Below are positions 1 to 64,000 of a stretch of 64,000 nt of DNA, piece after piece. The notes under the pieces are model-generated. The model made no database searches. It was not told the DNA's origin and saw only the letters and a list, made by a program, of their open reading frames with translations. The stretch comes from Rhodospirillales bacterium. GTDB lineage: Bacteria > Pseudomonadota > Alphaproteobacteria > CACIAM-22H2. How positions within the stretch are numbered: the stretch's first letter is position 1; every line of letters begins with the position of its first letter. The position numbers were made by a program, and so were the translations under genes. The DNA lies in assembly GCA_947445225.1 (NCBI GenBank), contig CANFCX010000001.1, positions 24,189 through 88,188 on the forward strand, in the 5' to 3' direction.

Positions 1-178
1 CGGCACCTATCACCACGTCTCGCCGCAGCATTTGAAGCGTTATCTCGCCGAATTTGATTTCCGCTACAACGAGCGCACCGCGCTTGGCGTTGACGACAAG
101 ATGCGTGCGGATCGCGCCCTGGCCGGCATCGAAGGACGCCGCCTCACGTATCGGCGGATTAACAAACCCGCCGCCTAA
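1..178 (+). mobile_element. IS1595-family transposase, C-terminal fragment (5' end outside window)
   Basis: Frame 1 translates to ...HLKRYLAEFDFRYNERTALGVDDKMRADRALAGIEGRRLTYRRINKPAA*, matching the conserved C-terminus of IS1595/ISXO2-like DDE transposases; stop TAA at 176-178. Confidence 0.65.
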
Positions 179-352
179 GCCGTCGCTTTTCGACGAATTC
201 ATGGCGCGCTGGCTTTCGGTTTCTTCTTAGCCTTGGCGCGCTTTTTCTTCCCCAACGGGGCGTGAGCCTTCGGGGGCGATTTGAGCATGTGGTCGATTAC
301 ATGCTCAAATCGTTCCTTCGATCCGGGCTCGATTTTGGGGGGAGATTTAGCC

Positions 353-1015
353 ATGGCAGCCACCAAGAAAAACCGACGCAGCAGTAAGCCAACCGGACGT
401 GGCTTGCCGGTCGCTGAGTTGCTGAAGGTGGTCTACCATTTTGACGGCACCACGCCGCCTGGGTACGACTTTGAGATTGGTATGAAAGAGTATGCTGCCA
501 TCGGCTTCTTCATGGTGCATTGGGCTTTTCTTGAGGATGTCCTGTTTCTGCGAACACAAATATTTGCACGACGGGCGAAACAGCCGCTCCCTGCCATGGC
601 GCGCGATCTCTCGTTCACTAGGCGCATCCAGACGCTGAGGGAGTTGATCCAGAACGTCATAAAACAACCAACCGCTCGTGAACGATGGTTTCGATTGCTG
701 CAAAAAATCGCCAATGCGGAAGGTCGTAGGCATAAGTTGGCCCACGGACTCTGGCTCTATAATCCCAAACGTCCGGAACACCTGCTTTTGGGCGCATCTC
801 AGCGAATGTCGAAGCGCGCACGACTGGTTCATTTTGATTTCAAAGAAACGGCCGAATTCGCGCTTTCAATCGGCCGGCTATCTTTCGAGCTTGCACATCC
901 GCGTCCGGGCTCTGGCCGGCCCGCGAAGTCGTCGGACGAATTTTTCGCATCGATGAGTAGATCGTTCCTGCTAACGCTTCAAGGGAAAGACCCGAAAACT
1001 CTGGGTCTTCCGTAG
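353..1015 (+). CDS. hypothetical protein, lower GC than surroundings; possible HEPN-like Rx5H motif (RRHKLAH)
   Basis: ORF 281..1015; internal ATG at 353 (MAATKKNRRSS...) preceded by GGGGGGAGA SD-like run 8 nt upstream; GC visibly lower than flanks; sits next to the IS1595 remnant. Confidence 0.5.
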   Translation: MAATKKNRRSSKPTGRGLPVAELLKVVYHFDGTTPPGYDFEIGMKEYAAIGFFMVHWAFLEDVLFLRTQIFARRAKQPLPAMARDLSFTRRIQTLRELIQNVIKQPTARERWFRLLQKIANAEGRRHKLAHGLWLYNPKRPEHLLLGASQRMSKRARLVHFDFKETAEFALSIGRLSFELAHPRPGSGRPAKSSDEFFASMSRSFLLTLQGKDPKTLGLP

Positions 1016-1099
1016 CCCATAAGCGGAGAACCAGCGCGCCTTCAGTCAGCATCGCTGGGGTAACTTCCTTAAGGAGGATATCCAAAGTACGAGCGCCGG

Positions 1100-1360
1100 C
1101 CTGTCGGTTGCGACCTTTGCGCCCACCATCATTCTGTGTCAAGTATATAACTCCTCCCTCGATGGGGGGAGGGTTGGGTGGGGGTGCCTCCGGAAACGAA
1201 CCTCTTCGCGGCGAAGCCGCAATATTTGTCGGGCTCCGCCCGAGTCCCCCCACCCGGCGCAAATGCGCCGACCGCCCCCCCACAAGGAGGGAGGTTAGCC
1301 ATGTAGGCGGCGGCTAATTTGTCGGGGGTATGGGGGCCTCCCGGCCCCCATGACTTGCCT
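1100..1360. repeat. GC-rich hairpin-dense intergenic block containing one copy of the TGGGGGCC-N4-GGCCCCCA element (1331-1350)
   Basis: Palindromes CTCCTCCCTCgatGGGGGGAGGG, GGTGGGGGTGC...GTCCCCCCACCC, TGGGGGCCTCCCGGCCCCCA read directly in the sequence. Confidence 0.5.
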
Positions 1361-1767
1361 TAAGCACTAGCGAGCGCCTCGAGCTTAGCGTCGGCGATGC
1401 GTTGGCGGGATTCGAGGGCGGCGCGGGTGGCGTCGTCCTTGGCCGCGGCCATGTCGTCCTTGATGTCGCGCAATTCTGTTTCGATCGCGGCGCGGTCGAG
1501 TTTATCGACCGGGGTCGCTTCCTCGGCCAGCACGGCACATCGATCGGGAGTGACTTCGGCGAAGCCACCGGCGACGAACAGCCGCTCGGCGATCTTGCCG
1601 TCATCGTGGATGGCAATGACGCCCGGGCGGATGGTGGAGATCAGCGGCGCGTGACCGGGCAGCACGCCGAAATCGCCTTCGCCGCCGGGGATGACGACCA
1701 TGTCGACCGCGCGGCTGACCAACAGACGCTCCGGCGAGACCAGCTCGAACTGGACTTTATCGGCCAT
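1360..1767 (-). CDS. atpC: F0F1 ATP synthase subunit epsilon
   Basis: 135 aa, MADKVQFELVSPERLL..., typical epsilon subunit; directly downstream of atpD. Confidence 0.92.
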   Translation of the reverse strand: MADKVQFELVSPERLLVSRAVDMVVIPGGEGDFGVLPGHAPLISTIRPGVIAIHDDGKIAERLFVAGGFAEVTPDRCAVLAEEATPVDKLDRAAIETELRDIKDDMAAAKDDATRAALESRQRIADAKLEALASA

Positions 1768-1790
1768 GGCGATCTCCCGCGCTTCCGCCC

Positions 1791-4140
<2,350 letters not shown>

Positions 4141-4144
4141 GGGT

Positions 4145-4315
4145 TACCCCCCAAGCCCTCTCCTCGGGGAGAGGGCGCGCGCGCAGCGCGCGGTGAGGGG
4201 CGCTCGCGATCCGCCTCCCCAAAGCTCGGCCGTCGCCGCGGCTGGACCTCCGCGGCCCCTCACCCGGCCGCGCGTTCGCGCGCGACCGGCCTCTCCCCAG
4301 GGAGAGGCGGGCAAA
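4145..4315. repeat. Intergenic (atpA-atpG) GC-rich palindromic repeat cluster, CTCTCC..GGAGAG family
   Basis: CCCTCTCCTCGGGGAGAGGG at 4156-4175, CCTCTCCCCAGGGAGAGG at 4290-4307, flanking inverted GGTGAGGGGCG / GCCCCTCACC. Confidence 0.6.
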
Positions 4316-4340
4316 AGCCAATGTTTGGTGTCCGCGCACT

Positions 4341-5869
<1,529 letters not shown>

Positions 5870-5870
<1 letters not shown>

Positions 5871-6430
5871 TAGTCCACACCTTTCATGGCGAGCTGCAGT
5901 CTTTTGAGTTTTGTGTCGAGCGAGGAATCGACCATGCGCGAGCCAATCTTGACCCGCAGCCCGGAGATCAGCGCGGGATCGACCTTCGTCTCCATCGAAA
6001 CCTTCTTGCCGAGCGCCGCGCGCAGCGCATCGCCCAAAGCCGCCGATTGTTTTTCGGTCAGCGCCTTGGCTGAAACGATCTCGGCGCGGATTTCGCCGCG
6101 CCGCGACGCGAGCAGCCGCGCATACGCTTCGGCGATGGCGGAAAGCAGGAATAGCCGGCGATTGCGGGCGAGCACGGCGACAAAGCGGCGGGTGAGATCG
6201 GAAACCGTAACGCGGGCAAGCAGTGCGGCCATCGCCTTGCCCTGCTCCACCCGCGAGACCAAAGGCGAGGCGACGAACCGGCGCAGATCGGGGCTTTCCT
6301 CGACCAACGCCTTCAGCCGCGCCAGATCGGCGGCGACGCCATCGAGCAGCTTGGCATCCTCGGCCAGATCGTACAGCGCGCCAACATAACGCCCGCTTAA
6401 TGAGGATGCGCCACCCGCGCCGGATGCCAC
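5870..6430 (-). CDS. atpH: F0F1 ATP synthase subunit delta (OSCP)
   Basis: C-terminal 187 aa of ORF 5870..7078; GTG start at 6430 with GGAGAG 6 nt upstream; [17 protein letters not shown]... delta-like. Confidence 0.82.
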
Positions 6431-6623
6431 AGCAAACTCTCCACAATCTCGGGACCGAAGGCCCCGACCAAGCCCTTGAGAATACAGTAAAATCGGAAGT
6501 GCCGCGAGGACCGCCCGGGAAGCCCTCGCGTGAGGCGCGCGATTGCTAGCATAACCCTGTTGGTGGCGCAACACGGCAAGGCGCCGCAGCCCCCGGTTTT
6601 TCCAGGAACAACGCCGCCGCCTT

Positions 6624-6750
6624 ACCCTCTCCCCACCGGGAGCACCAACTCCCCTCTCCCCACCGGGGAGAGGGAGGGGCCCGCGCCGCTCGGCGCGGGA
6701 GGGTGAGGGAGGAAGTCGCAGGGGCCGTGAGGCCCCTGCACCCCATCCAA
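6624..6750. repeat. GC-rich palindromic intergenic repeats (CCCTCTCCCCACCGGGGAGAGGG type), upstream of atp operon
   Basis: Two tandem copies of CCCTCTCCCCACCGGG plus perfect palindrome CCCTCTCCCCACCGGGGAGAGGGAGGGG read in sequence. Confidence 0.55.
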
Positions 6751-6817
6751 TGGGAGAAATCAAACCGGAGCCGACCGCGCCTTGATCCGTGCGCCTACTA
6801 GGCGTACATAACTTCTC

Positions 6818-7099
6818 ATGCCCCGCGCCGCGCAACGTCAGGATCGGATCAGCCTTCGGCTCAGCCCGCAATCGAAGCGAAAGCTGGAGCGGGCGGCAGC
6901 CTATGCCGATAAGACGGTAACCGATTTCGTGCTCGACAGCGCGCTCAAGACCGCCGACGACATCGTGCGCGAGCAGGAGACGATCACGCTGACTCCCGCG
7001 GAATTTCAGCGCTTCTCCGATGCGCTTCTCAATCCGCCGCCTCTGAATAAGGTGCTGCGGAAAGCGCTCCGGGAACATCGCCGCATTACCGGCACCTAA
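6818..7099 (+). CDS. DUF1778-family (RHH) antitoxin, partner of GNAT toxin (TacA/AtaR-like)
   Basis: 93 aa, ...SLRLSPQSKRKLERAAAYADKTVTDFVLDSAL... typical DUF1778; ATGA overlap with downstream GNAT gene. Confidence 0.8.
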   Translation: MPRAAQRQDRISLRLSPQSKRKLERAAAYADKTVTDFVLDSALKTADDIVREQETITLTPAEFQRFSDALLNPPPLNKVLRKALREHRRITGT

Positions 7100-7602
7100 T
7101 GATCGCGACGGGTTCGGTTCGCACCGAGCCGCTGTCGCCGCACCATGAGCGCGATACTTTTGCCTGCGGTGAAGCGGCGCTCGATCGCTACCTGCGGACG
7201 CAGGCCGGTCAGGACGATCGTCGGCGCGTGTCCCGCGTCTTCGTCGCGGTCGAGGCGGGCTTTTCTCGGGTCATCGGCTTCCATGCCCTCAGCGCGACGG
7301 CGATCGACGCGAGGAGTTTCCCCGCGGAGATCGCCCGCCGCTTGCCGAAATATCCCGTTCCAGTGGCGTTGCTCGGGCGCCTCGCCGTCGATCTCGCCTG
7401 GCAGGGGCGCGGGCTCGGCGACTTCCTCGTCGCCGATGCCGTCCGGCGCGTGGCGAGCGTCGGCGAACATGTCGCCATTCATTCCATTGTCGTCGAAGCC
7501 ATGAGTGAGAAGGCGCGTGCCTTCTACGAGCGTTTCGGGTTCCGGCCATTGACCGACGATGGCCGGCGCCTCTTCCTGCTCCTGACGCCAGGCACTGCCT
7601 GA
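7099..7602 (+). CDS. GNAT-family acetyltransferase toxin (TacT/AtaT/KacT-like)
   Basis: 167 aa with HERDTFACGEAALDRYL... and acetyl-CoA motif WQGRGLG; classic gene order antitoxin-toxin. Confidence 0.8.
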   Translation: MIATGSVRTEPLSPHHERDTFACGEAALDRYLRTQAGQDDRRRVSRVFVAVEAGFSRVIGFHALSATAIDARSFPAEIARRLPKYPVPVALLGRLAVDLAWQGRGLGDFLVADAVRRVASVGEHVAIHSIVVEAMSEKARAFYERFGFRPLTDDGRRLFLLLTPGTA

Positions 7603-7614
7603 GGCGGTCCCACG

Positions 7615-7651
7615 CCCGAACCCCTCTCCCCGGTGGGGAGAGGGATTCGGG
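7615..7651. repeat. Perfect 37-nt palindrome CCCGAACCCCTCTCCCCGGTGGGGAGAGGGATTCGGG (likely terminator / REP-like element)
   Basis: Read directly; same CTCTCCCC..GGGGAGAG core as repeats at 4145-4315 and 6624-6750. Confidence 0.65.
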
Positions 7652-7659
7652 TGCGGGCG

Positions 7660-7892
7660 TGATGCGGCACTTTTCGGGAGGTTCCGGCCGGTCGGCTTTT
7701 GTGGCATATTGCAATGCACTTTGCCAATTTGCATGGGTATTTTCCGCAAAATGCGATGCACAATGAAAGTGTGCTCTGCGGCATAAAATTATCTTATTGA
7801 AAAACAACAATAATTTAGGACGCCGACTTTCGTATAGTTTGGCACGGCGCATGCAGCCCTACTTTAGTAGCGTGCGACAAGGAGTATTTCTA
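7660..7892 (+). promoter_or_regulatory. AT-rich putative promoter/operator region upstream of LuxR-type regulator; contains two TGCRATGCAC boxes
   Basis: GC drops sharply; TTGCAATGCAC and AATGCGATGCAC about 40 nt apart; AGGAG SD 8 nt upstream of ATG at 7893. Confidence 0.3.
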
Positions 7893-8525
7893 ATGAAGCT
7901 TTTGCTCATCCACCCGGCGACCGCGACCCGCTCGGTTCTGTCCCATGCCCTCGGCAAGATGTGGCGCGAGGCCGTGGTGGCCGAACGCGATACCGCCGGG
8001 CCGGCGCCGGGCGTCGACGAGCCGGGCATGATCGTCGTCGATGGTGCGTTGTGCGCTGACATGAACGCCGCCGATCTTCGCCTGTTGTGCCGCGCAGCCG
8101 CAGCCGCGCCCGTGGTCTTGCTCTCGACTTTCGTGGATTTGCCCGGCGTCATCGCCGCTTTCGACCGCGGCATGGCCGGCGTGGTGCCCAAATCCCTTTC
8201 GGTGGCCGCCATGGTTCAGGCGCTGCGCCTGATCGCCTCGGGTGAACGTTTCGTCCCGGCCTCCGTGCTCGCCGCCGTGCGCCCGATGGGCGGTGACCGC
8301 GGCGGGGAGACGCCCACGCTCGATCGCCTCACCCCGCGCGAACGCGAGGTACTCGGCCTGCTGCTCGAAGGCGGCTCGAACAAGGCCATCGGCCGCACCC
8401 TCAGCCTGACCGAAGCCACGGTCAAAGCCTACATGATGACGTTGTGCCGGAAACTCGGCGCGCGCAATCGCGCCCACGCCGTCCGCATCGCCGTCCAAAA
8501 CGGCTTCGCCGCCGCCGCGGCCTGA
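7893..8525 (+). CDS. LuxR/FixJ-family transcriptional regulator with atypical receiver-like N-domain
   Basis: C-terminal LuxR HTH (LTPREREVLGLLLEGGSNKAIGRTLSLTEATVKAYMMTLCRKLGARNRAHAV); N-terminus MKLLLIHPATATRSV lacks canonical acidic pocket. Confidence 0.8.
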   Translation: MKLLLIHPATATRSVLSHALGKMWREAVVAERDTAGPAPGVDEPGMIVVDGALCADMNAADLRLLCRAAAAAPVVLLSTFVDLPGVIAAFDRGMAGVVPKSLSVAAMVQALRLIASGERFVPASVLAAVRPMGGDRGGETPTLDRLTPREREVLGLLLEGGSNKAIGRTLSLTEATVKAYMMTLCRKLGARNRAHAVRIAVQNGFAAAAA

Positions 8526-8632
8526 AGTCGCCGGGGCCGCGAGCCCCACACACAAATTTCCCGTTAGGGCGCGGAGGCACCTCATACCCATCGAGCGATC
8601 GAGGGTGTGAGGGCCTCCCCCCTCGCCTCCAC
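8526..8632. repeat. GC-rich intergenic element between convergent luxR-like gene and priA
   Basis: GAGGGTGTGAGGGCCTCCCCCCTCGCCTCC hairpin-rich segment, related to GGGGGCC family. Confidence 0.4.
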
Positions 8633-10888
8633 CTACATGAAGCTGTAGGGGTCAACGTCGACCTCGATCTTCACACCGGGTTTGATCTTGGTCGAATCCA
8701 GCCATTGGCGCAGGATTGCCTGGAGATTCGCGGCCTTGCCGGTTTTGAGCAGGAGCCGGAAGCGGTGGCGGCCGCGCAGCAGCGATAGCGGGGCGGCGGC
8801 CGGGCCGAGCACCCTGACGCCTTCGATCCGCGGCGCGTTGCGGGCGAGCGCGCGCGCGCCCGCTTCCGCCTCATCCGCCGCAGGCGCCGACACCACGATC
8901 GCCGCCAGCCGGCCGAAGGGCGGGAGCAGGCGGTCGCGCCGGTCCTCTGCCTCGCTCGCCATGAAGCGGTCGCGGGCGCCCGCCGCCAGCGCCTGCGTCA
9001 CCGGGTGTTGCGGCAGATAGGTCTGGAGATAGACCCGGCCCGGGTGTTCGGCTCGGCCGGCCCGCCCCGCCACCTGGTGAAGAAGCTGGAAGGTCCGTTC
9101 CGCCGCGCGCAGATCGCCGCCGGCCAGCCCCAAATCCGCATCGACCACCCCGACCGTGGTGAGCAGCGGGAAATGATGGCCCTTCGCCATCACCTGGGTG
9201 CCGACCAGGATGTCGATCTCGCGCGCCTGCATCCGATCGACCAGGGCCTCGGCCTCGCGCGGGCCGGTCACGGTATCGCTGGTCATGATCGCGATGCGGG
9301 CCTGGGGCCAGGCCGCGGCGGCTTCCTCGGCCACCCGCTCCACGCCGGGGCCGCAGGCGATCAGGCTGTCCTCGGCCTGACAATGCGGGCAGAGGCGCGG
9401 CAGGGGTTGGCTTTCCCCACAATGATGACAGGCCAGCCGCCCGGCCGCGCGGTGTTCCACCAGCCAGGCCGCGCAGTTGGCGCAGCGCATCCGATGGCCG
9501 CAGCCCCGGCACAAGGTCAGCGGCGCATAGCCGCGGCGGTTGAGGAACAACATCGCCTGCTCTCCGCGCTCCAGCGATTGCGTGACCGCCGTCCGCAGGA
9601 CCGGGGACAGCCAGTGCCGGCGCGGCGGCGGATGGCGGCGCAGATCGACGATCGTCACTTGCGGCATTTGCGCCCCGCCATGGCGATCGGTCAGCACCAG
9701 CCGCGTGTACCGCCCGTCCTCGACATTGGTCAGCGTCTCCAGCGACGGCGTCGCCGAGGCCAACACCGCCGGGATCGCCGCCAACCGCGCCCGCACCACC
9801 GCCATGTCGCGGGCGTGGTAGATGACGCCCTCCTCCTGCTTGAAGGCGGCCTCGTGTTCTTCGTCCACGACGATGACACCCAGCGCCGCCAGCGGCAGGA
9901 ACAGGGCCGAACGCGCGCCCACCGCCACGCGGGCATGGCCGGCGGCGATGGCGTGCCAGGTCGCCCGCCGCACCGCCGGCGTCAGGTCCGAATGCCAGAC
10001 CGCCGGATCGGCACCGAAGCGGCGGCGGAACCGCTCCAGCCATTGCGCCGACAGCGCGATTTCCGGCAGCAGGACCAAGGCCTGCCGCCCCCGCCGCAGC
10101 GCCTCGGCGATCGCCTCGAAATACACCTCGGTCTTACCCGAGCCGGTCACGCCATCGAGCAGCGTCACCGAAAACCCGCCATCGCCCACCCGCCGCCGCA
10201 GCGCCGCCGCCGCCTCTTCCTGCGCGGGCGACAGGGACGGCGCCAGCGGCAAGCCGTCGGCGCCCGTTGGCCCCCACACCGGCGCCGCCGGTTCCAGCGG
10301 CGTGGCCTCGATCAGCCCGGCCTCGACCATGCCTTGGACAACCGCGCCGCTCACCCCGGCGGCCTTGGCTAGCGCGGGCGACGGCCACGGGCCGGGTTGG
10401 CTCAGCCTCACCAATACCCGCTGCCGCGCCGGCGGCAGCCGCGCGCCCGCGGGCGGGGGCACAACCAGCCGGTAGACCAAGCGCGGGGCCGGCGGGTGCA
10501 GGATCGTGGCGGTGTTGATCGCCATGCGCAGCACCTTGCCGCGCGGCGTCAGCGTGTAGGCGGCGACCCAATCGATCAGCCGGCACAGATCGGCGGGCAG
10601 CGGCGGCAGGTCGAGCTTTTCGATGACCGGCTTAAGACGCGCGCCGTCCACCGGCTCTGAATCCGGGGTCGCGGGCGCCCACACCACGCCGATTCCGCGG
10701 GTTTTGCCCAACGGCACGGCGACGATGTCGCCCGGATTCAGTGCCATCCCTTTGGCTGATGGATCGTCGGTCCCGGGAAGCGGAAGATAGTCGAAAGCCC
10801 GGTCCACCGGCACCGGCAGCAACACCGCCACGCGATGGGTCGATGCGCGCGATCCGTCGGGGGGCGAAGTGGCGCGGGCGGCAGGCAT
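8633..10888 (-). CDS. priA: Primosomal protein N' (replication restart helicase PriA)
   Basis: 751 aa; Walker A GVTGSGKT, Cys4 zinc motifs CRGCGHRMRCANC...CHHCG...CPHC typical of PriA. Confidence 0.93.
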   Translation of the reverse strand: MPAARATSPPDGSRASTHRVAVLLPVPVDRAFDYLPLPGTDDPSAKGMALNPGDIVAVPLGKTRGIGVVWAPATPDSEPVDGARLKPVIEKLDLPPLPADLCRLIDWVAAYTLTPRGKVLRMAINTATILHPPAPRLVYRLVVPPPAGARLPPARQRVLVRLSQPGPWPSPALAKAAGVSGAVVQGMVEAGLIEATPLEPAAPVWGPTGADGLPLAPSLSPAQEEAAAALRRRVGDGGFSVTLLDGVTGSGKTEVYFEAIAEALRRGRQALVLLPEIALSAQWLERFRRRFGADPAVWHSDLTPAVRRATWHAIAAGHARVAVGARSALFLPLAALGVIVVDEEHEAAFKQEEGVIYHARDMAVVRARLAAIPAVLASATPSLETLTNVEDGRYTRLVLTDRHGGAQMPQVTIVDLRRHPPPRRHWLSPVLRTAVTQSLERGEQAMLFLNRRGYAPLTLCRGCGHRMRCANCAAWLVEHRAAGRLACHHCGESQPLPRLCPHCQAEDSLIACGPGVERVAEEAAAAWPQARIAIMTSDTVTGPREAEALVDRMQAREIDILVGTQVMAKGHHFPLLTTVGVVDADLGLAGGDLRAAERTFQLLHQVAGRAGRAEHPGRVYLQTYLPQHPVTQALAAGARDRFMASEAEDRRDRLLPPFGRLAAIVVSAPAADEAEAGARALARNAPRIEGVRVLGPAAAPLSLLRGRHRFRLLLKTGKAANLQAILRQWLDSTKIKPGVKIEVDVDPYSFM

Positions 10889-10976
10889 GGGCTAGACTCT
10901 GCGAAGCGGGGGCGGTTTTCCCCGTCCCCTTATAACGCCGGACCGGCGTGAGCGGCACGATGATCGAGCAAGGACG

Positions 10977-11702
10977 ATGGCCAGCGATCCCGAAAAGATA
11001 ACCAAGGCCCCGACCGCCGTGGACATGGCCGCCGCCGATGTCGCGGTCTATCTGCGCCGGCACCCGGATTTCCTGGACAAAAACCCCGAGATTCTGGCCG
11101 CGATGCTGCCGCCCACGCGGCGCGACGGCGACGGTGTGGTCGATTTCCAGCGCGTCATGGTCGAAAAGCTGCGCGCCGAGGTCGATCGACTGCGTTCGGC
11201 CGAATACGAGCTGGTCTCGCTCGGCCGCAGCAACATGCACCATCAGGGCCGCGTCCATGCCGCCGCGCTCGCGCTGCTGGGCTCCACCACGCTCGAACAC
11301 CTGATCGAACTTATCGGCACCGATCTCGCCGTCGACCTGGACGTGGACGCCGCCACCTTGTGTTTTGAGGCGCCGCCCAATGCCGGCCCCGACGGCGTTG
11401 CCTGCCGGGGCCTGCGCCTGGTCCCGCGCGGCGCGGTCGAACGCCTGCTCGATGGCGGCAAATCCATTGTCCTGCTCGCAGACGAAACCGGCGACAGGGA
11501 TTTGTTCGGCGAGGCCGCCAGCCTGGTCCGTTCGCAGGCCCTGATCCGCATCGAACCGCGGAGGGGCGCACCCTTCGGCATCCTGGCGCTGGGCAGCCGA
11601 CAGCCCGAAAAATTCCACCCCGGCCAGGGAACCGAGCTGCTCGCCTTCCTCGGCCGCGTCGCCGAGCATTGCATCCGGTCATGGTTGGACCGCGCGACCT
11701 GA
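10977..11702 (+). CDS. DUF484-family protein (commonly upstream of xerC)
   Basis: 241 aa; VAVYLRRHPDFLDKNPEIL motif; 3' end overlaps xerC. Confidence 0.75.
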   Translation: MASDPEKITKAPTAVDMAAADVAVYLRRHPDFLDKNPEILAAMLPPTRRDGDGVVDFQRVMVEKLRAEVDRLRSAEYELVSLGRSNMHHQGRVHAAALALLGSTTLEHLIELIGTDLAVDLDVDAATLCFEAPPNAGPDGVACRGLRLVPRGAVERLLDGGKSIVLLADETGDRDLFGEAASLVRSQALIRIEPRRGAPFGILALGSRQPEKFHPGQGTELLAFLGRVAEHCIRSWLDRAT

Positions 11703-12646
11703 GCGAATTCCTTCCCAACCCCGAAACCGCGGACGCGGTCGCCGGCTGGCTCGAATGGCTGGCGACGGAACGCCGCGCCTCCCGCCACACACTGGCCGCC
11801 TATCGCCACGACCTGCTCGCCTTCCTCGGCTTCATGGGTGGACATCTGGGCAGCGCCCCGACCCCGGCCGATCTGGCGCTTCTCCGCACCGGCGATTTCC
11901 GCGCCTTCCTCGCCCGCCGCGCCGGCAACGGCCTGACCGCCGCAACCAATGCCCGCGCGCTGTCGGTCCTGCGTTCGTTTTTTCGCTGGCTCGACCGCAA
12001 CGGCCGCGGGAAATGCGCCGGCCTCGCTGGCCTGCGTTCACCCAAGCTGCCGCGATCGGTGCCGCGCCCGCTGACCGTTGACGACGCACGCAACGCGGTC
12101 GATCAGGTCGGCGATCTCAGCGACGAACCATGGGTGGGTTTACGCGATACCGCATTGCTTTGCCTGCTCTATGGATGTGGCCTGCGTATCGACGAGGCGT
12201 TGTCGCTGAACCGCCGCGACATCGCGCCCCTGCTCCAGGGCAGCGACAGCCTGATCGTGCTCGGCAAGGGCCGCAAGCAGCGCATGGTCCCGGTTCTGCC
12301 CGCCGTGCGTGAGGCGCTGGCCGCCTATCTCGCTGTCTGCCCCCACGCCGCGGGCGTCACCGCGCCAGTGTTCTTCGGCATGCGCGGGAAACGCCTGCAC
12401 GCCGGCATCGTGCAGAAACGCGTGCGGGAGCTGCGCGGCCTCATCGGCTTGCCCGACCGGGCGACACCGCACGCACTCCGCCACAGCTTCGCCACCCATC
12501 TGCTCGCCGCCGGCGGCGATCTGCGCGCCATTCAGGAATTGCTCGGCCACGCCTCGCTGTCGACGACCCAGCGCTACACCGAAATCGACGAAACCCAATT
12601 GCTCGCCGTGTACGATAAGGCGCATCCGCGGGCCCGTCGGGCTTAG
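11669..12646 (+). CDS. xerC: Tyrosine recombinase XerC
   Basis: 325 aa; C-terminal LRHSFATHLLAAGGDLRAIQELLGHASLSTTQRYTEID catalytic region; exact start (11669 vs 11681) uncertain. Confidence 0.9.
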   Translation: MHPVMVGPRDLSEFLPNPETADAVAGWLEWLATERRASRHTLAAYRHDLLAFLGFMGGHLGSAPTPADLALLRTGDFRAFLARRAGNGLTAATNARALSVLRSFFRWLDRNGRGKCAGLAGLRSPKLPRSVPRPLTVDDARNAVDQVGDLSDEPWVGLRDTALLCLLYGCGLRIDEALSLNRRDIAPLLQGSDSLIVLGKGRKQRMVPVLPAVREALAAYLAVCPHAAGVTAPVFFGMRGKRLHAGIVQKRVRELRGLIGLPDRATPHALRHSFATHLLAAGGDLRAIQELLGHASLSTTQRYTEIDETQLLAVYDKAHPRARRA

Positions 12647-12845
12647 CCCGACGGGGTTGGAATCAGCAAGGCGTAGTAGGGGTAGAAATGTGGGGGCCGG
12701 GAGGCCCCCACACCCCCGATAGTTTGGTGGAGTTCCCGCGCCCCAGGTTCAGGTCGGTGTGGGGGCCTCCCCGTCGGGAGAAGCCCGACCGGAATCCGGA
12801 GTCAAGCCGGCTTCGCCGGCAGGGCCCCCACGACTTCTTACTTCC
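12647..12845. repeat. Intergenic repeat block: TGGGGGCCGGGAGGCCCCCACACCCCCGATA hairpin plus ~65-nt MITE-like unit shared with 31684-31770
   Basis: 12691-12720 and 12769-12831 read directly; near-identical unit GTGGGGGCC..CGGGNGAAGCCCGAC..CGCCGGCAGGG..CCCCCAC at 31684-31770. Confidence 0.6.
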
Positions 12846-15800
12846 CTAATTCCCCTGCGCGCGCTGGCCCGGCGGCGTCGCGGCGCGCGGACCGAGGGTT
12901 GCCGGCGCGGGGATGAAATCGCGGAACAGGATTTCGTCGGTGACGGTCCACGGTTGGCCGGCGGGATTGAGATAGAAGCGCCGCATTTCTTCCAGGTTGA
13001 ACGGGCGCGAGCCGATGCGGCCGAGAACGGCGATTTGACCGCCGGTTTCATCCACGCCGCGGTCGCGGTCCAGCCCCTTGGACAGGGACAGGGCCGGCCA
13101 TGAGGTCGGCGCCCAGGCGATCAGCTCGGGTTTGGGCTCGGGGCTGAAGCCGTAGAAATTCGGCTGTTTGTCGGGCGCGGTTAGGTGGACGACCTTGAGC
13201 CCGTTCACGCCGTCGGCGACATAGGCGTAAGCGGTGGCGTTGGTGGTGCCGACGATCACGTCGTGCGCGTCGTTGATCCGGCCTTCGGCGTTGTACATCA
13301 TGTACATGAAGGGCTTTTCGGGATTTTCGACGTCGACGATCGCCAGCCCCTGTTTTTTCGCGCCGACATAGGCATAGGTGCGGGCGACATAGACGCGCTG
13401 CGGATCGTCCATCGGCACGGACGCACCCTCGACCAGGCGCGGTTTGTCGGGATGGGTTACGTCCACGACCTTGAGCCCGGTGCGGTCGGTCACGAACAGA
13501 TAGCGGAATTGCAGGGCAGAGGCGCGCGCGTCGTCGAGCTTCACAACCGCCTCCAGCTTGGGCTTCAGCGGATTGTCCATGTTGAGCACAACGATGCCGG
13601 CATCGGCGGCGACGTAGAAATAATACCCGGCGATGGTCAGGTGGCGTGCGCCCTTGAGGATGTTGTTTTCGTTCCAGGTGACCGCGCGCGTCAGGAAATT
13701 GTTGCGCGGCTCGCCATCGGCCAGCGTGTTGACGTCGGTCGCGATCAAGCCTTCTTCGGAGTCGGTGATGAAGGCGTAGTTGTAGATCGGGTGGAAGGGC
13801 TGCTCCTGATTGGTCACGCGCATCAGGTCGCCCTTGTTGCGGTCGGGATGGATGGGCTGGCTGGTGGGCAACACGACGCAGGTCGCGTTTTTCGAGGCGA
13901 TATGCGTGTCTTGGCCGAACAGGGAGAACGGCGCGCTGATGATGCGCTGCGACACGCTTTTGTTGGCGATGCTGGCGGTGTCATAGACACGCATCCCGCC
14001 CTTGCCTTCGGCGACAAACAGATATTCGCCGCGCAGTTGGAGGCACGACGCCGGGCCGCCGGCGGAATGGGTGAAGGCTCCGAAAGCCGCCGAGTTGGGC
14101 AGCCGCCGGCCGCGCGCTTCGTGTTCGGCGTAAAAATCGGGGTAGGCGTATTTGTGCAGATAACTGCCGATGACCGCCTGCGGCTCTTCGATTTCGGTCA
14201 CCTGCACGGCTTCGATACCGCCGGCGCCGCCGACCCAGGCGTTGTAGCCGACGAAATTGATGAAGTTGGTCCCTTGCAGCAGAAGCTGGGCCATGATCGC
14301 GTTGTTGTCGTTGGCTTGCGACAAATGGCAATCGGTGCAGGTCTTGGTCTCGGTCTTGCGCTCCGTATGCGGATAATGCGGGGCGAAGGCCTGGCTCGAA
14401 TAACCCGATGCGGCGATCGGCGGCTGCTGGATATAGATGCGGTCGCGGTTGATGTTCTGCGACGAAAGCACCAGCGCCGAGGTCGAGCGAATCGGCGCGA
14501 TGATGCCGTTGCGAACCGGCCCGTGGCGGCCGAGCTGGAAGATTTCGTCGCGGGCGACCTGCGGGTTGTACGTGGCGAAGTTGCGGCTTTCGGTGTCTTC
14601 GTAGTGGTGCCGCGGCGTCTTGCGATTGGCCTGGATCGGCAGATGGCAGCCGCCGCAACTGGTCGACCACGACAAATGGCAGGTGAAACACGCCATCTCG
14701 TCGTCGGGATGGGCGAGGTTTTCCTCCCCGATGCCGGGGCCCCATTTCATCGACAGATCCTTGGACATCAGCTTCGCCCGCGCCGCCTTGGCGTTGTATT
14801 GCGGGCTGCTGGGATCGACGCTGTCCTTGACCAGGCTCATTTCCCATTCCAGGCCCGGCCACACCGACGAACGCTGAAACAGCTTGTTGTCGCGCCATTC
14901 GAACCGGGGACGGCCGTCGCTAAGGCGCTTCAAGGCCAAATCGCGCCCGCCCGGCGGCGCCGCCGGGCCGCTGGTGAGCAGCGTCGGATACGCCCTCGCC
15001 GTGCCGTGGCAATCGGCGCATTGGATTTCGATGGCCGCGGCGACCTCGCCGACGATATGGCCGTTGTTGTGTGCGTCCTGCGAGAAATGGCAATCGACGC
15101 ATTGCATGCCGACGTCGACATGGATCGACGACATGTGGACGGCCTTGCTGAATTTGTCCTTGTCGTCATTGGCGACTTGTTTGCCCGCCGCATCCAGCAG
15201 ATTGCCCTTGCGGTCGCGCTTGAAGATGGCGCGGAAGTTCCAGCCATGGCCGTGATAATCGGCGAATTGCGTGTCCTTGAGCGTCGGGTTGAGTTCCGCC
15301 ACCTTCCTGAGGAATTCGGCGTCGCCCCATTTGCCGCGGATGGCGGCTTCTTCGGGGTTGCGCATCAGGATGGCGTGTTCTTCCTCGGTGGTCGGATATT
15401 TCTGCTTCGCCGGCCACATCGCCTGGGCATCGGATTCATAGTCCCACATCGTGAAGCCGAGCATCGAGTTGAGGAAGATGTTCGGCTGATGCATGTGGCA
15501 GATCATGCATTGGCTGGTCGGGATGGCGTTGGTGAATTCGTGTTTGATCGGGTGCCCGGATTCACCCTTGCGGATGGTGGGATCGGCGGTCTGGGTCGTG
15601 CCGGTGCTGCCGAATTTGGCGTAGGGCCCGGAATGGCGGGGGTCGCGGTCGTTGGCGTAAACGACGTGGCAGGACGAACAGCCGGAATGGCGGAAATCGC
15701 CAGGCTGATCGTTGGTGCCCATCATCCACAAAAAGGGATCGTTCAGGCGTGTCTTGGTGATGTTGATCGCGGGCACGGCGATGCGCAAACCGGTGGCGGG

Positions 15801-16793
15801 CCCGCGGTTGGATTGCCGGATGTCGGGTCGTCCCGGCTCTTCCAGCCGCTGCAAAGCGCCGAGCGAATTGGGCAAGCCGATTTCGGGGAATTGGGTGCCG
15901 ATGTTGCGGCCGCCGCGCTCGAAAATGCGGAAGATGTCCCCCGGGGGGATGACCTCCCAGGCGGGCAGCGGCACCAGCTCGGGCAGGATGCCGCGTTTTT
16001 TCATCGCCTCGGTGGGCGCGACCGGAGCCTTCAGCGAGGCCGGCTGCCCATCGCGGGTATAGCCTTCGCCCAGGATGTAATTCTTGAACGGCAGGATTCC
16101 GTTGTTGTAGGAGGCGCCGCCCCACAACATCGCGCCGGTCGCCATCAGGCTGCGTTCGACCGCCTGAATGGTAAGCATGTGGCAGGCGCCGCAGGCCTCG
16201 CGCGCCACGCGCAGATCGCCGGGGTTGATGAAGCGCACATATTCCGGCGCTTCCTTGATGATCAGGGTGTAGGTCCGTTCCTGATTGGCGCTCGACGGGT
16301 AATGCCAGGTTTCGGGAAAACGCGGCAACACATGGGCGCCGTCCATCGCCGCCCGGTAAGCGGGCTCGTAGACCGGGGCGTGATGTTCTTCGGCATGGGC
16401 GGATTCGGTCGGCTTGATGACGATATGGGCGCCGGGCTTATAGCCGGCGAGCGGGTCCGGTTCATGGCTCGTGTCGGGGGCGTGCGCGGCCGCCTGGTCG
16501 CCGCCGGGCCCATGGCTGCCGGCCGGACGAACCACGGTGGGGTTGCCCCCGTGGCAATCGGCGCAGCCGATATTGAGGGCCGAGTTCTGATGCATGTTGG
16601 GTTGGTCGGTCGCGGTATGGCAGGTCAGACAGCCCGCGCTTTTGGCGTCGGCTTGGGCCTTGGTCTGCCCGGCCGGAGCGGGCGGCGTGAACGCGTATTT
16701 GATGTCACGCGGCTTTTCACCCTCGGCGGCAAAAACCGCGACGGCGACGCCGGAAGCCAACAGGATGCCACAGAATATCCGCCACCCGCGCAT
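12846..16793 (-). CDS. Secreted decahaem c-type cytochrome fused to C-terminal LVIVD-repeat beta-propeller (1315 aa)
   Basis: Signal peptide; ten CxxCH motifs (CLTCH, CADCH, CGACH, CSSCH, CMICH, CVDCH, CADCH, CFTCH, CGGCH, CTDCH) in first ~830 aa; C-terminal repeats LKVVDVTHPDKP / LAIVDVENPEKP / LKVVHLTAPDKQ typical of LVIVD repeats. Confidence 0.85.
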   Translation of the reverse strand: MRGWRIFCGILLASGVAVAVFAAEGEKPRDIKYAFTPPAPAGQTKAQADAKSAGCLTCHTATDQPNMHQNSALNIGCADCHGGNPTVVRPAGSHGPGGDQAAAHAPDTSHEPDPLAGYKPGAHIVIKPTESAHAEEHHAPVYEPAYRAAMDGAHVLPRFPETWHYPSSANQERTYTLIIKEAPEYVRFINPGDLRVAREACGACHMLTIQAVERSLMATGAMLWGGASYNNGILPFKNYILGEGYTRDGQPASLKAPVAPTEAMKKRGILPELVPLPAWEVIPPGDIFRIFERGGRNIGTQFPEIGLPNSLGALQRLEEPGRPDIRQSNRGPATGLRIAVPAINITKTRLNDPFLWMMGTNDQPGDFRHSGCSSCHVVYANDRDPRHSGPYAKFGSTGTTQTADPTIRKGESGHPIKHEFTNAIPTSQCMICHMHQPNIFLNSMLGFTMWDYESDAQAMWPAKQKYPTTEEEHAILMRNPEEAAIRGKWGDAEFLRKVAELNPTLKDTQFADYHGHGWNFRAIFKRDRKGNLLDAAGKQVANDDKDKFSKAVHMSSIHVDVGMQCVDCHFSQDAHNNGHIVGEVAAAIEIQCADCHGTARAYPTLLTSGPAAPPGGRDLALKRLSDGRPRFEWRDNKLFQRSSVWPGLEWEMSLVKDSVDPSSPQYNAKAARAKLMSKDLSMKWGPGIGEENLAHPDDEMACFTCHLSWSTSCGGCHLPIQANRKTPRHHYEDTESRNFATYNPQVARDEIFQLGRHGPVRNGIIAPIRSTSALVLSSQNINRDRIYIQQPPIAASGYSSQAFAPHYPHTERKTETKTCTDCHLSQANDNNAIMAQLLLQGTNFINFVGYNAWVGGAGGIEAVQVTEIEEPQAVIGSYLHKYAYPDFYAEHEARGRRLPNSAAFGAFTHSAGGPASCLQLRGEYLFVAEGKGGMRVYDTASIANKSVSQRIISAPFSLFGQDTHIASKNATCVVLPTSQPIHPDRNKGDLMRVTNQEQPFHPIYNYAFITDSEEGLIATDVNTLADGEPRNNFLTRAVTWNENNILKGARHLTIAGYYFYVAADAGIVVLNMDNPLKPKLEAVVKLDDARASALQFRYLFVTDRTGLKVVDVTHPDKPRLVEGASVPMDDPQRVYVARTYAYVGAKKQGLAIVDVENPEKPFMYMMYNAEGRINDAHDVIVGTTNATAYAYVADGVNGLKVVHLTAPDKQPNFYGFSPEPKPELIAWAPTSWPALSLSKGLDRDRGVDETGGQIAVLGRIGSRPFNLEEMRRFYLNPAGQPWTVTDEILFRDFIPAPATLGPRAATPPGQRAQGN

Positions 16794-16801
16794 CGGCTAC
16801 C

Positions 16802-18688
16802 TCAATAAGTCAGGATCAGATTGGCCAGGACGGAATAAAAGAGGTCCTGGCTGCGGCTGGTTTCGTACAGATCGCGCAGCCCGTCGCTCGGCACCAAGAC
16901 CGCGCCGGACAGCCGGAACACGATGTTCTGCATGAACAGAGGCCGGTAGATCGCGGCGACCGAAAGGTCATAACCGATGTCGTGATGGATGTCGGCCTGG
17001 TTGCGGAGGAATTCGAGCGAGGAGGTATCCATGAATTCCAGCTTGTTGAAATTCGTGGACAGCCGCAGTTCCGGGGTCACGTCCATGTCGGTGCCGAAGC
17101 CGAGCAGCCGGATGCCGGGATTGTTGAAATTGGATTGCCCGATTTCCTTCGACGGGCGCAGCGACGGCAACACGCCGTTGCGGGGCGAAAGGGCGACACC
17201 GCCGCCGCCGATGAAGGGGATCGACTGGCGTATCCAATAGCTGGTGTCGGCGCCGGCGAATTGCGGGTTCTCGAAGATGGCGTCGAAACCCTCTTCCCGG
17301 TTGTCGAAGGGGTCCTTGTCGCCGCTGGCGACCAAAGCGGAGGCGCGCACGCGGATCCAGTCGAAATCGATGGAAGGCTCGATCGCGGCGAAATAGGCGC
17401 GAATGTCCGACTTATCGATTCCGCTGAACTGGTTATGATCGTCGGTGCCAAAGGCGTAATAGGCCGAGCCGGTCAGGTTGAGCCGGCCGAAATGCCCGTC
17501 GCCGTTGAGGCCGAGATAGTGGACATCGTATTTGCGCGGCCGCTGGTCGCCGATCGTGGCCGGGCGCTGCAGGAAGAAGTTCTTGTCGTAGTAGAAATCC
17601 TCGCTCTCGTCGTTGACGTTGTACATATACGTCGCCTGCGAGGTGAAGCCGACCACCGGGAAATCCTGCGCATAGACATTGGCAATATAGATATCGTCCT
17701 TGCGCAGCGGCTGGCCGATGTCGTTGAGGCCGCTATTGGTGTCCTTTTCCAGCCGGCGGAACCAGGCCAGATTGTATTGATAGAGGTTGTTCGAGCGGTT
17801 GCCGAACAGTCGCGCGCCCAACTGAATGTCCTGGAACACGAAGCCGCGGAAATCCGAGGAAAACGGCTGGATGCCGATGCGGATCGAATCGAAATCGTAA
17901 CGGTCCGACACGTTGCGTAGGTGATAGTCGATGAAGCCTTCCTGGAAGGCGATCATGTTGTCGGAGCGCACGGTGCCCTGGTTGGGGTCGGCGAACAGCA
18001 CGCCGCGTTCCTCGACCTCCGCGCGGTTGTATTGAATGACCGGCGTGATGCGGAATTCGTAATCGGGCGGGCGGTAGGCGGTGTCGCCCTTGATCAGCGA
18101 GGCGCTCAAGATCACGGTCTCGACGAACACGTTTTGGTTGGTGTCGCCGAACAGATCGACGGAGTTGGCGCGCCGCGTGGTCGAAATGCCCACCGGAATC
18201 GGCGTGCGCCGCGGCTCGTAGACCGTGTCCGAAATCGCGCTGAGGTTGATGAACCAATCGTCCCACAGCGGGCGGTCGCCTTTGAGCGTGTTCTGGTTGT
18301 ACGGGTCCCACCAGCGTTCGTTGACGCCGATCGCCTCGATCAGGCGCCAGCGATCCGGGATCGGGATGAATTCGCGCGGCAACACCGGCGACGGCGGCGG
18401 CACGGCACCGGGATCGGTGATCGGAGCCACGCGCGGCGGCGCGGGCGGCGGCGCGCCGGGCCGCCGCTGATCCTGGGCGACGATGGGCGCGACGGCGCCG
18501 GGTTGGGGAATTCCGAAATTGCCAGGGCTTCTCCCCGCCGGGGCGAGGAGAGGCGATTCCTCCTTGCCGGCCCAGGCCGGAACGGGAAGGCTCACCGCCG
18601 CCAGGGCCAAAATAAGGGGCAGCGAAGCCAATCCCGAAAGTCCGACCGTCTTTGTCCGCCGGCGCATCCTAGATGACCCCGCACACAT
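16802..18688 (-). CDS. Outer-membrane beta-barrel protein (porin-like, ~620 aa)
   Basis: Signal peptide MRRRTKTVGLSGLASLPLILALAAVSLPVPAWA (ATG at 18667 probably the true start); alternating amphipathic strands; C-terminal ...LANLILTY aromatic terminus typical of OMPs. Confidence 0.7.
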   Translation of the reverse strand: MCAGSSRMRRRTKTVGLSGLASLPLILALAAVSLPVPAWAGKEESPLLAPAGRSPGNFGIPQPGAVAPIVAQDQRRPGAPPPAPPRVAPITDPGAVPPPSPVLPREFIPIPDRWRLIEAIGVNERWWDPYNQNTLKGDRPLWDDWFINLSAISDTVYEPRRTPIPVGISTTRRANSVDLFGDTNQNVFVETVILSASLIKGDTAYRPPDYEFRITPVIQYNRAEVEERGVLFADPNQGTVRSDNMIAFQEGFIDYHLRNVSDRYDFDSIRIGIQPFSSDFRGFVFQDIQLGARLFGNRSNNLYQYNLAWFRRLEKDTNSGLNDIGQPLRKDDIYIANVYAQDFPVVGFTSQATYMYNVNDESEDFYYDKNFFLQRPATIGDQRPRKYDVHYLGLNGDGHFGRLNLTGSAYYAFGTDDHNQFSGIDKSDIRAYFAAIEPSIDFDWIRVRASALVASGDKDPFDNREEGFDAIFENPQFAGADTSYWIRQSIPFIGGGGVALSPRNGVLPSLRPSKEIGQSNFNNPGIRLLGFGTDMDVTPELRLSTNFNKLEFMDTSSLEFLRNQADIHHDIGYDLSVAAIYRPLFMQNIVFRLSGAVLVPSDGLRDLYETSRSQDLFYSVLANLILTY

Positions 18689-20558
18689 TCTGCGCCTTGG
18701 TAATGCCCAGGAAGGGGGTGAACGGGCAACTGACGTAACGCAGCCGAGTGCCGCGCGGGGACAGGTTGTCCGACCGCACGGCCGGGCGCGCGTTGCTCAA
18801 TCCGTTGCCCTTGCCGCCATGATAGAGGCCAAGCGCGGCGATCATGTCGTCCTGGTCGATGCCATCGCCCGAAACGCCGACGCCGCCGACCAACACGCCG
18901 TTGCGGTAGATCGGCACGCCGCCGGCGAATATCTGGATGCCGTTGGCCAGCCGGTTGGACCCGCCGGCCGCGGCGACCGCTGCCAGCCCGGTGCAGCCAG
19001 CGGCGTTGGTGGCGTTGCCGGGGTTGGTCAGGTGATTGGCGATGTCGGTGGAGACGAGGTCGAGCTGCAGCCCGGTGCTGAACGGGCTCCATTGCTGAAA
19101 GGGACGGCTCAACGGCCCCACCGACTGGCCATCGACGCCATCGGGGAAATAGGGGCGCGCGATGTTGCCGATGGCGCGAGCGCTATACGCGATGCCGTCG
19201 GCGAAAGCGGTCGGCCCGATCAAGGACCGTGCCTGGGCAATGTAATCGACGGCCAGCGCCAGCGCGGTGATTTCCGCGCCCGCGGTCGTCCGCGAGAAAA
19301 ACACGGCGGTTCGGCCTTTTTGCAGTGACACGTCGGTGCCGAAGACGGGCGCATCGGGGGTACGCACCAAACCCAGGACCAGGCCATTGGTGTCGACCAC
19401 ACTGATGGTGACCTGGGCGTAGCTGCCCAGCGGGCGCCGGATTTGCGCACGCGCCAGAAGCGCCACATCGAGGGCATGGCGCAGGATGGAGTTGACCTCG
19501 GCGGCGGTCAGCACATTGGCCGCGCCACCCACCACGGTGGCGGCGTCGCCACCGGCGGTCGGCGGAAAACGGTTGGCGCCGGCCGCGTTTTCCAACACGA
19601 AGGCGCGGCCGTTGTTGAAGACGCCGCCCGGATCGGGGATGTAGCCCGAACCCGCCGCGCCGAAAACCTGACCGGCGATGACGGCGGCGTTGGCATAACC
19701 GGCGACCGCGACCAGCGCCCCACCGGCGGGCGGGAAAGCCGGGGCCGAGCTGGGGTTGCTGCGGAAATCGGCCGGCGTGGCGTCCGAATAGCGGAGCGTG
19801 CGACCACCGGCGGTGATGCGGTTGGCGCGAATGTCGATGGGCGCGTCGAAGCCGTTGGTCCCGGCCAGCGCGATGACCTCGTCGGGATCGACGTCGCGAT
19901 TGATGATGTCGAGATCCAGGCTGTAGACACCATCGGAGATGGCGCCGACGCCGCCGACGACCCGGCCGTTCTTGTACAAGGGGAAGCCGCCGGTATCGGC
20001 GGACAACCCGGCAGGCGAACGTTTGGGGCCGCGCGTGGCCACGCCGGGGAATTGCAGGTTCAGGTCCGAACACGGCAATTGGCTGAATTGAACGCCGAAC
20101 AGCGGGCCGCCGGGCTGTTGTTTTTCGCCGACGTTGAAATGTTCCTGGACGATCTGGCTGGCCACCCGGGTGGAAAACGCGTTGCCGGCGGACGACAGAT
20201 AAGCGCCGGTGACCGCCTTGGCGATGGCCAAGAGGGTATCGGTATTGGCGATGGCGGCGCCTTCGAGGCCGGTGGCGACACCGCGCCCGGAACTGACCGT
20301 GATCGTCGTTGCGGCGCCGGTCATGCGGAAGACGCCGAGCACGTTGCCGACGCGATCGACGACGGCGATGGTGGCCAACCGGCCGCGCGCCGTGGCCTCC
20401 GTCACCGCCTGCGAAATCACCACGCCGACATCGGCGACCGTGAGGTTCTGCGCGCGCGCCGGAGCGGCGGACAGGGCGGTAAGACCGGCTAGACCCAGCA
20501 GGACCGCGAGAACCCGCCGCGCGACATAGTTCCCGGTCATGGCGGTCCTCGCGGTCAT
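18669..20558 (-). CDS. Secreted protein with two tandem GlcG/HbpS-like (DUF336, haem-binding/degrading-type) domains
   Basis: Signal peptide; motifs RLATIAVVDRVGNVLGVFRMTGA and QVTISVVDTNGLVLGLVRTPDAPVFGTDVSLQKGRTAVFFS, plus GGVGVSGDGIDQDDMIAALG typical of GlcG family. Confidence 0.7.
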   Translation of the reverse strand: MTARTAMTGNYVARRVLAVLLGLAGLTALSAAPARAQNLTVADVGVVISQAVTEATARGRLATIAVVDRVGNVLGVFRMTGAATTITVSSGRGVATGLEGAAIANTDTLLAIAKAVTGAYLSSAGNAFSTRVASQIVQEHFNVGEKQQPGGPLFGVQFSQLPCSDLNLQFPGVATRGPKRSPAGLSADTGGFPLYKNGRVVGGVGAISDGVYSLDLDIINRDVDPDEVIALAGTNGFDAPIDIRANRITAGGRTLRYSDATPADFRSNPSSAPAFPPAGGALVAVAGYANAAVIAGQVFGAAGSGYIPDPGGVFNNGRAFVLENAAGANRFPPTAGGDAATVVGGAANVLTAAEVNSILRHALDVALLARAQIRRPLGSYAQVTISVVDTNGLVLGLVRTPDAPVFGTDVSLQKGRTAVFFSRTTAGAEITALALAVDYIAQARSLIGPTAFADGIAYSARAIGNIARPYFPDGVDGQSVGPLSRPFQQWSPFSTGLQLDLVSTDIANHLTNPGNATNAAGCTGLAAVAAAGGSNRLANGIQIFAGGVPIYRNGVLVGGVGVSGDGIDQDDMIAALGLYHGGKGNGLSNARPAVRSDNLSPRGTRLRYVSCPFTPFLGITKAQNVCGVI

Positions 20559-21025
20559 TGCGCGATACCCACCCGGAACACGCCGAATTTGAAGCTGTCG
20601 GCCGTGCGATAGGCAACGATCACGTTAAAAGGGAATTCCTGGCCGGTGAGGTCTTCCTTCAACACCTTGAAGACGAGCCGGTTGCCGACGGGCTGGATGC
20701 GATTGTCGATCAGATGGTCGGTGTCGCCGTCCCAGCGCACCCAATAGCCGAGATTGCTGCGCTGCAGCAGCAAATTTCCCCAGGGTTTGGCGATGACATA
20801 GGTGGCGAGCGGCTGATCGCCGTGCAGATCGATTTCGCGGATGATCTCGGCGGCCTCCGGGCGAATGGCGATCGGCGCCAGCATCGCACCTTCAACGCTC
20901 AACGCCTCGCCCCGGCCGGACGCCGGGGCCAGCAACGCCAACGCCATGAAAAAAAAGGTAAATCCAAATCTGGACGGACCGGCTTTCGGTCGTGTTCCAC
21001 TTGGATCGTGCGCCAACAGCGCCAT
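20555..21025 (-). CDS. Small secreted hypothetical protein (~156 aa)
   Basis: In-frame ATG (MALLAHDPSG...) downstream of cytochrome stop; hydrophobic FGFTFFFMALALLAPASG signal-like segment; 4-nt overlap with next gene. Confidence 0.5.
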   Translation of the reverse strand: MALLAHDPSGTRPKAGPSRFGFTFFFMALALLAPASGRGEALSVEGAMLAPIAIRPEAAEIIREIDLHGDQPLATYVIAKPWGNLLLQRSNLGYWVRWDGDTDHLIDNRIQPVGNRLVFKVLKEDLTGQEFPFNVIVAYRTADSFKFGVFRVGIAQ

Positions 21026-21072
21026 CCGGTCATCCCCCATTTTTTTTGCCCGGCCAACAAAGCCGCGCCACT

Positions 21073-22779
21073 TTAACGCGGCGCGCCCGTTTGGCCAACC
21101 CCCGGCGCGCCGCCGACGGCTTGCGGACGCATCGGACCCATGGCCGGCGTGTGGAAGACGTGGCAGGCCACGCAGGTCGACGGCACCAACGTAGTCACTT
21201 CTTCCCCGCCATGGCAGCGGCGGCAATTGGCGATCCCCGGGAGCAGGACCTCGGAACTGGCAACGGATTTCGGCGCGGCGTGGCAATCGACGCAATCGGT
21301 GTTTTTGTGTTTGCTGTGATCGAATTTGCCCTTGGGCATCCAGGTCGCCGCCACGAACACCGGCTTGACCCGGAAATTGGGTCTCTCGTCGAGCCGGGTC
21401 GTCCGTTCGACGAGGTGGCAACTCCCGCAGATGCTCTTGCCGTAGACGATCTCGATGGTCGCATCGGCGCGGCTGCGCGCCCAGGCCAGCGCTTCGGTGC
21501 GCGCCGCTTCCTCGATCGGCGTGCCGGCACGGCGACGCACGGCGGCCGGCGCCGTGGGATCCTCGAAACCGCCTTCGAGTGCGACGCGGCCGTAGAAATC
21601 GTTGAGGACCTTGGCGACTTCGTCGGGTTTGCCATGCGGCACTTCGCGGTCGAGCGCCTGGGCCTCGAACTTCAATTTGTGGCAATCGCGGCAATCGGTC
21701 TCCATGTCAACCGCACGCATGCCCACGCCGCCGGTCTCCGGGCGGTGGCAATCATTGCAGACCATTTTCTGCAAGCCGGTGGGGCCACGCACGCCGGCTG
21801 GCACCAAATGTTTGTCATGCGGGAAGATTAGGTTGGAATTTTCCTTCAGCGCCGGATCACCGATCGCCAACCGCGCCAGGGTCCGCGTTGCCGGGTCGGT
21901 CACCACCGACGGCCGAAATTCGGGGTGATCGCGGCCGAAATCGCTGACGTTGATCAGCTTGGTCGTGGGGATGATCGCGGTCAGCCGCACATGGCAATCG
22001 TCGCACAAGGCTTGCGCCGTCTGGATCGCCGGCTGCCGGCCTTGATGTTCCTTGTGGCAAGACGCGCAGCGAGTCTCTTCCAGTGCCGGCAGTTGCACCG
22101 TCTTCACATCGGCGTGGTGGGCGATGTCGCTGTGGCAGGTAAGGCAGGCCTGGTCCTGGACCATGATGAAGGGCCGCTCGTGGCAGGTCGTGCAATCACT
22201 CGCGAAATATTTGTGCACGCCGGAGATTTCGCCGGATTCCCATGACTTGTCCGCCGCGATCGGCATCGCCGTCATGCTTTTGTGAAGGTCGGGTATGAAA
22301 AAGGCAGCGACCGGAAGGACCAGGAAAAGCAGGAGCACGGTGGCGAACGCGGTCCACGACAATACGCGTTTGCTGAACGCGGCATCACCCAGGCGGGCAT
22401 GGCTGCGCTGCGTTAGTTCGGCGAGATCGTCTCCCAGCGGCTGCACCAATTCGACGGTAACCGCGACGCCATAGCCAGGCGGCGCTTCCACCACATCGAT
22501 CTTGTAGGGACCGACGGCGATCGAATCGCCGGGCCGGACACGACCTGAATTGGCGGCGGCGCCATTGATGGAAAGATCGTTGCTGCCAACCGCGGAGGCG
22601 TAGACCTGGCCCTCGCGCACATGTATTTCGGCGTGGTCGAGCGCGACCCGCGGATCAGGAAGATAGACTTCGTTCTTGGTGCCGCGGCCGATGCGGATGA
22701 ATTCCACGGTGGCGTCTTGGTCGCGCCGGGAGACGCCACGATTGCCGCGCCGAGTCAAATAGCCGACTTGGACAAGCAC
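21073..22779 (-). CDS. FHA domain - transmembrane helix - periplasmic decahaem c-type cytochrome fusion (568 aa)
   Basis: N-terminal FHA (IRIGRGTKNEVYLPDPRVALDHAEIHVREGQVYASAVGSNDLSINGAAANSGRVRPGDSIAVGPYKI), TM VLSWTAFATVLLLFLVLPVAAFFIP, then ten CxxCH motifs (CTTCH, CLTCH, CASCH, CDDCH, CNDCH, CRDCH, CGSCH, CVDCH, CRRCH, CVACH); GTG start with GGGAG SD. Confidence 0.85.
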   Translation of the reverse strand: MLVQVGYLTRRGNRGVSRRDQDATVEFIRIGRGTKNEVYLPDPRVALDHAEIHVREGQVYASAVGSNDLSINGAAANSGRVRPGDSIAVGPYKIDVVEAPPGYGVAVTVELVQPLGDDLAELTQRSHARLGDAAFSKRVLSWTAFATVLLLFLVLPVAAFFIPDLHKSMTAMPIAADKSWESGEISGVHKYFASDCTTCHERPFIMVQDQACLTCHSDIAHHADVKTVQLPALEETRCASCHKEHQGRQPAIQTAQALCDDCHVRLTAIIPTTKLINVSDFGRDHPEFRPSVVTDPATRTLARLAIGDPALKENSNLIFPHDKHLVPAGVRGPTGLQKMVCNDCHRPETGGVGMRAVDMETDCRDCHKLKFEAQALDREVPHGKPDEVAKVLNDFYGRVALEGGFEDPTAPAAVRRRAGTPIEEAARTEALAWARSRADATIEIVYGKSICGSCHLVERTTRLDERPNFRVKPVFVAATWMPKGKFDHSKHKNTDCVDCHAAPKSVASSEVLLPGIANCRRCHGGEEVTTLVPSTCVACHVFHTPAMGPMRPQAVGGAPGVGQTGAPR

Positions 22780-22803
22780 GGTATTACTCCCGCTCCGAAA
22801 TCG

Positions 22804-23661
22804 TTACCAGTAGAAGAAAACGGAGAAAACGTGGGTCGTCAGCGCCGCCAAAAGGCCGACCGACAACGGCACGTGGAACATCAGCCAAATTTCCAGGAAA
22901 GCCCGGTATTGCACGTCGCGCCGCGCGCGACCGACAAGGTCGCTCTTGCGGCTCAACAAGGTCAGCAATTTACGCACGGCGACGGCGTCTTCCACCGAGA
23001 CCTTGGTCGCGAGTTGTTTGATCCTGGCCAGCGCGCGCGAAGTCGGGCAATTGGGATCGCGGCCGGAAAGCTGACGCCACACCGACCCGCCGATCTGAGT
23101 ATTGCGTCCGGAATCGAGCACCGCCCGCGTGATCTCGTCGGGCAGTCCCATGGAAACTTCGCGGCTTTCGGTATCGAGCGCGGCGATGCGCGTGAAAATC
23201 TCGGTCAGTGTCAGCCCGCCGCGGTTCTGGGTCATCAAGGCGGGATACCGTTGATAGAAAAACACGCCGAACACGCCCGACAGGATGACCAGCATCATCA
23301 AGGTGTAGGCAAGCGTATGCACGTTCCAGCCGAACTGGAACCCGGTGTGCAGCGTGGCCACGACGATCAGCGCGAGGCCGAGATAGACATGCGCCGATAG
23401 CCAGCCCTGAAGTTTCGTCGGACCCTGGTTGTACCGCCGTTTACGTACGCCGAACCACATCAGCCACAGGATCAAGCCCGCGCCGATCGTGCCCAACACA
23501 TAACCGAGCCACGTGCCGCCATTGGGCGGGTCCAACGGGCTGTGGGCGCCGTAGACGATCGCAGCCGCCAGCGCGCCCAGGACGGCGACCTTCAAATACC
23601 GGAAGTTGCGGTAGACGAGATAGGATTGATGCATCGTCTTTTGGCTGTTGGCCGACCTCAA
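22804..23661 (-). CDS. Polytopic membrane protein with conserved intramembrane histidines (candidate b-type haem/quinol-interacting subunit)
   Basis: 285 aa, five predicted TM helices each with His (SAHVYLG, TLHTGF, NVHTLAY, MFHVPLS, TTHVFSV); TTG start overlapping upstream stop (TTGA). Confidence 0.55.
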   Translation of the reverse strand: MRSANSQKTMHQSYLVYRNFRYLKVAVLGALAAAIVYGAHSPLDPPNGGTWLGYVLGTIGAGLILWLMWFGVRKRRYNQGPTKLQGWLSAHVYLGLALIVVATLHTGFQFGWNVHTLAYTLMMLVILSGVFGVFFYQRYPALMTQNRGGLTLTEIFTRIAALDTESREVSMGLPDEITRAVLDSGRNTQIGGSVWRQLSGRDPNCPTSRALARIKQLATKVSVEDAVAVRKLLTLLSRKSDLVGRARRDVQYRAFLEIWLMFHVPLSVGLLAALTTHVFSVFFYW

Positions 23662-26057
23662 AGACCCCGGTTAGACAGCGAGAAGAATTCCTCGGGGCTG
23701 ACACGAATGGCGGCGCCGGTCGGACAGGCCCGCACGCAGGACGGGCCGCCTTCGATGCCTTTGCACATGTCGCATTTCACCGCCATCTTGCGTTTGTTCG
23801 GGTCTTTTTTCTTGCCGTGGGTGGCTTCCCAATCCTCGCCCGGCCCGTGGCCCAGCCCGAACAACATCCAGGCCAGCAAGCCCGGCTTGGCCGGCGGCTC
23901 CGCCGACATGTGAATGACGTGATAAGGACAATTGCGCTCGCAATTGCCGCAACCGATGCATTTTTCGTCGATGAACACTTCACCATTGGGCGAACGGTGG
24001 ATGGCGTCGGCCGGGCAATCGGACATGCAATGCGGGTGTTCGCAATGCCGGCACGAGGTTGGCACATGGATCGAGGCATAGGTCGGGCCGGCTTCGCGAT
24101 CCAGCCGCGACACCCCGTGATGGGTCTCGGCGCAGGCCTTTTCGCAATTGTCGCACCGCACGCACAGCGATTCGTCGATCAACAGAACGTCGGTCGCCTC
24201 GCCCAAACCTTGGTCGAGCAGGAACTGCATCAGATTCGAATGGTCGGGCCGGCCTTCCATGCGGGCGTTTTCGACGAGCCGTGCCTGGAACCGAGATTCG
24301 ACCTCGACGCGCAACTCGGGCGAGCGATCGAGCAGGCCGCGGAAGGCGCCGCCATCGAGTTTGATGGCCTCCGTCGCCACCGCCGCCCGCACCGTGGCGG
24401 TGCGCGGGCTCTTGGTCAGCAGCGCCATTTCGCCGACATAATGGCCGGCGGGGACATAGGACAAAACCACGTCGCGGCCGCCCAGGTTGCGCGCCACGGT
24501 CACCGACCCGCTGCGGATCAAATAGACGTTGTCGCCGATATCGCCTTCCTTGATCAGCACGTCGCCGGCGCTGAAGGACTGGATCGTGGCCGTGCGCACG
24601 ACATCGACCAGGTCGCGCTTGGAGACCTGCGGCGCTAGATGCGTCTGCACCTGGCGGATCATGGCGGTTTCGTCGAGCACACGTTTAGCCGCGGCGATCG
24701 AACGGGTCAGCTTGATAACCTGCCGGCGCGGGGTCTCGATCAACACGCAATCGGCGCCCGCCACCACCGTCGCCGTGCGCCGGCGGCCGGAGATCAAACC
24801 CATCTCGCCGAAGAATTCGCCGGTCTTCAGCGTCACCTTGATCGCTGGGTTTTCGGCGCTGACCTGGACATCGACCGACCCCGACAGGATCGAATAGAAG
24901 CTGTCGGAATAATCGTTGCGCTTGAAAACGATCTCGCCCTGTTTGGGCACATGGACGTCGCTGTCGAGCAGGAATTCGCGAAGCTGCAGCTTGGTCAACG
25001 AGGAGAACATCGGCACGCGCTGCTGCACGCCCTCCAGGAACTGCGAGACGGTCACCCCTTGCAGCCCCGTGAGTTTTGCCTCGAGCAGCGGCTCGTCCGC
25101 CGGCTTCACCTCATGCCCGAGGATATATTCGACCACCTCGTAGCCCTGGTTCATGCAGTGTTTGATCAGGGGATAACCGGCGAGCGCGCCGATGATGTAC
25201 AGCCCCTTCACGTTCGATTCGTAGCTGTCGCTGACCCCCGGAACCGAGGCCGGATCGGCGTTGGGGAACACGATGCCGCAGGCCTCGACGAATTTGCGCG
25301 GCGGCAGGGCGCCGATACGGGCGATGACCCGGTGGCACTTGACCACCGCCTCGCCCTCCGGCGTTTTCAGGAAAATGGCGCTGGGATCGGTCTCGACCTT
25401 AATGACCTTGGTATTGAAATAACACTGGATGCGGCCTTCCTTGATGGCCGATTCGATCAGCGCGACGTTGCCCGCCTTGGCGCGCGCGAAATCACCCATG
25501 ACGTTGACGACGATGACCTCGTTTTGGGCGGCCAGCGCGATGGCGTTTTCGAGCCCGGCATCACCGGCGCCGATCACAACGATGGTTTCGTCTTTGTATT
25601 CTTCCGGGTCGTCGAGTTGGTACTGGACGTTGGGGCCGGTTTCGCCGGGTACGCCGAGGGTGCGGATATTGCCCTGCAACCCAATGGCGAGCACGACGGC
25701 ATCGGCGGTGAGCGTTTGTTTGTTGGCGAGCGTGATCGTGAAGATCGCGCCTTCCTTCTTGATGCCCGCGACATCGGCGTTTTGGCGCAGGTTGAATTTC
25801 AACTCGCCGGCGCTTTTGTCCCAGGAACCGAGGATGGTTTCGCGGGCGCCTTCCTTGAATTGAAGATCGCTGCGCAGGGGCAGGACCTCCGGCGTCGCCA
25901 TGACGTGTTTTTTCTTCTGATACTTGTAGATCGTATCGGAAAGATGGGTGGTGCGTTCGAGCAGCACATAAGACGCGCCACGCTTGGCCGCGCGTCCCGC
26001 CGCGCTTAATCCGGCCGGGCCCGATCCGACAATCGCGATCGCATAGTGTTCGGCCAT
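23658..26057 (-). CDS. FAD/NAD(P)-binding oxidoreductase fused to two cNMP-binding domains and a C-terminal 4x[4Fe-4S] ferredoxin domain (799 aa)
   Basis: GSGPAG and GAGDAG dinucleotide folds; two CRP-type cNMP signatures (FGEMGLISGRRRTATVVA; VGEMALLTKSPRTATVRA); four Cys clusters CVRCDNCEKAC, CRHCEHPHCMSDCP, CIGCGNCERNCP, CDMCKG..CVRACP. Confidence 0.85.
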   Translation of the reverse strand: MAEHYAIAIVGSGPAGLSAAGRAAKRGASYVLLERTTHLSDTIYKYQKKKHVMATPEVLPLRSDLQFKEGARETILGSWDKSAGELKFNLRQNADVAGIKKEGAIFTITLANKQTLTADAVVLAIGLQGNIRTLGVPGETGPNVQYQLDDPEEYKDETIVVIGAGDAGLENAIALAAQNEVIVVNVMGDFARAKAGNVALIESAIKEGRIQCYFNTKVIKVETDPSAIFLKTPEGEAVVKCHRVIARIGALPPRKFVEACGIVFPNADPASVPGVSDSYESNVKGLYIIGALAGYPLIKHCMNQGYEVVEYILGHEVKPADEPLLEAKLTGLQGVTVSQFLEGVQQRVPMFSSLTKLQLREFLLDSDVHVPKQGEIVFKRNDYSDSFYSILSGSVDVQVSAENPAIKVTLKTGEFFGEMGLISGRRRTATVVAGADCVLIETPRRQVIKLTRSIAAAKRVLDETAMIRQVQTHLAPQVSKRDLVDVVRTATIQSFSAGDVLIKEGDIGDNVYLIRSGSVTVARNLGGRDVVLSYVPAGHYVGEMALLTKSPRTATVRAAVATEAIKLDGGAFRGLLDRSPELRVEVESRFQARLVENARMEGRPDHSNLMQFLLDQGLGEATDVLLIDESLCVRCDNCEKACAETHHGVSRLDREAGPTYASIHVPTSCRHCEHPHCMSDCPADAIHRSPNGEVFIDEKCIGCGNCERNCPYHVIHMSAEPPAKPGLLAWMLFGLGHGPGEDWEATHGKKKDPNKRKMAVKCDMCKGIEGGPSCVRACPTGAAIRVSPEEFFSLSNRGL

Positions 26058-26244
26058 GCCGGTCCGCCCCCTCGGACACGTCAGCGTTTGTCGAGACCCC
26101 CCCGAACCCGAATCGACGCTTTACGAAAGGCCCGCGCCGCCAGGATTTCATATACACGTTAGGGTTATAGACCGACGGTTGTCAATTTCGGAGTGTCCTT
26201 CTACAGTGCATTTCTGTCCGGTCGAACGCACCCGCAACAGGGGG

Positions 26245-27933
26245 AACCATCGGGTGACGAAGCGGCAAGCTTTGCATCGCCTATCGCTAAAATCCGCGGC
26301 CGGCGCCGTGGCGTTGGTTTGCCTTGCCGGATCGGCGGTGGGGCAGGTCGCCGGCAGTGGCTGGATCGTCGATCCGCGATCGGGTTGTGCAACCAGCAAT
26401 CCCTTTCCCAAGGACGGCGAGAGCATCGCTTGGTTTGGCGGCTGCCGCGACGGCAAACTCGACGGGCCCGGCCTGCTTATCTGGTACCGAAGCGGGTTTG
26501 AGGCCGAACGCGACGAGGGTTTTTTCCAAGGCGGGGAGCTGGACGGACCGGCGACGATCACCTTCGCCGACGGTAACTCCGTGCGCGGCGATTACCGCAT
26601 GGGTGAACGCCATGGCGAGTTCCTCGTCCATCAGCGCGACGGAACCGCCCTTTATCGCCTCTACGATCTCGGCCGGCTCGCCGCCGAACGCCCGGCCACC
26701 GGCGAAGATGCCGTGCGCCTCCAATCGCGTGCGACCGCCGCCGTCGCCCCAATCGCACCCACGCCCGTGCCGGCCGCCCCACCGCGCGCCCAAGCGGCGG
26801 CGCCTCCTGCCATGGCCGAACCGGAACCCAGGCCGATGGCGGCCGCGCCGATCGAGCCGCTGCGGCCGCAGCCCGCCCCGCCACCATTGGCCAGCCTGAC
26901 CCCACCGCCACCGCCGCCGCCGCTGCCCGCCCCCACCCGGCCTTCGACATCGGCGGCATTCGGCAGCGCGGCGCGCAGCGACGTCGAAATCGACCTGGGC
27001 GTGTTGGCGTCGCTGCGGGCGCCATCGGCGGCGTCCTCCAGTCGATCGACCGCGCCGGTGAAGCTGCGTCCGCCTCGGGCGGCCGCGCCAACGGCGGCGA
27101 CGCGACGCGCCCCGGTCCAGGCCGCGGTTCGGCCCGCCGTGTTCGTCGATGCCTCGGTGATCGACGGTCTGGGCGCGGTTCGCGCGGTCGCCGCCGCCAG
27201 GCCCGCCGCCACCCGCGCCAACTTCGTCCAGCAATCCGCCGCGCTGGTGCCGGATTGGTACTTGCCCGCGGGACAGACTTTCGCTGCGGCGGACTACACC
27301 CCAGCCGCCGCGCCGATCTCCGCGGTCACGCCTGAAATTCTTTTCGCCGAGGGCTACCGCCACGAGCGCGACGGGCGCATGAGCCAGGCCGAGGCGCTCT
27401 ACGATACCGTCTACCGCCTCTATGCCGAAACGCCGATGGCAGTCCTCGCCGGGGAACGCCTGGCCTGGGTGCGGCAGCAAACCACCGGTTTGCCCATGCC
27501 GCAGCAAACCATGCTGGCCGCCGCCGGAAGTGCCTCGATCGGGCAGTCCACGACCCCGATCGGGCGGTCAACCGCGCCGATCCCGCCGGCGACGACACCA
27601 ATGTCGCCCGCGACCGCGACTTTCGCGCCGCCGCAGCCGTCGGCGCCGCCGGTGCAGTCCGCGCAAATTCCGGTCGCCGCCGTGGTGCGTTCACGTGTGG
27701 GCGCCTATCTGTGCACCGTCGATGGGCTGTATTCCAACAGCTCGCGCTGGTGCGGCGTTGTCCGCCGTGAATATGACCGTTATTTCGAGGTCGAGGTCAG
27801 CAAGGTGACGATCAAGACGCCGCTGGCCGTGGGCTTTAACAGTTCGGCCTGTACCGGCAACAAGTTCATCGGCTATTTCTCTTTCGGCGAGCGCGTCTGG
27901 GTACCCCAGAATTGCATGGCGGAGACTCTTTAA
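26245..27933 (+). CDS. Secreted MORN-repeat protein with Pro/Ala-rich linker and Cys-containing C-terminal domain
   Basis: GTG start 26245 with GGGGGAA SD; signal peptide VTKRQALHRLSLKSAAGAVALVCLAGSAVGQ; MORN-like repeats WFGGCRDGKLDGPGLLIWY..GFFQGGELDGPATITFADGN..GDYRMGERHGEFL. Confidence 0.6.
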   Translation, partial: NHRVTKRQALHRLSLKSAAGAVALVCLAGSAVGQVAGSGWIVDPRSGCATSNPFPKDGESIAWFGGCRDGKLDGPGLLIWYRSGFEAERDEGFFQGGELDGPATITFADGNSVRGDYRMGERHGEFLVHQRDGTALYRLYDLGRLAAERPATGEDAVRLQSRATAAVAPIAPTPVPAAPPRAQAAAPPAMAEPEPRPMAAAPIEPLRPQPAPPPLASLTPPPPPPPLPAPTRPSTSAAFGSAARSDVEIDLGVLASLRAPSAASSSRSTAPVKLRPPRAAAPTAATRRAPVQAAVRPAVFVDASVIDGLGAVRAVAAARPAATRANFVQQSAALVPDWYLPAGQTFAAADYTPAAAPISAVTPEILFAEGYRHERDGRMSQAEALYDTVYRLYAETPMAVLAGERLAWVRQQTTGLPMPQQTMLAAAGSASIGQSTTPIGRSTAPIPPATTPMSPATATFAPPQPSAPPVQSAQIPVAAVVRSRVGAYLCTVDGLYSNSSRWCGVVRREYDRYFEVEVSKVTIKTPLAVGFNSSACTGNKFIGYFSFGERVWVPQNCMAETL

Positions 27934-29117
27934 TGGCTGATCGGTTCAAGACCCGTCTTTTGGTCACGAGTTTTCTGACCGGCGTCGCCGTTGCCGGGAT
28001 CCTGACCGGCGCACCCGATCGGGCCGAAGCGCAAACCGTGCTGTCGATCGGCTCCCTGGACGGATTGAATACCTTCCTCTCCGGCATGGACGCGGCCTTG
28101 CGCGCGGCGCGCGTGGCGGGCGATTCGGCGAGCGCGGCCGGCACCGGCGATCTGACCGTCTGGCACAATCCTAGCGAGGCCCGTAGCTGGTCGGACTCCG
28201 CCGCCGCCGCGGACGACCCGTGGACAAAGGCCAATCTGAAAGTCGTCGATCTGTTCACCCAAATGGGTGGGGAACGTATGGACCGCGCCCTTGTGTTCCG
28301 GCGCGGCGCGGACGGCTTCTCCGCCGCCATCGACGGCATGGGCGCGGCCTGGTTCGCCGCGGCCGAGGCCGCTCAGGTCGGGTTGCTCCGCCAATTGGTC
28401 AAGGACAGCGCCGCGGTGCCCACCGCGCTTAAGGACGCGGTCGCCGACGCCGATGCCGAGACCTTGGGTGATGTCGTCGCCGCGGTGGCGCAAGCCGCGC
28501 GCAGCGGCGTGATCTTCCTGACCCGCGGGGGCACGGCCACCGTCACCATTCGCGACCCCCAAATCAGCGTCGCCGGTGGCGCGCCCTTTGTGTTGTCGCC
28601 CAGCGGCATCGTTGTCGGCGACATCGCGGTTTCCGGCGCCACCCAATTGTCGGTGGCGCTGACCGCGCCCGGCGACATCGCCGACGGCCAGCACCTTCTC
28701 TATGTCTACAATCCCGGCCGCGCCTTGCTGGCGGCCGCCGAATTCCAGATTTCGATCGCCAACGGGGCGACCGTCGCCGCCCTGCCGGTTTCGGCGACGG
28801 CTCCAGCTTCGGGTGTCGCCCTTCTCCCCGCCAATGGCAGCATCGATGGCCGCGTCGCCTCGGGACAGGAAGCGGTCTACCGCTTCGACCTGCTCGCCCC
28901 CGCCGCCGTCGCCATCCATTCGACCGGCCCAACCGATGTTTTTGGCCGGCTCGAAAACGCCAATGGGACGGTGCTCGCCGAAAACGACGATGGCGGCAGT
29001 TGGTACAATTTCAGGCTGGCCCGTAACCTCGCCGCCGGCACCTATTACCTGCGGGTGCGCCATTGCTGCTCCGGCAATGGCAGCTTCACCCTGAACACGG
29101 CGACGGCGGCGCAGTAG
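27933..29117 (+). CDS. Secreted protein with C-terminal pre-peptidase (PPC)-like beta-sandwich domain
   Basis: TAATG overlap with upstream gene; signal peptide; C-terminal GQEAVYRFDL..GPTDVFGRLENANGTVLAENDDGGSWYNFRL..AGTYYLRVRH matches PPC-type domain. Confidence 0.55.
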   Translation: MADRFKTRLLVTSFLTGVAVAGILTGAPDRAEAQTVLSIGSLDGLNTFLSGMDAALRAARVAGDSASAAGTGDLTVWHNPSEARSWSDSAAAADDPWTKANLKVVDLFTQMGGERMDRALVFRRGADGFSAAIDGMGAAWFAAAEAAQVGLLRQLVKDSAAVPTALKDAVADADAETLGDVVAAVAQAARSGVIFLTRGGTATVTIRDPQISVAGGAPFVLSPSGIVVGDIAVSGATQLSVALTAPGDIADGQHLLYVYNPGRALLAAAEFQISIANGATVAALPVSATAPASGVALLPANGSIDGRVASGQEAVYRFDLLAPAAVAIHSTGPTDVFGRLENANGTVLAENDDGGSWYNFRLARNLAAGTYYLRVRHCCSGNGSFTLNTATAAQ

Positions 29118-29122
29118 CAGTA

Positions 29123-29156
29123 ATGGGGGCCGCAGGCCCCCACCCCCGATAATTGT
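29123..29156. repeat. ATGGGGGCCGCAGGCCCCCACCCCCGATA hairpin element (same family as 1331-1350, 12691-12720, 31741-31770)
   Basis: Read directly in the intergenic gap between convergent genes. Confidence 0.55.
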
Positions 29157-31295
29157 TTACCGAACCGGCCGGGGTTGGGCGATGCCGCCGAATTCCAGGT
29201 CGACGAGGGCCTGGAATTTGCGGCGGATTTCCTGGGTCAGGTCGCGCGCCTGTTCCGGGTTGCGGACGATGCGCGGGGTGAGCAGCACGATGAGTTCCGT
29301 GCGGCTGGCGCTTTCGTTCTTGGCGCCGAACAATGCGCCCACCACTGGAATCTGATGCAGGAAGGGGATGCCCGAATCGCCCTTGTCGTTGCGCTCGCGG
29401 ATCAACCCGCCGAGCAGCACGGTCGATCCTGTCTCCACCGCTACGGTTGACAGAATCCGGCGCTGGCTGAAGGTCGGCGAATCGATGTTGGTGACCGTCG
29501 TGCGGCTGACGTCGCTGACCGATTGGATGATGTCGAGGGTCACGATCCCGCTGGCATTGACCCGCGGCGTGACCTCGAGGATAACGCCGGTGTCGCGATA
29601 TTGAACGGTGTTGACGATCAAGGGAGTCGCGGTCACCGCGCTGGTCGCCGTTTGTGTGATGATCGGCACGACGTCGCCGACCTGAAGCCGCGCGATCTGG
29701 TTGTCGAGCACGAGAAGCTGCGGCGACGAAATCACGTTGATCTGGGTGAGCGAAGACAACGCATCGAGAACCGCGCGCGTCTGGCCGCCATTGGTCAGGC
29801 TGAATGCAAAACCCGGCAGGGTCGGCGAGATGCCCGTGGTTAGGGCGCCGGTGGAGAGGATCGTCCGCCCGTTATCGGCGATGCCCAACCCGCCGCTCTG
29901 CAGGAAATATTGCAGCCCGTATCGCAGCGAATTGTTGAGCGTGACTTCGACGATGCTGGCTTCGATCAACACCTGAAGCGGCACGATGTCGAGCTGATTG
30001 AGCACATCCTGGACCAGGGCGTAGTCGCGGCTGGTCGCCGAAATCAGCAAGGCATTGCCGGCCTCGTCCGCGGTCACCCGCACCGGCCCGCGGCCTCCGG
30101 CCACGGCGATCGTGGCCTCCACGCGCGGCCCATCGGAAGGGGCACCGGCCGCCGGCGATAGCCCTTGCGGCTCGTTTGCCGGCGCGTTCACCCGTCCCAG
30201 CGTTTCCTCGCCGTTGCGGCCGAAGATGCCTTGCAGAATCTTGACCAGCTCGGTCGCCTTGGCGTTTTGGACGCGATAGACGAAAAGCTGCGGATCGGCG
30301 GCGTTGCGCGTGCGATCGAGCCGCGTAATCCAGTGGAACGCCTCTTCGACGTAACGCTGTTCGCGCGCCATCACGATCACGGCGTTGAGGCGGTTGACCG
30401 GGATGAAGCGGACCTGGCCCGCCAGCAAGCCCTTTTGCTGGCCGCCGAAGATGTTGTTCAGGTCATTGACCAGAACGTTGACGTCGATGTTATCCACGCT
30501 CGCCAGCAGCATGTTCATGCCGGCGAACTGATCGACATCGAACAAACGGACCGATTCCTGGACCGAGGCAATTTCCTGCGCGTTGCCGGCGACGATGAGA
30601 AGGCCGCGTGATTCGTCCACGATGACGATCCGGCCTTTCGGCACGATCAGTTCCAGCACCTTCTGAAGTTCGGTGGCGGAAATGAATTGCAGCGGGAAGA
30701 CTTGCAGGCTCTGGCCGGCGGGCAACGGCAGGCCGGCCACGCCGGGGCGCGGCGCCACGCCAGGGCGCACGCCCTCGCGCTGCACGACCACGCGGTACAG
30801 CCCGGCGGTCTCGATCAAGGTCGCGCCGCGCGCGTTCAATGCCGCCTCCAAAACCGGCAGCACCGCGTCGCGCGTCAACGGGCGCGCGGTACGCAGGGTG
30901 ACGGTTCCCGATACGTCGGGATCAATCAAGTAGTTGAGGCCCAGTATGTCGCGCAGCACCACGCCGATGACCTCGCGGATATCGGCATCCTCGAAATTCA
31001 GGGTGACGTCGCCGATGGCATTGGGCCGGGGCGTCCTGGGTTCGCCGACCGCGTCCCGGCCGGAAGCCGGGTAGAATTCCTCGATCTTGGCGGCAACCGG
31101 CGTGCGGGTTTGAGACGCCGGCAGCGGCGCCGCGGGCCGCACGGCCGCGATCGGCGGCGGCGGGGCAGGGGCGATCCGTGTCTGCGGCGGCAGGCCGGGC
31201 GGCGTCCCGGCGGCAGGGATGTCCTGGAGCGGGTCGAGGCCACAGCCGGCGAGCAGCAGCAAGACAGCAGCGAATGGACGTGCCGATCGGATCAA
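29157..31295 (-). CDS. gspD: Secretin, GspD-type (type II secretion outer-membrane channel), lipoprotein-type signal, isolated from other gsp genes
   Basis: 712 aa; N-terminal MIRSARPFAAVLLLLAGCG lipobox; N0 domain (VTLNFEDADIREVIGVVLRDILGLNYLIDP..); C-terminal secretin domain (..VVGALFGAKNESASRTELIVLLTPRIV). Confidence 0.85.
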   Translation of the reverse strand: MIRSARPFAAVLLLLAGCGLDPLQDIPAAGTPPGLPPQTRIAPAPPPPIAAVRPAAPLPASQTRTPVAAKIEEFYPASGRDAVGEPRTPRPNAIGDVTLNFEDADIREVIGVVLRDILGLNYLIDPDVSGTVTLRTARPLTRDAVLPVLEAALNARGATLIETAGLYRVVVQREGVRPGVAPRPGVAGLPLPAGQSLQVFPLQFISATELQKVLELIVPKGRIVIVDESRGLLIVAGNAQEIASVQESVRLFDVDQFAGMNMLLASVDNIDVNVLVNDLNNIFGGQQKGLLAGQVRFIPVNRLNAVIVMAREQRYVEEAFHWITRLDRTRNAADPQLFVYRVQNAKATELVKILQGIFGRNGEETLGRVNAPANEPQGLSPAAGAPSDGPRVEATIAVAGGRGPVRVTADEAGNALLISATSRDYALVQDVLNQLDIVPLQVLIEASIVEVTLNNSLRYGLQYFLQSGGLGIADNGRTILSTGALTTGISPTLPGFAFSLTNGGQTRAVLDALSSLTQINVISSPQLLVLDNQIARLQVGDVVPIITQTATSAVTATPLIVNTVQYRDTGVILEVTPRVNASGIVTLDIIQSVSDVSRTTVTNIDSPTFSQRRILSTVAVETGSTVLLGGLIRERNDKGDSGIPFLHQIPVVGALFGAKNESASRTELIVLLTPRIVRNPEQARDLTQEIRRKFQALVDLEFGGIAQPRPVR

Positions 31296-31342
31296 CGGAT
31301 AATCCCCCTGCGCCGATTATAGGTGTGTTGCCGGGAAAACGC

Positions 31343-31714
31343 ATGACGGATTCGTCTTCGGCGCCCGGGCGCGGGCGAATCGCCAGCTATCGCGCGTTCT
31401 GGCCGTTTTATGTGGGCGAGCACCGGCACGCCTGGACGCGGCGGCTGCATTTCATCGGGACCTTGGGCGCGCTCGGCGCGCTGGTCGCGGCGGTGGCTTC
31501 GCGCGAGCCCTGGTTTCTGCTCGCCGCGCCGGTCTGCGGCTACGGCTTCGCCTGGGCCGCGCATGGGCTCATCGAAAAAAACCGGCCGGCGACGTTCCAA
31601 TACCCGCTATGGAGCCTGATCGGCGATTTCCACATGGCCGCGCTGATGGCCGTGGGCAGGATGCAAAGAGAAGTGGACAAGGTTGTGGGGGCCCGTCGGG
31701 CGAAGCCCGACTAG
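31343..31714 (+). CDS. DUF962 (Mpo1-like) membrane protein
   Basis: YRAFWPFYVGEHRHAWTRRLHFIGT..GYGFAWAAHGLIEKNRPATFQYPLWSLIGDFHM typical of DUF962. Confidence 0.6.
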   Translation: MTDSSSAPGRGRIASYRAFWPFYVGEHRHAWTRRLHFIGTLGALGALVAAVASREPWFLLAAPVCGYGFAWAAHGLIEKNRPATFQYPLWSLIGDFHMAALMAVGRMQREVDKVVGARRAKPD

Positions 31715-31770
31715 CTCAGGAATCGGCCGGTTTCGCCGGCAGGGAGGCCCCCACGCCCCCAATAAATCCC
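31684..31770. repeat. ~85-nt MITE-like GC-rich repeat, near-identical to 12769-12831 plus terminal GGCCCCCACGCCCCCAATA hairpin
   Basis: GTGGGGGCCCGTCGGGCGAAGCCCGAC...GGCCGGTTTCGCCGGCAGGGAGGCCCCCAC aligned by eye with the 12769-12831 copy. Confidence 0.6.
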
Positions 31771-31778
31771 TTCGGCGT

Positions 31779-32393
31779 CTAGGTCTTCCGGCGGAGCGGG
31801 CGGATGGGGGCGATGTCGGCGGCTTCGGGCTCACCCCAACGTTTGACCAAACCGAGATCGAGATCGAACTGGTCGAGGATGCGGCCAACCGTTTGGTTGA
31901 CGATGTCGTCCACGGTGGCCGGTTTTGCATAAAAAGCCGGCACCGGCGGCATCACCACCGCGCCCATCTCCGTCACTGCCGCCATGCTCCGCAGATGCCC
32001 CAGATGCAGCGGCGTTTCGCGCACGGCCAACACCAGCCGCCGCCTTTCCTTCAGCGTCACGTCGGCGGCCCGGCTCAACAGGCTCGAGGTCACCCCGGAG
32101 GCGATCTCCGACAAAGTGCGGATCGAACAGGGCACGATCGCCATGCCGAGTGTCTTGAACGAGCCGCTGGCCAGCGACGCGCCGATATCCGTGACCGCAT
32201 GGAAAACCGAGGCGAGGTCGCGCACCTGGGCGACCTTCATCGTCGTTTCATGAGCCAGGGTGATTTCGGCGGAGCGCGACATCACCAAATGTGTCTCGAC
32301 ATCGGTCCCGCGCAGCGCTTCCAGCAGCCGAATCCCGTACACCACGCCGGACGCGCCGCTGATGCCGACCACTAATCTTTTGGAAGAAGCCAT
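31779..32393 (-). CDS. ubiX: Flavin prenyltransferase UbiX
   Basis: ATG at 32393 (MASSKRLVVGISGASGVVYGIRLLEAL...), classic UbiX/Pad1 N-terminus. Confidence 0.9.
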   Translation of the reverse strand: MASSKRLVVGISGASGVVYGIRLLEALRGTDVETHLVMSRSAEITLAHETTMKVAQVRDLASVFHAVTDIGASLASGSFKTLGMAIVPCSIRTLSEIASGVTSSLLSRAADVTLKERRRLVLAVRETPLHLGHLRSMAAVTEMGAVVMPPVPAFYAKPATVDDIVNQTVGRILDQFDLDLGLVKRWGEPEAADIAPIRPLRRKT

Positions 32394-32479
32394 GACGCCC
32401 ATCCTACCGGCGGCCCGGCAAAGCGGCAATGCGAAGCGCGGCCTTGCCTCGCCGGTATGAAAGACGCAACCTATCTCCC

Positions 32480-33103
32480 GTGAGCCCCGATTCGCCCGAA
32501 GCCGAAAACGCCAACGCGGTCCATCGCGAGAAGATGGCGCGGATCAAGGCGGCGCGCGACCGCATGATGGCGACCAAGACCGAACAACGCGGGCTGCTGA
32601 TCGTCCATACCGGCAAGGGCAAGGGCAAATCGACCGCCGCCTTCGGCATGGCCTTGCGCGCCATCGGCCATGGCATGCGAATTGGCATTGTGCAATTCAT
32701 CAAGGGCGCGTGGAATTGCGGCGAGCGCGATGCGTTGGAACATTTCGCCGAGTTGGTGACCATCCGCGCGATGGGGGAAGGCTTCACCTGGGAAACCCAG
32801 GATCGCGAGCGCGACATCGCCGCGGCAGGCCGGGCCTGGGACATGGCGAAATCGATGATCGCCGATGCCGGTTACGACATGGTGATTCTCGACGAGTTGA
32901 ACGTCGCGTTGCGTTATGGCTATCTGCCCCTGGCCGAAGTCCTGGATGTGTTCCGGGCGCGGCCGCCGGGGCAACATGTCGTTGTCACCGGCCGCAACGC
33001 CGCGCCCGAATTGATCGAGCTGGCCGATCTCGTCACCGAAATGACCTTGGTCAAACATCCGTTTCGCGATGGAATCAAGGCGCAGAAGGGGGTCGAGTTT
33101 TGA
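32480..33103 (+). CDS. cobO: Cob(I)yrinic acid a,c-diamide adenosyltransferase (CobO/BtuR)
   Basis: ...LIVHTGKGKGKSTAAFGMALRAIGHGMRIGIVQFIKGAW...HPFRDGIKAQKGVEF conserved CobO; start codon uncertain (GTG 32480 or ATG 32534). Confidence 0.85.
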   Translation: MSPDSPEAENANAVHREKMARIKAARDRMMATKTEQRGLLIVHTGKGKGKSTAAFGMALRAIGHGMRIGIVQFIKGAWNCGERDALEHFAELVTIRAMGEGFTWETQDRERDIAAAGRAWDMAKSMIADAGYDMVILDELNVALRYGYLPLAEVLDVFRARPPGQHVVVTGRNAAPELIELADLVTEMTLVKHPFRDGIKAQKGVEF

Positions 33104-33150
33104 GGCCGCTCGCCGCCATTCACGCCCCTACCCAAAGATTGGAGGCACCC

Positions 33151-33852
33151 ATGCTCCGCGCCGCTGTCCCACAGTGCACACAATCCCGCCGTTCCTTCCT
33201 GACCACTGGGCTGGCCGCAGGAATCGGCGCCGCCGCCTTCGCCGCGCCCGCCCGCGCCGATCAGGCCCTGGTCGATCGCGCCCGACTCACCTTGCAGGCG
33301 CTGCTCGTCGACCGCGACTACGCAAACTTCCAACGCCTATTGCCTTTGGCCCGGGCCACCTTGATCGTGCCCAATCTGTTCAAGGCGGGATTGATCCTGG
33401 GCGCCGAGGGTGGCGATGGTCTTCTCCTCGCCCGCGATCCCGCGCGCGGCTGGAGCCCGCCCGCCTTCTACGCCCTGGGCGGCGGCAGCATTGGCCTGCA
33501 GTTCGGCGTGCAGGACGCCCAGGTCGTGTTGTTGATCATGAATGAAAAGGGGCTGAACGCGCTCACCCGCGATCAGGTCAAGCTAGGCGCCGACATCAGC
33601 ATCGCCGCCGGCCCGGTTGGCGCCGGGCTGGACGCGGCGACGACGACCAATCTGGGTGAGGACATCTATTCTTTCTCCAAGACCCGCGGGCTGTTCGGCG
33701 GCTTGTCGCTCGAAGGCACGGTCATCTATCGCCGCGACGATTTTAACGCCGCCTATTACGGCGCCGGCGCCACGACCCAGACCATCGTCTTCGATCGGCG
33801 TTTCACCAATCCCGGCGCCGCCGCCTTGATCGCCGCCCTGCCGCGAACCTGA
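33151..33852 (+). CDS. Tat-secreted SYLF (DUF500/Ysc84-like) lipid-binding domain protein
   Basis: ATG 33151; twin-arginine motif [20 protein letters not shown]; SYLF-type sequence ([26 protein letters not shown]..). Confidence 0.7.
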
Positions 33853-33857
33853 CCGCC

Positions 33858-35375
33858 GTGAGCCGCGCCGGGGCGACGGATACCGGCATCCGCCGCGACC
33901 GCAAGCGGACCGCCGCCCTGATGATCCAGGGCACCGGCTCGGATGTCGGCAAATCGCTGATCGTCGCCGGGCTGGCCCGCGCCTTCACGCGACGCGGGCT
34001 GCGCGTGCGCCCTTTCAAGCCGCAAAACATGTCCAACAACGCCGCCGTCACCGTAGATGGCGGCGAAATCGGGCGCGCCCAGGCGCTTCAAGCCCGCGCC
34101 TGCGGAATCGCGCCGCATTCCGACATGAACCCGGTGCTGCTCAAGCCGCAATCGGACACCGGCGCGCAAATCGTCGTGCAAGGCCGCGTCCATGGCTGGG
34201 CGAACGCCGCGGAGTATCGAAACCTCAAGCGGACTTTGCTTCCCGCCGTATTGGAAAGCTTCGGCCGGATCGCCGCGGATGCCGATCTGGTCCTGGTCGA
34301 AGGCGCCGGCAGCCCCGCCGAAATCAACCTCCGCGACGGCGACATCGCCAATATGGGTTTTGCGCTGGCCGCCGAAGTTCCGGTCGTTCTTGTCGGCGAC
34401 ATCGAACGCGGCGGCGTGATCGCCAGCCTGGTCGGCACCCATTTGCTGCTGGAACCGGCCGAACGCGCGGCCCTGAAAGGTTTCATCGTCAACAAATTCC
34501 GCGGCGATCCCCGATTATTCGACGACGGCATCCGCGCGATCGTGGAGCGCACGGGCATGGAGTGCCTCGGCGTGGCACCCTATTTCGACGCCGCGTCGGC
34601 GCTGCCGGCCGAGGATTCCGCCAGCCTCGATTCGACCCGGCTCCAGCCCCGGACCGACGGCCGAATCCGAGTCGCCATTCCGCGTTTGCCGCGCATCGCC
34701 AATTTCGACGATCTGGACCCACTCGCGGCCGAAGCGGACGTGTCGGTTGAAATGGTGCCGGCGGGCCGACCCTTGCCCGAAGATGCCGAATTGATCGTGC
34801 TGCCCGGGTCCAAATCCACGCTGTCCGATCTGGCTTTCCTGCGGCGGCAGGGCTGGGACATCGACATCCTCGCCCATGTCCGTCGCGGCGGTGCGGTGAT
34901 CGGCCTTTGCGCCGGTTATCAGATGCTGGGTAAACGTATCGCCGATCCCGACGGTGTGGACGGAAACGCGGGCGAAGCCCCCGGTCTCGGCTTGCTCGCC
35001 GTGGAAACGATCATGGGCAGGGACAAGACGCTGATCGCGGTGAAGGGCGGCGATGGCTTGAGCGGTGCGCCGATCCACGGTTATGAAATGCATGTCGGCG
35101 CCACGACCGGCCCCGATCTTGAACGCCCGATGCTGGTCATCGATGGCAAGCCCCATGGCGCCTCCAGCCGCGATGGCCGCGTCCGCGGCTGTTATATCCA
35201 TGGGTTGCTCGCCTCGGACGATTATCGCGGCAAACTTTTGCGGGGGTTGCGTCCGGGCCGCGACGGCGGCGTCGCTTATGACACGCTGGTTGAAACGACC
35301 CTCGACCGGCTCGCCGATCATTTGGCCGAAGCACTCGATCTCGACCGGCTGCTGACGATAGCCCGGGCGCGGTGA
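33858..35375 (+). CDS. cobQ: Cobyric acid synthase CobQ/CbiP
   Basis: [22 protein letters not shown]... N-terminus and glutamine amidotransferase C-domain; start may be ATG 33921. Confidence 0.9.
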
Positions 35376-36368
35376 TCAGCGTCCGAGGCTGACCCAGGCC
35401 AGACCGGCGACCAGCATGGCGTTGAGCAGGCACGCCGCCACGAACATGTACAGCGACCGGCGGATATCGCCGGCGGTGGCCCGCGCCCGGCCTTCGCCGA
35501 TCCAGCGGTCGTTGACGAATTCACCGGGGTATCGCCGGGGCCCGGCCAAAGCGAGGTCGAGCGCGCCCGCCATCGCCGCCTCCGGCCAGCCGGAATTGAT
35601 CGAGCGATGATGGCCCGAATCGCGCAACGTCGTTTTCAACGCCCGCCAGGGGCTGGCGGTGGGCACGAAAAACGCGGCGAGAATCATCAGCACCGCGCTC
35701 AACCGGGCGGGAACGAGGTTCAGCGCGTCGTCGAGCCGCGCCGCGGTCATGCCGAACGCCCGATACCGCGCGCTGCGATGGCCGATCATGCTGTCGAGCG
35801 TGCTGGCGGTCTTGTAGACGAACAGGCCGGGCAGCCCGGCCAGGGCGTACCAAAATACCGGCGCCACCACGGCGTCGGAGAAATTCTCGGCGCAGGATTC
35901 GATGGCGGCGCGGGCCACGCCGTGTTCATCCAGGCTTTCCGGATCGCGGCCGACGATATGGCGCACGGCGTCCCGCCCGGCGTATAGTCCGCCCTTGTCC
36001 AGGGCCACGGCCACCGCTCGCACGTGATCGAACAGGCTGCGCTGCGCGACCAGGACGGCGACCAGGAAAACTTCGAGCGGCCCACTCCAGACCCGGCCTT
36101 GGCCGATCCATTGGATGAACCAAGCGACCCCGCCAGCCGACCCGCACAACACCAGGACGACGAAGGCGCCGCGCAGCGTTCGGTCGGCGTTGCTGCGGCT
36201 GTCCCGGTTGAGGCGGCGTTCCAGGAATTCGATCGCCCGGCCGACCAGCGCGACCGGGTGCGGCACGAAACGGAACAGTTGCGGCAGATCGCCGAGAACG
36301 GCGTCTATCGCCAACGCCAGCAATAGAATAATGAATGGATCGACGGCGACGATCTCGGCTTCCCCCAT
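35376..36368 (-). CDS. cobD: Adenosylcobinamide-phosphate synthase CobD/CbiB
   Basis: 330-aa C-terminal portion of ORF 35376..37382 from ATG 36368 (MGEAEIVAVDPFIILLLALAIDAVLGDLPQ...), typical CobD; upstream part of the long ORF is antisense to cbiX. Confidence 0.9.
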   Translation of the reverse strand: MGEAEIVAVDPFIILLLALAIDAVLGDLPQLFRFVPHPVALVGRAIEFLERRLNRDSRSNADRTLRGAFVVLVLCGSAGGVAWFIQWIGQGRVWSGPLEVFLVAVLVAQRSLFDHVRAVAVALDKGGLYAGRDAVRHIVGRDPESLDEHGVARAAIESCAENFSDAVVAPVFWYALAGLPGLFVYKTASTLDSMIGHRSARYRAFGMTAARLDDALNLVPARLSAVLMILAAFFVPTASPWRALKTTLRDSGHHRSINSGWPEAAMAGALDLALAGPRRYPGEFVNDRWIGEGRARATAGDIRRSLYMFVAACLLNAMLVAGLAWVSLGR

Positions 36369-36434
36369 GGCCAAAGCATGGGACGCGGAGTCGGGCGCGT
36401 CAATGAGAGCGAAACCAAGGTCGAGGCCGTAACG

Positions 36435-37400
36435 ATGGACGATGTCGCGATTCTGATCTGCGCCCATGGCAGCCGCGATGGCGACGCCATCACCGAACTG
36501 GAGGCGCTGGCCGCCGGCATGAGGCGGCGCCTGCCCCACCGCGAAATCGGCGCGGCCTATCTGGAATTCGCCCGCCCCACCATCCGCGAGGGGCTGGAAG
36601 CGCTGGTCGCGCGCGGCGCCCGCCGCATCCATGCGCTTCCCGCCATGCTGTTCGCCGCCGGCCATGTGAAAAACGACCTGCCTTGGGAGTTGAACAGCTT
36701 CGCCGCCGAGCATAAGGGCGTGGAATTGGCCTATGGCCGCGATCTCGGCATCGACGCCCGTTTGTTGGCGGCGGCGCGCGCCCGCATCGAGGCGGCCGAA
36801 AAAGTGTCGCCGCGCGCGATCGCGCGCAAGGATACCTTGCTGCTGGTCATCGGCCGCGGCACCAACGATCCCGACGCCAACGGCAACATCGCCAAGATCG
36901 CGCGCATGTTGTGGGAAGGCATGGGTTTCGGTTATGCGACGGTCGGCTATAGCGGCGTGGCCCCGCCGCTGACGCCCGACGCCCTGGCTTATGCCCAGCG
37001 GCTCGGCTTCAAGCGGATCGTGGTTTTTCCCTATTTCCTGTTCACCGGGGTGCTGGTGAAGCGGATTTACGCCGCCACCGACGAGGCCGCCGCCGCCCAT
37101 CCCGAAACCGAGATTCTCAAGGCGAGCTATCTCAACGATCACCCCGAGGTACTGGACACCTTCATCGACCATCTGGCCGAAATCGGCCGCGGCGAGAATC
37201 TGATGAATTGCCGGCTGTGCAAATACCGCGAAAGGCTGGTCGGGTACGAAAGTGCCGTGGGAACGCCCCAGGTCGGGCATCATCTCCATGTCCGCGGCAT
37301 TGGCACCGATGCCGATCATCACCACGATCACGATCATGACCACGGCCATGGGCATGGGCATGACCATCACGACCACGGCCACCGGCGCGATTCAAAATAG
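36435..37400 (+). CDS. cbiX: Sirohydrochlorin cobaltochelatase CbiX (long form with His-rich C-terminal tail)
   Basis: MDDVAILICAHGSRDGD...; C-terminal HHHDHDHDHGHGHGHDHHDHGH metal-binding tail. Confidence 0.85.
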   Translation: MDDVAILICAHGSRDGDAITELEALAAGMRRRLPHREIGAAYLEFARPTIREGLEALVARGARRIHALPAMLFAAGHVKNDLPWELNSFAAEHKGVELAYGRDLGIDARLLAAARARIEAAEKVSPRAIARKDTLLLVIGRGTNDPDANGNIAKIARMLWEGMGFGYATVGYSGVAPPLTPDALAYAQRLGFKRIVVFPYFLFTGVLVKRIYAATDEAAAAHPETEILKASYLNDHPEVLDTFIDHLAEIGRGENLMNCRLCKYRERLVGYESAVGTPQVGHHLHVRGIGTDADHHHDHDHDHGHGHGHDHHDHGHRRDSK

Positions 37401-37404
37401 CCGC

Positions 37405-38958
37405 ATGAGGCAGTTCGACGCCTATGTGATGGTCGATTGGAGCGCCGCCTCGAAACCCGTCACCGGAAAAAACAGCATCTGGTATGCGGTCGGGCGGCGC
37501 GGCAAGGCCGGGCCGGACATCGAAACCGTCAATGTCGCGACACGTTCTGCCGCGATCGCGGAAATCAGGCGCCGGCTGATGGATTTCACGGCGCGGAAAC
37601 AATCGGTGTTGGTCGGCTGGGACTTCCCGCACGGTTATCCGCGCGGATTCGCGCGCCGCCTCGGGTTGAGCGGTACACCCTGGCACGAGACCTGGCGTTT
37701 CCTCGCCGAATGCAGCGACCTTCTCGACGGGGACGACAATTCCAATAACCGCTTCGAGATCGCCGCCGCCCTCAACCGCAGCCATTTCAAAGCCGGCTTT
37801 CCGTTTTGGGGCCATCCGGCGGGCCGGGAAATCGTCGGGTTAAAACCCACGAAGACTCCGGAGTTCGGGCCGGGTGAAATCGCGGAAAGGCGACTGATCG
37901 AAACGGCGCCTTATGTCGCCAAGGCGAAATCGGTCTGGCAGCTCGCTTATAACGGCTCCGTCGGCAGCCAAGCGCTTTTGGGCATCCCCTGGGTGCATCG
38001 GTTGCGGCACGATCGCGACCTGGCCCCGCATTCCACGATATGGCCGTTCGAGACCGGGCTGCGCGCCCTGACCCGTCCGGCGCCGGCCGCGCCCTGGATC
38101 GTCCACGCCGAAATCTATCCGTCCCTGTGGTCCTCGCGGATCAAGCCGGGTCCCGGCCAGACCCTGGACGAGGCACAGGTTCGCGCCGTCGTCTCCCTTC
38201 TCGCCGAGCGCGACGAGGCCGGGGCGCTGCCGCGTATGTTCGCCGGCCCCTCCAATTTGAGCGCGACCGAACGGCGGAGCGTGGAACAGGAGGAAGGCTG
38301 GATATTTGGCGTGTCCGGAAAGCTCGACTATGAACGCGATCCCCAAGCCATCTACCGGCGTTCCTTCGCGACCATCGCCGAGGAAACCGATCTCGCGCGC
38401 CTGCCGCGTGACATGGTGGCGATCGCCACCCGCCTTATCCATGCCTGCGGCATGACCGATATCGTCGACGATCTCGCCTGGTCGGCGGACGCCGCGACCG
38501 CCGGGCGCCAAGCGCTCGCGCGCGGAGCCCCGATCCTGGTCGATTCGCGCATGGTCGAAGCCGGCATCATCGCCGCGCGGCTAAAGGGCGGCAACCGCAT
38601 CGTCTGCACATTGCGCGACAAAGGCGTGGACGGGCTCGCGCGCAAACTCGGCACGACACGTTCCGCCGCCGCCGTGGAAAAATGGCGCGCCCGGCTTGCC
38701 GGCGCCGTCGTCGCCATCGGCAACGCGCCCACCGCGCTGTTCCGCCTGCTCGAATTGCTCGACGAAGGGGCCGACCGCCCGGCGGTGATCCTTGGCTTTC
38801 CCGTCGGTTTCGTTGGCGCCGCCGAGGCCAAAGCGGCGCTGGAGGCCGATTCGCGCGGCGTGCCCTTCATTACTTTGCGCGGCCGTCGCGGCGGCAGCGC
38901 CATGGCCGCGGCCGCCGTCAACGCCCTGGCCCGGCCGGAAACCGAGGATGGCGCATGA
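37405..38958 (+). CDS. cobH: Precorrin-8X methylmutase CobH/CbiC with ~330-aa N-terminal domain of unknown function
   Basis: C-terminal ~210 aa (DYERDPQAIYRRSFATIAEETDLARLPRDMVAIATRLIHACGMTD...GFPVGFVGAAEAK) is CobH; N-terminal domain MRQFDAYVMVDWSAASKP... is continuous in frame with no stop. Confidence 0.75.
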   Translation: MRQFDAYVMVDWSAASKPVTGKNSIWYAVGRRGKAGPDIETVNVATRSAAIAEIRRRLMDFTARKQSVLVGWDFPHGYPRGFARRLGLSGTPWHETWRFLAECSDLLDGDDNSNNRFEIAAALNRSHFKAGFPFWGHPAGREIVGLKPTKTPEFGPGEIAERRLIETAPYVAKAKSVWQLAYNGSVGSQALLGIPWVHRLRHDRDLAPHSTIWPFETGLRALTRPAPAAPWIVHAEIYPSLWSSRIKPGPGQTLDEAQVRAVVSLLAERDEAGALPRMFAGPSNLSATERRSVEQEEGWIFGVSGKLDYERDPQAIYRRSFATIAEETDLARLPRDMVAIATRLIHACGMTDIVDDLAWSADAATAGRQALARGAPILVDSRMVEAGIIAARLKGGNRIVCTLRDKGVDGLARKLGTTRSAAAVEKWRARLAGAVVAIGNAPTALFRLLELLDEGADRPAVILGFPVGFVGAAEAKAALEADSRGVPFITLRGRRGGSAMAAAAVNALARPETEDGA

Positions 38959-40160
38959 CACCCTGGCTTTTTGTCGTCGGCGTCGGCGAGGACGGGCTGG
39001 ACGGGCTGCCGTCGTCCCATCGCGCGTTGATCGATTCCGCGGAAGTTCTGGTCGGCGGCGAGCGTCTGCTCGCCATGGTTCCCGCGGGCAAGGCCGAACG
39101 CATCGCCTGGTCCAGGCCGTTTGCCGATTCATTTCCCGCCATCGCCGCCCAGCGCGGGCGCCTGGTCGTCGCGCTCGCCTCGGGCGACCCGCTGTGGTTC
39201 GGCGCCGGCGCCTCCCTGCTCGACCGGTTCACGATCGAGGACATGACGATTCTGCCCACGCCCGGCGCCTTCAGCCTGGCGGCGGCACGCCTGGGCTGGC
39301 CGCTCGCGGGCGTGGAGACGATCAGCCTCGCGGCGCGCCCGCTCGCGCAGCTCCACCTTTTTCTCGCGCCCGGAATCCGCATCCTGGCGCTTTCACAGGA
39401 CGGGACGACACCCGCGCAAGCCGCCGCGCTGTTGCGCGAGGCGGGTTGGGGGCCAAGCCGATTTGTCCTGCTTGAAAGGCTCGGCGGCGAGCGGGAGCGA
39501 ATCGTCGAGGGCACGGCGGAAAATTGGCTGGCCGAACGCTGCAACGTACTCAACACGATCGCCATCGAGTGTCGCCCCGGACCGGGGGCCAAACCACGCT
39601 CGCGCACCGCCGGTTTGCCCGACGACGCCTTCCGCCATGACGGCCAGATCACCAAACAAGAGGTGCGCGCCGCGACGCTCGCCGCGCTCGCGCCGCTGCC
39701 GGGCGCGCTGCTTTGGGACATCGGCGCCGGCTGCGGCTCGATCGGCATCGAATGGTCGCGTGCCGCCCGCGATGCCCAGGCCATCGCCATCGAACGCGAT
39801 GAATCGCGGCGTGCGCTGATCGCCGCCAATGCCGCGGGACTCGGCGTACCCGGCCTGCGGATCGTGGCCGGCGCCGCGCCCGGCGCACTCGCAAAATTGC
39901 CGACGCCGGACGCCGTTTTCATCGGCGGCGGCATCGGCGATCCCGGCCTTGTCGAGGCGGCGTGGGCCGCGCTGAAACCGCGCGGTCGGCTCGTCGCCAA
40001 CGCGGTGACGGTCGCGGGCGAAGCCGCCCTGGCGGCGGCGCGGGCGGCTTACGGCGGCGAGCTGGCGCGACTCCAGGTCTCGCGCGCCGAGAAGCTCGGC
40101 GATCATTTGGCATGGCGGCCCTTGTTGCCGGTCACGCAATGGGCGGCGACGAAGGTCTGA
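38955..40160 (+). CDS. cobL: Precorrin-6Y C5,15-methyltransferase (decarboxylating) CobL/CbiET
   Basis: ATGA overlap with cobH; MTPWLFVVGVGEDGLDGL... tetrapyrrole methylase N-domain and SAM-MTase C-domain (LWDIGAGCGSIGIE). Confidence 0.9.
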   Translation: MTPWLFVVGVGEDGLDGLPSSHRALIDSAEVLVGGERLLAMVPAGKAERIAWSRPFADSFPAIAAQRGRLVVALASGDPLWFGAGASLLDRFTIEDMTILPTPGAFSLAAARLGWPLAGVETISLAARPLAQLHLFLAPGIRILALSQDGTTPAQAAALLREAGWGPSRFVLLERLGGERERIVEGTAENWLAERCNVLNTIAIECRPGPGAKPRSRTAGLPDDAFRHDGQITKQEVRAATLAALAPLPGALLWDIGAGCGSIGIEWSRAARDAQAIAIERDESRRALIAANAAGLGVPGLRIVAGAAPGALAKLPTPDAVFIGGGIGDPGLVEAAWAALKPRGRLVANAVTVAGEAALAAARAAYGGELARLQVSRAEKLGDHLAWRPLLPVTQWAATKV

Positions 40161-40163
40161 GCG

Positions 40164-40871
40164 ATGGGTATCGGCACCCTTTACGGTCTCGGTGTCGGGC
40201 CGGGCGATCCGGAGCTTCTCACGCTCAAGGCCCTGCGCCTGTTGCGCGCCTGCCCGGTGATCGCCTATCCCGCGCCGGAGGAAGGCAACAGTTTCGCGCG
40301 CTCCATCGTTGCGCCCCACCTGATCGGAAACCAGCGGGAGATCGAAATCCGCATGCCGTTAAGCGCCGAGCGATTCCCCGCGGCGGAGGCTTATGACCGC
40401 GGCGCCGAGGCCATCGCGGCCGAGCTGCGCGCGGGAAACGACGTGGCGGTGTTGTGCCAGGGCGACCCGTTTCTCTATGGCTCCTTCCAATATCTGTTCG
40501 CGCGCATGGCCGACAACTTCAAGGTTGTGGTTGTTCCGGGCGTTTCGTCGATCACCGCGTCGGCGGCGGCGCTGCGCATGTCATTGGCGGCCCGCGACGA
40601 TATCGTCACGATTATCCCCGGGACGCTGCCGGAGGACCGGCTGGAAGCGATGCTCGCCGCGGCCGATGCGGCGGCCATTCTCAAACTAGGGCGGCATTTC
40701 GCCAAGGTGCGTACGGTGTTGGACCGGCTTGGCCTCGCCGATCGCGCCCGTTATATCGAACGCGCCACGCTGGACGGCCAGGCCATGACACCGCTCGCCA
40801 GCGTCGATCCGGCGCGGGTTCCCTATTTCTCGATGATCCTCGTGCATAAACGCGGCGCGGCTTTCCGATGA
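40164..40871 (+). CDS. cobI: Precorrin-2 C20-methyltransferase CobI/CbiL
   Basis: MGIGTLYGLGVGPGDPELLTLKALRLL... typical. Confidence 0.9.
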   Translation: MGIGTLYGLGVGPGDPELLTLKALRLLRACPVIAYPAPEEGNSFARSIVAPHLIGNQREIEIRMPLSAERFPAAEAYDRGAEAIAAELRAGNDVAVLCQGDPFLYGSFQYLFARMADNFKVVVVPGVSSITASAAALRMSLAARDDIVTIIPGTLPEDRLEAMLAAADAAAILKLGRHFAKVRTVLDRLGLADRARYIERATLDGQAMTPLASVDPARVPYFSMILVHKRGAAFR

Positions 40872-42685
40872 ACCGGACACGTCTGCCCCAGGGCGCCGCG
40901 CTGGTCGCGTTGACCGCCGACGGCGCGCGGCTCGCCGCACGTCTGCAGCCCGCCTTGCCGGGCGCCCGCATCCATGGGCTCGGTTCCCGCATTGCCGACG
41001 CCGATGAGATTTTCTCCGACACGGCCGAACACCTGCGTTTCCTCTTCGCCGCCGGCCGGCCCATCATCGGTATCTGCGCGGCCGGCATCCTGATCCGCGC
41101 GCTGGCGCCGCTGATCGCCAACAAACGCGCCGAACCGCCGGTCATCGCCGTCGCGGCCGATGGCGGCGCGGTCGTGCCGCTTCTCGGCGGGCATCGCGGC
41201 GCCAACCGGCTCGCCAAATCCATCGCTTCCGCGCTCGGCGGCGTCGCTTCGATCACAACCGCCGGTGATACGGCCCTCGGTTTTGCCCTGGACGACCCGC
41301 CGGCGGGATGGCGCGTCGCCAATGTCGAGGCCGCCAAGGCAATGGCGGCCGCGCTTCTTGCGGGCGACTCCGTGGCGTTGGTGGTGGAGTCCGGCGACGC
41401 CACCTGGCTGCGTGAATCGGGGATCGCCTTCGTGGAAGCCGCCCCGCTCCGCGTGTTGGTCACCGATCGCGCCGTCATCGGCGATGCCTCTACGCTCGTC
41501 CTGCATCCGCCGGTTCTGGCCGTGGGTGTGGGCTGCGAGCGGGATGCCGACCCGGAGGAACTTGCCCGGCTGGTCGATGGCACCTTGGCGGCGCATGGGC
41601 TGTCGCCGCTTGCGGTCGCCTGTGTCGCCAGCATCGACTTGAAGGCCGACGAACCGGCCGTGCAGTCGCTGGCGCGAAGACTGGGCGTACCGGCCAGGTT
41701 CTACCCCGCCGCGCGGCTGGAGGACGAAAAGCCGCGCCTGCGCAACCCGTCCGAAGTCGTGTTCCGCGAAACCGGCTGTCATGGCGTCGCCGAGGGCGCC
41801 GCGCTGGCCGCCGCCGGGAGAGAATCCGTGCTGGTCGTGCCCAAGATCAAATCGGCGCGCGCCACCGGCGCCGTCGCGCGCAGTCCGGCCGACATCGATG
41901 CGACGGCGGTTGGCCGCGGGCGCGGCCGTCTGGCGATAATCGGCATCGGTCCCGGCGCGGCCGCGTTACGTACACCGGAGGCCTCCGCCGCTTTGGCCGA
42001 AGCGACCGATATTGTCGGCTATTCCCTTTACCTGGAACTGCTCGGGTCGGCCGTCACCGGCAAACGCATCCACGAACGGCCATTGGGCGCGGAGACCGAA
42101 CGAACGCAACTCGCGCTCGACCTCGCCGCCGCCGGAGCGACCGTGGCGTTGATTTCATCCGGCGACGCCGGAATCTATGGCTTGGCGAGCCTCGCCTTCG
42201 AATTACTCGACCGCGAGAACCGGGCCGATTGGAATCGCATCGCCATCGCGGTTTTACCGGGGGTTTCCGCGCTCCAGGCGGCGGCCGCCGCGGCCGGGGC
42301 CGTCCTCGGCCATGATTTCGCGGCGATTTCGCTGTCCGATTTGTTGACGCCCTGGCCCGATATCGAGCGGCGGCTGCGGGCCGCGGCCGAGGGCGATTTC
42401 GTCGTCGCCCTTTACAATCCCGCCTCGGCGAAGCGGCAACGCGGGATCGGCGTGGCCCGCGACATCCTGCTGGCCCATCGCGCCCCCGACACGCCTGTCG
42501 TGTTGGCGCGCAATCTGGGCCGCGACGGCCAAGTTGTCGACACCATCAGCTTGGCGGAACTCGGCCCCGACAAGGTCGACATGCTGACCATCGTATTGAT
42601 CGGCTCGACCCAATCGCGAAGAATGCGCCGCGGCCGGGAGGATTGGGTCTACACGCCGCGCGGTTACGAACGGAAATCGACGTAG
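40868..42685 (+). CDS. cobJ: CbiG-like (cobalt-precorrin-5A hydrolase) domain fused to precorrin-3B C17-methyltransferase CobJ/CbiH
   Basis: N-terminal ~340 aa with CbiG_C/CobE-like VGVGCERDADPEEL..; C-terminal RLAIIGIGPGAAALRTPEA... tetrapyrrole methylase. Confidence 0.85.
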   Translation: MNRTRLPQGAALVALTADGARLAARLQPALPGARIHGLGSRIADADEIFSDTAEHLRFLFAAGRPIIGICAAGILIRALAPLIANKRAEPPVIAVAADGGAVVPLLGGHRGANRLAKSIASALGGVASITTAGDTALGFALDDPPAGWRVANVEAAKAMAAALLAGDSVALVVESGDATWLRESGIAFVEAAPLRVLVTDRAVIGDASTLVLHPPVLAVGVGCERDADPEELARLVDGTLAAHGLSPLAVACVASIDLKADEPAVQSLARRLGVPARFYPAARLEDEKPRLRNPSEVVFRETGCHGVAEGAALAAAGRESVLVVPKIKSARATGAVARSPADIDATAVGRGRGRLAIIGIGPGAAALRTPEASAALAEATDIVGYSLYLELLGSAVTGKRIHERPLGAETERTQLALDLAAAGATVALISSGDAGIYGLASLAFELLDRENRADWNRIAIAVLPGVSALQAAAAAAGAVLGHDFAAISLSDLLTPWPDIERRLRAAAEGDFVVALYNPASAKRQRGIGVARDILLAHRAPDTPVVLARNLGRDGQVVDTISLAELGPDKVDMLTIVLIGSTQSRRMRRGREDWVYTPRGYERKST

Positions 42686-44505
42686 AAGGCCTCGATCTGG
42701 CCCTGGCGACCGCGCACCTCCACCATGCCGATGGATTTGACGGGAAGATCGAGCTTCGACGCCTGCCGCGTGACCCCGCTCATCACGACCACGACATTGC
42801 CGGCATTGTCGATGGACTTGCCGAGCTGCTCCAGCCGGTTCGCGGTGTTCACCGTGTCGCCGACGATGGTGTAGTTGATGCGGCCGGGCGCGCCGATATT
42901 GCCGACGACGACGTCACCCGAATGCAGGCCGATGCGAATGCCCAAGGCCCCGCCCTCGCGCCCCATGGCCTCGGCGATGGCCAGCGCGGCGCGGCAGCCA
43001 CGGGCGGCATGGTCTTTCTGTTTCTCGGGCGCGCCCCAAAAGGCCATGACGGCGTCGCCGATGAATTTGTCCACGGTGCCACCCTCGGCCTCGATGCAGG
43101 CGGTGACCAGCCCGAAATGCCGGTTGAGCAGCGCCGCGACTTCCGGCGCCGGGAGTTTTTCCGCCATCGTGGTGAACCCGGCGATGTCGGTGAACATCAC
43201 CGTGACCGTACGTTCCTTCGACGGCATCGCGCCCTTTGCCGCGTCCCATTCGCCATGGCCGACCAATCGTTGCACCAGCTTCCTGGGGACATAGGTCTCG
43301 AACCAACGCAACCCGACGACCATGGCATTGAAGGCCTGGGCCGCGGCGTTCAGCTCCACGAACAGGGTGCGGGGCAACCTTTCGACCGTATCCAGCGACA
43401 GATCGCTCACCCGCCGCGCCGCGATCGAAAGCCGGATCAGCGGCACGGTTAAATATCGGGAATAACCGTAAGCGACCAGCAACGAGACGAGCAGAACCGC
43501 GATCCCGGCGATCGCCGCCCAGCGCAGGCGTGTCAGTTCGTCGGTGATGTCGGTGGCGGCAAAATAGACGCCGACTTCCCAGGGCTTGTCGCTGTAGCGG
43601 TTCAAGACGCGCGACAACATGGCGTATTGAGTGCCACCGGATTCGGCGAGCCGGATGCCGGTCTTTTCGGTGAAGTCGCGGTCGAGCACGTTCAAACTCT
43701 GCGGACGGTCGAATGCCAGGAGAACCGGATCCCCGACCTCCGCGATCGTGGGCAGCAAATTGTCGCCGCGCGGCGGCCGGCGCGTCTGAAGAAGGGGATG
43801 GGCGAGGACCATGTGATGGTCGTAAAGAATGAAAGCCGTGCCCTTGAGGGTGCGCGCGGTGTCGTCGAGAATTTGCGAAAACTGGTCCACCTGGACGGTG
43901 GCCGCCAACAGCCCGACATAATTGCCGCCGATGCGAACCGGGTGGCGAACATTGACCAGCACCTGATCAGCGGTTTCCGGCAGCACGATTTCCGCCCAAT
44001 ACAGTCCCGTCCTATCGCGCGCCACGTCCATGGCGTTGCTGATGACCGGCATCGCGCGCACGTCGATGACGTCGAGCGCGACTCCATTCGGATGGCGAAG
44101 GGCCCGCAGCATCGAATTGTCGGCGCCGATGAGTACGAGCGAACGCACTTCGGGAGTCGCCGACAAGGCGCCGGCAAAGTATTTGCCCAGATCGCCGGTC
44201 TCGAAGGTGATGGTACCGGCCTCGATCTGGCGGGCAAGGTGGGTGAGCTGATTCTCCACCGGCCGCAGATATTGGTCGATCACGCTGACGATCTGCTGGC
44301 TTGCGGCTTCGGATTTGTCGCGCAGCAGGTCGATGGTATTGGTGCGGGCGCTCCAGATTCCGAGCGCCAGGACCGATGCCACGGCAAGGAAGACGAGGCC
44401 GCCGAAACCAAGCACCAAACCGGTGGCGATCTTGATCTCGGCCGACGGGTGCGGCGCCTCGCCCTGTGCGGCCGGGGCGGCGATGGCGGGGGAGTCGCTT
44501 TTCAT
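42664..44505 (-). CDS. Membrane-bound class III adenylate/guanylate cyclase with periplasmic sensor domain and HAMP
   Basis: Two TM segments flanking ~270-aa periplasmic region, HAMP, then cyclase domain (FTDIAGFTTMAE..GDAVMAFWGAP..RIGLHSGDVVVGNIG). Confidence 0.85.
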   Translation of the reverse strand: MKSDSPAIAAPAAQGEAPHPSAEIKIATGLVLGFGGLVFLAVASVLALGIWSARTNTIDLLRDKSEAASQQIVSVIDQYLRPVENQLTHLARQIEAGTITFETGDLGKYFAGALSATPEVRSLVLIGADNSMLRALRHPNGVALDVIDVRAMPVISNAMDVARDRTGLYWAEIVLPETADQVLVNVRHPVRIGGNYVGLLAATVQVDQFSQILDDTARTLKGTAFILYDHHMVLAHPLLQTRRPPRGDNLLPTIAEVGDPVLLAFDRPQSLNVLDRDFTEKTGIRLAESGGTQYAMLSRVLNRYSDKPWEVGVYFAATDITDELTRLRWAAIAGIAVLLVSLLVAYGYSRYLTVPLIRLSIAARRVSDLSLDTVERLPRTLFVELNAAAQAFNAMVVGLRWFETYVPRKLVQRLVGHGEWDAAKGAMPSKERTVTVMFTDIAGFTTMAEKLPAPEVAALLNRHFGLVTACIEAEGGTVDKFIGDAVMAFWGAPEKQKDHAARGCRAALAIAEAMGREGGALGIRIGLHSGDVVVGNIGAPGRINYTIVGDTVNTANRLEQLGKSIDNAGNVVVVMSGVTRQASKLDLPVKSIGMVEVRGRQGQIEAFYVDFRS

Positions 44506-44530
44506 GGCGGCACCAAGCTAAGAATACCGG

Positions 44531-45301
44531 ATGATCGTGCATTTCATCGGCGCGGGGCCGGGTGCCGCAGACCTTATCACGGTGCGCGGCCTCAACCTCA
44601 TTCGGCGCTGTCCCGTAATTCTGTATGCCGGATCGCTGGTCCCGGATGCGGTGGTCGCGGAGGCGCCCCAAGGCGCCCGAATCGTCGATACCGCGCCGCT
44701 CCACCTGGATCAAATCGTGGAAGAGATGCGCGCCGCCCATGCCCGCAACGAGGACGTGGCCCGAATCCATTCCGGCGATCCCTCGCTTTACGGGGCCATC
44801 GGGGAGCAGATGCGGCGGCTCGACGCTTTGGGCATCCCGTATGACGTGACGCCGGGCGTGCCGGCCTATGCGGCGGCGGCGGCGGCCCTGCGCGCCGAGC
44901 TGACCCTGCCGGGACTTAGCCAGACCGTGATCCTGACCCGCACCGCCGTGCGGGCCTCAGCGATGCCCGAGGGGGAGTCGCTGTCCCGGCTGGGGGCTAG
45001 CGGGGCGACGCTCGCCATTCATCTGTCGATCAACAACCTCGCCGTCGTTCTTCGCGAATTGACACCTTTGTATGGCGGCGATTGCCCGGTCGCCGTCGTC
45101 CACCGCGCCTCGTGGCCGGACGAGGCGATCCTGCGCGGCACACTCGCCGACATCCGCGCCAAGGTGAAGGCGGCGGGTTTCACGCGCACGGCCATGATCC
45201 TGGTCGGCCGCGCCTTGGCGCCGGCCGGCTTCGACGACAGCCGGCTTTATGCCGCCGACCATCGCCATGTCTGCCGCAAGGCCGGAAACGATCAGGACTG
45301 A
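44531..45301 (+). CDS. cobM: Precorrin-4 C11-methyltransferase CobM/CbiF
   Basis: [38 protein letters not shown]... typical. Confidence 0.9.
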
Positions 45302-46050
45302 AGCCGCGCCCTTATCCAGGCGAACGCCGCCGCGGGCGTGGCCACGGTTTCGCCCTGGTCCTTGACCGGCCGCCGCAGAAGGATCACCGGGATGCGAGCC
45401 TCGCGCGCGGCGATCAGCTTCGCCGCGGTCGCGCCGCCCCCGCTGGCTTTGGCGATGACCACGTCGATGTGGTGGCGGGCAAGCAGGGTCCGTTCGGATT
45501 CGAGCGTGAACGGCCCGCGGCCGAGAACGATTTCATAAGCGTTCAGTTGCAGACGCGCCTTGGGCGGATCGATCAGGCGCACCAGGAACCAGGTGTCCGC
45601 GATCCCGGAAAACGCCGGCAGGGCGCGGCTCCCGACGGTGAGGAACACCCGCCGGCCGAGCCCCGGCAACAACGAAGCCGCCGCGGCCGCGTCCTCGACC
45701 TCGACCCAGCGATCGCCGTCCTGACGCTCCCAAGCGGGCCGGGCGAGTCGCAACAAGGGCACGCCGGCGGCGGCGCAGGCGACATCGGCATTGGCGGCGA
45801 TCTCGGTGGCGAAGGGGTGGGTGGCGTCCACGACAAGCTCGACGTTCCGTTCGGCAAGAAAGGCGGCGAGGCCGCTCTTTCCGCCGAAACCGCCCCTGCG
45901 GACTTCCCCCGGCGGCAGATGTGGATGTTCGGTGCGGCCGGCAAGCGAGGTCACGATTTCTACTCCCGGCACCTGGCTGAGCATCTCCGCCAAGGCCACG
46001 GCCTCGGCCGTGCCGCCCAGGATGAGCAACCGGCGGCTAGGGCCCGGCAT
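45292..46050 (-). CDS. cobK: Precorrin-6A reductase CobK/CbiJ
   Basis: ATG at 46050 ([17 protein letters not shown]...); CobK-like throughout. Confidence 0.85.
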
Positions 46051-47155
46051 GGCCGAGCAAGACGCCGCCCCGATCGAAGACCGCCACGTCGACCGCGACG
46101 CCGCCGGCCAGCGCGGCCAGCGCGGTTTCGCGCGCACGGCGCGCGACCTGTTCGGCAAGCCGCGGCCCCCAGGAAGCACCGGCGGCGGCCATGATCTGCC
46201 CCGCCGTGGTGGCGCCGGCCACCGCGTGCAGCGCCTCGTCCGGTGCTCCGATCTCGCGCAACAGGCTCATCAACGCCACGCTGTCCACGGATGAACGGCC
46301 GGAATGAAGGTCGAGGTGCCCGGCCGCGAGTTTCGACAATTTTCCGAAGCCGCCGGCGATTGTCAGGCGCGGCACCGGATGCGACCTCAGATATTTGAGA
46401 AGGCCGCCGGCGAAATCGCCCATGTCGATCAGGGCGACCTCCGGCAATCCGTAGAGGCTCTGCACGGCCGCTTCCGAAGTCGATCCGGTGCAGGCCGCGA
46501 TATGCCCCCGTCCGGCGGCGCGGGCGACATCGACGCCGCGTTGAATCGCGTGAATCCAGGACGAACAGGAATAGGGAATGACAACCCCGGTGGTGCCCAA
46601 GATGGAAAGGCCGCCAACGATGCCCAGCCGCGCATTCATGGTTTTTTTCGCGAGTTCGACCCCGCCGGGTATGGAGATGGTGACCATGACATCGCCGCTG
46701 CCGCCAAAGGCACCGGCGATTTCGCCGATGGTCTGTCGAATCATCCCGCGCGGCGCCGGGTTGATCGCGGGTTCGCCGGGCGCCAGCGACAATCCGGGCA
46801 AGGTCACCGTGCCGACACCCTCCCCGGCCTTGAAGACGACGCCACCGCCCTCCGCGCCGCGCGCGACCTCGACGACAATCAACGCGCCATGGGTGATGTC
46901 AGGATCGTCGCCGGCATCCTTGATAATGGCGGCGCGCGCCCAACCGGCGCCGAGTTCACCGCAGGCGACGGCAAAACTCGGTCTTTCGCCGCGCGGCAGG
47001 GCAATCGCGACCGGGTTTGGAAAGACCCCCGTCAGCAGGGCCTGATAGGCGGCCCGCGCGGCGGCGGTGGCGCAGGCGCCCGTGGTCCAGCCACGGCGCA
47101 AATCGCGCCGGTCGGCCGGCCTGGTCGCCGATTCTTCGGGATCGACATCGGCCAC
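46037..47155 (-). CDS. cbiD: Cobalt-precorrin-5B (C1)-methyltransferase CbiD
   Basis: LRRGWTTGACATAAARAA... hallmark CbiD N-terminus. Confidence 0.88.
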   Translation of the reverse strand: MADVDPEESATRPADRRDLRRGWTTGACATAAARAAYQALLTGVFPNPVAIALPRGERPSFAVACGELGAGWARAAIIKDAGDDPDITHGALIVVEVARGAEGGGVVFKAGEGVGTVTLPGLSLAPGEPAINPAPRGMIRQTIGEIAGAFGGSGDVMVTISIPGGVELAKKTMNARLGIVGGLSILGTTGVVIPYSCSSWIHAIQRGVDVARAAGRGHIAACTGSTSEAAVQSLYGLPEVALIDMGDFAGGLLKYLRSHPVPRLTIAGGFGKLSKLAAGHLDLHSGRSSVDSVALMSLLREIGAPDEALHAVAGATTAGQIMAAAGASWGPRLAEQVARRARETALAALAGGVAVDVAVFDRGGVLLGHAGP

Positions 47156-47229
47156 GAAAAAATCCTCAAGGTTTTCCCGTTCATCAAAGCGGCTATCGAT
47201 GGCTCATGGCAAGTCCCGTGCGCGGCGGC

Positions 47230-48459
47230 TCACCAGGTCATCGCGCCGATACCATTCAGCCAAGCCACGGCCACAGCGATGGACAGCAGCGCGATCGGGA
47301 TGCCCGACCGGGCATGGTCGGCGAAACTCAGGCGAACACCCACCGTCGCCGCTCGCTCCACCACGATCAGATTGGCGATGCTGCCGACCAGCAGAAAATT
47401 GCCGGCGAGCGTCGATAGCAGGCCCAGGCCGTGCAGCGCGCCGCGCGGCAATTCCGGCCACATTTCCAGCAGCATCACGACCGCGGGCACGTTGCCGATC
47501 GTGTTGCTGAGGACCAGGGCCAACGGCGCCATCAAATGCAGGCGGTCGGGCAGCCAATCCTGTTCCGCCAGCATTCCCAGAAAAGCGTCGGGCAGGCCGG
47601 TGGCGGCAAAGGCGTCGTTGACGACGAACAAGGCGGCAAAAAGAACAAGAAGTGGCCAGTCGACGGTCACGAGCATGTCGCGGCTGGCGAAGCGGCGGCT
47701 GAACAGCATCGCCGAGGCAACCAAAAGCGCCGCACTTTCGCGCGGCAGCTCCGTCGCGAACAAGACGAGGAGGACACCAACCCCGAGGCCGGCGCCAAAA
47801 AGCTGCCGCCGATCCATTCTTGGCGAATCCTGAAAATCAATACTCGGACCGCGTGGCGCCAGGGACTCGCGCCATAGGAACCCCACGACGGCATAAACGA
47901 TGGCCATGGAAAGGACGGAAGGCACGACGCAGACCGCCGCGAAGCTCCAAAAATCGAGCGCGCCGACCTGGCCGATCAGGATGTTCTGTGGATTGCCGAT
48001 GAGTGTCGCCGCGGAGCCGGCGTTGCTCGCGCCGGCGAGCGCGATCAAAAAAGGCCGGGGATCCAGGCCGCGGGCACGAACCCCGGCGCAGAGCAGCGGC
48101 GTCATCGCGAAGACAACGACATCGTTGACCAGGATCGCCGACAGACCGCCGCCGACGGCCACGGTCAACGCCAGCAATGTCCGTGGGCTACCCTCGTGCC
48201 GCGCGATCCAGGAAGCGGCCGCGTCGTAAAAGCCGAGTGCCGCAAAGCGCGCCGACAGGACCATCAACCCGAACAGCAGCAAGACGGTCGGGAAGTCGAT
48301 GGCGTCGGGAAGACGGTCGGCGGGCAACACACCCGAAGCGACCAGAATGACCGCCCCGGTCAGCGCGGCGCCGGTGCGATCCAGCCGCAACCCCGGCACC
48401 CGGCCCACCGCCATCACGATATAGACGGCGGCGAAAACCGCGCTGGCTAACCAGGGCAC
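47230..48459 (-). CDS. ArsB/NhaD/DASS-superfamily anion/metal permease (12-TM), first gene of the cbiD-cobK operon
   Basis: 409 aa, highly hydrophobic, internal repeat topology; family assignment from general sequence character only. Confidence 0.65.
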   Translation of the reverse strand: MPWLASAVFAAVYIVMAVGRVPGLRLDRTGAALTGAVILVASGVLPADRLPDAIDFPTVLLLFGLMVLSARFAALGFYDAAASWIARHEGSPRTLLALTVAVGGGLSAILVNDVVVFAMTPLLCAGVRARGLDPRPFLIALAGASNAGSAATLIGNPQNILIGQVGALDFWSFAAVCVVPSVLSMAIVYAVVGFLWRESLAPRGPSIDFQDSPRMDRRQLFGAGLGVGVLLVLFATELPRESAALLVASAMLFSRRFASRDMLVTVDWPLLVLFAALFVVNDAFAATGLPDAFLGMLAEQDWLPDRLHLMAPLALVLSNTIGNVPAVVMLLEMWPELPRGALHGLGLLSTLAGNFLLVGSIANLIVVERAATVGVRLSFADHARSGIPIALLSIAVAVAWLNGIGAMTW

Positions 48460-48495
48460 AGCGCGGCCAGGACCGGCAAAGCCCCGGCGAGAGCC

Positions 48496-50517
48496 TCAGG
48501 CGCCGTGCACCGCCATGGGCTGGGGCGCGGCGGCCATCGGAACCTGGGACCCGGGTTGCACGCGCGGCGCTGCCACCGGCCGGCGAGCTTGGGTAACACG
48601 CTCCTGCGCCGCCTCAAGGATCAGGCGCAGCAGGTCGGCGTAACGCAGCCCGGCGTAACTCGCCATGATGTTGAGCTTGCCGTCCCAGCACCAACCGGGA
48701 TTGGGGTTGACCTCGAGCAGTTTGATCGCGCCGTCGGCATCGGCGCGGAAGTCGAATCGCGCATAGTCGCGACAGCCCAGGCGCTCGAACAGCACGGTCG
48801 AGTAGTCGACCAGGCGGCGCCGCACATCCTCGTCGATCGCCGCCGGCTTGTACTTGATCTGCGTCCAATACGGCGATTCCGGCACCCATTTCGATTCATA
48901 CGAGAGAATCTTGGGCAAATCGGCGTTGAGCCCGCTGAAATCGACCTCGAGCGTCGGCAGCACCTGATAGGACAATCCGGGATTGCCGATGATGCCGATG
49001 CTGTATTCCGCGCCGGTCAGATATTCCTGCACCAGCACCGGGCGCCCCGGCAATTCCTCGCGTAGCTTTTCCAGATAGGTGATCGCTTCTTCCGGCGTCC
49101 ACACCACGGCGTCCTTGGTGATGCCGATGCTGCTGTCGCCGAAACAGGGCTTGATCAGCGCCGGAAAGATCGACGGCAGGTTCGCGGATTGGTCGTCCGG
49201 GTTGACATAGGTTTCGGCCGGGACCGGGAGATCGAGCGATTCGGCGATCGAACGGACCAGCGCCTTGTTGTAACAAAGGCCGAGGCAGCTCGCGCCGGCC
49301 CCGGTATAGGGCACGCCCAGCATTTCGAGCAACGCCGGCACATGCGGCTCGAGGAAGGCATCGTTGTTGAAGCCTTCGTCGCAGAGATTGAGCACGAATT
49401 TGGGCGGGTTGGCTCGAAGCTGGCTGACCATCGCGGTGTGATTGTCGATGAAGTCGAATTTGTAGCCCGGCAATTCGCCCAGGGCCTCGCGCAGGCGCTT
49501 GATGGTCTCGAAGTCTTCCTTGTTGAACTGGCCGCCGCGCTTGACCATGTCGGGCAGGCGCGGATCACCCATGACGACGCTGACCTCCGGGTAGGCGATG
49601 CCACGCACCGCCGTGACCGCGACCTTGCGCGGCGCCTGCGCCGTCAGGAACATACGCGTGGCCATCATACCAAGGTCTTGGTTGCGCCCGGATTCGGTGC
49701 CCACCCAATCGTGGAACCGCAGCGATTCGAAACCGACTCGTTCCAGCAGCTCGCGGATGCGTTCACGCGAATAGAGCCGCTCGGCATAGAACTGATCGGC
49801 GATCACGCCGCGTTCGGCATGCACCACGACTTCGCGCGAAACCAGGCGTTGTTGATCGTTGGCGAGCGAGCGTTCCCGGCAGACGAAGTGGTTCTGGTCG
49901 ATCCATTCCCAGGACCGGCGCTCGAAGTGCGTCCGTAGCCAGTCGCCATCGGCGAGGTCCATGGCCAGCGTCCCGTTGGAGGCCAGCGCCCGTTTCACCG
50001 CCTCCAGCACCGCCACGTCGTCTTCCTCGCGGTCGAAATAGCCGTAGGAATTGCCCATCAGCGTGACGCAGTGGAAGGAATTCTCCGGAACCCGGAATTT
50101 GCGGGCGTCGCCTTCATGGAAGGAGACGTTGAGGCCCAACTGCTTGGCGCGCTTGCGGGCGAGCCGGACCAGATACCGCGAGCGGTCGATGCCGGTGACG
50201 GCGTTGAAACCCCGGCGCGCGAGTTCGATGACGTGGCGACCCTGGCCGCAGCAGAGATCGAGGATTCGATCGTTCGGCTCCAAACCCGAGGACTTGATCA
50301 GCGAATCGATTTCGCGGCCGGTGTTGGTGTCGTTTTCGACGACATCGCCATCTGTTTGGATGTAGAGCGAATTGAACAACGTCCGCCACCAATCGGAGGG
50401 CAGATGGCGTTCGAGATCGGAAACCGGGCCAAGCGTCCGTACCGGTCCCTGCGGCTTGGGCGTACCGTTCCCATTGGGTTTGTGGACGCCGTTGCCGTTG
50501 GACGACTTTTTCGCCAT
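48496..50517 (-). CDS. Class I SAM-dependent methyltransferase fused to ATP-grasp (D-Ala-D-Ala ligase-like) domain
   Basis: ATG at 50517 (MAKKSSNGNG...); MTase motif I ILDLCCGQGRHVIELARRG; C-terminal ATP-grasp (..VLVQEYLTGAEYSIGIIGNPG..LLEVNPNPGW..). Confidence 0.7.
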   Translation of the reverse strand: MAKKSSNGNGVHKPNGNGTPKPQGPVRTLGPVSDLERHLPSDWWRTLFNSLYIQTDGDVVENDTNTGREIDSLIKSSGLEPNDRILDLCCGQGRHVIELARRGFNAVTGIDRSRYLVRLARKRAKQLGLNVSFHEGDARKFRVPENSFHCVTLMGNSYGYFDREEDDVAVLEAVKRALASNGTLAMDLADGDWLRTHFERRSWEWIDQNHFVCRERSLANDQQRLVSREVVVHAERGVIADQFYAERLYSRERIRELLERVGFESLRFHDWVGTESGRNQDLGMMATRMFLTAQAPRKVAVTAVRGIAYPEVSVVMGDPRLPDMVKRGGQFNKEDFETIKRLREALGELPGYKFDFIDNHTAMVSQLRANPPKFVLNLCDEGFNNDAFLEPHVPALLEMLGVPYTGAGASCLGLCYNKALVRSIAESLDLPVPAETYVNPDDQSANLPSIFPALIKPCFGDSSIGITKDAVVWTPEEAITYLEKLREELPGRPVLVQEYLTGAEYSIGIIGNPGLSYQVLPTLEVDFSGLNADLPKILSYESKWVPESPYWTQIKYKPAAIDEDVRRRLVDYSTVLFERLGCRDYARFDFRADADGAIKLLEVNPNPGWCWDGKLNIMASYAGLRYADLLRLILEAAQERVTQARRPVAAPRVQPGSQVPMAAAPQPMAVHGA

Positions 50518-50900
50518 TGCGCGCTCGCGTTTTCGGGTTGATGGGGAAGGAAAACCGGCTTCGCCGGAAAAGACATCGGACGCGCGCCCGCCCAGGCCGG
50601 CTTCGTGCAACGAAGCGGGTGATGAGTCTATGGCCGCCTCCGACCGTAATTTGGCCGGCGGCGGCAGACTACTCCCAGGGTCGGGATCGGGTGATTGACG
50701 AGGCATTCTCGCGCACGTTCGTCGAGCCGCTACTTAACGTCGCGGTCGGACGGCCGTCAAGCGGTTCGGAAACGATTCGAGGCGAGCGACACAGAAAATT
50801 GAAGAGTGCGACCGATGGGTCACGGTGGGCGAGTCGGGCGTGCGTCCAAACGCGGAGATTCGGCCGCCTATGTTTCGCCCAAAAGCCGGTATAGGCTGAG

Positions 50901-51746
50901 GTGATGAACGACAATTCCACGATCGATCTGCCGGTGTTCGAGAGCGGATGGGTTTGGCTGGTTGGCGCCGGACCCGGCGAGCCAGGATTGCTGACGCTGC
51001 TTGCCCATCACGCGCTCCGCTCGGCCGACGCCATCGTCTACGACGCGCTTGTCGATCCGCGCATCCTGAAACTCGCGCGGCTGGGCGCACGCCTGGAATA
51101 TGCGGGCAAGCGCGGCGGCAAGCCTTCCTCCCGGCAGCCCGACATTTCCGGACGGCTGATCCAACTCGCGCGCCGCAAACTCCGCGTGCTCCGCCTCAAG
51201 GGCGGCGATCCGTTCGTGTTCGGCCGCGGCGGCGAAGAAGCGCTGGCACTGGTCGCCGCCGGCATCCCCTTCCGGCTGGTGCCCGGCATCACCGCCGCCA
51301 TCGGGGGACTCGCTTATGCCGGCATCCCGGTCACGCATCGCGACACCAACGCCGCCGTGACCTTCGTCACCGGCCACGCCGCGGGCGGCGACGTCCCCGA
51401 CGACGTGGACTGGACCGCCCTGTCGCGCGGCGCGCCGGTCTTGGTGATCTACATGGCCCTCAAACACATCGACCGGATCGCCGCGCGGCTGATCGCGGCG
51501 GGACGTCCGGGCACCGAACCGGTCGCCATCGTCAGCAAAGCCGCGACGCCGGACCAGCGCGTGCTGGAAACGACACTGGAGTCCTGTGCCGCGGATACCA
51601 CGGCGCATCACATCGAGCCGCCGGCGTTGATCGTGGTCGGCGAGACGGTGCGGCTGCGCGCCGGCCTCGACTGGATCGGCGCGTTGTCCGGGCGGGTTCT
51701 CGACGCCGATCCCCTCCGCAACCGGATTCGGCGGAAAAGCGTGTGA
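50901..51746 (+). CDS. cobA: Uroporphyrinogen-III C-methyltransferase CobA (SUMT)
   Basis: VWLVGAGPGEPGLLTLLAHHALRSADAIVYDAL... typical SUMT. Confidence 0.9.
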   Translation: MMNDNSTIDLPVFESGWVWLVGAGPGEPGLLTLLAHHALRSADAIVYDALVDPRILKLARLGARLEYAGKRGGKPSSRQPDISGRLIQLARRKLRVLRLKGGDPFVFGRGGEEALALVAAGIPFRLVPGITAAIGGLAYAGIPVTHRDTNAAVTFVTGHAAGGDVPDDVDWTALSRGAPVLVIYMALKHIDRIAARLIAAGRPGTEPVAIVSKAATPDQRVLETTLESCAADTTAHHIEPPALIVVGETVRLRAGLDWIGALSGRVLDADPLRNRIRRKSV

Positions 51747-52039
51747 GATACCGTTCCTGCCTGCGCGCCGGGTTGTCGGGCGCCGCTTTCCTTTTTGTTT
51801 CGGCCTGCGCGCCCTCCGGCCTGCAATGGGTGCGCGAAGGCGCGGGTCCGGACGATTTCCGCCGCGACCGAGCCGATTGCCTCGACCGCGCCGGCGATTT
51901 CGACTTCATGTCCGGCGGCCGCCGCGACGAATCCCGGGAGGAACGCCCGATCGACCGCAGCCAGGGACAGATCTATCGCACCTGCTTGGAGGCGCTGGGG
52001 TATCGGCAGGTGCGCGTGAATTCAGGGCGCGGGTCGTGA
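51743..52039 (+). CDS. Small lipoprotein, hypothetical (98 aa)
   Basis: GTG 51743 overlapping cobA stop; VRYRSCLRAGLSGAAFLFVSAC lipobox; GTGA overlap with SCO1 start. Confidence 0.45.
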   Translation: MRYRSCLRAGLSGAAFLFVSACAPSGLQWVREGAGPDDFRRDRADCLDRAGDFDFMSGGRRDESREERPIDRSQGQIYRTCLEALGYRQVRVNSGRGS

Positions 52040-52662
52040 CCGGATACGCACGCATCGTGGCCGTCGTGCTCGCCGTTCTGATCGGCGGCGGCGTCGGGCT
52101 GCTGGCGCGGCTTGTGCTCTCCCCATCGGAAGCGCCGATCGTCACCGTCCTGCGCGAGGGTGCTGTGACCGGCGCCTCGTTGATCGGCGGTCCGTTCACC
52201 CTGGTCGATCAAAACGGTATGACCCGCCAGGACGCCGAATTTCGCGGGCGGCTCATGCTGGTGTATTTCGGGTTCACCTATTGCCCCGATGCCTGTCCCA
52301 CGAGCCTGCAGGTCATGAGCGACGCGCTCGACCTGATCGGCAATGACGCGCCGCGCGTTCAACCGATTCTCATCACCATCGATCCAGCGCGCGACACGCC
52401 GGAAAGACTGAAAGACTACGCCGCGCATTTCCATCCGCTGCTGCTGGCGCTCACCGGTACCGCCGAGCAGGTGGCGGAAGCGGCGCGCGCCTATCGCGTC
52501 TATTACGCGAAAGCGGCGGCCACGGCGCCGGGCGATCCCGACTACATGATGGATCATTCGTCGTTCATTTATCTGATGGGATCGGACGGAAAATACCTGA
52601 CCCATTTCCGTCCCGATGTGCCCGCCGATCGCATCGCGGCCAGCCTGCGCGATCATCTGTGA
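52036..52662 (+). CDS. SCO1/SenC-family copper chaperone
   Basis: N-terminal TM, CPDAC (CxxxC) motif, thioredoxin-like fold sequence ..HSSFIYLMGSDGKYL.. Confidence 0.8.
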   Translation: MTGYARIVAVVLAVLIGGGVGLLARLVLSPSEAPIVTVLREGAVTGASLIGGPFTLVDQNGMTRQDAEFRGRLMLVYFGFTYCPDACPTSLQVMSDALDLIGNDAPRVQPILITIDPARDTPERLKDYAAHFHPLLLALTGTAEQVAEAARAYRVYYAKAAATAPGDPDYMMDHSSFIYLMGSDGKYLTHFRPDVPADRIAASLRDHL

Positions 52663-52666
52663 CGAC

Positions 52667-53989
52667 GTGGCGACGCGCGGCCGGGGATTGATCGTCGCCG
52701 CCCCGGCCTCGGGAAGCGGCAAGACCATCGTGACCCTCGCCCTGCTGCGCCTATTGGCGCGCGCGGGGAGCGAAACGGTGGCGGCGAAATGCGGCCCCGA
52801 CTATATCGATTCGGGTTTCCTGGCGGCGGCCAGCGGACGGCCCTGTCTCAATCTGGATGCCTGGGCGATGCGGCCGGCGACGTTGAGCCGGCTGGTCGGC
52901 GATGTCTCGCGCGGCGTCTTTGTGCTCTGCGAGGGCGCGATGGGTTTGTTCGACGGCGCCGAAGGCGGCGGCGGTTCGACCGCCGACATCGCCGCCCTGA
53001 CCGGCTGGCCGGTCCTGTTGGTCGTGGATGCGCGCGGCCAGGGCGCCTCCGCGGCCGCCGTCGTGCGCGGCTTCGTGGGTTTGCAGCCGAATACGACCAT
53101 CGCCGGTGTTGTCTTCAACCGCGTCGGCGGATCCCGCCATGAATCGATACTGCGCCAAGCCATGCTACACATCGTCCCCGACGTGCCGGTATTGGGCGTC
53201 GTCCCGCGCGACGCCCGGCTGGCGTTACCGGAGCGGCATCTGGGTCTGGTGCAGGCGCGGGAACACGCCGAACTCGGCGCCCGGCTCGATGCCGCCGCCG
53301 ACGCCATCGCCCCGGTTCTCGACCTTCCCGCCATCGCCGCCATCGCCCGGACCAGTCCCCTGGCCACGACCGGCGAGTCGCCGGCCCGGCCGCTGCCGCC
53401 GCTTGGCCAGCGCATCGCCGTGGCCGCGGACACCGCCTTTTCCTTTACCTATCCCGCGATTTTGGCCGGATGGCACGCGGCCGGCGCCGAAATCATTCCC
53501 TTTTCGCCGCTGGCGGATGAGGCGCCCGACGATAGGGCGGATGCCGTCTATCTGCCCGGCGGTTATCCCGAGTTGCATGCCGGCAGGCTCGCCGCCAATC
53601 GGCACTTCCTCGAGGGCCTGCGCGGCGCGGCGCGCCGAGGCGCGGCGATCTATGGCGAATGCGGCGGTTATATGGTGTTGGGCCGGACATTGACCGACGC
53701 CGGCGGACAGTGCCACGCGATGGCCGGTCTGCTGCCGGTCGCGACGTCCTTCTCCGAGCGCCGCCTCCATCTCGGCTACCGGCAGGTCGAGTTGGCCGGG
53801 CCTTGCGCGTTGGGCGAGCTCGGCGCCCGTTTCCGCGGCCATGAATTCCACTACGCGACCGTGTTAGGCGAAGGGCCGGGCGATCCTTTGTTCAGCGTCG
53901 CCGATTCGACCGGCCAATCATTGCATGATGCCGGCTGGGTGGACGGCCGCGTCGCCGGCTCCTTCATCCACTTGATCGACGCCGCATAA
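52667..53989 (+). CDS. cobB: Cobyrinic acid a,c-diamide synthase CobB/CbiA
   Basis: IVAAPASGSGKTIVTLALLRLLARAG... P-loop and C-terminal glutaminase domain; GTG start 52667. Confidence 0.88.
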   Translation: MATRGRGLIVAAPASGSGKTIVTLALLRLLARAGSETVAAKCGPDYIDSGFLAAASGRPCLNLDAWAMRPATLSRLVGDVSRGVFVLCEGAMGLFDGAEGGGGSTADIAALTGWPVLLVVDARGQGASAAAVVRGFVGLQPNTTIAGVVFNRVGGSRHESILRQAMLHIVPDVPVLGVVPRDARLALPERHLGLVQAREHAELGARLDAAADAIAPVLDLPAIAAIARTSPLATTGESPARPLPPLGQRIAVAADTAFSFTYPAILAGWHAAGAEIIPFSPLADEAPDDRADAVYLPGGYPELHAGRLAANRHFLEGLRGAARRGAAIYGECGGYMVLGRTLTDAGGQCHAMAGLLPVATSFSERRLHLGYRQVELAGPCALGELGARFRGHEFHYATVLGEGPGDPLFSVADSTGQSLHDAGWVDGRVAGSFIHLIDAA

Positions 53990-54028
53990 GACGATCGCTG
54001 CCGGCGGCGCCGATCCCGCTCTGTCCGG

Positions 54029-54589
54029 TCAGCGGCGCAGAGCCGCGTCCACCGCTTGTGTCACTTCCCGAGAGGTTGGCTCCACATCCGATGGCCATGC
54101 CCCGATGAGCGCGCCGTCCCCGCCGATCAGGTATTTGTGGAAATTCCATTGCGGCGAGCCGGCTTCGCCAAGCTGGGCCGCGATCCACCGATAAAAGGGA
54201 TGGGCCGCGGAACCGGCCACCACTTGCTTGTCGGTCATCGGGAAGGTGACACCGAAATTGGCTTCGCAGAATTGCTTGATCTCGGCCTTGCTGCCCGGCT
54301 CTTGCCCGCCGAAATCGTTCGATGGAACCCCAACCACGACCAGGCCCTTCGCCTCGTATTTTTCCCACAGCGCCTGCAAGGTTTCGTATTGGCCGGTATA
54401 CCCGCAGAAGGAAGCCGTGTTGACCACGAGGACGGGTTTGCCCTTGTAGTCCTTCAGCGCGAGGTCGCCGCCATCGATCGACGGAAAGGTGAAATCGTGA
54501 GCGTTCATCGCCATCGCCCCCATCGAAACCAGCGCCAAACAAACCACCGCAACCGCCCGCGGCGCGAGCCGAACCATCAACTTAGCCAT
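54029..54589 (-). CDS. gpx: Glutathione peroxidase with signal peptide
   Basis: VLVVNTASFCGYTGQYETLQALWEKY... and WNFHKYLI motifs. Confidence 0.88.
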   Translation of the reverse strand: MAKLMVRLAPRAVAVVCLALVSMGAMAMNAHDFTFPSIDGGDLALKDYKGKPVLVVNTASFCGYTGQYETLQALWEKYEAKGLVVVGVPSNDFGGQEPGSKAEIKQFCEANFGVTFPMTDKQVVAGSAAHPFYRWIAAQLGEAGSPQWNFHKYLIGGDGALIGAWPSDVEPTSREVTQAVDAALRR

Positions 54590-55247
54590 ATCGTTCCTCT
54601 TTCCACGGATCCCCGTGATTGTGATAGCCGCGAGCCTCCCAGAAACCGGGACGATCTTGAATCGTGAATTCGAGCCGGCGCACCCATTTCGCGCTTTTCC
54701 AGAAATACAGCTTGGGCACGATCAGCCGCATCGGCCCGCCATGGTCGGAATGAATCGGCTTGCCCTCCCAGGAATGGGCGAGCAGCACGTCGGATTCGGC
54801 GAATTGGGCGAGGGGGATATTCGTCGTATAGCCGTCATAACTATGGGCGATGACGAACTTCGCGCTGTCATGCGGCTTGACCACGGACAGCAGGTGTTTC
54901 GCCGACACACCTTCCCAATGATTGTCGTAGCGGCTCCACGACGTCACGCAGTGAATATCGGACATGTCCTGGATCTGGGGTTGGGTCCGAAACTCGAGCC
55001 AGCCCCAGTTCAATTGGTTCTCGACGGCGCCATCGACGACCAGCCGCCAACGAAACGATTCGATCTTCACCTGAAAGCCGAGATCGAGGATCGGCCAATT
55101 GGTCACATGGCGCTGGCCCGGCGGCAGGCGCGGGCGCGCCCCATCGGCCGCCTTGCCGGTGAGCAGCCGACCTTCTTGCGCCCATTTCTGCTTGGTCTCG
55201 ACCAGCTTCTGGCGGTCCTTGCCCCCCAAGCGGGCATCTCCGGGCAT
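54582..55247 (-). CDS. Sulfite-oxidase-family molybdopterin-dependent oxidoreductase (YuiH/MsrP-like catalytic domain, no signal peptide)
   Basis: Mo-cofactor domain motifs HCVTSWSRYDNHWEGV, HSYDGYTTNIPL, GGPMRLIVP. Confidence 0.7.
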   Translation of the reverse strand: MPGDARLGGKDRQKLVETKQKWAQEGRLLTGKAADGARPRLPPGQRHVTNWPILDLGFQVKIESFRWRLVVDGAVENQLNWGWLEFRTQPQIQDMSDIHCVTSWSRYDNHWEGVSAKHLLSVVKPHDSAKFVIAHSYDGYTTNIPLAQFAESDVLLAHSWEGKPIHSDHGGPMRLIVPKLYFWKSAKWVRRLEFTIQDRPGFWEARGYHNHGDPWKEERYG

Positions 55248-55392
55248 GGTTCGTCTCCTAACGCCAACACTTGACCTCAAGATAGCGCGAATGCGCCCGC
55301 TGGAAAGACGTTGTTTCGGTCACATCGCGTTGATCTGGGATTTCCAGCGGTCGCTTGTGACAAGGAAGACGGAAGCGATTAGGTTCTGGCGC

Positions 55393-57624
55393 ATGATCCG
55401 CAGACGCAATGTTGCCAGCCTGTTCCTGTTGATGGCGGGCTTGGGTTTGTTCCTGGGCTTGGCCGCGGCGGCGCCAAAGACAGCGGTGGCGCAGACCGTT
55501 GCCAACACCGCCGCCGGCCCCGGCCTCGCCGAACTCGAAGCGTTGGCCGCCACGCTGGAGGACGAAGCCGCCCGCCGGCAACTGATCGAACACATCCGCG
55601 CCCTGGTTGCCGTCCAGCAAAAACAGCCGGAGTCGCCGATCGCGCTGCCCCCCGACAGTTTGGGCGCGCAGCTTCTGGCCTTCCTGTCGCAACAGGTCGC
55701 CGACGTCAGCCGCAGCCTGTTTTCGGCCTTGGCCTTTGTTAATGACGCGCCGAATCTGCTGATGTGGGTGTGGCGCCAGGCCGAGAGCCCGGAGGGCCGC
55801 AACCGGCTTCTGGAAATCATCGTCAAGGTCGCCGTCGTCATAGGCATCGGCATGTTGGCCGAGCGGTTCGCACACCGGCTGCTGGCGCGGCCGCGGCGTG
55901 CGGTCGAGGACCGCGACACCGAAACGTTGTGGCTGCGTTTCCTGCTGCGGCTCGCCCGCGCCGGCATCGATCTGGCCGCCATCGTCGCCTTCGCGGCGGT
56001 GGCTTATTCGGTGCTGCCGCTGACCGAGCCCAACCTGACCACCCAGTTGGTCGCGTTGGGCCTGATCAATGCCAGCCTGGTGGCGCGTGCGTTGTTGCTG
56101 TTGGCGCGGATCGCGCTGGCCCCGAATACGCCGTCGCTGCGGCTTGTGCCGCTCGACGATGCCGCGTCCGCGTATGGATTCAGGTGGGCGCATCGACTGG
56201 CCAACACCACCGTCTATGGTTATTTCGCCGCCGAGGCGAGCCTTTTGCTTGGCCTGCCGACGGGGGGCCGGGATTTCATCCTCAAATCGGTCGGGCTGAT
56301 CGTCGCGGGGATGTTGGTATTCCTGATTTTACGCCAGCGGATGGCGGTGGCGGATTGGATTCGCGGCCGCTCGGCCGGGGGTTCACCCGCGCTCGCCGGG
56401 CTGCGCCGGCTGCGCCAGCGCATCGCCGATGTCTGGCATATCTTGGCGATCGCCTACGTCGTCGCCATCTACGCGATCTGGGTTTTGCGGGTTCCCGGCG
56501 GCTTCGAATTCGTCCTGCGCGGCACCGGCCTCACGCTGGCGACGCTGGTCGCGGCCCGCCTTCTTGGGCAATGGGTGACCCGCTTGTTCACGCGGGAAAT
56601 CCTGCTGGGCAGCGAAATCAAGCGGCGGTTCCCGACCTTGCAAAAGCGGCTGAACCGCCATCGCGACCTTTTCCATTCCATTGTCAGGTCGGCGATCAAC
56701 GTGTTTGCCGCCCTGTCCATTCTTCAGGGCTGGGGTATCGGATCGCTTGATTGGCTGCTGTCGGACAAGGGGCGCAACGCCCTCGGCGGCGCCTTTAACA
56801 TTCTTCTTATCCTTCTGGTCGCGCTCGTGTTGTGGGACGCGCTCAACGCGATGATGGAGCGTTATCTGTCGCAGACGGCGAGCGGAGACGCCGCCCGCCG
56901 GCTGGCCCGCGCCCAAACGCTGATGCCGCTGGTGCGCCGCATCGTCTTTGCCGTCATCGCCACTTTCGTCACGTTGATGGTGTTGTCCGAGATCGGCGTC
57001 AACATCACGCCGTTGCTTGCCGGCGCCGGCGCGATCGGCCTCGCCATCGGGTTCGGGGCGCAAAATCTGATCAAGGACCTGTTGAGCGGCGTCTCGCTCT
57101 TGATGGAGGACGTCATCGCCGTGGGCGACGTCGTTGATCTCGACGGCCATGCCGGGGTCGTCGAGGCCATGTCGATTCGGTCGATTCGCCTGCGCGACGA
57201 GGCCGGCACCGTGCACACCGTTCCCTTCAGCGCGGTCACCACGGTCCGCAACATGACGAAGGATTTCGCCTTCGCCGTGATCCAGGTCGGCGTCGGTTAC
57301 CAGGAAGACTACGAAGCGGTGAGCGTTTTGATCTGCGCGGTCGGCGACGGGCTGCGGGCCGATCCGGCATTCGCCGCGCAAATCCTGGCGCCCACGGAAA
57401 TGGTCGGCATCGACAGCTTTGGCGATTCCTCGGTGATCGTCAAAGCCCGGATCAAGACCAAGCCGGCGCAGCAATGGATTGTCACCCGCGAATTCCGCCG
57501 CCGGCTCAAGAAAGCCTTCGACGAACGCGGAATCACCTTCGCCTCGGGTCCGCGCATGGTCCGCGTCGTGACCACCCCGGAACCGGCCGCGCCGGCCATC
57601 CCCACCCCAAGCGCCGCGCGGTAG
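55393..57624 (+). CDS. Large MscS-family mechanosensitive channel (MscK/KefA-like)
   Basis: Signal peptide, long periplasmic/ multi-TM N-region, C-terminal MscS core (ITPLLAGAGAIGLAIGFGAQNLIKDLLSGVSLLMEDVIAVGDVVD). Confidence 0.85.
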   Translation: MIRRRNVASLFLLMAGLGLFLGLAAAAPKTAVAQTVANTAAGPGLAELEALAATLEDEAARRQLIEHIRALVAVQQKQPESPIALPPDSLGAQLLAFLSQQVADVSRSLFSALAFVNDAPNLLMWVWRQAESPEGRNRLLEIIVKVAVVIGIGMLAERFAHRLLARPRRAVEDRDTETLWLRFLLRLARAGIDLAAIVAFAAVAYSVLPLTEPNLTTQLVALGLINASLVARALLLLARIALAPNTPSLRLVPLDDAASAYGFRWAHRLANTTVYGYFAAEASLLLGLPTGGRDFILKSVGLIVAGMLVFLILRQRMAVADWIRGRSAGGSPALAGLRRLRQRIADVWHILAIAYVVAIYAIWVLRVPGGFEFVLRGTGLTLATLVAARLLGQWVTRLFTREILLGSEIKRRFPTLQKRLNRHRDLFHSIVRSAINVFAALSILQGWGIGSLDWLLSDKGRNALGGAFNILLILLVALVLWDALNAMMERYLSQTASGDAARRLARAQTLMPLVRRIVFAVIATFVTLMVLSEIGVNITPLLAGAGAIGLAIGFGAQNLIKDLLSGVSLLMEDVIAVGDVVDLDGHAGVVEAMSIRSIRLRDEAGTVHTVPFSAVTTVRNMTKDFAFAVIQVGVGYQEDYEAVSVLICAVGDGLRADPAFAAQILAPTEMVGIDSFGDSSVIVKARIKTKPAQQWIVTREFRRRLKKAFDERGITFASGPRMVRVVTTPEPAAPAIPTPSAAR

Positions 57625-57654
57625 TCGCGCCGTCCCGCGTCCGATCGTCTTGCC

Positions 57655-58470
57655 ATGGAGCCACACATGCCGCTTCAATCGATCCCGCTTCCCCGCCGTT
57701 ACGGTCCGGTCAATTGGCTCGGATTGTGGACGCTGTATGTCCGCGAGGTGCGGCGCTTCTGGAAGGTCGGAACCCAGACGATCGCCGCGCCCGTGGTCTC
57801 CGCGCTTCTGCTTCTGGCAGTGTTCCTTCTGGCGCTCGGCGGTGCTTCCCAAAGATTCGGCGACGTCGATTTCCTGGAGTTCCTGGCGCCGGGCCTGATC
57901 ATGATGACGATGGTCCAGAACGCCTTCGTTAATACCTCGTCCTCCCTGATGATCTCCAAGGTTCAGGGCAACATCGTCGATACGGTGATGCCCCCCTTGT
58001 CGCCGGGAGAGCAGACATTCGGTTTTGCTCTCGGCGGCGTGACCCGGGGGTTGGTCGTGGGCTTGGCCGTGGCGCTGGCGGTTCTGCCCTTCACCTCCCT
58101 GCACGTTCACGATTGGGCCTTCGTCTTCTTTCACGCCATCGCCGCCTCACTCATGCTTTCGCTGATCGGCATCATCGGCGGCATCTGGTCCGAGAAATTC
58201 GATCAGCTGGCCGCCCTGACCAATTTCGTGGTGACGCCCCTCTCTTTCCTTTCGGGCACCTTCTATTCGGTATCGCGGCTGCCGGAAGGCTGGCAGATCG
58301 CGGCCCATCTCGATCCGTTTTTCTACATGATCGACGGGTTTCGCTATGGTTTCGTCGGCCATGCCGACGGCTCGCTTTCCGCCGGAATTTGGGTTCTGAT
58401 CGTTTGCAATATCGGGCTGTGGTGGCTGACCCACCGCATGTTCGCATCGGGTTACAAACTCAAGACCTAG
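57655..58470 (+). CDS. ABC-2 family transporter permease (no cognate ATPase in window)
   Basis: 271 aa, 6 TM, ABC-2/NodJ-like N-terminus PRRYGPVNWLGLWTLYVREVRRFWK. Confidence 0.7.
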   Translation: MEPHMPLQSIPLPRRYGPVNWLGLWTLYVREVRRFWKVGTQTIAAPVVSALLLLAVFLLALGGASQRFGDVDFLEFLAPGLIMMTMVQNAFVNTSSSLMISKVQGNIVDTVMPPLSPGEQTFGFALGGVTRGLVVGLAVALAVLPFTSLHVHDWAFVFFHAIAASLMLSLIGIIGGIWSEKFDQLAALTNFVVTPLSFLSGTFYSVSRLPEGWQIAAHLDPFFYMIDGFRYGFVGHADGSLSAGIWVLIVCNIGLWWLTHRMFASGYKLKT

Positions 58471-58652
58471 ACCGGTTCGCTCCGGTTCATCGCAGCGACA
58501 CGGCGCCGCGCGGCCGCCTAATTCCGACCGATAGAACGTCATATTCCCGCCGTTGACTTGACCCGCCCGCCCGCCAATACTTGTCGTTTTTCCGCGGGGG
58601 GCCCGGTGGGCTTGAGGAAGGGCGGGCGACCGCCCCAGCAACAGGAGCAGCA

Positions 58653-59828
58653 GTGATTTCCGCCGTGATGCCAACCTATGCCCGGGCGGCTATCGCCTTC
58701 GAGCGTGGGGAGGGAGTCTATCTATTTAGCGCCGACGGCACCCGTTTCCTCGATTTCGCCAGCGGCGTCGGGGTGACTTCGCTTGGACACGGCCATCCCC
58801 ATCTTGTCGGCGCGTTGACCGAACAGGCCTCGCGCCTGTGGCACACCTCGAACCTGTACCGCTGTCCGGGCCAGGAGCGGCTCGCGCAAAGGCTGGTCGA
58901 CAACAGCTTCGCCGACACGGTGTTCTTCACCAATTCCGGGGCCGAAGCCGTGGAATGCGGTTTGAAATTGATCCGCAAACATTTCGACGAAACCGGCAAG
59001 CCCGAACGCTATCGCGTGATCTGCTGCGAAGGCGCGTTCCATGGGCGCACCTTGGCCACCATCGCGGCGGGCGGCCAGGAGAAAAATCTGAAGGGATTCG
59101 ATCCCGTCGTCGATGGATTCGATCACGTCGCGTTCGGGAATTTGAACGAACTGCGCGCGAAGATCGGGCCGGATACCGCCGCCATCCTGGTCGAGCCGAT
59201 ACAGGGCGAGGGCGGCATCCGCGTCGGCGATTCCGACTATCTCAAGGGGTTGCGCGCGGTCGCCGACGAATTCGGCCTTCTCCTTTTTTTCGACGAGGTT
59301 CAGTGCGGCATGGGCCGGACCGGCCGGCTCTTCGCCCATGAATGGTCGGGCGTGACGCCGGACGTGATGGCCGTGGCCAAGGGCATCGGCGGCGGCTTCC
59401 CCGTCGGCGCCTGTCTGGCCACCGAACGCGCCGCCATCGGCATGACCGCCGGGACACATGGTTCGACTTATGCCGGCGGACCGCTGGCCATGGCCGCGGC
59501 CAACGCCGTCCTGGACGTGATCCTGGCCGATGGATTTCTGGCCGGGGTGCGGCGCGTTGGCTCCATTCTTTGGGAGAAGCTGCGTGGTTTGGTCTCGACC
59601 CATCCGCGCGTCTTCACAACCCTGAGCGGCCGCGGGTTGATGCTGGGCCTGAGTTGCGTCGCCGCAAATACCAACGTCGTCGAGCGGCTGCGCGCCAACC
59701 GGCTGTTGGTGGTCGCCGCCGGGGGCAACATGATTCGCCTGCTGCCGCCGCTCATCATCGACGCCCGGCATGTCGAGGAGGCGGGGGATCAAATCGAGAC
59801 CGCCTGCCGGGAATTGGAGGCCGCCTGA
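58653..59828 (+). CDS. argD: Acetylornithine aminotransferase
   Basis: Class III PLP aminotransferase (..[19 protein letters not shown].., ..[16 protein letters not shown]..); adjacent to argF; start GTG 58653 (AGGAG SD) or ATG 58668. Confidence 0.88.
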
Positions 59829-60745
59829 TGGACGAGCCGCGGCATTTCCTCGACATCGACCGCTGCAGCGCCGGCACGCTGCGCGGCATCCTCGAACTCG
59901 CCACTGCCTTCAAGCGGCATCGGCCGCCCAAGGGTGAGCCGCGGCCGCTTGTCGGCAAGACTCTCGCGATGCTCTTCGAGAAGCAATCGACCCGGACGCG
60001 CGTGTCCTTCGAGGTCGGGATGAGCCAACTCGGCGGCGACACGATCGTGCTCAACACCCAGGATTCGCAGTTGGGGCGCGGCGAAAGCATCGCCGACACC
60101 GCTCGCGTGTTGTCGCGGTATGTCGATGCCATCGTGTTGCGCACCAACAGCGAGGACAAGCTGCACGAATTGGCCGATCATTCGCAGGTGCCGGTCATCA
60201 ACGGCCTGACCGACAAGAGCCATCCCTGCCAAGTCCTCGCCGATGTGATGACGTTCGAGGAACATCGCGGCCCCATCCGCGGGCGGGTCGTGGCGTGGAG
60301 CGGCGACGGCAACAACGTCGCGGCTTCGTGGGTCCATGCCGCCATCCGCTTCGATTTCGTGCTGCGGTTGGCGTGTCCGACGGGCCTGCAGCCGCCGGAG
60401 GCGCTGCTGGCCTGGGCGCGCGAGGAAGGCGGCGCGGTTTCCGTCACCCAGGATGTCGAAGCGGCGGTCGCCGATTCCGATTGCGTGGTGACCGACACCT
60501 GGGTCTCCATGGGCCAGTCCGACGGCGAATCCCGGCACAATCTGCTCCAGCCCTACCGCGTCGATGAACGTTTGATGGCGCGCGCCAAGCCCGATGCGAT
60601 TTTCATGCATTGCCTCCCGGCCCGGCGCGACCGCGAGGTGACGGCGGGTGTCATCGACGGACCGCAATCGGTGGTCTGGGATGAAGCCGCGAACCGCCTG
60701 CACGCGCAGAAGGGCCTGCTCGCCTGGTGTCTGAACGGGATTTGA
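59828..60745 (+). CDS. argF: Ornithine carbamoyltransferase
   Basis: STRTRVSFE and HCLPA motifs; ATGA overlap with argD stop. Confidence 0.93.
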
Positions 60746-61668
60746 GCGCACCCCCCGACGACTTTATTCAGTCCTTCAAGGCGGCGCCGCTGACGTTGCG
60801 CGGCCGCCTGTTGCGGCTTGGTCCCGCGATCGACGCGATCCTGCGCCGACACGACTATCCGCTGCCGGTGGCGTCGCTGCTGGGGGAGGCCCTGACGCTG
60901 GCCGCCCTGCTCGCGGCCACGTTGAAATACGATGGCGTCTTCACGCTGCAAACCAAGGGCGACGGCGCGATCCGTTTGCTGGTCGCCGACGTGACCAGCG
61001 ACGGCGCCTTGCGCGGTTATGCCCAATACGATGGCGACCGCCTGGCGACCATCGCCGCCCCTGGGCAGCCCGGGCCATCGGCCTCGGCGCCGCGCCTGCT
61101 GGGCGCCGGGTACCTTGCCTTCACGGTCGATCAGGGAACCCACACCGAACGATATCAAGGCATTGTCGAACTGACCGGGGCGACGTTGGCCGAATGCGCG
61201 CATCATTATTTCCGGCAGTCCGAGCAATTGGAGACGGGGATTCGGATCGCCGTCGGACAAGGCGTCGACGGCACTTGGCGCGCGGGCGGTCTGTTGGTGC
61301 AAAGGCTGCCGCCGCCGGGCGCCGAGGTCGCGGCGCTGGCGCCGCCGCAAGACGAAGACGAGGCCGAGGATGGCTGGCGGCGCGCCCTGGTCATGGTCGG
61401 CAGCGCGGCCACGTCCGAATTGCTGGATCCGGGGCTTGCCGCCGAGACGCTGCTCTATCGCTTGTTCCATGAAAAAGGCGTGCGTGTATGGCCGCCCAAG
61501 GGTCTTCGCCATTCCTGCCGCTGCTCGCCGCACCGGGTCGAGGCAATGCTGCGCCAATTGCAGCCCACCGAACTCACCGACCTGATGATCGACGGGAAGC
61601 TGATCGTGACCTGCGAGTTCTGCAACGCGCGCTACACCTATGACGACCGTGCGCTCGCTTCACCTTGA
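60727..61668 (+). CDS. hslO: Redox-regulated chaperone Hsp33
   Basis: C-terminal zinc centre [11 protein letters not shown]...CEFCNARY; GTG start overlapping argF 3' end. Confidence 0.88.
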
Positions 61669-61731
61669 CCCAAAGGCCACCGGCGCCCATTTATTCAACA
61701 TCGAGACTTCGATAAGGGGGCGGAACCCGCG

Positions 61732-62352
61732 ATGACACCAAAGGCCTGCTACCCAATCTTGGCGCGAGCGATCGGCGCCCTCGCCTTGACGTTGTTATGG
61801 AGCTGCGCCCCGACACCGGCGCAGGCGCCGCTACCGCAACTGACCTACGGACATCTCGGGGTCCTTCGTCTGGATGCCCGCACGGTCGAAATCGTCGCCG
61901 AATATTCTCCGCCGCTGACCTACCCCAATGTCGAACATTTGTTCCCGGTTTCGCCGGAGGCGGCGCTGCGGCGGTGGGCGGTCGATCGTTTGCAACCAGC
62001 CGGGCGACAGGCGCTGGGCGACGGACGGCGCGTCATCGTCCTGATCAAGGACGCCCGAGTCGTGGAAACCCGCCTGCCGCGGACCGAGGGCCTGCGCGGA
62101 GCGTTCACCGAGGACCAATCCGAGCGTTACGATGCCGTGCTGGAGGTGGCCATCGAAATCCGGTCCGACCGCGCCAATTTCCGCGACGCCTTCGTAACGG
62201 CGCGCGCCGAACGCTCGCGGACGGTGACGGAGGGAATCTCCATCAGCGCGCGTGAAAGAGTGTGGTTCGAGATTACCGAAAGCCTGATGAACGATCTGAA
62301 CCGCGAACTGGATCGCCAGATGCGGGAGAACTTCAGGCAGTACTTGTTATAG
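61732..62352 (+). CDS. Lipoprotein, hypothetical
   Basis: LALTLLWSCAP lipobox; no recognisable domain. Confidence 0.5.
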   Translation: MTPKACYPILARAIGALALTLLWSCAPTPAQAPLPQLTYGHLGVLRLDARTVEIVAEYSPPLTYPNVEHLFPVSPEAALRRWAVDRLQPAGRQALGDGRRVIVLIKDARVVETRLPRTEGLRGAFTEDQSERYDAVLEVAIEIRSDRANFRDAFVTARAERSRTVTEGISISARERVWFEITESLMNDLNRELDRQMRENFRQYLL

Positions 62353-62357
62353 CCGCC

Positions 62358-62792
62358 TTAAGCCGAGCGGCCGCGGCGGCGTTTGATCTCGATGCCGACC
62401 GCCGCGGCTTGGGCGTAGACGTCGAGTTTTGCGACCCGCACACGCGCCTCGATCGCCCGTTCATCGGCAAGACAGAGGGCGGCGATGCGTTCGGCCAACG
62501 TCTCGATCAGATTGATGTGGCCGGCGCCGACCAGCGCGCGAATCCCCTCCACGATCGCTTCATAGGACAACACGGCCGACAGCGCGTCGGGAAAAGGCGA
62601 TGGCTGTTGCCGGACGCCCAGATCGACATTGATGCTGACGCGCTGGGGCGCGCGTTTTTCGTGCGCATGGACGCCGATGTTCGCGATGAGAACGAGATCG
62701 CGAATGAATATCGAGTACTGGCCGGTCTCGTCCTGCGTTTCCACTGGTATTCCCCTTCCGGCGCGCAAGCCCCGTCCCGCCGTCCTTCCCAC
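62358..62792 (-). CDS. folB: Dihydroneopterin aldolase
   Basis: IFIRDLVLIANIGVHAHEKRAPQRVSINVDL... FolB fold; start may be internal GTG (~62744). Confidence 0.8.
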   Translation of the reverse strand: MGRTAGRGLRAGRGIPVETQDETGQYSIFIRDLVLIANIGVHAHEKRAPQRVSINVDLGVRQQPSPFPDALSAVLSYEAIVEGIRALVGAGHINLIETLAERIAALCLADERAIEARVRVAKLDVYAQAAAVGIEIKRRRGRSA

Positions 62793-62839
62793 GTTATCGC
62801 GCCCTTCCTCGGCCTTGGCAATTCATCGTAGGTTGCGGC

Positions 62840-63352
62840 ATGGAATTTGTGCTGATCGCACTGGGCACCAATCTCGGCGACCGGCTTGCCAATCTCGGCG
62901 CGGCCCTGCGCGGGCTCGATGGGCCGCTTCGCGACATCGTCACCTCCCCGGTCTATGAAACCGCGCCGCGTTATGTCGAAGACCAGCCGCCTTTCCTCAA
63001 CATGGCCGCACGTGCGGAGACGACCCTCGCGCCGCTCGATCTGCTGGTCAGGCTCAAAGACATCGAACGGGCGCTAGGACGCAAAGATGGCGTGCGCAAC
63101 GGCCCCCGCCTCATCGACCTCGACATCATTTTCTATGGCGCGCGCGTTCTGCGCCTGCCGGGGCTGACCATCCCCCATCCCAGGCTGGCGGAGCGCAGCT
63201 TCGTGCTTCGCCCGCTCGCCGATATCGCGCCCACGTGGCGGCATCCGGAGACGGGCGCGACGGTGACCGAAATGTTGGCCCCCATCGCCGACGATCCCGG
63301 CGTGAGGCTGGCGACGCGGCAATTTGAGCCGATTGCGGGGGGCCCGCGCTAA
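62840..63352 (+). CDS. folK: 2-amino-4-hydroxy-6-hydroxymethyldihydropteridine pyrophosphokinase
   Basis: MEFVLIALGTNLGDRLANL..SPVYETAP..GPRLIDLDII typical HPPK. Confidence 0.9.
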   Translation: MEFVLIALGTNLGDRLANLGAALRGLDGPLRDIVTSPVYETAPRYVEDQPPFLNMAARAETTLAPLDLLVRLKDIERALGRKDGVRNGPRLIDLDIIFYGARVLRLPGLTIPHPRLAERSFVLRPLADIAPTWRHPETGATVTEMLAPIADDPGVRLATRQFEPIAGGPR

Positions 63353-63831
63353 CGCGGCGGCGCGCGCGTGGGACCGAGAACGACGCTGTGTTCGCCCGCG
63401 GCCGATCCCAGAAGGATGCGGTCCTGGGCAATGGACTTCACGGTCCAGCCTTCGATGTCGCCGCCTTCGGGCACGCGCAGGACGCGGCCGGTATTGCCTT
63501 CCCGAAGCATCACAAAACGCCGATCGCCGGAAGTGACCACGCCGGTCAACCGATACCGTCCGATGGTAGCGCCGTCGGGTGCAACCTGGCCGGCCTGGCT
63601 TGGCGCCGGCGCCGCTCGCCGCGCCGCGACAAAAAGCGGGCGGCGGAGCGAATCGGCGAGCGCTTCGAAAGGCGGCAGAACCGGCAGGGCGGCGCCTTCG
63701 GCCCCCTGACCCGGTTGGCGCCCCGAGGCCGGCGGGGAATCGTCCATCGGCAGCACCCAGGGAAGGCCGCCGAGGATGATGAAGACGGCGATCGCCGCCG
63801 CCAGCCTTACGCCCGCGCGTCCCGCTTTCAT
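63349..63831 (-). CDS. Inner-membrane-anchored protein with PilP/GspC-type C-terminal domain (T2SS GspC/GspN-like)
   Basis: N-terminal TM (AAAIAVFIILGGLPWVL), C-terminal YRLTGVVTSGDRRFVMLREGNTGRVLRVPEGGDIEGWTVKSIAQDRILL resembling HR/PilP domain; ATGA coupling to upstream partial gene. Confidence 0.4.
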   Translation of the reverse strand: MKAGRAGVRLAAAIAVFIILGGLPWVLPMDDSPPASGRQPGQGAEGAALPVLPPFEALADSLRRPLFVAARRAAPAPSQAGQVAPDGATIGRYRLTGVVTSGDRRFVMLREGNTGRVLRVPEGGDIEGWTVKSIAQDRILLGSAAGEHSVVLGPTRAPPR

Positions 63832-64000
63832 CGGAACCCCGCCGGCTGCGCGCCAGCCGCCAGCGGCCGGAATCCAACGACGTCGAACTGCACATCGAGA
63901 TTCCGCCCGGCGCCCACGGCCTGGCTCGTGCGCGCCCCGATCGTCACGTTGTCGATCAGAAGCACCGGCCGTTCGCTTTCGAGGGCGTGAAGGAGCGCGA
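63828..64000 (-). CDS. Partial (3' end only) gene, possibly GspM/GspL-like secretion component
   Basis: Frame translates to ...ALLHALESERPVLLIDNVTIGARTSQAVGAGRNLDVQFDVVGFRPLAAGAQPAGFR*; assignment by context only. Confidence 0.25.
   Translation of the reverse strand, partial: ALLHALESERPVLLIDNVTIGARTSQAVGAGRNLDVQFDVVGFRPLAAGAQPAGFR

Follow-up and report, generated by a model that had tools for sequence, protein, structure and literature searches.

The findings described here center on a fusion of a flavoprotein domain, two cyclic nucleotide-binding (cNMP-binding, CNB) domains and a ferredoxin domain with motifs for four [4Fe-4S] clusters, encoded by a gene (A) that heads a conserved cytochrome operon in a Rhodospirillales bacterium. 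The reading that we favor, with a probability of about 0.5, is that A, together with the products of the next two genes (B and C), forms an outward electron conduit gated by cAMP or cGMP, which would run from NAD(P)H through FAD, four [4Fe-4S] clusters, two b-haems and ten c-haems. A cNMP-gated electron module at the head of the cytochrome cluster had been proposed in the original prediction and is still the best-supported hypothesis, in view of the intact cassettes and the conserved operon, with ligand binding and gating as its presumptive parts.

A flavoprotein-CNB-ferredoxin fusion

The following features were delineated within gene A in the window, that is, the entire 64,000-nucleotide stretch of DNA that was analyzed:

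23658..26057, minus strand: gene A, 799-aa cytoplasmic flavoprotein - 2x cNMP-binding - 4x[4Fe-4S] ferredoxin fusion (ORF, Pfam, full-length family)
25098..26057, minus strand: A aa 1-320, two-dinucleotide-binding flavoprotein domain (Pfam, AF2, Foldseek, motif conservation)
24648..24977, minus strand: A aa 361-470, cNMP-binding domain A, with the cassette FFGEMGLISGRRRTATV at aa 415-431 (nt 24765-24815) (Pfam, conservation, PfPKG/PKA alignment)
24258..24647, minus strand: A aa 471-600, cNMP-binding domain B, with the cassette YVGEMALLTKSPRTATV at aa 540-556 (nt 24390-24440) (Pfam, conservation, alignment)
23661..24185, minus strand: A aa 625-799, four-cluster (HycB/FdnH/DmsB-type) ferredoxin domain (16 Cys, Fer4_11, HycB alignment)

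The ORF consists of exactly 799 codons, from the ATG at 26057 to the TGA at 23660-23658, and the ATG is preceded, at a distance of about 9 nt, by a Shine-Dalgarno-like GAGGGGG. The coordinates originally predicted for the gene, 23658-26057, are right, but the strand had to be corrected to minus; on the plus strand, the corresponding frame is riddled with stops. The claim of a single 799-aa polypeptide is borne out by the intact ORF and by full-length homologues. The best 120 database matches are all 766-831 aa long, with coverage of 96-100%, an independent MAG encodes a 799-aa protein 98% identical to A, no fewer than 579 species genomes from the Alpha-, Beta- and Gammaproteobacteria encode full-length homologues, which extend down to about 30% identity, and in the AF2 model, the linkers between the domains are continuous helices. 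The original prediction had raised the possibility that two or three separate genes were joined by an assembly or annotation artefact; we found no evidence in its favor, the full-length homologues rule out a frameshift or split-gene origin, and such an artefact is vanishingly improbable. Thus, A is a genuine, widespread and so far uncharacterized bacterial protein. It has no transmembrane (TM) segment or signal peptide (maximum KD19 1.51) and is predicted to be soluble and cytoplasmic. All the expected domains were recovered with Pfam, namely, Pyr_redox_2, two copies of cNMP_binding, and Fer4 families.

The flavoprotein domain (Pyr_redox_3 at aa 9-290, E 1.8e-33; Pyr_redox_2 at aa 6-305; AF2 pLDDT ~90) contains an FAD motif, GSGPxG, at aa 11-16 with E34, and an NAD(P)H motif, GAGDA, at aa 163-167, which are invariant or nearly so in 81 sequences; the thioredoxin reductase (TrxR)-type 2'-phosphate motif N-R-[RK]-x-E-F-A-R-A-K is present in 77 of the 81 homologues, and the NAD(P)H motif is kept in all 39 distant superfamily representatives. 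The top Foldseek match is YpdA/Bdr (7a7b, TMt 0.87), followed by TrxR-like ferredoxin-NADP reductases (FNRs), with E values for these folds of 1e-22 to 5e-26. The domain had been described as thioredoxin-reductase-like, which is accurate with respect to the fold and the FAD and NAD(P)H motifs but not to disulfide reduction: no Cys pair or CxxC is conserved in aa 1-320 across the 81 homologues, in which C212, C241 and C260 are partially conserved and unpaired, and this rules out a thioredoxin (disulfide) reductase. The score against the low-Mr thioredoxin reductase family is 62.5 bits (TIGR01292, cutoff 343). YpdA/Bdr proteins have a conserved Cys within the first glycine-rich motif. In A, the respective position 15 is G, A or S in 79/81 sequences and C in 2/81, and the NCBIfam score is 132.8 bits (TIGR04018, cutoff 339.9), so that a bacillithiol-disulfide reductase was rejected as well, although this fold remains the closest. 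Given that there is no conserved CxxC and that the fold resembles those of YpdA and TrxR-like FNRs, the domain is probably a pyridine-nucleotide:iron-sulfur reductase rather than a disulfide reductase. The FNRs (B. subtilis YumC/BsFNR, C. tepidum and R. palustris FNR) and YpdA/Bdr share with A the two-Rossmann fold, the FAD and NAD(P)H motifs and the lack of the TrxR CxxC; by analogy, A might likewise let NAD(P)H exchange electrons with an Fe-S protein. However, the identity is only ~17-20%, and A carries its Fe-S partner in cis, as a four-cluster domain, along with the two inserted CNB domains.

These CNB domains match PF00027 in two stretches (E 4.4e-39, 132.8 bits against a cutoff of 27.5; second copy at aa 493-578). 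The original prediction was right about two cNMP-binding domains but not about the CRP type: the tandem aligns contiguously with PKG CNB-A/B and PKA RI-alpha 68-267, no HTH family is among the Pfam matches of A, and the CRP equivalog is hit only via the CNB part (87 bits versus 266). As in the PKA regulatory subunit and PKG, CNB-A and CNB-B are contiguous over ~200 residues and both cassettes are conserved, but there the regulated partner is a kinase, whereas in A it would be the redox chain of the same polypeptide. Loss of the phosphate-binding cassette residues had been named as a potential objection; in the 81-member clade, the core G-E...R-[ST]-A is intact, with G417, E418 and R427 of site A, and G542, E543, R552 and A554 of site B, all in 81/81, and A429 in 73/81, and both cassettes align residue by residue with the cGMP/cAMP sites of PfPKG/PKA. 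The motif R-T/S-A-T occurs in cAMP as well as cGMP binders. The CNB domains are otherwise the least conserved region of A in this clade (10-15% of positions invariant), and invariant cassettes within such domains are the signature of selection on a ligand site. In the NCBIfam scan, the mycobacterial cAMP-regulated acetyltransferase Pat and family 2B encapsulins appear as partial matches through their CNB domains; in these proteins, as in A, the effector joined to the CNB is something other than a transcription factor, but in A it is an electron-transfer chain. No cNMP-regulated redox enzyme of this kind was found in the literature searched.

The predicted polyferredoxin tail is also supported. 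Its four Cys motifs (C632/635/638/642; C669/672/677/681; C700/703/706/710; C762/765/774/778) comprise 16 residues that are all invariant in the 81 close homologues and the 39 distant representatives; Fer4 families cover aa 664-782, with Fer4_11 (PF13247) at 38.8 bits against a cutoff of 26.2, and aa 625-790 align end to end with residues 5-171 of the four-cluster HycB (7z0s_B). The domain also includes a conserved hydrophobic loop, PGLLxWxLFGxGxGPGE, at aa ~724-740.

The conserved operon

Gene A is the first of a compact, syntenic operon, A-B-C-(D)-E-F-G, in which neighboring genes overlap or are separated by 8-32 nt:

22804..23634, minus strand: gene B, 276-aa protein with five TM helices, candidate di-haem cytochrome b (His conservation, AF2, PF01292, homologue lengths, A-B fusion)
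21073..22779, minus strand: gene C, 568-aa protein with a cytoplasmic FHA domain, a single TM helix (aa 137-167) and a periplasmic decahaem cytochrome c (Pfam FHA, Cytochrome_C7/c3; CXXCH; TM)
20555..21040, minus strand: gene D, exported protein of ~160 aa, no family match (tblastn, in 13/82 loci)
18669..20558, minus strand: gene E, 629-aa exported protein with two HbpS-like/GlcG (DUF336) domains (Pfam HbpS-like, E 7.7e-21, two stretches)
16802..18688, minus strand: gene F, 628-aa exported protein, probable outer-membrane beta-barrel (signal-like N-terminus; weak Alginate_exp, E 0.04)
12846..16793, minus strand: gene G, 1315-aa exported decahaem cytochrome with a C-terminal LVIVD beta-propeller (10 CXXCH; LVIVD Pfam)
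26058..26260, no strand assigned: upstream intergenic/promoter region of the operon (sequence)

This context is conserved in three proteobacterial classes. In 58/74 loci, the gene immediately following A is B, with 11 of the 16 exceptions being a permuted form of the same cluster, and C lies directly downstream in 50/63. Two natural fusions were detected, one of A to B (P0244; 39% identity, E 7e-70), at a locus where only C follows, and one of two FHA domains to A (FHA-FHA-A, P0256) at the head of a full cluster. These fusions and the stand-alone A-B-C locus indicate that A, B and C would form one core complex. E and F are syntenic in 49/82 and 47/82 loci, respectively, and G, with a local NCBIfam match to ExtM, is conserved more strongly than any other gene of the cluster, at 60-70% identity between classes. 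D, which has no Pfam or NCBIfam match, is confined to alphaproteobacterial loci and is called as a 148-aa gene in Nisaea. The upstream region separates the operon from a divergent ORF (26056-27933), the real start of which is probably further downstream; it contains one weak promoter-like match, on the plus strand, and no inverted repeat or Rfam match. Type II secretion genes adjoin the cluster.

The original prediction had A overlapping the next gene through TGA/TTG. The TTG at 23661 does overlap the TGA of A (TTTGA), such that B would comprise 285 aa, and the two genes are tightly coupled; nevertheless, because B homologues are almost all 274-278 aa long, the true start is probably the ATG at 23634, 23 nt past the A stop. 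Numbered from the TTG, two His pairs of B are invariant in 43/43 sequences, H91/H105 in TM3 and H263/H277 in TM5, each 14 residues apart and at matching membrane depths. The cytochrome b561/Ni_hydr_CYTB family (PF01292) is detected in 102/119 B family members at E<=0.01 (best 1.4e-7), although B of the window falls under the gathering cutoff (18.9 bits versus 30.1), which amounts to distant similarity only. The two invariant His pairs and the sub-threshold b561 matches make B a probable di-haem cytochrome b. It also has a cytoplasmic helical insert of ~110 aa (AF2 pLDDT 86 for the modelled protein). C contains 10 CXXCH motifs, as do 50 of 51 homologues. Its FHA domain (PF00498; 31.2 bits versus 20.7) also matches the non-pThr YscD-type FHA family; among the pThr-contact residues, G31-R32 are retained in 50/51 and N72 in 40/51, whereas the canonical Ser is mostly Ala (Ser in 2/51).

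A putative gated conduit and its relatives

With A soluble, B spanning the membrane five times and C once, with its FHA domain inside, A would be the subunit through which electrons enter, on the cytoplasmic side, an inner-membrane complex of three parts. Electrons from NAD(P)H would pass to FAD in the TrxR-like domain and on to the fused chain of four [4Fe-4S] clusters; the ferredoxin domain would dock on the cytoplasmic face of B, where two stacked b-haems, one held by H91 and H263 near the inside and the other by H105 and H277 near the outside, would relay electrons through the membrane to the ten periplasmic c-haems of C and, in this organism, possibly further to the exported E, F (the outer-membrane barrel) and G (the decahaem protein with the beta-propeller). 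The CNB tandem, located between the flavin and Fe-S modules, could be an allosteric gate, such that binding of cAMP or cGMP reorients the modules of A and switches the flow on or off. By established bioenergetics, NAD(P)H (-320 mV) is a strongly reducing donor, and the membrane potential helps electrons to leave the negative side for the positive one, the reverse being doubly uphill; on these grounds, the direction is likely to be outward.

Several known systems share parts of this logic. In FdnGHI/NarGHI, a four-cluster ferredoxin is, as a rule, docked on a di-haem b subunit. The C-terminal domain of A aligns over all of HycB, and B has, like NarI/FdnI-type subunits, five TM helices and two predicted bis-His sites, and also weak PF01292 similarity; however, B is below the Pfam cutoff and its cytoplasmic insert is unique to it. 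Unlike FdnH-FdnI, NarH-NarI and HycB/HybA, A-B has no molybdo- or Ni-Fe catalytic subunit, the input being a flavoprotein, and the flow proposed here is from cytoplasm to periplasm without quinone. In NOX and ferric reductases (FRE), and in Desulfovibrio Hmc/Tmc, a cytoplasmic reductant is likewise linked through stacked b-haems to an acceptor across the membrane, and the NOX His pairs are also on TM3 and TM5. There is, however, no detectable homology: the dehydrogenase fold differs, Fe-S clusters intervene, and the electrons would be accepted by a chain of multihaem cytochromes instead of being handed straight to O2 or Fe(III). B itself was rejected as a NOX/ferric-reductase membrane domain, with PF01794 (Ferric_reduct) under the cutoff (E 0.09, 13.3 bits versus 28) and the dehydrogenase a separate protein of a different fold.

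The only literature that we found on such a module is a 2026 preprint on Ferrigenium straubiae (bioRxiv 10.64898/2026.01.22.701106), where an FHA-nonahaem cytochrome/5-TM protein/[4Fe-4S] protein module is called novel and of unknown function (section 6.3.2), the TM protein is stated to be without redox motifs, and inward flow, from Fe(II) oxidation to the quinone pool, is proposed. Going by its description, this module follows a three-gene plan like that of A-B-C, in which an Fe-S protein is predicted to reside in the cytosol, a second protein to span the membrane five times, and a multihaem cytochrome to be anchored by one TM helix with its FHA in the cytosol, but it has nine haems against ten in C, different neighbors (nirK, SHP) and no mention of the flavin or cNMP domains, both of which are present in A. 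In Geobacter CbcL/CbcBA, a di-haem b membrane domain and a nine- or ten-haem periplasmic c domain, a combination resembling predicted B plus C, send electrons toward the outer surface (PMC9129911; bioRxiv 10.1101/2021.04.15.440034); CbcL, however, is one menaquinol-fed polypeptide, whereas here b and c are on separate genes and there is a dedicated NAD(P)H/Fe-S input subunit along with regulatory CNB/FHA domains.

Alternative interpretations

Even if the complex is real, its CNB domains could be spacers, dimerizers or sensors of other ligands, with flow constitutive or controlled elsewhere, by the FHA of C or by transcription. CNB-fold domains elsewhere bind haem, 2-oxoglutarate or nothing (CooA, NtcA). 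The cassette core G-E...R is less widely retained in the distant superfamily, at site A in only 24 of 39 representatives and at site B in 20, against all 39 for the 16 Cys and the NAD(P)H motif, so that in the wider superfamily, the CNB fold apparently serves also as a structural scaffold; one protein (P0302, 33% identity) combines the complete A architecture with degenerate cassettes. Neither is a cyclase conserved near A. The original prediction suggested that the cyclase 16 kb away (42664-44505, minus strand) could feed A; this cyclase does exist (Guanylate_cyc, E 4e-26, with a weak dCache_1), but cob and secretion genes lie between, and of 82 loci, only 3 have cyclase genes no further than 10 kb from A, which differ in architecture and are set apart from A by housekeeping genes, so the suggestion lacks comparative support. 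Still, the core invariant throughout the close clade in such variable domains, its alignment to PKG/PKA sites, and the canonical cassettes of a stand-alone CNBx2-Fer4 protein (P0352) and a flavo-CNBx2 protein (P0319) all argue for ligand binding, and we consider a purely structural or unrelated role unlikely.

Comparably unlikely is that B, as a cytochrome b of the CbcL or FdnI kind, reacts with quinones, making the complex an NAD(P)H:quinone oxidoreductase with a periplasmic branch or a route of uptake from the periplasm to quinone or the cytoplasm. For a quinol:cytochrome c reaction, the NAD(P)H flavoprotein and the four-cluster wire would be superfluous, inward flow ending at NAD(P)+ would, by established bioenergetics, run uphill against the redox as well as the membrane potential, and most hosts are aerobic heterotrophs (Lysobacterales, Rhodospirillales, SAR116); no quinone-site motif was noticed in the general analysis of B. 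Yet lithotrophs carry the module too, the only family-level similarity of B is to PF01292, the characterized members of which (FdnI, HyaC, the CbcL b-domain) are quinone-reactive (PMC9129911), and the FHA-nonahaem cytochrome has been suggested to feed quinone (10.64898/2026.01.22.701106). A very improbable possibility is that A senses the NAD(P)H/NAD(P)+ ratio and cNMP and signals to the cytochromes with little net flux: two sensory-type inputs do meet in A, and FHA, typically a signaling domain, occurs on C and, in some lineages, on A, but an output domain such as a kinase, HTH or GGDEF was not detected in Pfam and NCBIfam scans of A, 16 invariant Cys in a chain of four clusters make a wire rather than a sensor, and the obligatory partners of A are the membrane-spanning B, a di-haem candidate, and the decahaem C.

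Implications

Conceivably, although we are doubtful at this stage, A-B-C represents an unrecognized respiratory-type class in bacteria, dedicated to quinone-independent, second-messenger-gated export of NAD(P)H electrons across the inner membrane. In that case, it would function analogously to the eukaryotic NADPH oxidase/ferric reductase, but with multihaem cytochromes as its wiring, and such a conduit would be widespread in aerobic Alpha-, Beta- and Gammaproteobacteria. Together with E-F-G and the type II secretion genes, the complex could then be the enzymatic source of NAD(P)H-dependent extracellular reduction in heterotrophic bacteria, with possible roles in reductive metal acquisition or detoxification, or in the production of extracellular superoxide. 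Moreover, A would be the first case of an electron-transfer enzyme serving as a cAMP/cGMP effector.

Integrity and distribution of the fusion protein

Gene A encodes a fusion of a flavoprotein, two cNMP-binding (CNB) domains and a 4x[4Fe-4S] ferredoxin. The protein is built from known parts and is predicted to serve as the input subunit of a transmembrane cytochrome system that is widespread and essentially uncharacterised. ORF analysis of the window bears out the original prediction of one 799-aa polypeptide at 23658-26057 as a single real gene, with the strand corrected to minus: the 799 codons run from an ATG at 26057 to a TGA at 23660-23658, a Shine-Dalgarno-like GAGGGGG lies about 9 nt 5' of the ATG, and the plus-strand frame over the same coordinates is broken by stops throughout. 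There is no sign of a frameshift or a split gene, each of the best 120 database relatives being 766-831 aa long with a coverage of 96-100%; one, from a Rhodospirillaceae MAG, is 98% identical, the others 59-66%, and they are named only "cyclic nucleotide-binding domain-containing protein" or with COG-style triple names.

A scan covering one genome per species placed relatives of A in at least 579 species, and the matches listed include Alphaproteobacteria (Rhodospirillales, Zavarzinia, Nisaea, Oceanibacterium, SAR116), Gammaproteobacteria (many Lysobacterales, Steroidobacteraceae) and Betaproteobacteria (Burkholderiales, Usitatibacter). Among 1.84 billion 50%-identity representatives, 978 match A at E<=1e-30, and about 38 representatives of A in this set are full-length, with identity down to ~30%. 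The full length of the 120 best relatives, the spread across species and the full-length representatives at the low end of identity exclude a fusion artefact.

Domain architecture

A hydropathy scan of A found no hydrophobic segment and no signal peptide, and the protein is therefore predicted to be cytoplasmic. The AlphaFold2 model, built on a 120-sequence alignment, has a pLDDT of 77 and a pTM of 0.63, with pLDDT ~90 for the flavoprotein, 75-90 for the CNB domains and 50-65 for the ferredoxin, which was modelled without cofactors.

Pyr_redox_3/Pyr_redox_2 (Pfam) cover aa 6-305; a PDB sequence search aligns this N-terminal domain with YpdA/Bdr and thioredoxin reductases, and a Foldseek search of PDB with the model ranks YpdA/Bdr first (TMt 0.87, identity 22%), ahead of thioredoxin-reductase-like ferredoxin-NADP+ reductases and thioredoxin reductases. 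Across 81 homologues, the FAD motif (G11, G13, P14, G16, E34) and the NAD(P)H motif (G163, G165, D166, A167, E170, N171) are invariant or nearly so. No Cys pair is conserved in the domain among these homologues, and A is therefore not a disulfide reductase; the initial reading as a thioredoxin-reductase-like flavoprotein holds for the fold. The family motif N185-R186-[RK]187-x-E-F-A-R192-A-K194 resembles the TrxR/FNR 2'-phosphate motif, with R186 present in 77/81 homologues and residue 187 basic; the window's A alone carries V186 and M187 (nt 25497-25502), which hints at a changed, perhaps NADH, specificity in this lineage.

At the C-terminus, 4Fe-4S families cover aa 664-782, with the four-cluster family Fer4_11 above cutoff (Pfam), aa 625-790 align with the whole of the four-cluster HycB (PDB sequence search), and 16/16 Cys of the four CxxCxxCxxxC-type motifs are invariant in the 81 homologues. 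Between the third and fourth cluster motifs lies a hydrophobic Gly-rich loop, PGLLxWxLFGxGxGPGE (aa ~724-740, window 23880-23935), with W730, G734, G736 and P739 conserved, a candidate membrane or B-subunit contact.

The two cNMP_binding domains (Pfam, E 4.4e-39) are present as predicted, although they are not of the CRP type originally proposed: in the PDB sequence search, the two align in tandem, as one continuous stretch, with the CNB-A/B pairs of PKG and of PKA regulatory subunits. The phosphate-binding cassette cores, FFGE415-418...R427-[ST]-A-T at site A and G542-E543...R552-[ST]-A554-T at site B, match those of P. falciparum PKG and PKA RI-alpha residue for residue in alignment, and the diagnostic G, E and R are invariant at both sites in 81/81 homologues. 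Outside the cassettes, the CNB domains are the least conserved parts of A in the same set. A 1212-aa homologue (P0252) carries several hundred extra residues around the CNB region, with repeated "...HIRIFDA/HLRIFNS..." segments in the inserts.

Operon, synteny and natural fusions

A opens a compact minus-strand operon in which neighbouring genes overlap or lie 8-32 nt apart. It is followed by:

B, 22804-23634, minus: five TM helices
C, 21073-22779, minus: FHA domain, one TM helix and ten CXXCH
D, minus: small exported protein
E, 18669-20558, minus: two HbpS-like/GlcG (DUF336) domains
F, 16802-18688, minus: exported, weak Alginate_exp match and therefore probably an outer-membrane barrel
G, 12846-16793, minus: ten CXXCH and an LVIVD beta-propeller

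A TTG does overlap the TGA of A, as first noted, but it is probably not the start of B, the homologues of which (274-278 aa) fit the ATG at 23634, 23 nt past the stop (window 23634-23661, minus).

Identical gene order is annotated in Zavarzinia and Nisaea. Culturable bacteria with the cluster include Zavarzinia sp., Nisaea acidiphila, Oceanibacterium hippocampi, Tahibacter soli and Pseudomarimonas arenosa. Among 82 loci compared, B lies directly 3' of A in 58/74 with enough sequence and C follows in 50/63; the 16 exceptions to the A-B order comprise 11 permuted loci, C-E-F-G-(tetrahaem)-A, and five with A alone. Ten haem motifs are found in 50/51 C homologues. In their FHA domain, G-R is kept and N-G mostly so, but the phosphothreonine-contacting Ser is Ala in most sequences; the FHA domain of C also matches the YscD-type FHA family and may serve for docking rather than for reading phosphopeptides. 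No other member of the cluster is as conserved as G (identity of 60-70% across classes), which has no match among PDB sequences; its residues 555-604 show a local 50-residue match (E 1.8e-15) to ExtM of the Geobacter selenite/tellurite-reduction operon. E, which stands between the cluster's inner-membrane and outer-membrane components, has an RR-containing, Tat-like signal at its N-terminus.

Natural fusions delineate the core. P0244 joins A and B in one frame (aa 794-1110 versus B, 39% identity, E 7e-70), and on its 44.5-kb contig C alone follows, which implies that A-B-C can form a core module by itself. P0256, heading a full A-B-C-E-F-G cluster, has two canonical FHA domains N-terminal to A, which assigns the FHA function to the cytoplasmic side, where A is. 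Stand-alone CNBx2-Fer4 (P0352) and flavo-CNBx2 (P0319) proteins also exist, pointing to the CNB tandem as the common hub.

A gene for a ~440-aa tetrahaem, cytochrome c554-like protein adjoins A in 29/82 loci (L002, L003, L008, L041, L046 and others), divergent from A in Alphaproteobacteria and between G and A in Betaproteobacteria; tblastn found no match to it anywhere in the 64-kb window. The rest of the window is ordinary chromosome: ATP synthase, priA, xerC, type II secretion and cobalamin genes. The GspD secretin (29157-31295, minus) lies ~3 kb upstream of the operon, and type II secretion genes also adjoin Nisaea and SAR116 loci (L002, L017, L022, L079), which suggests that one exported cytochrome may reach the cell surface by secretion. 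A divergent 625-aa ORF (26056-27933, plus), Pro/Ala-rich with only a weak MORN match, has a listed start overlapping the ATG of A; a signal-peptide-like stretch near residue 80 suggests a later true start. Neither this ORF nor the next (27912-29117, plus; PPC pre-peptidase domain) is conserved beside A in other genomes, save for weak PPC matches in five loci. Two cobalamin-biosynthesis groups (33858-42685 and 52616-53989) encode CobQ/CobB-type amidotransferases, CobD, CbiC and CbiG/methylases; an Rfam gathering scan of the whole window found no cobalamin riboswitch or other RNA family.

Proposed mechanism and alternatives

A cyclic nucleotide-gated electron module, as originally predicted, is the best hypothesis for A. 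NAD(P)H would reduce the FAD of A, and electrons would pass through the four [4Fe-4S] clusters to two b-haems in B, the ten c-haems of C and from there to E/F/G; the CNB tandem, situated between the flavin and Fe-S modules, would gate the transfer when cAMP/cGMP binds, much as helices rearrange in PKA-R/PKG. The CNB domains could instead be structural only. In the wider superfamily, all 16 Cys and the G-x-G-D NAD(P)H motif are kept in 39/39 sequences, and G-E...R in 24/39 at site A and 20/39 at site B, so that the redox scaffold is universal, with the CNB fold a part of it; competence to bind the ligand seems to have been selected for in a large subset, the window's clade included. A could also be a sensor rather than an electron carrier, though the 16 invariant Cys speak against this.

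A further alternative makes B quinone-reactive, in a CbcL/FdnI-like or electron-uptake role, and a quinone-linked uptake role is what a preprint on Ferrigenium straubiae proposes (10.64898/2026.01.22.701106). Among characterised proteins, the closest analogue of B+C is Geobacter CbcL, in which a di-haem b domain is joined to a nine-haem c domain and which receives its electrons from the quinone pool (PMC9129911). The low potential of NAD(P)H as a donor favours outward flow from A, and so does the membrane potential, which would aid negative-to-positive electron movement; inward flow would be uphill in both respects.

As for the source of the ligand, the ORF at 42664-44505 (minus) does encode a membrane-bound class III cyclase, in which a dCache domain matches weakly. 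That it feeds A, as had been suggested, is possible but unsupported: secretion and cobalamin genes lie between it and the operon, and only 3/82 loci, all gammaproteobacterial, have a cyclase gene less than 10 kb from A, on its strand and 1-3 genes upstream (L016 148-2328, L064 4770-7061, L062 6718-7797). These three have unrelated architectures (a CHASE2-like membrane region, GAF-GAF-PAS and a short form), and housekeeping genes (gdhA, dapD/ispA) or an unknown gene separate them from A.

Novelty and implications

The assembly of A is unfamiliar, each building block familiar. Our literature search recovered no characterised enzyme with cyclic-nucleotide sensor domains inside an electron-transfer chain, and we know of no such enzyme. 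To our knowledge, the pathways that feed periplasmic or extracellular multihaem cytochromes in bacteria begin at quinol (CymA, CbcL, ImcH), not at a dedicated NAD(P)H/Fe-S input subunit. The only probable description of A or its cluster found in the literature is the 2026 Ferrigenium preprint, which reports a "novel" module of unknown function (IMG genes 2878408774-776), in which an FHA-nonahaem cytochrome is encoded with a cytosolic [4Fe-4S] protein and with a 5-TM protein "without redox motifs", and calls the FHA-multihaem combination previously unreported (10.64898/2026.01.22.701106).

For this module of an Fe(II) oxidiser, our model yields testable predictions. If the model is right, A would represent a new class of second-messenger effector, through which cAMP/cGMP sets electron flux directly, at the post-translational level; if gating is real, bioelectrochemical engineering would gain a compact switch that can be genetically encoded. 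The system could, moreover, underlie NAD(P)H-dependent extracellular redox chemistry in aerobic heterotrophs, and the model, if true, would assign a function to a cluster very common in soil, freshwater and marine Proteobacteria.

Follow-up and report, generated by a model that had tools for sequence, protein, structure and literature searches.

Genes of the locus

The window, by which we mean the whole stretch of DNA analysed here, comprises 64,000 nucleotides from a Rhodospirillales bacterium (contig CANFCX010000001.1 of assembly GCA_947445225.1). The gene of interest encodes a membrane protein with five predicted transmembrane (TM) helices. As the preliminary description of this DNA had stated, and as we confirm, it lies between the genes for a flavo-FeS protein and an FHA-domain cytochrome, and a module of further genes follows on the same strand as this trio.

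23658..26057, minus strand: flavo-FeS partner, 799 aa, cytoplasmic, upstream (domain searches)
22804..23634, minus strand: putative di-haem cytochrome b gene, five-TM, 276 aa (homologue length and start, GC3, database record)
21073..22779, minus strand: FHA-decahaem cytochrome partner, 568 aa, downstream (domain and motif searches)
12846..21013, minus strand: outer module, whole
~20555-21013, minus strand: small secreted protein of the outer module
18669-20558, minus strand: signal-peptide protein of the outer module with three HbpS-like domains
16802-18688, minus strand: putative outer-membrane barrel of the outer module
12846-16793, minus strand: 1315-aa secreted protein of the outer module with 10 CXXCH motifs and a match to the LVIVD repeat

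The five-TM open reading frame is a genuine gene. Homologue searches recovered at least 7949 relatives of its product, at least 2012 clusters at 50% identity score E<1e-3 against the family, and an identical protein is already present in NCBI/ENA, where the entry for the 285-aa form reads "hypothetical protein [Rhodospirillaceae bacterium]". The mechanically defined frame runs from 22804 to 23661 on the minus strand and yields 285 aa from a TTG. Nearly all homologues are 274 to 278 aa long and share the N-terminus MH(E/Q)S, so the probable true start is the ATG at 23634, giving 276 aa; the coordinates of the frame in the preliminary description are confirmed. An antisense frame at 22621-23400 on the plus strand failed a codon-position GC filter, and we set it aside as an artefact of a GC-rich genome; the minus-strand gene has a GC3 of 0.81.

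The flavo-FeS protein is made up of a TrxR/YpdA-type (FNR-like) flavoprotein, a pair of cNMP-binding domains and a HycB-like polyferredoxin part in which there are four Cys motifs. It carries FAD and NAD(P) Rossmann motifs, with no CxxC and no signal peptide, and its FeS domain (residues 600-799) matches HycB (7z0s_B) at E=1e-18 across nearly the whole domain. The cytochrome is anchored by one TM helix, with a cytoplasmic FHA domain at its N-terminus and 10 CXXCH motifs in its periplasmic domain; the five-TM protein itself contains no CXXCH motif.

The FHA-decahaem gene, separated from the five-TM gene in the window by a spacer of 24 nt, lies directly downstream of it in 77 of 78 loci and is also adjacent in the 78th. 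Upstream, the flavo-FeS gene adjoins the five-TM gene in 48 of 68 loci. Nineteen of the other 20 have no ferredoxin-like ORF within 10 kb, which suggests that NAD(P)H may not be the only or the universal electron source; in locus L026, ccm genes stand upstream in place of the flavo-FeS gene. Casimicrobiaceae, Usitatibacter and Burkholderiales are among the carriers of loci without it. A co-evolution test looked for positions at which the five-TM proteins of loci with the flavo-FeS gene next to them differ from those of the other loci, and found none. The order of the trio persists in the most divergent relative (L086, 33% identity), and a Magnetococcus protein (P0163, a single MAG sequence) is a fusion of the flavo-FeS protein to the five-TM protein. 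An apparent fusion to the C-terminus of the cytochrome (P0242) is probably an assembly or deletion artefact and was left out. As for the outer module, 45 of the 53 loci with enough downstream sequence carry the HbpS-like gene as well as the barrel gene, and in some marine loci a porin/pentahaem/tetrahaem set replaces them.

The trio is widespread in Proteobacteria. Hosts of the five-TM family include marine SAR116-type and oxygen-minimum-zone Alphaproteobacteria, Magnetococcus, iron-oxidising Gallionellaceae, and many soil and groundwater Beta- and Gammaproteobacteria, and the trio is widespread among aerobes of these three classes with no known electroactivity. Cultured carriers are Oceanibacterium hippocampi CECT 7691 (L002), Zavarzinia sp. 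CC-PAN008 (L022) and Desertibaculum subflavum (P0062), among others.

Two preprints describe what appears to be the same set of genes. PtdE-PtdF-PtdG of the "ptd" cluster match the trio in composition and domain descriptions, the five-TM protein being called "ferric reductase-like" (bioRxiv 10.1101/2023.11.21.568154), and the "NHC" cluster of Ferrigenium straubiae has the same trio descriptions with an FHA-nonahaem cytochrome (bioRxiv 10.64898/2026.01.22.701106). Both call the function "completely unknown", and one of the two says that the five-TM protein has no redox motif (10.1101/2023.11.21.568154; 10.64898/2026.01.22.701106). As in those clusters, the gene studied here is flanked by a gene for a cNMP-binding, 4Fe-4S protein and by one for a cytochrome with nine or ten haems, and two loci found via the five-TM protein (L013 and L028) carry the penta-, tetra- and decahaem layout. 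Matched by architecture and gene order, the present protein and the PtdF/Ferrigenium protein almost certainly belong to one family.

Topology and conserved residues of the five-TM protein

Topology prediction bore out the preliminary claim of five TM helices, with five hydrophobic segments in an N-in/C-out arrangement; their approximate limits, and the insert that separates the last two, are listed below.

23533..23589, minus strand: TM1, residues 16-34, poorly conserved, H31 not conserved
23443..23508, minus strand: TM2, residues 43-64, no His, G48 invariant and G62 nearly so
23332..23412, minus strand: TM3, residues 75-101, motif W78-x3-H82-x13-H96
23251..23322, minus strand: TM4, residues 105-128, H106 at the periplasmic end, G120 and G123
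22903..23250, minus strand: cytoplasmic all-helical insert, residues 129-244, between TM4 and TM5
22810..22902, minus strand: TM5, residues 245-275, motif W250-x3-H254-x13-H268, in register with TM3

The orientation follows from the count of K+R per loop, which is 2/0/5/0/20/0, and a cluster of R64-K65-R66 marks the cytoplasmic end of TM2. With the N-terminus inside and the C-terminus outside, TM3 and TM5 are parallel and their His pairs lie at matching depths. The AF2 model is all-helical (pLDDT 94.6), and the 116-residue insert is modelled, at pLDDT 95-98, as a bundle of helices that runs on from TM4 and into TM5. Mean column conservation is 0.74-0.81 for TM2 to TM5, compared to 0.47 for TM1 and 0.52 for the insert; TM1 is probably a peripheral helix. 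Within the insert, P131 at the TM4 boundary aside, every residue is at most 76% conserved. The insert may serve as a docking platform.

Conservation was counted over 125 cluster representatives that are 32-58% identical, and a smaller alignment of 53 sequences (A2) was used alongside. H82 and H96 on TM3 are kept in all 125 representatives, and H254 and H268 on TM5 in 120, the exceptions being mostly gaps or truncated sequences. These four residues account for half of the 8 columns that are invariant among the 276 of A2. H106 on TM4 is kept in 122 of 125, and directly before it lies a strongly conserved loop, GFQFGWN. The preliminary description had called the protein His-rich and had assigned a histidine to each TM helix, and neither statement survives: histidine makes up 7 of 276 residues (2.5%), TM2 has none, the one on TM1 is unconserved (H31, kept in only 38/125), and TM3, TM4 and TM5 carry two, one and two, respectively. 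Codons of the candidate axial ligands are at 23389-23391 (H82), 23347-23349 (H96), 22873-22875 (H254) and 22831-22833 (H268); that of H106 is at 23317-23319.

The two His pairs have the same layout. Each is spaced by 14 residues, with its first His 4 residues past a conserved Trp, and hhalign, comparing TM3 with TM5, matches the Trp and the two His of one helix to those of the other (P=0.0013). Read from sequence, the paired W-x3-H-x13-H on TM3 and TM5 is the classic bis-His pattern, predictive of two stacked haems b. The glycines complete the picture: G120 is kept in 125/125 and G123 in 123/125 representatives, and the set formed by these two on TM4 with G48 and G62 on TM2 (spacing 14) is invariant or kept in at least 94%. 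In cytochrome b, glycines of the flanking helices contact the haems, and those seen here would do so by analogy. The protein thus shares with di-haem cytochromes b in general two conserved His pairs, 13-14 apart, on two helices of a four-helix core, and small residues on the flanking helices.

Searches of Pfam, NCBIfam and PDB sequences gave no match for the five-TM protein at a curated or significant threshold. Below threshold, PF01292 (Ni_hydr_CYTB/prokaryotic cytochrome b561) is matched weakly by 35 of 53 members. The window protein scores 18.5-18.9 bits against it, or 20.3 bits without the insert, and the best family member scores 28.4 bits, all short of the gathering threshold of 30.1. 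Once the insert is removed, PF01292 becomes the top Pfam match in 10 of 10 members, colinear over positions 14-165 of 179, and E reaches values as low as 1.6e-6. DUF4405 is matched weakly by 9 of 53 members and Ferric_reduct (PF01794) by 6 (best E 0.0014); the window protein reaches 13.2-13.3 bits over positions 1-84 of 121 in the latter profile, below its gathering threshold of 28.

PDB searches, with the single sequence and with the 53-sequence profile, returned only chance coiled-coil matches to the insert. Fold searches were dominated by generic helical bundles, with nothing from Foldseek at E<0.3. An HMM of the insert-deleted family scored E. coli CybB, YodB, YceJ, HyaC, FdnI and MsrQ no better than negative controls, and hhalign of the family profile against the single E. 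coli sequences of MsrQ and CybB gave no match; A2 against an MsrQ alignment gave a probability of 0.6%, a weak test, as the latter alignment is thin (Neff 1.45, homologues at least 77-82% identical). An NrfD/NapH/PsrC-type anchor was considered and rejected, as these families are absent from the Pfam/NCBIfam scans at E≤1 and do not figure among the 25 Pfam families that the 53 members hit most frequently at E≤0.1. The earlier report of no match to NapH, NrfD or CbcL therefore holds for the first two. For CbcL it needs softening, since the only recurrent Pfam signal is PF01292, which presumably also holds the b-type domain of CbcL.

A candidate two-haem relay and its alternatives

We think it rather probable that the five-TM protein is an inner-membrane di-haem cytochrome b, hitherto unclassified, that connects the flavo-FeS protein to the decahaem cytochrome. 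A candidate bis-His b-haem subunit, linking the ferredoxin side to the periplasmic haems, had been suggested in the preliminary description. The His pairs, the glycines and the topology all argue for it, as do the weak matches to di-haem cytochromes b, the conserved gene order and the one natural fusion. The computed topology and the domains of the partners place the FeS protein on the cytoplasmic side of the membrane and the c-haems on the periplasmic side. The conserved core would be a four-helix bundle of TM2 to TM5, in which the inner haem b, close to the cytoplasmic face, would have H82 and H254 as its ligands and the outer haem b, close to the periplasmic face, H96 and H268, with the invariant glycines of TM2 and TM4 leaving room for the porphyrins to pack. 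The flavo-FeS protein would oxidise NAD(P)H and pass electrons through up to four [4Fe-4S] clusters to the inner haem b; the outer haem b would hand them on to the FHA-anchored cytochrome with its ten c-haems, which would feed a module of the periplasm and outer membrane that is exchangeable. Such a relay would operate in the manner of a multi-subunit NOX or Fre-MsrQ system, or of the Tmc/Hmc complexes, as a line of electron export across the membrane that does not depend on quinones and is probably gated by cyclic nucleotides and phospho-threonine signalling. That electrons would flow outward is argued from thermodynamics.

A quinone-reactive cytochrome b of the FdnI/HyaC/CybB/CbcL kind, exchanging electrons between quinol or quinone and the decahaem cytochrome, with the flavo-FeS protein in an accessory or regulatory role, is a reading that we regard as unlikely; it is compatible with the two-haem relay and does not exclude it. 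To our knowledge, the characterised members of PF01292, the one recurrent Pfam signal, are all quinone-reactive. The 20 of 68 loci with a non-adjacent flavo-FeS gene, the ccm genes of L026, and the absence of group-specific differences in the five-TM proteins of such loci point in the same direction. The GFQFGWN-x-H106 stretch is among the best conserved of the protein and could line a quinol site beside the outer haem, but this periplasmic loop could equally dock the c-type cytochrome, and no quinone-site motif was found in the five-TM protein. The flavo-FeS gene, moreover, is adjacent in 48 of 68 loci, the most divergent relative among them, and is fused in one genome. Much more improbable, in our judgement, is a chain that runs inward, from Fe(II) or a cathode through the c-haems and b-haems to the FeS flavoprotein, reducing NAD(P)+ or another cytoplasmic acceptor. 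Its cofactors are all reversible in principle, Fe(II)-oxidising Gallionellaceae harbour the FHA-multihaem gene together with its neighbours (PMC10734462), and the Ferrigenium preprint proposes an uptake role for the FHA-nonahaem cytochrome (10.64898/2026.01.22.701106). However, on bioenergetic grounds, transfer uphill to NAD(P)+ against the membrane potential would need energy that no component supplies, and most hosts are ordinary aerobes of the Alpha-, Beta- and Gammaproteobacteria and not known iron oxidisers.

The four invariant, membrane-buried His in two in-register H-x13-H motifs, and the invariant glycines on the helices next to them, would go unexplained if the protein were a non-redox scaffold joining the FHA-cytochrome and the FeS protein, a role suggested in the Ferrigenium preprint (10.64898/2026.01.22.701106), or a relay of periplasmic redox signals to the FHA and cNMP domains. 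We give that reading very little weight, even though the five-TM protein matches no database motif at threshold and, according to the same preprint, has no InterPro match (10.64898/2026.01.22.701106), the flanking proteins bear regulatory domains (FHA, two cNMP), and the large cytoplasmic helical insert has no known function; the insert, which would be the scaffolding part, is among the least conserved regions. A transporter, or a metal- or haem-handling protein whose His bind Fe, Cu, Zn or transported haem, is the least probable reading of all. Histidines can act as metal ligands, and the HbpS-like triple-domain neighbour downstream is of a "haem-degrading" type, but a His pattern at two levels on two helices fits stacked bis-His haems and not a translocation path, and the invariable partners are electron carriers. 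No transporter family was matched in the Pfam/NCBIfam scans of the protein or in the Pfam scan of the 53 members. A transporter fold with unconserved histidines, which the preliminary description had named as the outcome that would tell against its proposal, was not found.

The two-haem relay leads to a broader and more tentative proposal, which we consider quite possible: the trio may be a self-contained, quinone-independent NAD(P)H:multihaem-cytochrome oxidoreductase, an export engine of bacteria that resembles NOX. It would draw on the cytoplasmic pyridine-nucleotide pool and feed interchangeable periplasmic and outer-membrane conduits. It would be regulated, with the two cNMP domains as a cyclic-nucleotide switch and the FHA domain of the cytochrome as a phospho-threonine switch. 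The Gram-negative electron-export routes known to us (CymA, ImcH, CbcL, CbcBA) start at the quinone pool. If the proposal is true, a cytochrome b wired to NAD(P)H would be a different entry point for electron export that bypasses quinones, in a relay that would dissipate, rather than build, the membrane potential and would come with regulatory domains of its own. With four candidate haem ligands named, and its topology and set of partners described, a "hypothetical protein" becomes a testable hypothesis.

Comparison with known systems

The ptd and NHC trios almost certainly represent the same family. Their preprints mention neither the conserved His pairs nor the topology nor the insert, and the His pairs would correct the published claim of a membrane subunit without redox features. 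The outer module described here also differs, with a triple HbpS-like protein alongside a barrel and a decahaem/LVIVD protein.

The proteins of PF01292 (CybB, HyaC, FdnI) are likewise small helical membrane proteins with two stacked bis-His haems b, which are here predicted, and have H-x13-H on the last helix. The ligands of FdnI are H18 on helix 1, H57 on helix 2, and H155 and H169 on helix 4. In an alignment that is statistically insignificant, H254 and H268 fall on H155 and H169, so that only the last helix, with its two His, corresponds to the PF01292 pattern, which has a single His on each of helices 1 and 2 and a pair on helix 4; the other two ligands here are both on TM3 rather than one each on TM1 and TM2. 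The present protein further differs in having an extra N-terminal helix and a 116-residue cytoplasmic insert that splits the domain, and no quinone site is evident in it. Formate dehydrogenase-N resembles the trio in having a four-cluster ferredoxin-type partner (FdnH, compared to the HycB-like domain here), but the FeS partner is periplasmic there and cytoplasmic here.

With PF01794 (NOX, FRE, STEAP, Fre-MsrQ), whose members lend relatives in UniRef the name "ferric reductase-like", the protein shares the placement of two His pairs, spaced by 13-14 residues, on the third and the fifth helix. The proposed path, from a cytoplasmic NAD(P)H flavoprotein donor to an acceptor outside the membrane, is also similar, which we would read as a likeness of function and not of descent. 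Here, however, an FeS wire stands between flavin and haem, and the acceptor is a decahaem c-type cytochrome rather than O2, Fe(III) or MsrP.

In Geobacter CbcL, a di-haem b domain in the inner membrane and a nine-haem c domain form one fused protein, and its electrons come from menaquinol. CbcL likewise couples a b-type di-haem module directly to periplasmic multihaem c, at the start of an outward path, as proposed here. In the trio, by contrast, b and c are divided between two polypeptides, of which the c-type one brings an anchor of its own and an FHA domain, and an NAD(P)H-linked FeS flavoprotein is attached.

The TmcABCD, HmcABCDEF and DsrMKJOP complexes share with the trio a three-layer plan of cytoplasmic FeS protein, membrane cytochrome b and periplasmic multihaem c. 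These complexes of sulfate reducers use a NarI/HdrE-type cytochrome b and an HdrD-type FeS protein. Their protein families are unrelated to those of the trio and their physiology is different; unlike them, the system described here includes a flavin/NAD(P)H module, cNMP and FHA domains, and an outer-membrane module.

The membrane protein and its gene

The membrane protein that separates the flavo-FeS and FHA-cytochrome genes is encoded by the following open reading frame.

22804-23661, minus strand, five-TM protein, 285 aa from a TTG codon

Nearly all homologues are 274 to 278 aa long and begin with MH(E/Q)S, so the true start is most likely the ATG at 23634, 24 nt past the stop codon of the upstream gene, giving a product of 276 aa; residues are numbered throughout according to this form. 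The reading frame is a genuine gene, with a GC3 of 0.81 and at least 7949 homologues (E ≤ 0.001), and the family comprises 2012 clusters at 50% identity with E < 1e-3 and 247 with E < 1e-30. An identical protein is present in NCBI/ENA, where the 285-aa form is MSO88749.1, “hypothetical protein [Rhodospirillaceae bacterium].” Elsewhere in the window, an ATP synthase alpha/beta-family reading frame of 701 aa (4341-6446, minus strand) has recognized domains from residue 217, and either its mechanically assigned start is too far upstream or it carries an unusual N-terminal extension.

Hydropathy yields five membrane segments, as the preliminary description proposed, at about residues 16-34, 43-64, 75-101, 105-128, and 245-275. 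The successive loops contain 2, 0, 5, 0, 20, and 0 Lys plus Arg residues, so the topology is unambiguously N-in/C-out, and the 116-residue loop between TM4 and TM5 is on the cytoplasmic side. The protein had also been called His-rich, with a histidine on every helix; it is only 2.5% His, TM2 has none, and H31 of TM1 is found in just 38 of 125 representatives.

Conserved histidines and fold

Conservation was assessed in those 125 full-length cluster representatives, which are 32 to 58% identical to the query. H82 and H96 are present in all of them, H106 is present in 122, and H254 and H268 are each present in 120, the exceptions being mostly gaps or truncated sequences. A second alignment of 53 sequences (mean column identity, 37%) has only eight invariant columns: H82, H96, H254, H268, G48, R66, G120, and G123. 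Mean column conservation is 0.74 to 0.81 for TM2 to TM5, far above that of TM1 (0.47) and the cytoplasmic insert (0.52), which points to a four-helix bundle of TM2 to TM5 as the functional core.

The TM3 motif, W78-L-S-A-H82-V-Y-L-G-...-T-L-H96, and the TM5 motif, W250-L-M-F-H254-V-P-L-S-...-T-T-H268, share the pattern W-x3-H-x13-H. Both helices run from inside to outside, and so H82 and H254 share one depth near the cytoplasm, with H96 and H268 about 21 Å further out. The flanking helices have invariant or almost invariant glycines at G48 and G62 (again with a spacing of 14) and at G120 and G123, a pattern resembling that of the haem-contacting glycines of mitochondrial-type cytochrome b. Judged by sequence, the core has the textbook ligand pattern of a transmembrane stack of two haems b with bis-His ligation. 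The earlier reading of the protein as a bis-His haem b link is upheld, although the basis stated for it was imprecise. When the TM2-TM3 and TM4-TM5 hairpins were compared with hhalign, the Trp and both His residues fell in register with a P-value of 0.0013 and a probability of 19%, values that suggest an internal duplication without proving it.

The window protein scores below the Pfam cutoffs for PF01292 (prokaryotic cytochrome b561, hydrogenase cytochrome b; 18.5 bits, cutoff 30.1) and PF01794 (Ferric_reduct; 13.2 bits, cutoff 28), and an NCBIfam scan returned nothing meaningful. Its Pfam and NCBIfam matches include none of the NrfD or NapH type. When 53 diverse members were scanned singly, 35 gave a match to PF01292 (best E = 6e-6), 9 to DUF4405, and 6 to Ferric_reduct. 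Because these partial matches end where the insert starts, residues 135-241 were deleted from ten members and the scan was repeated. PF01292 was then the top family in all ten (E from 1.6e-6 to 0.03); in seven the match ran colinearly along roughly positions 14-165 of the 179-position profile, in three it covered only positions ~99-165, and the best score, 28.4 bits, was still below threshold. The protein cannot be assigned to any curated family.

None of the individual E. coli di-haem proteins scored above negative controls with the family HMM; in its statistically insignificant alignment to FdnI, H254 and H268 pair with the known ligands H155 and H169. PDB sequence searches gave no match. 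A first AF2 model had poor confidence in the TM region, and a second, made with 53 diverse sequences, is all-helical (pLDDT 94.6, pTM 0.87), with TM4 and TM5 extending into a cytoplasmic helical bundle. Foldseek found no match to this protein in the PDB with E < 0.3. The modeled fold is compatible with a di-haem cytochrome b but does not discriminate in its favor.

Partner proteins and genomic context

Genes of the cluster in the window

23658-26057, minus strand, flavo-FeS protein, 799 aa
21073-22779, minus strand, FHA-decahaem cytochrome, 568 aa
20555-21013, minus strand, small secreted protein of about 150 aa with a hydrophobic N-terminus
18669-20558, minus strand, 629-aa protein with a signal peptide and three domains of HbpS-like type (“haem-degrading,” PF03928)
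16802-18688, minus strand, 628-aa putative outer-membrane barrel with only a weak Alginate_exp match
12846-16793, minus strand, secreted 1315-aa protein whose first 820 residues contain 10 CXXCH motifs

The flavo-FeS protein has no signal peptide. One part is a TrxR/YpdA-type two-Rossmann flavoprotein module lacking the redox CxxC; among proteins of solved structure, it is closest to Bdr/YpdA, thioredoxin reductases, and ferredoxin-NADP+ reductases of the TrxR type. This module is combined with two cNMP-binding domains and, at the C-terminus, a domain of four Cys motifs that aligns along almost its whole length with HycB of formate hydrogenlyase (E = 1e-18). HycB is an electron wire of four [4Fe-4S] clusters. 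In the downstream cytochrome, a cytoplasmic FHA domain is accompanied by a single TM helix and ten CXXCH motifs. The small reading frame between the FHA-cytochrome and HbpS-like genes has no Pfam match. The 1315-aa protein, whose gene ends the strand-consistent cluster and follows that of the barrel, has an LVIVD repeat match in its C-terminal part (residues 1132-1168; Pfam LVIVD, E = 1e-17) and is a candidate for a surface-exposed terminal reductase. Just upstream of the cluster are genes for a PPC-domain protein (27912-29117, plus strand) and a GspD-type secretin (29157-31295, minus strand), which may belong to a type II secretion system able to export surface components.

We compared 80 loci from species-representative genomes of Alpha-, Beta-, and Gammaproteobacteria. 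The FHA-decahaem gene is directly downstream in 77 of the 78 loci of sufficient extent and likewise adjacent in the 78th; the flavo-FeS gene is directly upstream in 48 of 68. All three genes are retained in the most divergent relative examined (33% identity). In Magnetococcus sp. YQC-9 (L087 8001-11333, MEO5345780.1), the flavo-cNMP-FeS and five-TM proteins form a single 1110-aa polypeptide, followed by an FHA-octahaem cytochrome (8 CXXCH), with no outer-membrane module nearby; since this is one MAG sequence only, the fusion may be an assembly artifact. A database protein of 355 aa (P0242) probably represents a deletion or an assembly chimera; in it, the part from TM3 to the insert is joined to the C-terminal haem region of the FHA-cytochrome. 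At locus L026 (2731-9849), the directly upstream place of the flavo-FeS gene is taken by cytochrome c maturation (ccm) genes on the opposite strand.

HbpS-like and barrel genes follow downstream in 45 of 53 loci, where the barrel is the best conserved cluster protein (52 to 74% identity). Two marine Rhodospirillaceae-type MAGs (L013 12735-17697 and L028 12719-17951) instead have a putative porin of 538 to 563 aa and 5-CXXCH and 4-CXXCH proteins, encoded convergently with the trio in agreement with the published “ptd” layout, and one locus of 32% GC (L057) has a tetrahaem protein as its only outer module. The outer module is exchanged between loci around an unchanging inner-membrane trio. The stop codon of the FHA-cytochrome gene is overlapped by a GC-rich hairpin with a T-rich tail (21062-21085, minus strand), which could separate trio and outer module transcriptionally; terminator-like sites in the region show no excess (18, versus 14.4 ± 3.8 in shuffled sequence).

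The ptd cluster, described from Alphaproteobacteria of oxygen-minimum zones, encodes a cNMP and 4Fe-4S protein (PtdE), a TM protein termed “ferric reductase-like” (PtdF), and a decahaem protein (PtdG); according to the authors, the function “remains completely unknown” (10.1101/2023.11.21.568154). A Ferrigenium straubiae cluster encodes a nonahaem cytochrome with an FHA domain, a protein with five TM helices, and a [4Fe-4S] protein (10.64898/2026.01.22.701106). Both preprints cover the gene set of the trio without resolving its role. In a Gallionellaceae pangenome, 27 genomes are listed as having a “Forkhead-associated protein” with 10 haems, on which no comment is made (PMC10734462). We found no experimental work on this gene set in the literature.

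Proposed electron path

Within a conserved redox unit of three proteins, the five-TM protein forms the link across the membrane, and the topologies of the three are consistent with one electron line. Electrons would pass in the cytoplasm from NAD(P)H through FAD to the [4Fe-4S] chain, then to the haem b on H82/H254 and the haem b on H96/H268, and from there to the ten periplasmic c-haems and the exchangeable outer module. We infer that flow is outward, because inward transfer to NAD(P)+ would be uphill and against the membrane potential, with no energy-coupling element. Two features are unusual and yet constant, the insert and the FHA domain, and together they may form a docking and regulatory platform.

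The main alternative is a quinone-coupled role. The upstream flavoprotein is absent at 20 loci, mostly of Burkholderiales, Casimicrobiaceae, Usitatibacter, and Lysobacter; 19 of these have no ferredoxin-like reading frame within 10 kb, and the twentieth (L059) has the flavo-FeS gene downstream of the cytochrome. These loci keep a quinol site under consideration, and the highly conserved periplasmic loop GFQFGWN-x-H106 could be either part of such a site or a docking surface for the first c-haem. No positions were found that distinguish the membrane proteins of flavoprotein-less loci. We regard the binding of two haems b as highly likely and the complete path from NAD(P)H to the periplasm as reasonably probable. 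The protein is best regarded as a new variant, so far unclassified, among the di-haem transmembrane cytochromes b, differing from the others in that both ligand pairs are on TM3 and TM5 and in having an additional N-terminal helix and the 116-residue cytoplasmic insert.

Follow-up and report, generated by a model that had tools for sequence, protein, structure and literature searches.

The gspD gene is located on the minus strand at 29157-31295 of the window (the whole 64,000-nt stretch of DNA that was analysed), and it encodes a type II secretion system (T2SS) secretin of the lipoprotein type. Two plus-strand genes, ORF1 and ORF2, run towards it. The features considered below were as follows.

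26179-26207, plus strand: sigma-70-like promoter match upstream of ORF1 (consensus scan, 9/12 positions; weak)
26254-27933, plus strand: ORF1, an exported modular protein of 559 aa
ORF1 residues 37-165: predicted MORN-fold domain
ORF1, after the MORN domain: Pro/Ala-rich disordered linker of ~190 aa
ORF1 residues 358-411: single three-helix TPR-like unit, followed by a second disordered linker
ORF1 residues 481-559: 4-Cys SH3/KOW-like beta domain
27933-29117, plus strand: ORF2, an exported protein of 394 aa (Pfam PPC; homologues beside gspD)
29125-29141, no strand assigned: GC-rich hairpin GGGGGCC-GCA-GGCCCCC in the ORF2/gspD gap, read directly from the sequence
29157-31295, minus strand: gspD, T2SS secretin of 712 aa (Pfam, TIGR02517, solved relatives, Shine-Dalgarno sequence and TTG start)
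~29262-29762, minus strand: gspD secretin domain (residues 512-678; Pfam Secretin, 152 bits)
between N0 and the secretin domain, minus strand: gspD N1-N3 domains (three Pfam Secretin_N stretches)
~30789-31001, minus strand: gspD N0 domain (residues 99-169; Pfam type_II_gspD_N0, 61 bits)
between the signal peptide/lipobox and N0, minus strand: gspD Pro/Ala-rich linker of ~80 aa
~31242-31295, minus strand: gspD signal peptide and lipobox
beside gspD-ORF1: cluster for LVIVD decahaem, OMP-like, HbpS-like, FHA-decahaem, cytochrome b and flavo-FeS cNMP-binding proteins
63349-63831, minus strand: short GspC/XpsN-like gene (160 aa), last of a T2SS operon (faint profile matches and homology to genes of relatives)
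63831-64000, minus strand: 3'-terminal part of gspM, the remainder lying beyond the window edge (tblastn: GspM residues 136-191, 100% identity)

The secretin was identified as GspD. Against the NCBIfam model TIGR02517 ("type II secretion system secretin GspD") it scored 472.6 bits, the cut-off being 351.35, and residues 99-687 were aligned end to end onto model positions 1-600. When the architecture was tested with the Pfam families PF00263, PF03958 and PF21305, a GspD-type N0 domain, three Secretin_N stretches and the Secretin domain were found, and nothing else. A full-length secretin with N0-N3 domains and a lipobox, as described in an earlier sequence-only reading of this DNA, was thus confirmed by Pfam, TIGR02517 and the motif LLLLAGC. 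That the protein belongs to another machine (type IV pilus, Tad pilus, competence, T3SS or filamentous phage) is barely credible: secretin domains are common to these systems, and the PilQ, MshL, HofQ and SctC models also matched GspD in the NCBIfam search, but only below their cut-offs, the GspD equivalog model being the only one passed; moreover, the orthologues lie within T2SS operons, and the neighbourhood of gspD showed no pil, tad, T3SS or phage genes. The best solved relatives were the GspD/XcpQ channels 5wq7 and 5wln, and from sequence similarity only to solved 15-mers (5wq7, 5wln and 5zdh) the protein may form a ~15-mer outer-membrane channel. Beyond the Pfam Secretin domain the protein continues for just 34 residues (679-712), and its alignments with solved GspD chains run to about residue 694.

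The start of gspD was assigned to the TTG at 31295, which an AGGGGGA Shine-Dalgarno sequence precedes by 7 nt; public gene calls place it too far downstream, by 11 codons (P0001, 701 aa). From this start the N-terminus reads MIRSARPFAAVLLLLAGC followed by GLD, and the lipobox LLLLAGC with Cys at +1 corresponds to a type II (lipoprotein) signal peptide. GspD is therefore a candidate liposecretin, probably lipidated and self-piloting; for liposecretins, pilotin-independent and self-piloted targeting to the outer membrane is expected (Viarre et al. 2009, as cited in the literature). No pilotin gene was seen near gspD. Using a permissive regular expression and inspection, a lipobox-like motif was found in at least 82 of 120 GspD homologues, about two thirds, and the orthologues P0006, P0014 and P0015, whose genes lie within the operon, carry it too. 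Because the motif is clade-wide, in-operon orthologues included, it is not a mark of isolation.

When the window was searched by tblastn with all T2SS proteins, the only further T2SS genes found were the gspM tail and the 160-aa gene (63349-64000, minus strand), which bears out the earlier statement that the sole other T2SS-like genes start at 63349, 32 kb from gspD. The N-terminus of the 160-aa protein contains a hydrophobic segment, recognised by eye, and its C-terminal part is PilP/HR-like; the protein gave faint matches to T2SSC, HofP and GspC_delta (E 0.002), and its gene is homologous to genes lying between gspM and gspD in three related loci (L013, L014 and L016). The metagenome contig L001 is 99.991% identical to the window over 10,652 bp (53349-64000) and extends past the window edge, its locus ending 10 kb upstream of the 160-aa gene. 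It carries the operon gspO-E-F-G-H-I-J-K-L-M followed by the gspC-like 160-aa gene, and the genes upstream of the latter were labelled Peptidase_A24, T2SSE, T2SSF, T2SSG, GspH, I, J, T2SSK, PilM/PilN-type L-like and T2SSM (Pfam, NCBIfam). Most components scored under the NCBIfam equivalog cut-offs, and the H, I and M proteins received XpsH, XpsI and GspM_XpsM as their best NCBIfam names. No secretin was found in the L001 operon or in the ~2 kb upstream of gspO, so that this operon is one without gspD. The sequence-only reading had named two findings that together would speak for a simply displaced gspD, and the first of them, a complete T2SS operon lacking a secretin of its own, is what L001 contains. 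The second was that ORF1 and ORF2 would not depend on the secretin, and the conserved synteny described below speaks against this.

The same operon was found in related loci (L013, L014/L015, L016 and L019), where gspD comes immediately after the 160-173-aa GspC-like gene and closes the operon; a divergent cytochrome c554-like gene is common to L013, L014 and L016, the loci in which the 5' end of the operon is covered. Comparison of these loci shows gspD to have been ancestrally adjacent to the GspC-like gene. In the window, gspD is associated with the T2SS core genes on the same contig and strand but is not adjacent to them, being separated by 32 kb with cobalamin-biosynthesis and other housekeeping genes between; it therefore needs its own promoter. 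None was identified for gspD, which lies 47 bp from a divergent Mpo1-like gene (ATG ~31343), and no mobile-element gene, tRNA or repeat was found as a cause of the separation. A detached gspD was also found in L011, L031, L032 and the P0127 contig. In a rough neighbour-joining tree of the secretin domain (191 columns only, no support values), the window copy grouped with the detached copies of L011 and L031, the detached L032 and in-operon L013 copies branched next, and the other in-operon copies lay further out. A detached gspD is common to the window and the closest relatives sampled.

The reading preferred here, with a probability of roughly 0.8, is that a chromosomal T2SS of the Xps type has had its locus split in two, and that the secretin is its cognate outer-membrane channel. 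The scope behind this reading is the window, L001 and the relatives' loci, and a second gspD or a second T2SS elsewhere in the genome is conceivable. The gspO-E-F-G-H-I-J-K-L-M operon with its GspC-like gene, ending at 63349, would supply the platform, ATPase, pseudopilins and prepilin peptidase, and gspD would work with it, the ~80-residue Pro/Ala-rich tether allowing the N0 ring to contact the GspC-like protein of the inner-membrane platform. The ORF1-ORF2 pair, both members of which appear to be Sec-exported, would have moved along with gspD when the locus was split.

The sequence-only reading had instead presented the gene as an orphan that stands alone, a liposecretin separate from any T2SS operon and possibly serving as a dedicated HxcQ-like channel for ORF1 and ORF2 (a cargo/channel set). 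This is very improbable. The 32 kb do make gspD transcriptionally separate from the operon, its detachment recurs in several relatives (L011, L031, L032 and the P0127 contig), and the gspD-ORF1(-ORF2) block stays intact through rearrangements. An orphan secretin, however, is one whose genome holds no secretin-less machine, whereas here a nearby operon is complete except for the secretin and the orthologous gspD of relatives lies inside that very operon. GspD also retains N0-N3, the domains that dock on GspC and the inner-membrane platform, and its lipobox is not specific to detached copies. The orphan channel is further counted against because T2SS secretins require a pseudopilus and an ATPase to drive export. 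With Pseudomonas aeruginosa HxcQ (Hxc T2SS) the window protein shares a lipobox on a GspD-family secretin and a linker from the lipid anchor to N0; no long C-terminal S-domain is apparent in the window protein. HxcQ serves the dedicated substrate LapA, and its gene reportedly lies within the hxc cluster, hence it is not an isolated secretin; the lipobox of the window secretin is a trait of its whole clade, whatever the gene position, and the likeness to HxcQ is one of features.

The split T2SS locus is comparable with Xanthomonas Xps, since the orthologous loci share with it the order E-F-G-H-I-J-K-L-M, a short GspC-type gene (XpsN/C) and D in last place. This contiguous order is present in the orthologous loci but not in the window lineage, where it is kept as far as the GspC-like gene and D is displaced by 32 kb of housekeeping genes. 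XpsD is a lipoprotein, its lipidation having been shown experimentally (PMC7777525), and the window secretin likewise has a lipobox. The systems differ in that gspO heads the window operon, whereas Xps borrows PilD, in that the window GspC-like protein has only 160 aa, and in that the window lineage is alphaproteobacterial (by the names given to homologues), with the ORF1/ORF2 module and cytochrome genes flanking the system. The Legionella pneumophila Lsp T2SS offers a precedent for a secretin gene located apart from most of the gsp set: a single functional system, it is encoded in five separate chromosomal lsp clusters whose context differs between species (PMC6617341). There, lspD is paired with lspE, whereas in the window only gspD and its convergent companions are detached.

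The stop codon of ORF1 and the ATG of ORF2 share one base (TGATG, 27931-27935), and ORF2 and gspD are convergent, with 39 bp between their stop codons. Two coupled exported neighbours, one MORN-like and one PPC-containing, convergent with the secretin gene, had been proposed earlier, and the translational overlap and the domains agree with this; they had also been placed upstream of gspD, which holds in window coordinates only, the pair lying at the 3' end of gspD. The hairpin at 29125-29141 looks like a putative bidirectional terminator; having no T-run, it was absent from the list of the consensus terminator scan. The sigma-70-like scan gave 2 sites (0.6 expected), and the match at 26179-26207 falls within the 197-bp divergent region that ORF1 shares with a flavoprotein gene (23658-26057, minus strand).

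The signal-peptide-like N-termini of ORF1 and ORF2 were read by eye, that of ORF2 ending in APDRAEA followed by Q. ORF1 matched Pfam MORN (PF02493) in one stretch at 20.6 bits (E 3.8e-4), below the gathering score of 22.5, and its predicted fold is the elongated sheet of repeated beta-hairpins typical of MORN. Its TPR-like unit matched CpoB/YbgF by profile and BamD, YbgF and FimV by predicted fold, and there was no Pfam model for its C-terminal domain. The ORF1 family is previously undescribed; its members have a signal peptide, a MORN domain, a long Pro-rich linker, an optional GspD-type N0 domain, a TPR unit and the 4-Cys SH3/KOW-like domain, the N0 domain being carried by some members but not by the window ORF1. 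ORF2 comprises the signal peptide, a mainly helical N-terminal domain (predicted), an Ig-like beta domain and a C-terminal PPC domain. Residues 313-376 passed PPC (PF04151) marginally, at 28.8-28.9 bits with a gathering score of 25.9; the homologue L016_394 scored 29.2 bits, and an invariant HCCxGxG motif was found in the PPC domain (alignment A5). The AlphaFold model of ORF2 was poor (pLDDT 46).

What is new here is the conservation of the ORF1(+ORF2) module convergent to gspD across related loci. Homologues of both genes are convergent to gspD in L014, L016, L019, L020, L023 and L024, and homologues of the ORF1 C-terminal part only in L011/L012, L013, L031 and the P0127 contig; in L026 an ORF2 homologue adjoins ORF1, the contig ending before any gspD position. 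The module was thus observed in about ten related loci and three locus layouts: at the operon end, after gspK (L023/L024), and detached beside a cytochrome cluster (the window, L011, L031 and the P0127 contig). That ORF1 and ORF2 are unrelated neighbours, kept in an inherited gene order without functional meaning, is unlikely. In its favour, the pair is encoded on the strand opposite to gspD; farther out in the GspD clade it is not beside gspD in L032 (by tblastn) or in the P0099 contig (judged from Pfam labels only), and the distant MORN-domain homologues L027-L030 (36-40% identity) have no T2SS neighbours. Nevertheless, the adjacency survives at least three rearrangements and holds at GspD identities as low as 45-60%. 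The two genes always converge on gspD and never share its orientation, and a GspD-type N0 domain has been gained by part of the ORF1 family. A functional link of ORF1 and ORF2 to the secretin and the T2SS is supported by this conserved synteny.

Within the split-locus reading, ORF2, with its Ig-like and PPC domains, is most likely a T2SS-dependent exoprotein or surface protein, and ORF1 may be a second cargo or else act as an accessory in the periplasm, close to the secretin. The support for a substrate role is the conserved synteny with gspD, which is compatible with cargo and accessory alike. It is conceivable, though not the expected outcome, that ORF1, instead of being cargo, is an envelope accessory associated with the secretin, such as a periplasmic scaffold or an assembly factor with a role like that of the TPR proteins PilF/PilW, TadD, FimV or BamD, with ORF2 as the exported partner or an unrelated passenger. 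ORF1 resembles such TPR factors (PilF/PilW, TadD, FimV, BamD and CpoB/YbgF) in its TPR-like unit, in the position of its gene beside the secretin gene and in the lipobox-like motif of some short family members (P0127, P0131 and P0136). PilF/PilW and TadD, however, are outer-membrane lipoproteins with several TPRs, whereas the window ORF1 has a single three-helix unit, far fewer repeats than known pilotins, and no canonical lipobox (A-L-V precedes the sole Cys of its signal peptide, with Val at -1), nor does it have an N0 domain. The MORN and SH3/KOW-like domains are absent from those factors, sequence-level membership of ORF1 in any of their families was not found, and no known T2SS accessory protein was homologous to it in sequence (Pfam and NCBIfam profiles). 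The ORF1 gene runs towards the T2SS genes in every case and is never co-transcribed with them, and liposecretins are expected to need no pilotins (Viarre et al. 2009, as cited in the literature).

In the lineage with a detached gspD, the module borders on a conserved decaheme-cytochrome/OMP cluster with two decahaem proteins and an OMP-like protein. A speculative reading, which we regard as doubtful, is that the ORF1 family and ORF2 form an unrecognised component or a dedicated substrate set of alphaproteobacterial Xps-like T2SSs, the gspD-ORF1 module being wired to the adjacent cytochrome cluster. If so, the T2SS would assemble or display an envelope-spanning electron-transfer apparatus, as the Gsp system of Shewanella does for MtrC/OmcA. 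In Shewanella oneidensis, the placing of multihaem cytochromes on the cell surface requires a T2SS that depends on GspD (PMC1974784), and the likeness of the window consists in gene neighbourhood only, gspD and ORF1 adjoining the decahaem cluster.

The interval 26254-31295 was found to be filled by three real genes, as judged from ORFs filtered by third-position GC (window G+C ∼65%):

26254-27933, plus strand: ORF1, exported protein of 559 aa, from GTG 26254 to a stop codon overlapping the ORF2 ATG by one base
27933-29117, plus strand: ORF2, exported protein of 394 aa with a Pfam PPC domain
29157-31295, minus strand: gspD, secretin of 712 aa, recognized by Pfam and NCBIfam

The Pfam analysis of the 712-aa secretin revealed a GspD-type N0 domain (residues 99-169), three Secretin_N stretches and a Secretin domain (512-678), and the protein matched NCBIfam TIGR02517, "type II secretion system secretin GspD", from end to end (472.6 bits; cut-off, 351.35). 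The closest solved structures were 15-mer GspD/XcpQ channels; assignment as PilQ, MshL, HofQ or SctC was rejected, the NCBIfam scores being far under the respective cut-offs. The gene starts at TTG 31295, with the Shine-Dalgarno sequence AGGGGGA 7 nt upstream, and the N-terminus read from this codon, MIRSARPFAAVLLLLAGC↓G, is by its sequence a lipoprotein signal peptide, from which lipidation is predicted. A Pro/Ala-rich tether of ∼80 residues connects the signal peptide to N0. The secretin with N0-N3 domains and a lipobox described in the sequence-only reading was thereby confirmed. Public gspD calls start 11 codons late, as in P0001, so that the signal peptide is cut off. For gspD, no usable match came from a consensus scan for promoters and terminators. 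Beside gspD, an Mpo1-like gene begins at ATG ∼31343; the starts of the two genes are only 47 bp apart.

The two neighbors had been described accurately overall, except that the start of ORF1 was off by 9 nt: GTG 26254 is the most likely start, and the 559-aa product from this codon is identical to the database protein P0125. The pair is indeed convergent with gspD, but it lies at the 3′ end of that gene and not upstream, as had been stated; the gap between ORF2 and gspD is 39 bp and contains a perfect 7-bp GC hairpin.

The right end of the window encodes, on the minus strand, the C-terminus of GspM and carries a short gene:

63349-63831, minus strand: 160-aa protein with faint GspC, HofP and PilP-like similarity

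Other T2SS genes were absent from the window by tblastn. When the 160-aa protein was looked up, the metagenome contig L001 was retrieved, which is 99.991% identical to window positions 53349-64000 across 10,652 bp and continues beyond the window end; contigs of 0.2-1 Mb were reported to carry the gene for this protein. From its 5′ end, the L001 operon encodes a Peptidase_A24 prepilin peptidase, GspE, GspF/XpsF, GspG, XpsH-like and XpsI-like proteins, GspJ and GspK, followed by a PilM/PilN-type GspL-like protein, GspM_XpsM and the 160-aa GspC-like protein. GspG and GspM_XpsM scored over their NCBIfam cut-offs, and GspE, with 625 bits, fell short of its cut-off (630). A secretin gene was absent both from the L001 operon and from the ∼2 kb that this contig covers upstream of gspO. 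The same operon was observed in the related loci L013, L014/L015 and L016, whose GspD proteins are 48–50% identical to that of the window over most of their length, and in L019, whose GspD is 61% identical over the C-terminal part. In all of these, the start of gspD is at most a few bases away from where the 160-173-aa gene ends, and the order is that of the Xanthomonas Xps system, E-F-G-H-I-J-K-L-M-N(C)-D. The Xanthomonas secretin XpsD has been shown experimentally to be lipidated (PMC7777525).

The sequence-only reading had taken gspD for an orphan secretin dedicated to its two neighbors. This reading is explained away by the neighboring T2SS operon without a secretin, the finding which it had itself named in advance as refuting it, and by the relatives, which keep gspD at the end of this operon. 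We estimate the probability at about 80% that gspD encodes the cognate liposecretin of a split Xps-like T2SS; the protein would be lipidated and self-piloting, and would pair with the neighboring operon and complete it.

The gspD gene is located on the strand of the operon, 32 kb downstream of it. The genes between them comprise a ubiX-like gene, cobO, cobQ, cobD, cbiX, cbiC, several corrin methylases, cbiG, cbiD and cobK, and then an adenylate cyclase, a transporter, SCO1, cobB, an MscK-like channel, argD, argF, hsp33, folB and folK. As traces of a displacement, tRNA genes and Rfam families were sought and none was found, nor was any transposase or integrase gene present among the intervening genes. 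A detached gspD was also found in L011/L012 (54% identity), in L031 (∼70% over the secretin domain), in the 104-kb JGI contig with P0127, and in the Stellaceae contig L032. In a rough neighbor-joining tree based on 191 secretin-domain columns, the window grouped with L011 and L031; L032 (detached) and L013 (in-operon) came next, and the other in-operon copies were further out. The split therefore looks derived and common to a sub-lineage rather than a recent accident, and Legionella offers a precedent for a T2SS spread across several loci (PMC6617341).

Of the 120 best GspD homologs, about two thirds have a lipobox after a hydrophobic stretch, including the in-operon secretins P0006 (LWLAGC), P0014 (ALAGC) and P0015 (GLAAC), and most of the others have evidently truncated gene starts. 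The source names of the homologs were Alphaproteobacteria, Stellaceae or Kiloniellales. When the species representatives of a genome collection were scanned with the secretin, only relatives of 33–36% identity were obtained (Thermohalobaculum, Caulobacter, Planctomycetota); the lineage of the window is absent from these representatives. The lipobox and the detachment of gspD are lineage traits, and because gspD here would complete a secretin-less T2SS, a lone gspD with a lipobox should not be annotated as proof of an orphan, dedicated channel.

Two further features of these regions were observed. The large cobalamin-biosynthesis cluster at 31779-53989 (cobO, cobQ, cobD, cbiX, cbiC, corrin methylases, cbiG, cbiD, cobK, cobB) is broken by the adenylate cyclase, the CitMHS transporter and a methyltransferase/ATP-grasp fusion, and no cobalamin riboswitch was detected in it at the Rfam gathering thresholds. 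A TPR_CcmH_CycH-like gene recurs at gspD in detached loci (L011:261-1082, L032:8677-9786 and the P0127 contig) and adjoins gspE in L014 (1596-2009), the window having the Mpo1-like gene at gspD instead.

The secretin itself is of a known kind, and the interest left is in the conserved, uncharacterized ORF1/ORF2 module near a multihaem-cytochrome cluster. In L014 and L016, ORF1 is followed by ORF2, convergent on gspD (ORF2 homologs, E 1e-44 to 8e-47). Further loci with the module, L019, L020, L023 and L024, came from a metagenome scan for which a 62-aa alignment of the ORF1 MORN domain served as query; L019 is a 2.28-Mb contig that has the canonical operon, and gspK precedes the module and gspD in L023 and L024. 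L026 carries ORF1 and ORF2, and its contig ends ahead of any gspD position. ORF2 is absent beside gspD in L011/L012, L013, L031 and the P0127 contig, where the gspD neighbor is a 183-256-aa protein whose homology to ORF1 is limited to the C-terminal half of the latter. The pair was not found beside gspD in the more distant clade members L032 (by tblastn) and the P0099 contig (from Pfam labels only), and the distant MORN-only homologs L027-L030 had no T2SS neighbors. The association with gspD is thus real yet confined to one sub-clade, within which this exported pair tracks the window's secretin through several rearrangements; a functional link between module and secretin is probable.

The N-terminus of ORF1, read by eye, is signal-peptide-like. 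Its Pfam MORN match was under threshold (20.6 bits against 22.5), and the label "MORN-repeat protein" holds instead at the level of the predicted fold. In the AlphaFold model, for which 36 family sequences were aligned, three modules are confident: residues 37-165 (pLDDT >90) form a beta-hairpin-repeat domain, 358-411 a three-helix unit and 481-559 a small beta domain, and ∼190 and ∼70 disordered Pro/Ala-rich residues connect them. In a Foldseek search of this model against the PDB, the top 30+ matches were MORN proteins (E 2.9e-5 and weaker), and the family profile matched the CpoB/YbgF TPR domain (E 2e-8).

A word-indexed search with the C-terminal part of ORF1 returned only 2 proteins; the exhaustive profile search gave 230 cluster representatives with E values of 0.001 or less, ∼65 of which span the TPR unit and a 4-Cys domain (82-761 aa). 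About half of these ∼65 carry an N-terminal MORN domain, and several a lipobox-like motif. With an HMM built from the clade's own GspD N0 domain, a strong N0 (E 1e-14 to 4e-22; Pfam hits sub-threshold) was detected in 8 of 69 family members (P0181, P0132, P0189, P0137, P0134, P0135, P0147 and P0194), all without a secretin domain, and was placed after the linker and before the TPR unit. The same HMM found no N0 in the window's ORF1. It is unusual for a tethered periplasmic protein to carry a free-standing N0 module, which might bind the GspC-like partner. ORF1 was rejected as a pilotin, having no canonical lipobox and a single TPR unit.

The PPC domain proposed for ORF2 was borne out by a narrow pass in Pfam (28.8-28.9 bits against 25.9). 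Its N-terminus was also signal-peptide-like by eye, a word-indexed search returned only 2 proteins, and structure prediction from a 3-sequence alignment gave a pLDDT of 46. At the end of the PPC domain (28930-29117), HCCxGxG is invariant in all 8 sequences of the ORF2-family alignment; for its two adjacent cysteines after the histidine, a metal site or a vicinal disulfide was considered.

The pair may be cargo, as first proposed, or accessory factors of the T2SS. The signal peptide, Ig-like domain and PPC domain of ORF2 suggest an exoprotein or surface protein. For ORF1, an envelope scaffold is at least as good a match as a secreted enzyme, given its small interaction modules on long tethers, its BamD/YbgF/FimV-like TPR unit and its relatives with N0 or lipobox-like motifs.

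On the other side of ORF1, a conserved seven-gene series was found, consisting of the following genes:

within 12846-26057, minus strand: LVIVD-repeat decahaem protein, 1315 aa, 10 CXXCH, signal peptide
within 12846-26057, minus strand: OMP-like protein, 628 aa
within 12846-26057, minus strand: HbpS-like protein, 629 aa
within 12846-26057, minus strand: small ORF between the HbpS-like and FHA-plus-decahaem genes
within 12846-26057, minus strand: FHA-plus-decahaem protein, 568 aa
within 12846-26057, minus strand: cytochrome b561-like protein
within 12846-26057, minus strand: Pyr_redox flavoprotein, 799 aa, two cNMP-binding domains, 4Fe-4S motifs

The series resembles an envelope-spanning electron-transfer module, and its order is identical in L021 and in JGI 3300047160 (the P0127 contig). 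In the latter it adjoins an ORF1-like gene and gspD; in L011 and L031 its first gene does so, and in L021/L022 it comes after a stand-alone gspG paralog and a MORN-only ORF1-like gene. A literature search yielded no description of an LVIVD and multihaem cluster, only an unrelated Tenderiales preprint. In Shewanella, the T2SS is required for surface display of multihaem cytochromes (PMC1974784); that tie is established, whereas the one in the window is of gene neighborhood only. Should ORF1 and ORF2 turn out to be substrates or accessory factors of the T2SS, they would offer a way into the roles of Xps-like T2SSs in uncultured environmental Alphaproteobacteria, and might expose a new connection from the T2SS to electron transfer.

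In L021 (9375-10642) and L022 (800-1725), the gspG paralog (64% identical to the operon GspG) and the following gene for a 247-aa MORN-only protein immediately precede the flavoprotein/cytochrome cluster in the same orientation. Immediately upstream of this paralog, L021:4664-9100 (minus strand) encodes a 1478-aa Gly/Asp-rich repeat protein, RTX-like or adhesin-like by eye. Just past the right end of the window, a cytochrome c554-like multihaem gene with 4-5 haem motifs was observed (L001:509-1852); it is divergent at the 5′ end of the T2SS operon in the loci covering that end (L001, L013, L014, L016 and L023).

Follow-up and report, generated by a model that had tools for sequence, protein, structure and literature searches.

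A two-domain gene between cbiX and cobL

In the window (the whole 64,000-nt stretch analysed, from a Rhodospirillales bacterium), a forward-strand reading frame stays open from an ATG at 37405 to a TGA at 38958 and encodes a product of 517 aa. Its features and operon partners are as follows, in window positions, with residue conservation counted over 355 N-domain family sequences from all genomic contexts:

36378..37400, + strand: cbiX, upstream operon partner (cobaltochelatase with a His-rich C-terminal tail; PF01903, E 3e-52)
37405..38958, + strand: two-domain gene (517 codons plus stop) for RNase-H-fold domain, linker and CobH (ORF and translation)
37405..38310, + strand: N-domain, aa 1-302, an uncharacterised family with a predicted RNase H-like fold, the 'unknown domain' of NCBIfam PRK14495
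37435..37437, + strand: D11 codon, end of beta1, motif VDWS, putative catalytic carboxylate 1 (D in 349/355)
37621..37623, + strand: D73 codon, just past beta4, motif GFDFPxGYP, putative catalytic carboxylate 2 (D in 352/355)
38110..38112, + strand: E236 codon, end of beta5, motif AEIYPS, putative catalytic carboxylate 3 (E in 354/355)
38167..38169, + strand: D255 codon, start of helix 254-271, motif KDAxQV, putative catalytic carboxylate 4 (D in 353/355)
38311..38322, + strand: linker between the domains, ~aa 303-306 (from alignment A3 with its 51 fusion proteins; pLDDT down to 71 in the 301-310 block)
38323..38937, + strand: canonical CobH/CbiC (precorrin-8X / cobalt-precorrin-8 methylmutase) domain, aa 307-511 (PF02570, NF006136)
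38955..40160, + strand: cobL (cbiE/T), downstream operon partner

The frame is also open upstream of the ATG, as far as a GTG at 37252, a start that was ruled out; because homologues all begin at M-x-x-FDAY, the ATG at 37405 is supported as the start. Only 4 nt separate it from the cbiX stop, and at the other end the TGA of the fusion gene overlaps the cobL ATG (ATGA). The cob cluster of the window contains enzymes for all chemical steps of the CbiX-type route, and no cobalamin riboswitch or other Rfam family was found in the window at the gathering threshold.

The C-terminal half matches its family models over their full length and above curated cut-offs: Pfam CbiC (PF02570) aligns to aa 316-510 with an E-value of 2e-69 and 233.5 bits (cut-off 22.5; model positions 2-195 of 196), and NCBIfam NF006136 (precorrin-8X methylmutase) to aa 307-511 with 312.4 bits (cut-off 276; positions 3-207 of 209). 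The histidine of the RLIHACG motif, His346 (codon CAT, 38440-38442), is invariant in the 51 fusion proteins of alignment A3, and we take it to be the counterpart of the catalytic active-site His43 of CobH. By its sequence, this half is a standard CobH, predicted to catalyse the methyl migration (C11 to C12) that converts precorrin-8 to (hydrogeno)cobyrinate, and its gene occupies the place usual for the family in cob operons, ahead of cobL and cobI. Typical CobH/CbiC proteins are single-domain and ~200-210 aa long, whereas the window protein carries some 300 further N-terminal residues with an unrelated fold, an excess that follows from the lengths of the two family models. An earlier note on this DNA had described just such an extra N-terminal region joined to CobH in one open frame, which the ORF, its translation and the family HMM matches confirm; the region measures about 300 aa rather than the 330 aa then proposed, ends near residue 302 (...EEGWIFGV) and is followed by the short linker.

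The fusion is genuine and conserved

The note had left a choice between a true fusion and a missed frameshift between two genes, and comparison with related loci decides for the former. The N-domain and CobH share one ORF in 26 further genomes or loci and in 52 of the 265 family proteins, joined in frame by linkers whose length varies, and only a few loci have two separate adjacent genes. One of the fused loci is L075, from the cultured Fulvimarina manganoxydans CGMCC 1.10972. In one orthologue, L001 (92.8% nucleotide identity), the 1554-nt frame is preserved, the junction peptide is identical and the differences are mostly synonymous, with a dN/dS of 0.17 against the window in each half; this preservation of frame and junction, together with the low dN/dS of both halves, excludes a chance ORF. 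To judge by its sequence, the gene is under purifying selection in the fused form.

In four orthologues (L007, L034, L080 and L052), a stop at the junction leaves two separate adjacent genes. Such a separation had been suggested as a sign of sequencing or assembly error in the window, a test that fails here, these four being natural split forms of one gene pair. They are nonetheless, along with three error-prone assemblies with broken frames, what could be cited for a frameshift that artificially joins two genes. We consider such an artefact extremely improbable: an independent, 93%-identical assembly shows the identical frame and junction peptide, the fusion is common to the 26 loci and the 52 database proteins, and both halves are full-length against their own models with nothing overlapping or missing between them. 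The frame of L001, the fused loci and the in-frame, variable linkers effectively refute it. Fusion proteins of this kind are already deposited as precorrin-8X methylmutase.

The N-domain is predicted to adopt an RNase H-like fold

An AF2 model of the full-length protein (pLDDT 93.6, pTM 0.75) suggests two well-folded domains that are flexibly tethered, since pTM is 0.92 for the N-domain alone. Across orthologues, the low-complexity linkers span about 5-60 aa, that of the window being the shortest seen; with linkers so variable and a full-length pTM of 0.75, rigid docking of the N-domain onto CobH was not supported. In the model, the N-domain has a mixed beta-sheet core (beta1-beta2-beta3 hairpins, alpha1, beta4, an alpha-helix and beta5) that superposes on known RNase H-like members, and its fold neighbours are nucleases. 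D11, D73, E236 and D255 lie where this superfamily would be expected to carry its carboxylates, behind beta1 and beta4 and, for one or two more, close to beta5 and the C-terminal helix, from which we infer that they form a tetrad at the RNase-H-fold catalytic positions, a placement derived from the secondary structure of the model rather than from superposition. These four residues, along with R47, R116, R163, Q189, Q258 and E297, are each kept in at least 349 of the 355 sequences. About 30 positions of the N-domain are invariant, including eight Trp, three Arg and a Gly-rich loop (GSVGSQ), and most of them are housed in a conserved, loop-rich but confidently modelled insertion of 130 residues between beta4 and beta5.

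The window N-domain matched no Pfam family at E <1, and 55 N-domain members gave no match at E-values up to 10 to Pfam, including the RNase H-like clan, PF04250 (DUF429) and PF02075. The PF04250 HMM thus places neither the window domain nor the 55 members in DUF429. Neither PADLOC (defence) nor PHROGs (phage) contained a match, phmmer and profile searches of PDB sequences returned nothing, and Foldseek against the PDB, a check that had been proposed for this region, gave no significant hit. An hhalign comparison of alignment A1 with the E. coli RuvC sequence yielded a probability of 0.14, i.e., no RuvC profile similarity, which with the lack of a PF02075 match sets the domain apart from RuvC resolvases.

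The description of the region as unrecognised therefore holds for Pfam, PADLOC, PHROGs and PDB sequences but not for NCBIfam, in which NF011066 (PRK14495, 'putative MobB/unknown domain fusion protein') contains it and matches the window N-domain with an E-value of 2e-39. This was the only NCBIfam model matched by the tested N-domain members, in every context, and it represents the same domain family with the same invariant residues. The window protein does not belong to the NF011066 equivalog itself: its 136 bits fall short of the 596-bit cut-off, and it covers model positions 166-441 only, without a MobB region. The group includes roseobacter proteins named 'molybdopterin guanine dinucleotide synthesis' by NCBI, which are ~33-35% identical to the window N-domain and encoded between mobB and moeA in fdhD-mobA-mobB-X-moeA operons. 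There the domain is joined to MobB, the fusion that defines PRK14495, or to MoeA, as in Salipiger, whereas that of the window is joined to CobH. No publication on the N-domain emerged from literature searches that covered fusions of CobH, of mobB/moeA and of MobB with the unknown domain, and RNase H-like domains in connection with precorrin; PMC3621897 and PMC13197769 proved to have no bearing on it.

Within the RNase H-like superfamily, clade D comprises RuvC, the terminase nuclease, the Tex/Spt6 YqgF domain and the RuvC domain of Cas9/Cas12, as well as the DUF429/COG4923 predicted nucleases, with DUF429 fused to Nudix or RelA/SpoT partners (Majorek et al. 2014, PMC3985635). The N-domain differs from these in lacking sequence or profile similarity to RuvC and any match to the Pfam RNase H-like clan, and in combining the 130-residue beta4-beta5 insertion with cofactor-enzyme partners, which are not those of DUF429.

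Covalent union of an RNase-H-fold domain with a B12-annotated protein has a precedent in M. tuberculosis Rv2228c, in which an RNase HI domain is fused to a CobC-type (alpha-ribazole phosphatase family) domain. The RNase H of Rv2228c is of the classical type 1 with demonstrated activity, and its partner is a histidine-phosphatase-family protein of the nucleotide-loop stage. Unlike CobH, this partner is not a corrin-ring enzyme, and the homology to the window protein is no closer than the superfamily.

Fusion partners and genomic contexts

Among 48 multidomain members of the family, the partners recognised by Pfam were CbiC (16), CbiG_C (3) and TP_methylase/CobL (2), all B12 ring enzymes; P0221, for example, is an N-domain-CobL fusion. 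With the molybdenum cofactor proteins MoeA and MobB added to CobH, CobL and CbiG, all recognisable partners are cofactor enzymes. The order CbiX, N-domain, CobH is kept in about 35 loci, and the arrangement CobD(-)/CbiX/N/CobH/CobL is conserved. Outside these operons, standalone homologues (~44-46% identical) occur without nearby cob genes in Caulobacter, Phenylobacterium and Hyphomonas, and C. crescentus does not synthesise B12 (PMC6538847). The fusion proteins have passed their names on to standalone copies, which are now wrongly labelled 'precorrin-8X methylmutase' or 'CbiG'. The metagenomic contigs of two members, P0136 and P0232, were too short to be informative about gene neighbourhood. 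IMG/VR contained the N-domain in two loci only, which with the lack of PADLOC and PHROGs matches sets it apart from phage and defence families; an origin in phages was ruled out, since no more than these two viral contigs carry it.

Other contexts bear on a possible, though in our assessment unlikely, reading of the N-domain as a generic RuvC/terminase-like DNA or RNA endonuclease that rides in operons and serves a housekeeping, repair, mRNA-processing or conflict role, its fusions having arisen when a stop codon was lost and implying no functional link to CobH. The nuclease fold neighbours and the invariant D-D-E-D pattern agree with such a role, as do members that neighbour an ATP-dependent DNA ligase or belong to a conjugative element or to a (defence) island with restriction, helicase and integrase genes, and some members joined to a CxxC...CxxC zinc ribbon. 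The gene always sits between two operon genes (cbiX and cobH, mobB and moeA or, in Acidobacteria, hyuA and hyuB), is present or absent among syntenic clusters, and shows nearly flat identity across contexts (mean 45-50% between contexts vs. 53% within the cob group). However, the recognised partners are cofactor enzymes only, and the domain has evolved together with CobH over a long time, with the fused form under purifying selection, which speaks against a passenger. Conservation is also unusually high for a conflict-related nuclease, and the family is nearly absent from phage contigs, PADLOC and PHROGs. Finally, net charge and pI of N-domain members range from acidic to basic, values that are uninformative on nucleic-acid binding; because they vary in this way, there is no consistent nucleic-acid-binding surface and no consistently basic one.

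An accessory domain co-inherited with CobH

Ten of the closest CobH loci, including the very closest, L103 (69% identity), retain CbiX-CobH-CobL synteny without the N-domain, and carriers and non-carriers are interleaved on a rough neighbour-joining tree of CobH. Because these cob clusters are otherwise identical and syntenic, the N-domain is accessory, and a missing step of the B12 pathway was ruled out as the main reading. On the novel B12-pathway function suggested in the earlier note, the evidence points both ways: independent fusions to CobH, CobL and CbiG speak for a link to the pathway, and the domainless syntenic clusters and non-cob contexts speak against it.

N-domain distances are coupled to CobH distances (Mantel r 0.75, a value reached by 0 of 2000 permutations), and since the two co-evolve, the N-domain is not independently mobile. 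Patchy presence across syntenic clusters, a nuclease-like fold and relatives on mobile elements might otherwise recall a selfish, homing-endonuclease-like gene that moves independently and repeatedly invades the cbiX|cobH junction. We regard this as very improbable, given the Mantel result, which rejects independent mobility, the close translational coupling of the gene, on either side of which no repeats were noticed, and the invariance of the putative catalytic and ~30 other residues at a dN/dS of 0.17; losses, moreover, account for the patchiness as well as gains do. The N-domain gene is instead a long-term resident between cbiX and cobH in alphaproteobacterial cob operons of the CbiX type (early cobalt insertion), merged with its downstream neighbour in most carriers and separate in some.

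Possible function of the N-domain

Taken as a whole, the window gene is best explained as encoding a genuine, vertically inherited two-domain protein that combines an accessory, putatively active N-domain with a canonical CobH, a reading to which we assign a probability of about 0.6. On the basis of the model, the N-domain would be a metal-dependent phosphoesterase: an active enzyme built on the carboxylate tetrad D11, D73, E236 and D255, which with the three invariant Arg and the GSVGSQ loop could support two-metal-ion hydrolysis or transfer of phosphoesters. It would act on a substrate that bears phosphate, be it nucleic acid or a small molecule resembling a nucleotide, and because the same ~30 residues are invariant everywhere, the chemistry is presumably the same in every genomic context. 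Fusion would keep this activity at a 1:1 ratio to the corrin-ring enzymes and in their immediate vicinity. Most likely, the N-domain assists operons for cofactor biosynthesis as an auxiliary factor, useful under certain conditions, rather than as a missing B12 step. Counted against this explanation were the standalone homologues without nearby cob genes, the hyuA-hyuB, conjugative and defence-island members, a cross-context identity close to that within the cob group, the spread of net charge and pI, and the lack of a sequence-level link to RuvC or Pfam DUF429.

A closer tie to the pathways is conceivable but rather doubtful. The N-domain would then be a dedicated component acting directly on small molecules of metallo-cofactor biosynthesis, its RNase-H-fold site having been given a use other than on nucleic acids. 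Unstable intermediates of the corrin and molybdopterin routes might be carried or stabilised by it, or it might clear away an inhibitory by-product shared by both pathways, for which S-adenosylhomocysteine (SAH) or 5'-deoxyadenosine from SAM-dependent steps and pyrophosphate-linked nucleotides are speculative candidates. Independent fusions to three B12 ring enzymes and two molybdenum cofactor enzymes, conserved operon positions in both pathways and co-inheritance with CobH are consistent with this role, as are the rarity in phage contigs (2 loci), the lack of defence-library matches, and the ~30 invariant positions, mostly within the 130-residue insertion, which in the model look like a defined pocket. 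Yet the domain is dispensable in syntenic cob clusters, and every step of the CbiX-type route already has an enzyme in the window cluster. A cofactor-specific role is further weakened by the standalone homologues of Caulobacter, Phenylobacterium and Hyphomonas, which lack nearby cob genes, the same invariant residues being found in contexts that have nothing to do with cofactors and in Caulobacter, a genus with a model species that does not produce B12. In its most specific form, an unrecognised accessory enzyme or intermediate-handling protein common to the B12 corrin-ring and bis-MGD molybdenum cofactor pathways, with a carboxylate site acting on a small molecule and not on nucleic acid, this remains similarly tentative.

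Accessory proteins with a comparable distribution exist in B12 synthesis. Those of the CobE/CbiG_C type also lie within cob clusters, are variably present and catalyse no pathway step, and CobE has been proposed to carry ring intermediates. The N-domain occurs fused to CbiG_C, but these proteins are unrelated to it in both fold and sequence, and the carrier role belongs to the proposal for CobE.

B12 and molybdenum cofactor biosynthesis are among the best-mapped cofactor pathways, and the N-domain family is conserved inside both kinds of operon. It comprises thousands of members with ~30 invariant residues and independent fusions to CobH, CobL, CbiG, MoeA and MobB, and it has neither a Pfam entry nor a solved structure; we found no paper on it, and its names derive from context only. 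For annotation practice, standalone copies illustrate how wrong names are taken over from fusion proteins. Should the N-domain prove to be a nuclease, one would have to explain why it resides so stably in metabolic operons. If the small-molecule reading is true, it would represent a new functional class for the RNase H fold and an auxiliary component so far missing from both pathways, and an activity on cofactor intermediates or by-products would, as an added auxiliary function, be of interest for the engineering of B12 production via the oxygen-tolerant CbiX route.

A two-domain CobH in a tightly coupled cob operon

The B12 biosynthesis cluster of the window includes the following three genes:

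36378-37400, + strand: cbiX cobaltochelatase, with a long His/Asp-rich C-terminal tail (...HHHDHDHDHGHGHGHDHHDHGH)
37405-38958 (ATG to TGA), + strand: N-domain-CobH fusion gene, uninterrupted, 517 residues
40868-42685, + strand: CbiG (N, mid and C domains)-CbiH/CobJ fusion, one 605-aa protein

The C-terminal half of the N-domain-CobH protein is an ordinary, standard CobH, which matches PF02570 (Pfam CbiC) over residues 316-510 (E 2e-69) and NF006136 (NCBIfam equivalog, precorrin-8X methylmutase) over residues 307-511 (312 bits, cut-off 276). Since these models are only 196 and 209 positions long, around 300 residues of the protein are extra. The additional N-terminal region described in an earlier note is thus present, but the 330 aa given there is slightly high, as the domain ends around residue 302 (...EEGWIFGV) and is followed by a very short linker. 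Upstream, the frame stays open as far as GTG 37252; because homologues all begin with M-x-x-FDAY, we place the gene start at ATG 37405. This start codon lies 4 nt after the cbiX stop and the fusion-gene stop overlaps the cobL start (ATGA), which together indicate a tightly coupled operon (cbiX, fusion gene, cobL, cobI, cbiG-cbiH). The CobH half may in part be initiated independently from an internal GTG at codon 303, 13 nt downstream of a AGGAGGAAGG-like stretch formed by the conserved EEGW codons, although no observation demands this.

The true start of cbiX is likely ATG ~36435 (MDDVAIL...), only ~55 nt from where the divergent cobD/cbiB begins. The CbiG-CbiH/CobJ fusion, CbiX, and CbiD point to the early-cobalt-insertion ("anaerobic-type") route, found here in an alphaproteobacterium-like genome of 66% GC. 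The cob cluster spans ~22 kb, yet across all 64 kb (1-64000) no Rfam family, cobalamin riboswitch included, reached its gathering score.

The fusion is authentic and recurrent

The extra region could reflect either a novel fusion or a frameshift missed between two genes, as the earlier note had proposed. Locus L001, from the genome-collection scan, shares 92.8% identity, an identical 1554-nt frame, and an identical junction peptide with the window fusion, with a Nei-Gojobori dN/dS between the two of 0.17 for both the N-terminal and the CobH parts. The same arrangement recurs: 38 of the 80 best genomic loci are cob-cluster loci, 26 of which encode the N-domain and CobH in a single ORF, and 52 of the 265 collected family proteins are N-domain-CobH fusions. 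These observations effectively rule out a frameshift or assembly artefact and bear out the fusion, whose product is a true two-domain protein. Truly separate adjacent genes were found at four loci, with CobH in a different frame from the N-domain (L007, L034), directly GTG-started after an in-frame stop (L080), or beyond a 600-nt spacer (L052); at three more loci the frame is broken, in assemblies whose neighbouring cob genes are fragmented too. Orthologues with a stop or separate genes at the junction, suggested beforehand as a sign of error, therefore do exist but imply no error in the window: both split and fused versions are natural, and the window's fused version is authentic.

Across 51 aligned fusions, the inter-domain linker is in-frame and ranges from ~5 residues (window) to ~60 low-complexity residues. 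The full-length model (pLDDT 93.6, pTM 0.75; N-domain alone, pTM 0.92) and these variable linkers suggest two folded domains on a flexible tether, not a fixed composite active site.

A new family within the RNase H-like superfamily

Neither the N-domain, nor 55 family members searched individually at E up to 10, nor a profile matched Pfam, PADLOC, PHROGs, or PDB sequences. The sole library match of the N-domain was the "unknown domain" of PRK14495 (NCBIfam NF011066, putative MobB/unknown domain fusion protein; positions 166-441, E 2e-39), and every other member tested matched PRK14495 and nothing else. Hence, the domain is "unrecognised" with respect to the first four resources but not to PRK14495. 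Literature searches on CobH fusions, MobB/unknown domain, RNase H-like domains with precorrin, and mobB/moeA fusions found no description of it. Clustering at 90% identity splits the family into more than 4327 groups, and at 50% identity it has 2975 representatives (E ≤1e-3), 1054 of these with E ≤1e-30.

Foldseek returned no significant PDB match for the N-domain, and structural alignments with fold neighbours covered ~100-147 of 312 residues. In the model, core strands beta1 to beta4 (residues 6-11, 25-32, 37-44, and 68-72) form a sheet completed by strands 210-212 and 232-236, with a 130-residue insertion between beta4 and the last strands that is loop-rich, confidently modelled, and highly conserved. 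D11, D73, E236, D255, R47, R116, and R163, as well as G187, Q189, P214, Q258, E297, and several Trp, are each retained in at least 349 of 355 domain sequences, across all contexts. D11 follows beta1, D73 follows beta4, E236 follows beta5, and D255 starts the next helix; the metal-binding carboxylates of RNase-H-fold nucleases, e.g., RuvC, occupy the same secondary-structure positions. By this criterion, the four residues are putative metal-binding carboxylates. With its RNase H fold and invariant acidic tetrad, the N-terminal half represents a new, undescribed family inside the RNase H-like superfamily.

Cofactor operons and other genomic contexts

Stellaceae, Rhodospirillales, Aliidongia, Fulvimarina, and many alphaproteobacterial MAGs share the order CobD(-), CbiX, N-domain, CobH, CobL, CobI, CbiG-CbiH, CobM, CbiJ, CbiD. 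Pfam recognised no partner domains in 48 multidomain members other than CbiC (16), CbiG_C (3), and TP_methylase/CobL (2); examples include an N-CbiG fusion adjoining cobD (P0154), an N-CbiG_C fusion followed by a methylase (P0212), and an N-CobL fusion (P0221). A 33-35% identical homologue lies between mobB and moeA (fdhD-mobA-mobB-N-domain-moeA) in roseobacters, including Ruegeria TM1040, Salipiger, Alloyangia, Tritonibacter, and Phaeobacter. Salipiger encodes an N-domain-MoeA fusion (N-domain 1-300, then MoeA_N, MoCF_biosynth, MoeA_C), and PRK14495 is the N-domain fused with MobB. This Moco-operon subfamily has 1659 matches, under NCBI's context-derived name "molybdopterin guanine dinucleotide synthesis".

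In two Acidobacteria, the domain gene (L087, 6537-7445; L097, 7001-7903) is flanked by the genes for hydantoinase/oxoprolinase subunits A and B and overlaps the hyuA stop with its start; L097 also has an IS200-type transposase inserted after the domain gene. Caulobacter, Phenylobacterium, and Hyphomonas carry a standalone ~297-aa copy that lies downstream of an NADPH-oxidoreductase gene and lacks cob neighbours within 8 kb, and C. crescentus is unable to make B12 de novo (PMC6538847). Some members have extra unrecognised C-terminal domains (~190 aa) or a CxxC...CxxC ribbon (L083, 8001-9494; L084, 5424-6614; L098, 7001-7942), their settings being a T4SS conjugative element, the vicinity of an ATP-dependent DNA ligase, and a restriction/helicase/integrase island. 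The family is nearly missing from viral contigs (2 loci).

Members from different contexts are almost as similar (mean identity 45-50%) as those of the cob group are to each other (53%), and their invariant residues are the same; N-domain chemistry is therefore probably identical in all contexts. Standalone copies (P0015, P0016, P0018, P0023, P0270, and others) are publicly labelled "precorrin-8X/cobalt-precorrin-8 methylmutase", "CbiG", or "molybdopterin guanine dinucleotide synthesis" and carry none of the corresponding domains; these labels are misannotations, spread from fusion proteins or genomic context.

A dispensable, long-term operon resident

Metagenome contigs were searched with the CobH domain alone, so that the sample was unbiased towards N-domain carriers. 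Among the 80 closest CobH loci, three carried the N-domain (L156, L168, L171), and 10 showed CbiX-CobH-CobL synteny without it, among them L103, whose CobH is the closest overall (69% identity), and L142 (CobQ, CobD(-), CbiX, CobH, CobL); the rest had another layout, with no CbiX in view. Since such syntenic clusters lack the N-domain, and CbiX-type carriers and non-carriers are interleaved in a rough CobH neighbour-joining tree, the N-domain is dispensable for the CbiX-type pathway. Enzymes for all chemical steps are encoded in the window (CbiX, CobI/CbiL, CbiG-CbiH, CobM/CbiF, CbiD, CbiJ, CobL, CobH, CobB). In 32 carrier loci, pairwise distances of the N-domain correlated strongly with those of CobH (Mantel r 0.75, 0/2000 permutations), which rules out independent hopping of the N-domain and indicates a long-term operon resident, co-inherited and lost repeatedly.

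Other features of the window

21073-26057, - strand: FHA-domain multihaem cytochrome c (568 aa) and an adjoining 799-aa protein
31779-32429, - strand: PF02441 flavoprotein, divergent neighbour of the cobO adenosyltransferase gene
42664-44505, - strand: dCache-HAMP adenylate/guanylate cyclase, mid cob cluster, between cbiG-cbiH and cobM in opposite orientation
47230-50706, - strand: CitMHS-family transporter and 736-aa methyltransferase/ATP-grasp (D-Ala-D-Ala-ligase-like) fusion, between cbiD and a cobA-like methylase

The PF02441 family includes CoaC, UbiX, and EpiD. The 799-aa protein combines a pyridine-nucleotide-disulfide oxidoreductase with two cNMP-binding domains and 4Fe-4S ferredoxin domains. 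The window's closest relative, L001 (CAMDDQ010000001.1; 93% aa identity, identical synteny), was deposited as an "Asaia bogorensis" MAG. Asaia genomes have a GC content below the window's 66%, and this difference, together with genes for multihaem cytochromes and for a type II secretion secretin, makes the label doubtful.

Putative role of the N-domain

The N-terminal half would act as a metal-dependent phosphoesterase or transferase on a phosphate-bearing substrate, presumably as an auxiliary factor made alongside the ring enzymes. This substrate may be a nucleic acid, as fold neighbours and the mobile-element and ligase contexts suggest, or a small, cofactor-related molecule, which would be consistent with fusions exclusively to cofactor enzymes of two pathways, a pocket-like conserved insertion, very high conservation, and rarity in phages; net charge of family members is uninformative between the two. 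Taken together, these results provide a well-supported lead towards a single uncharacterised enzyme family, non-essential on present evidence, that is tied to two major cofactor pathways.
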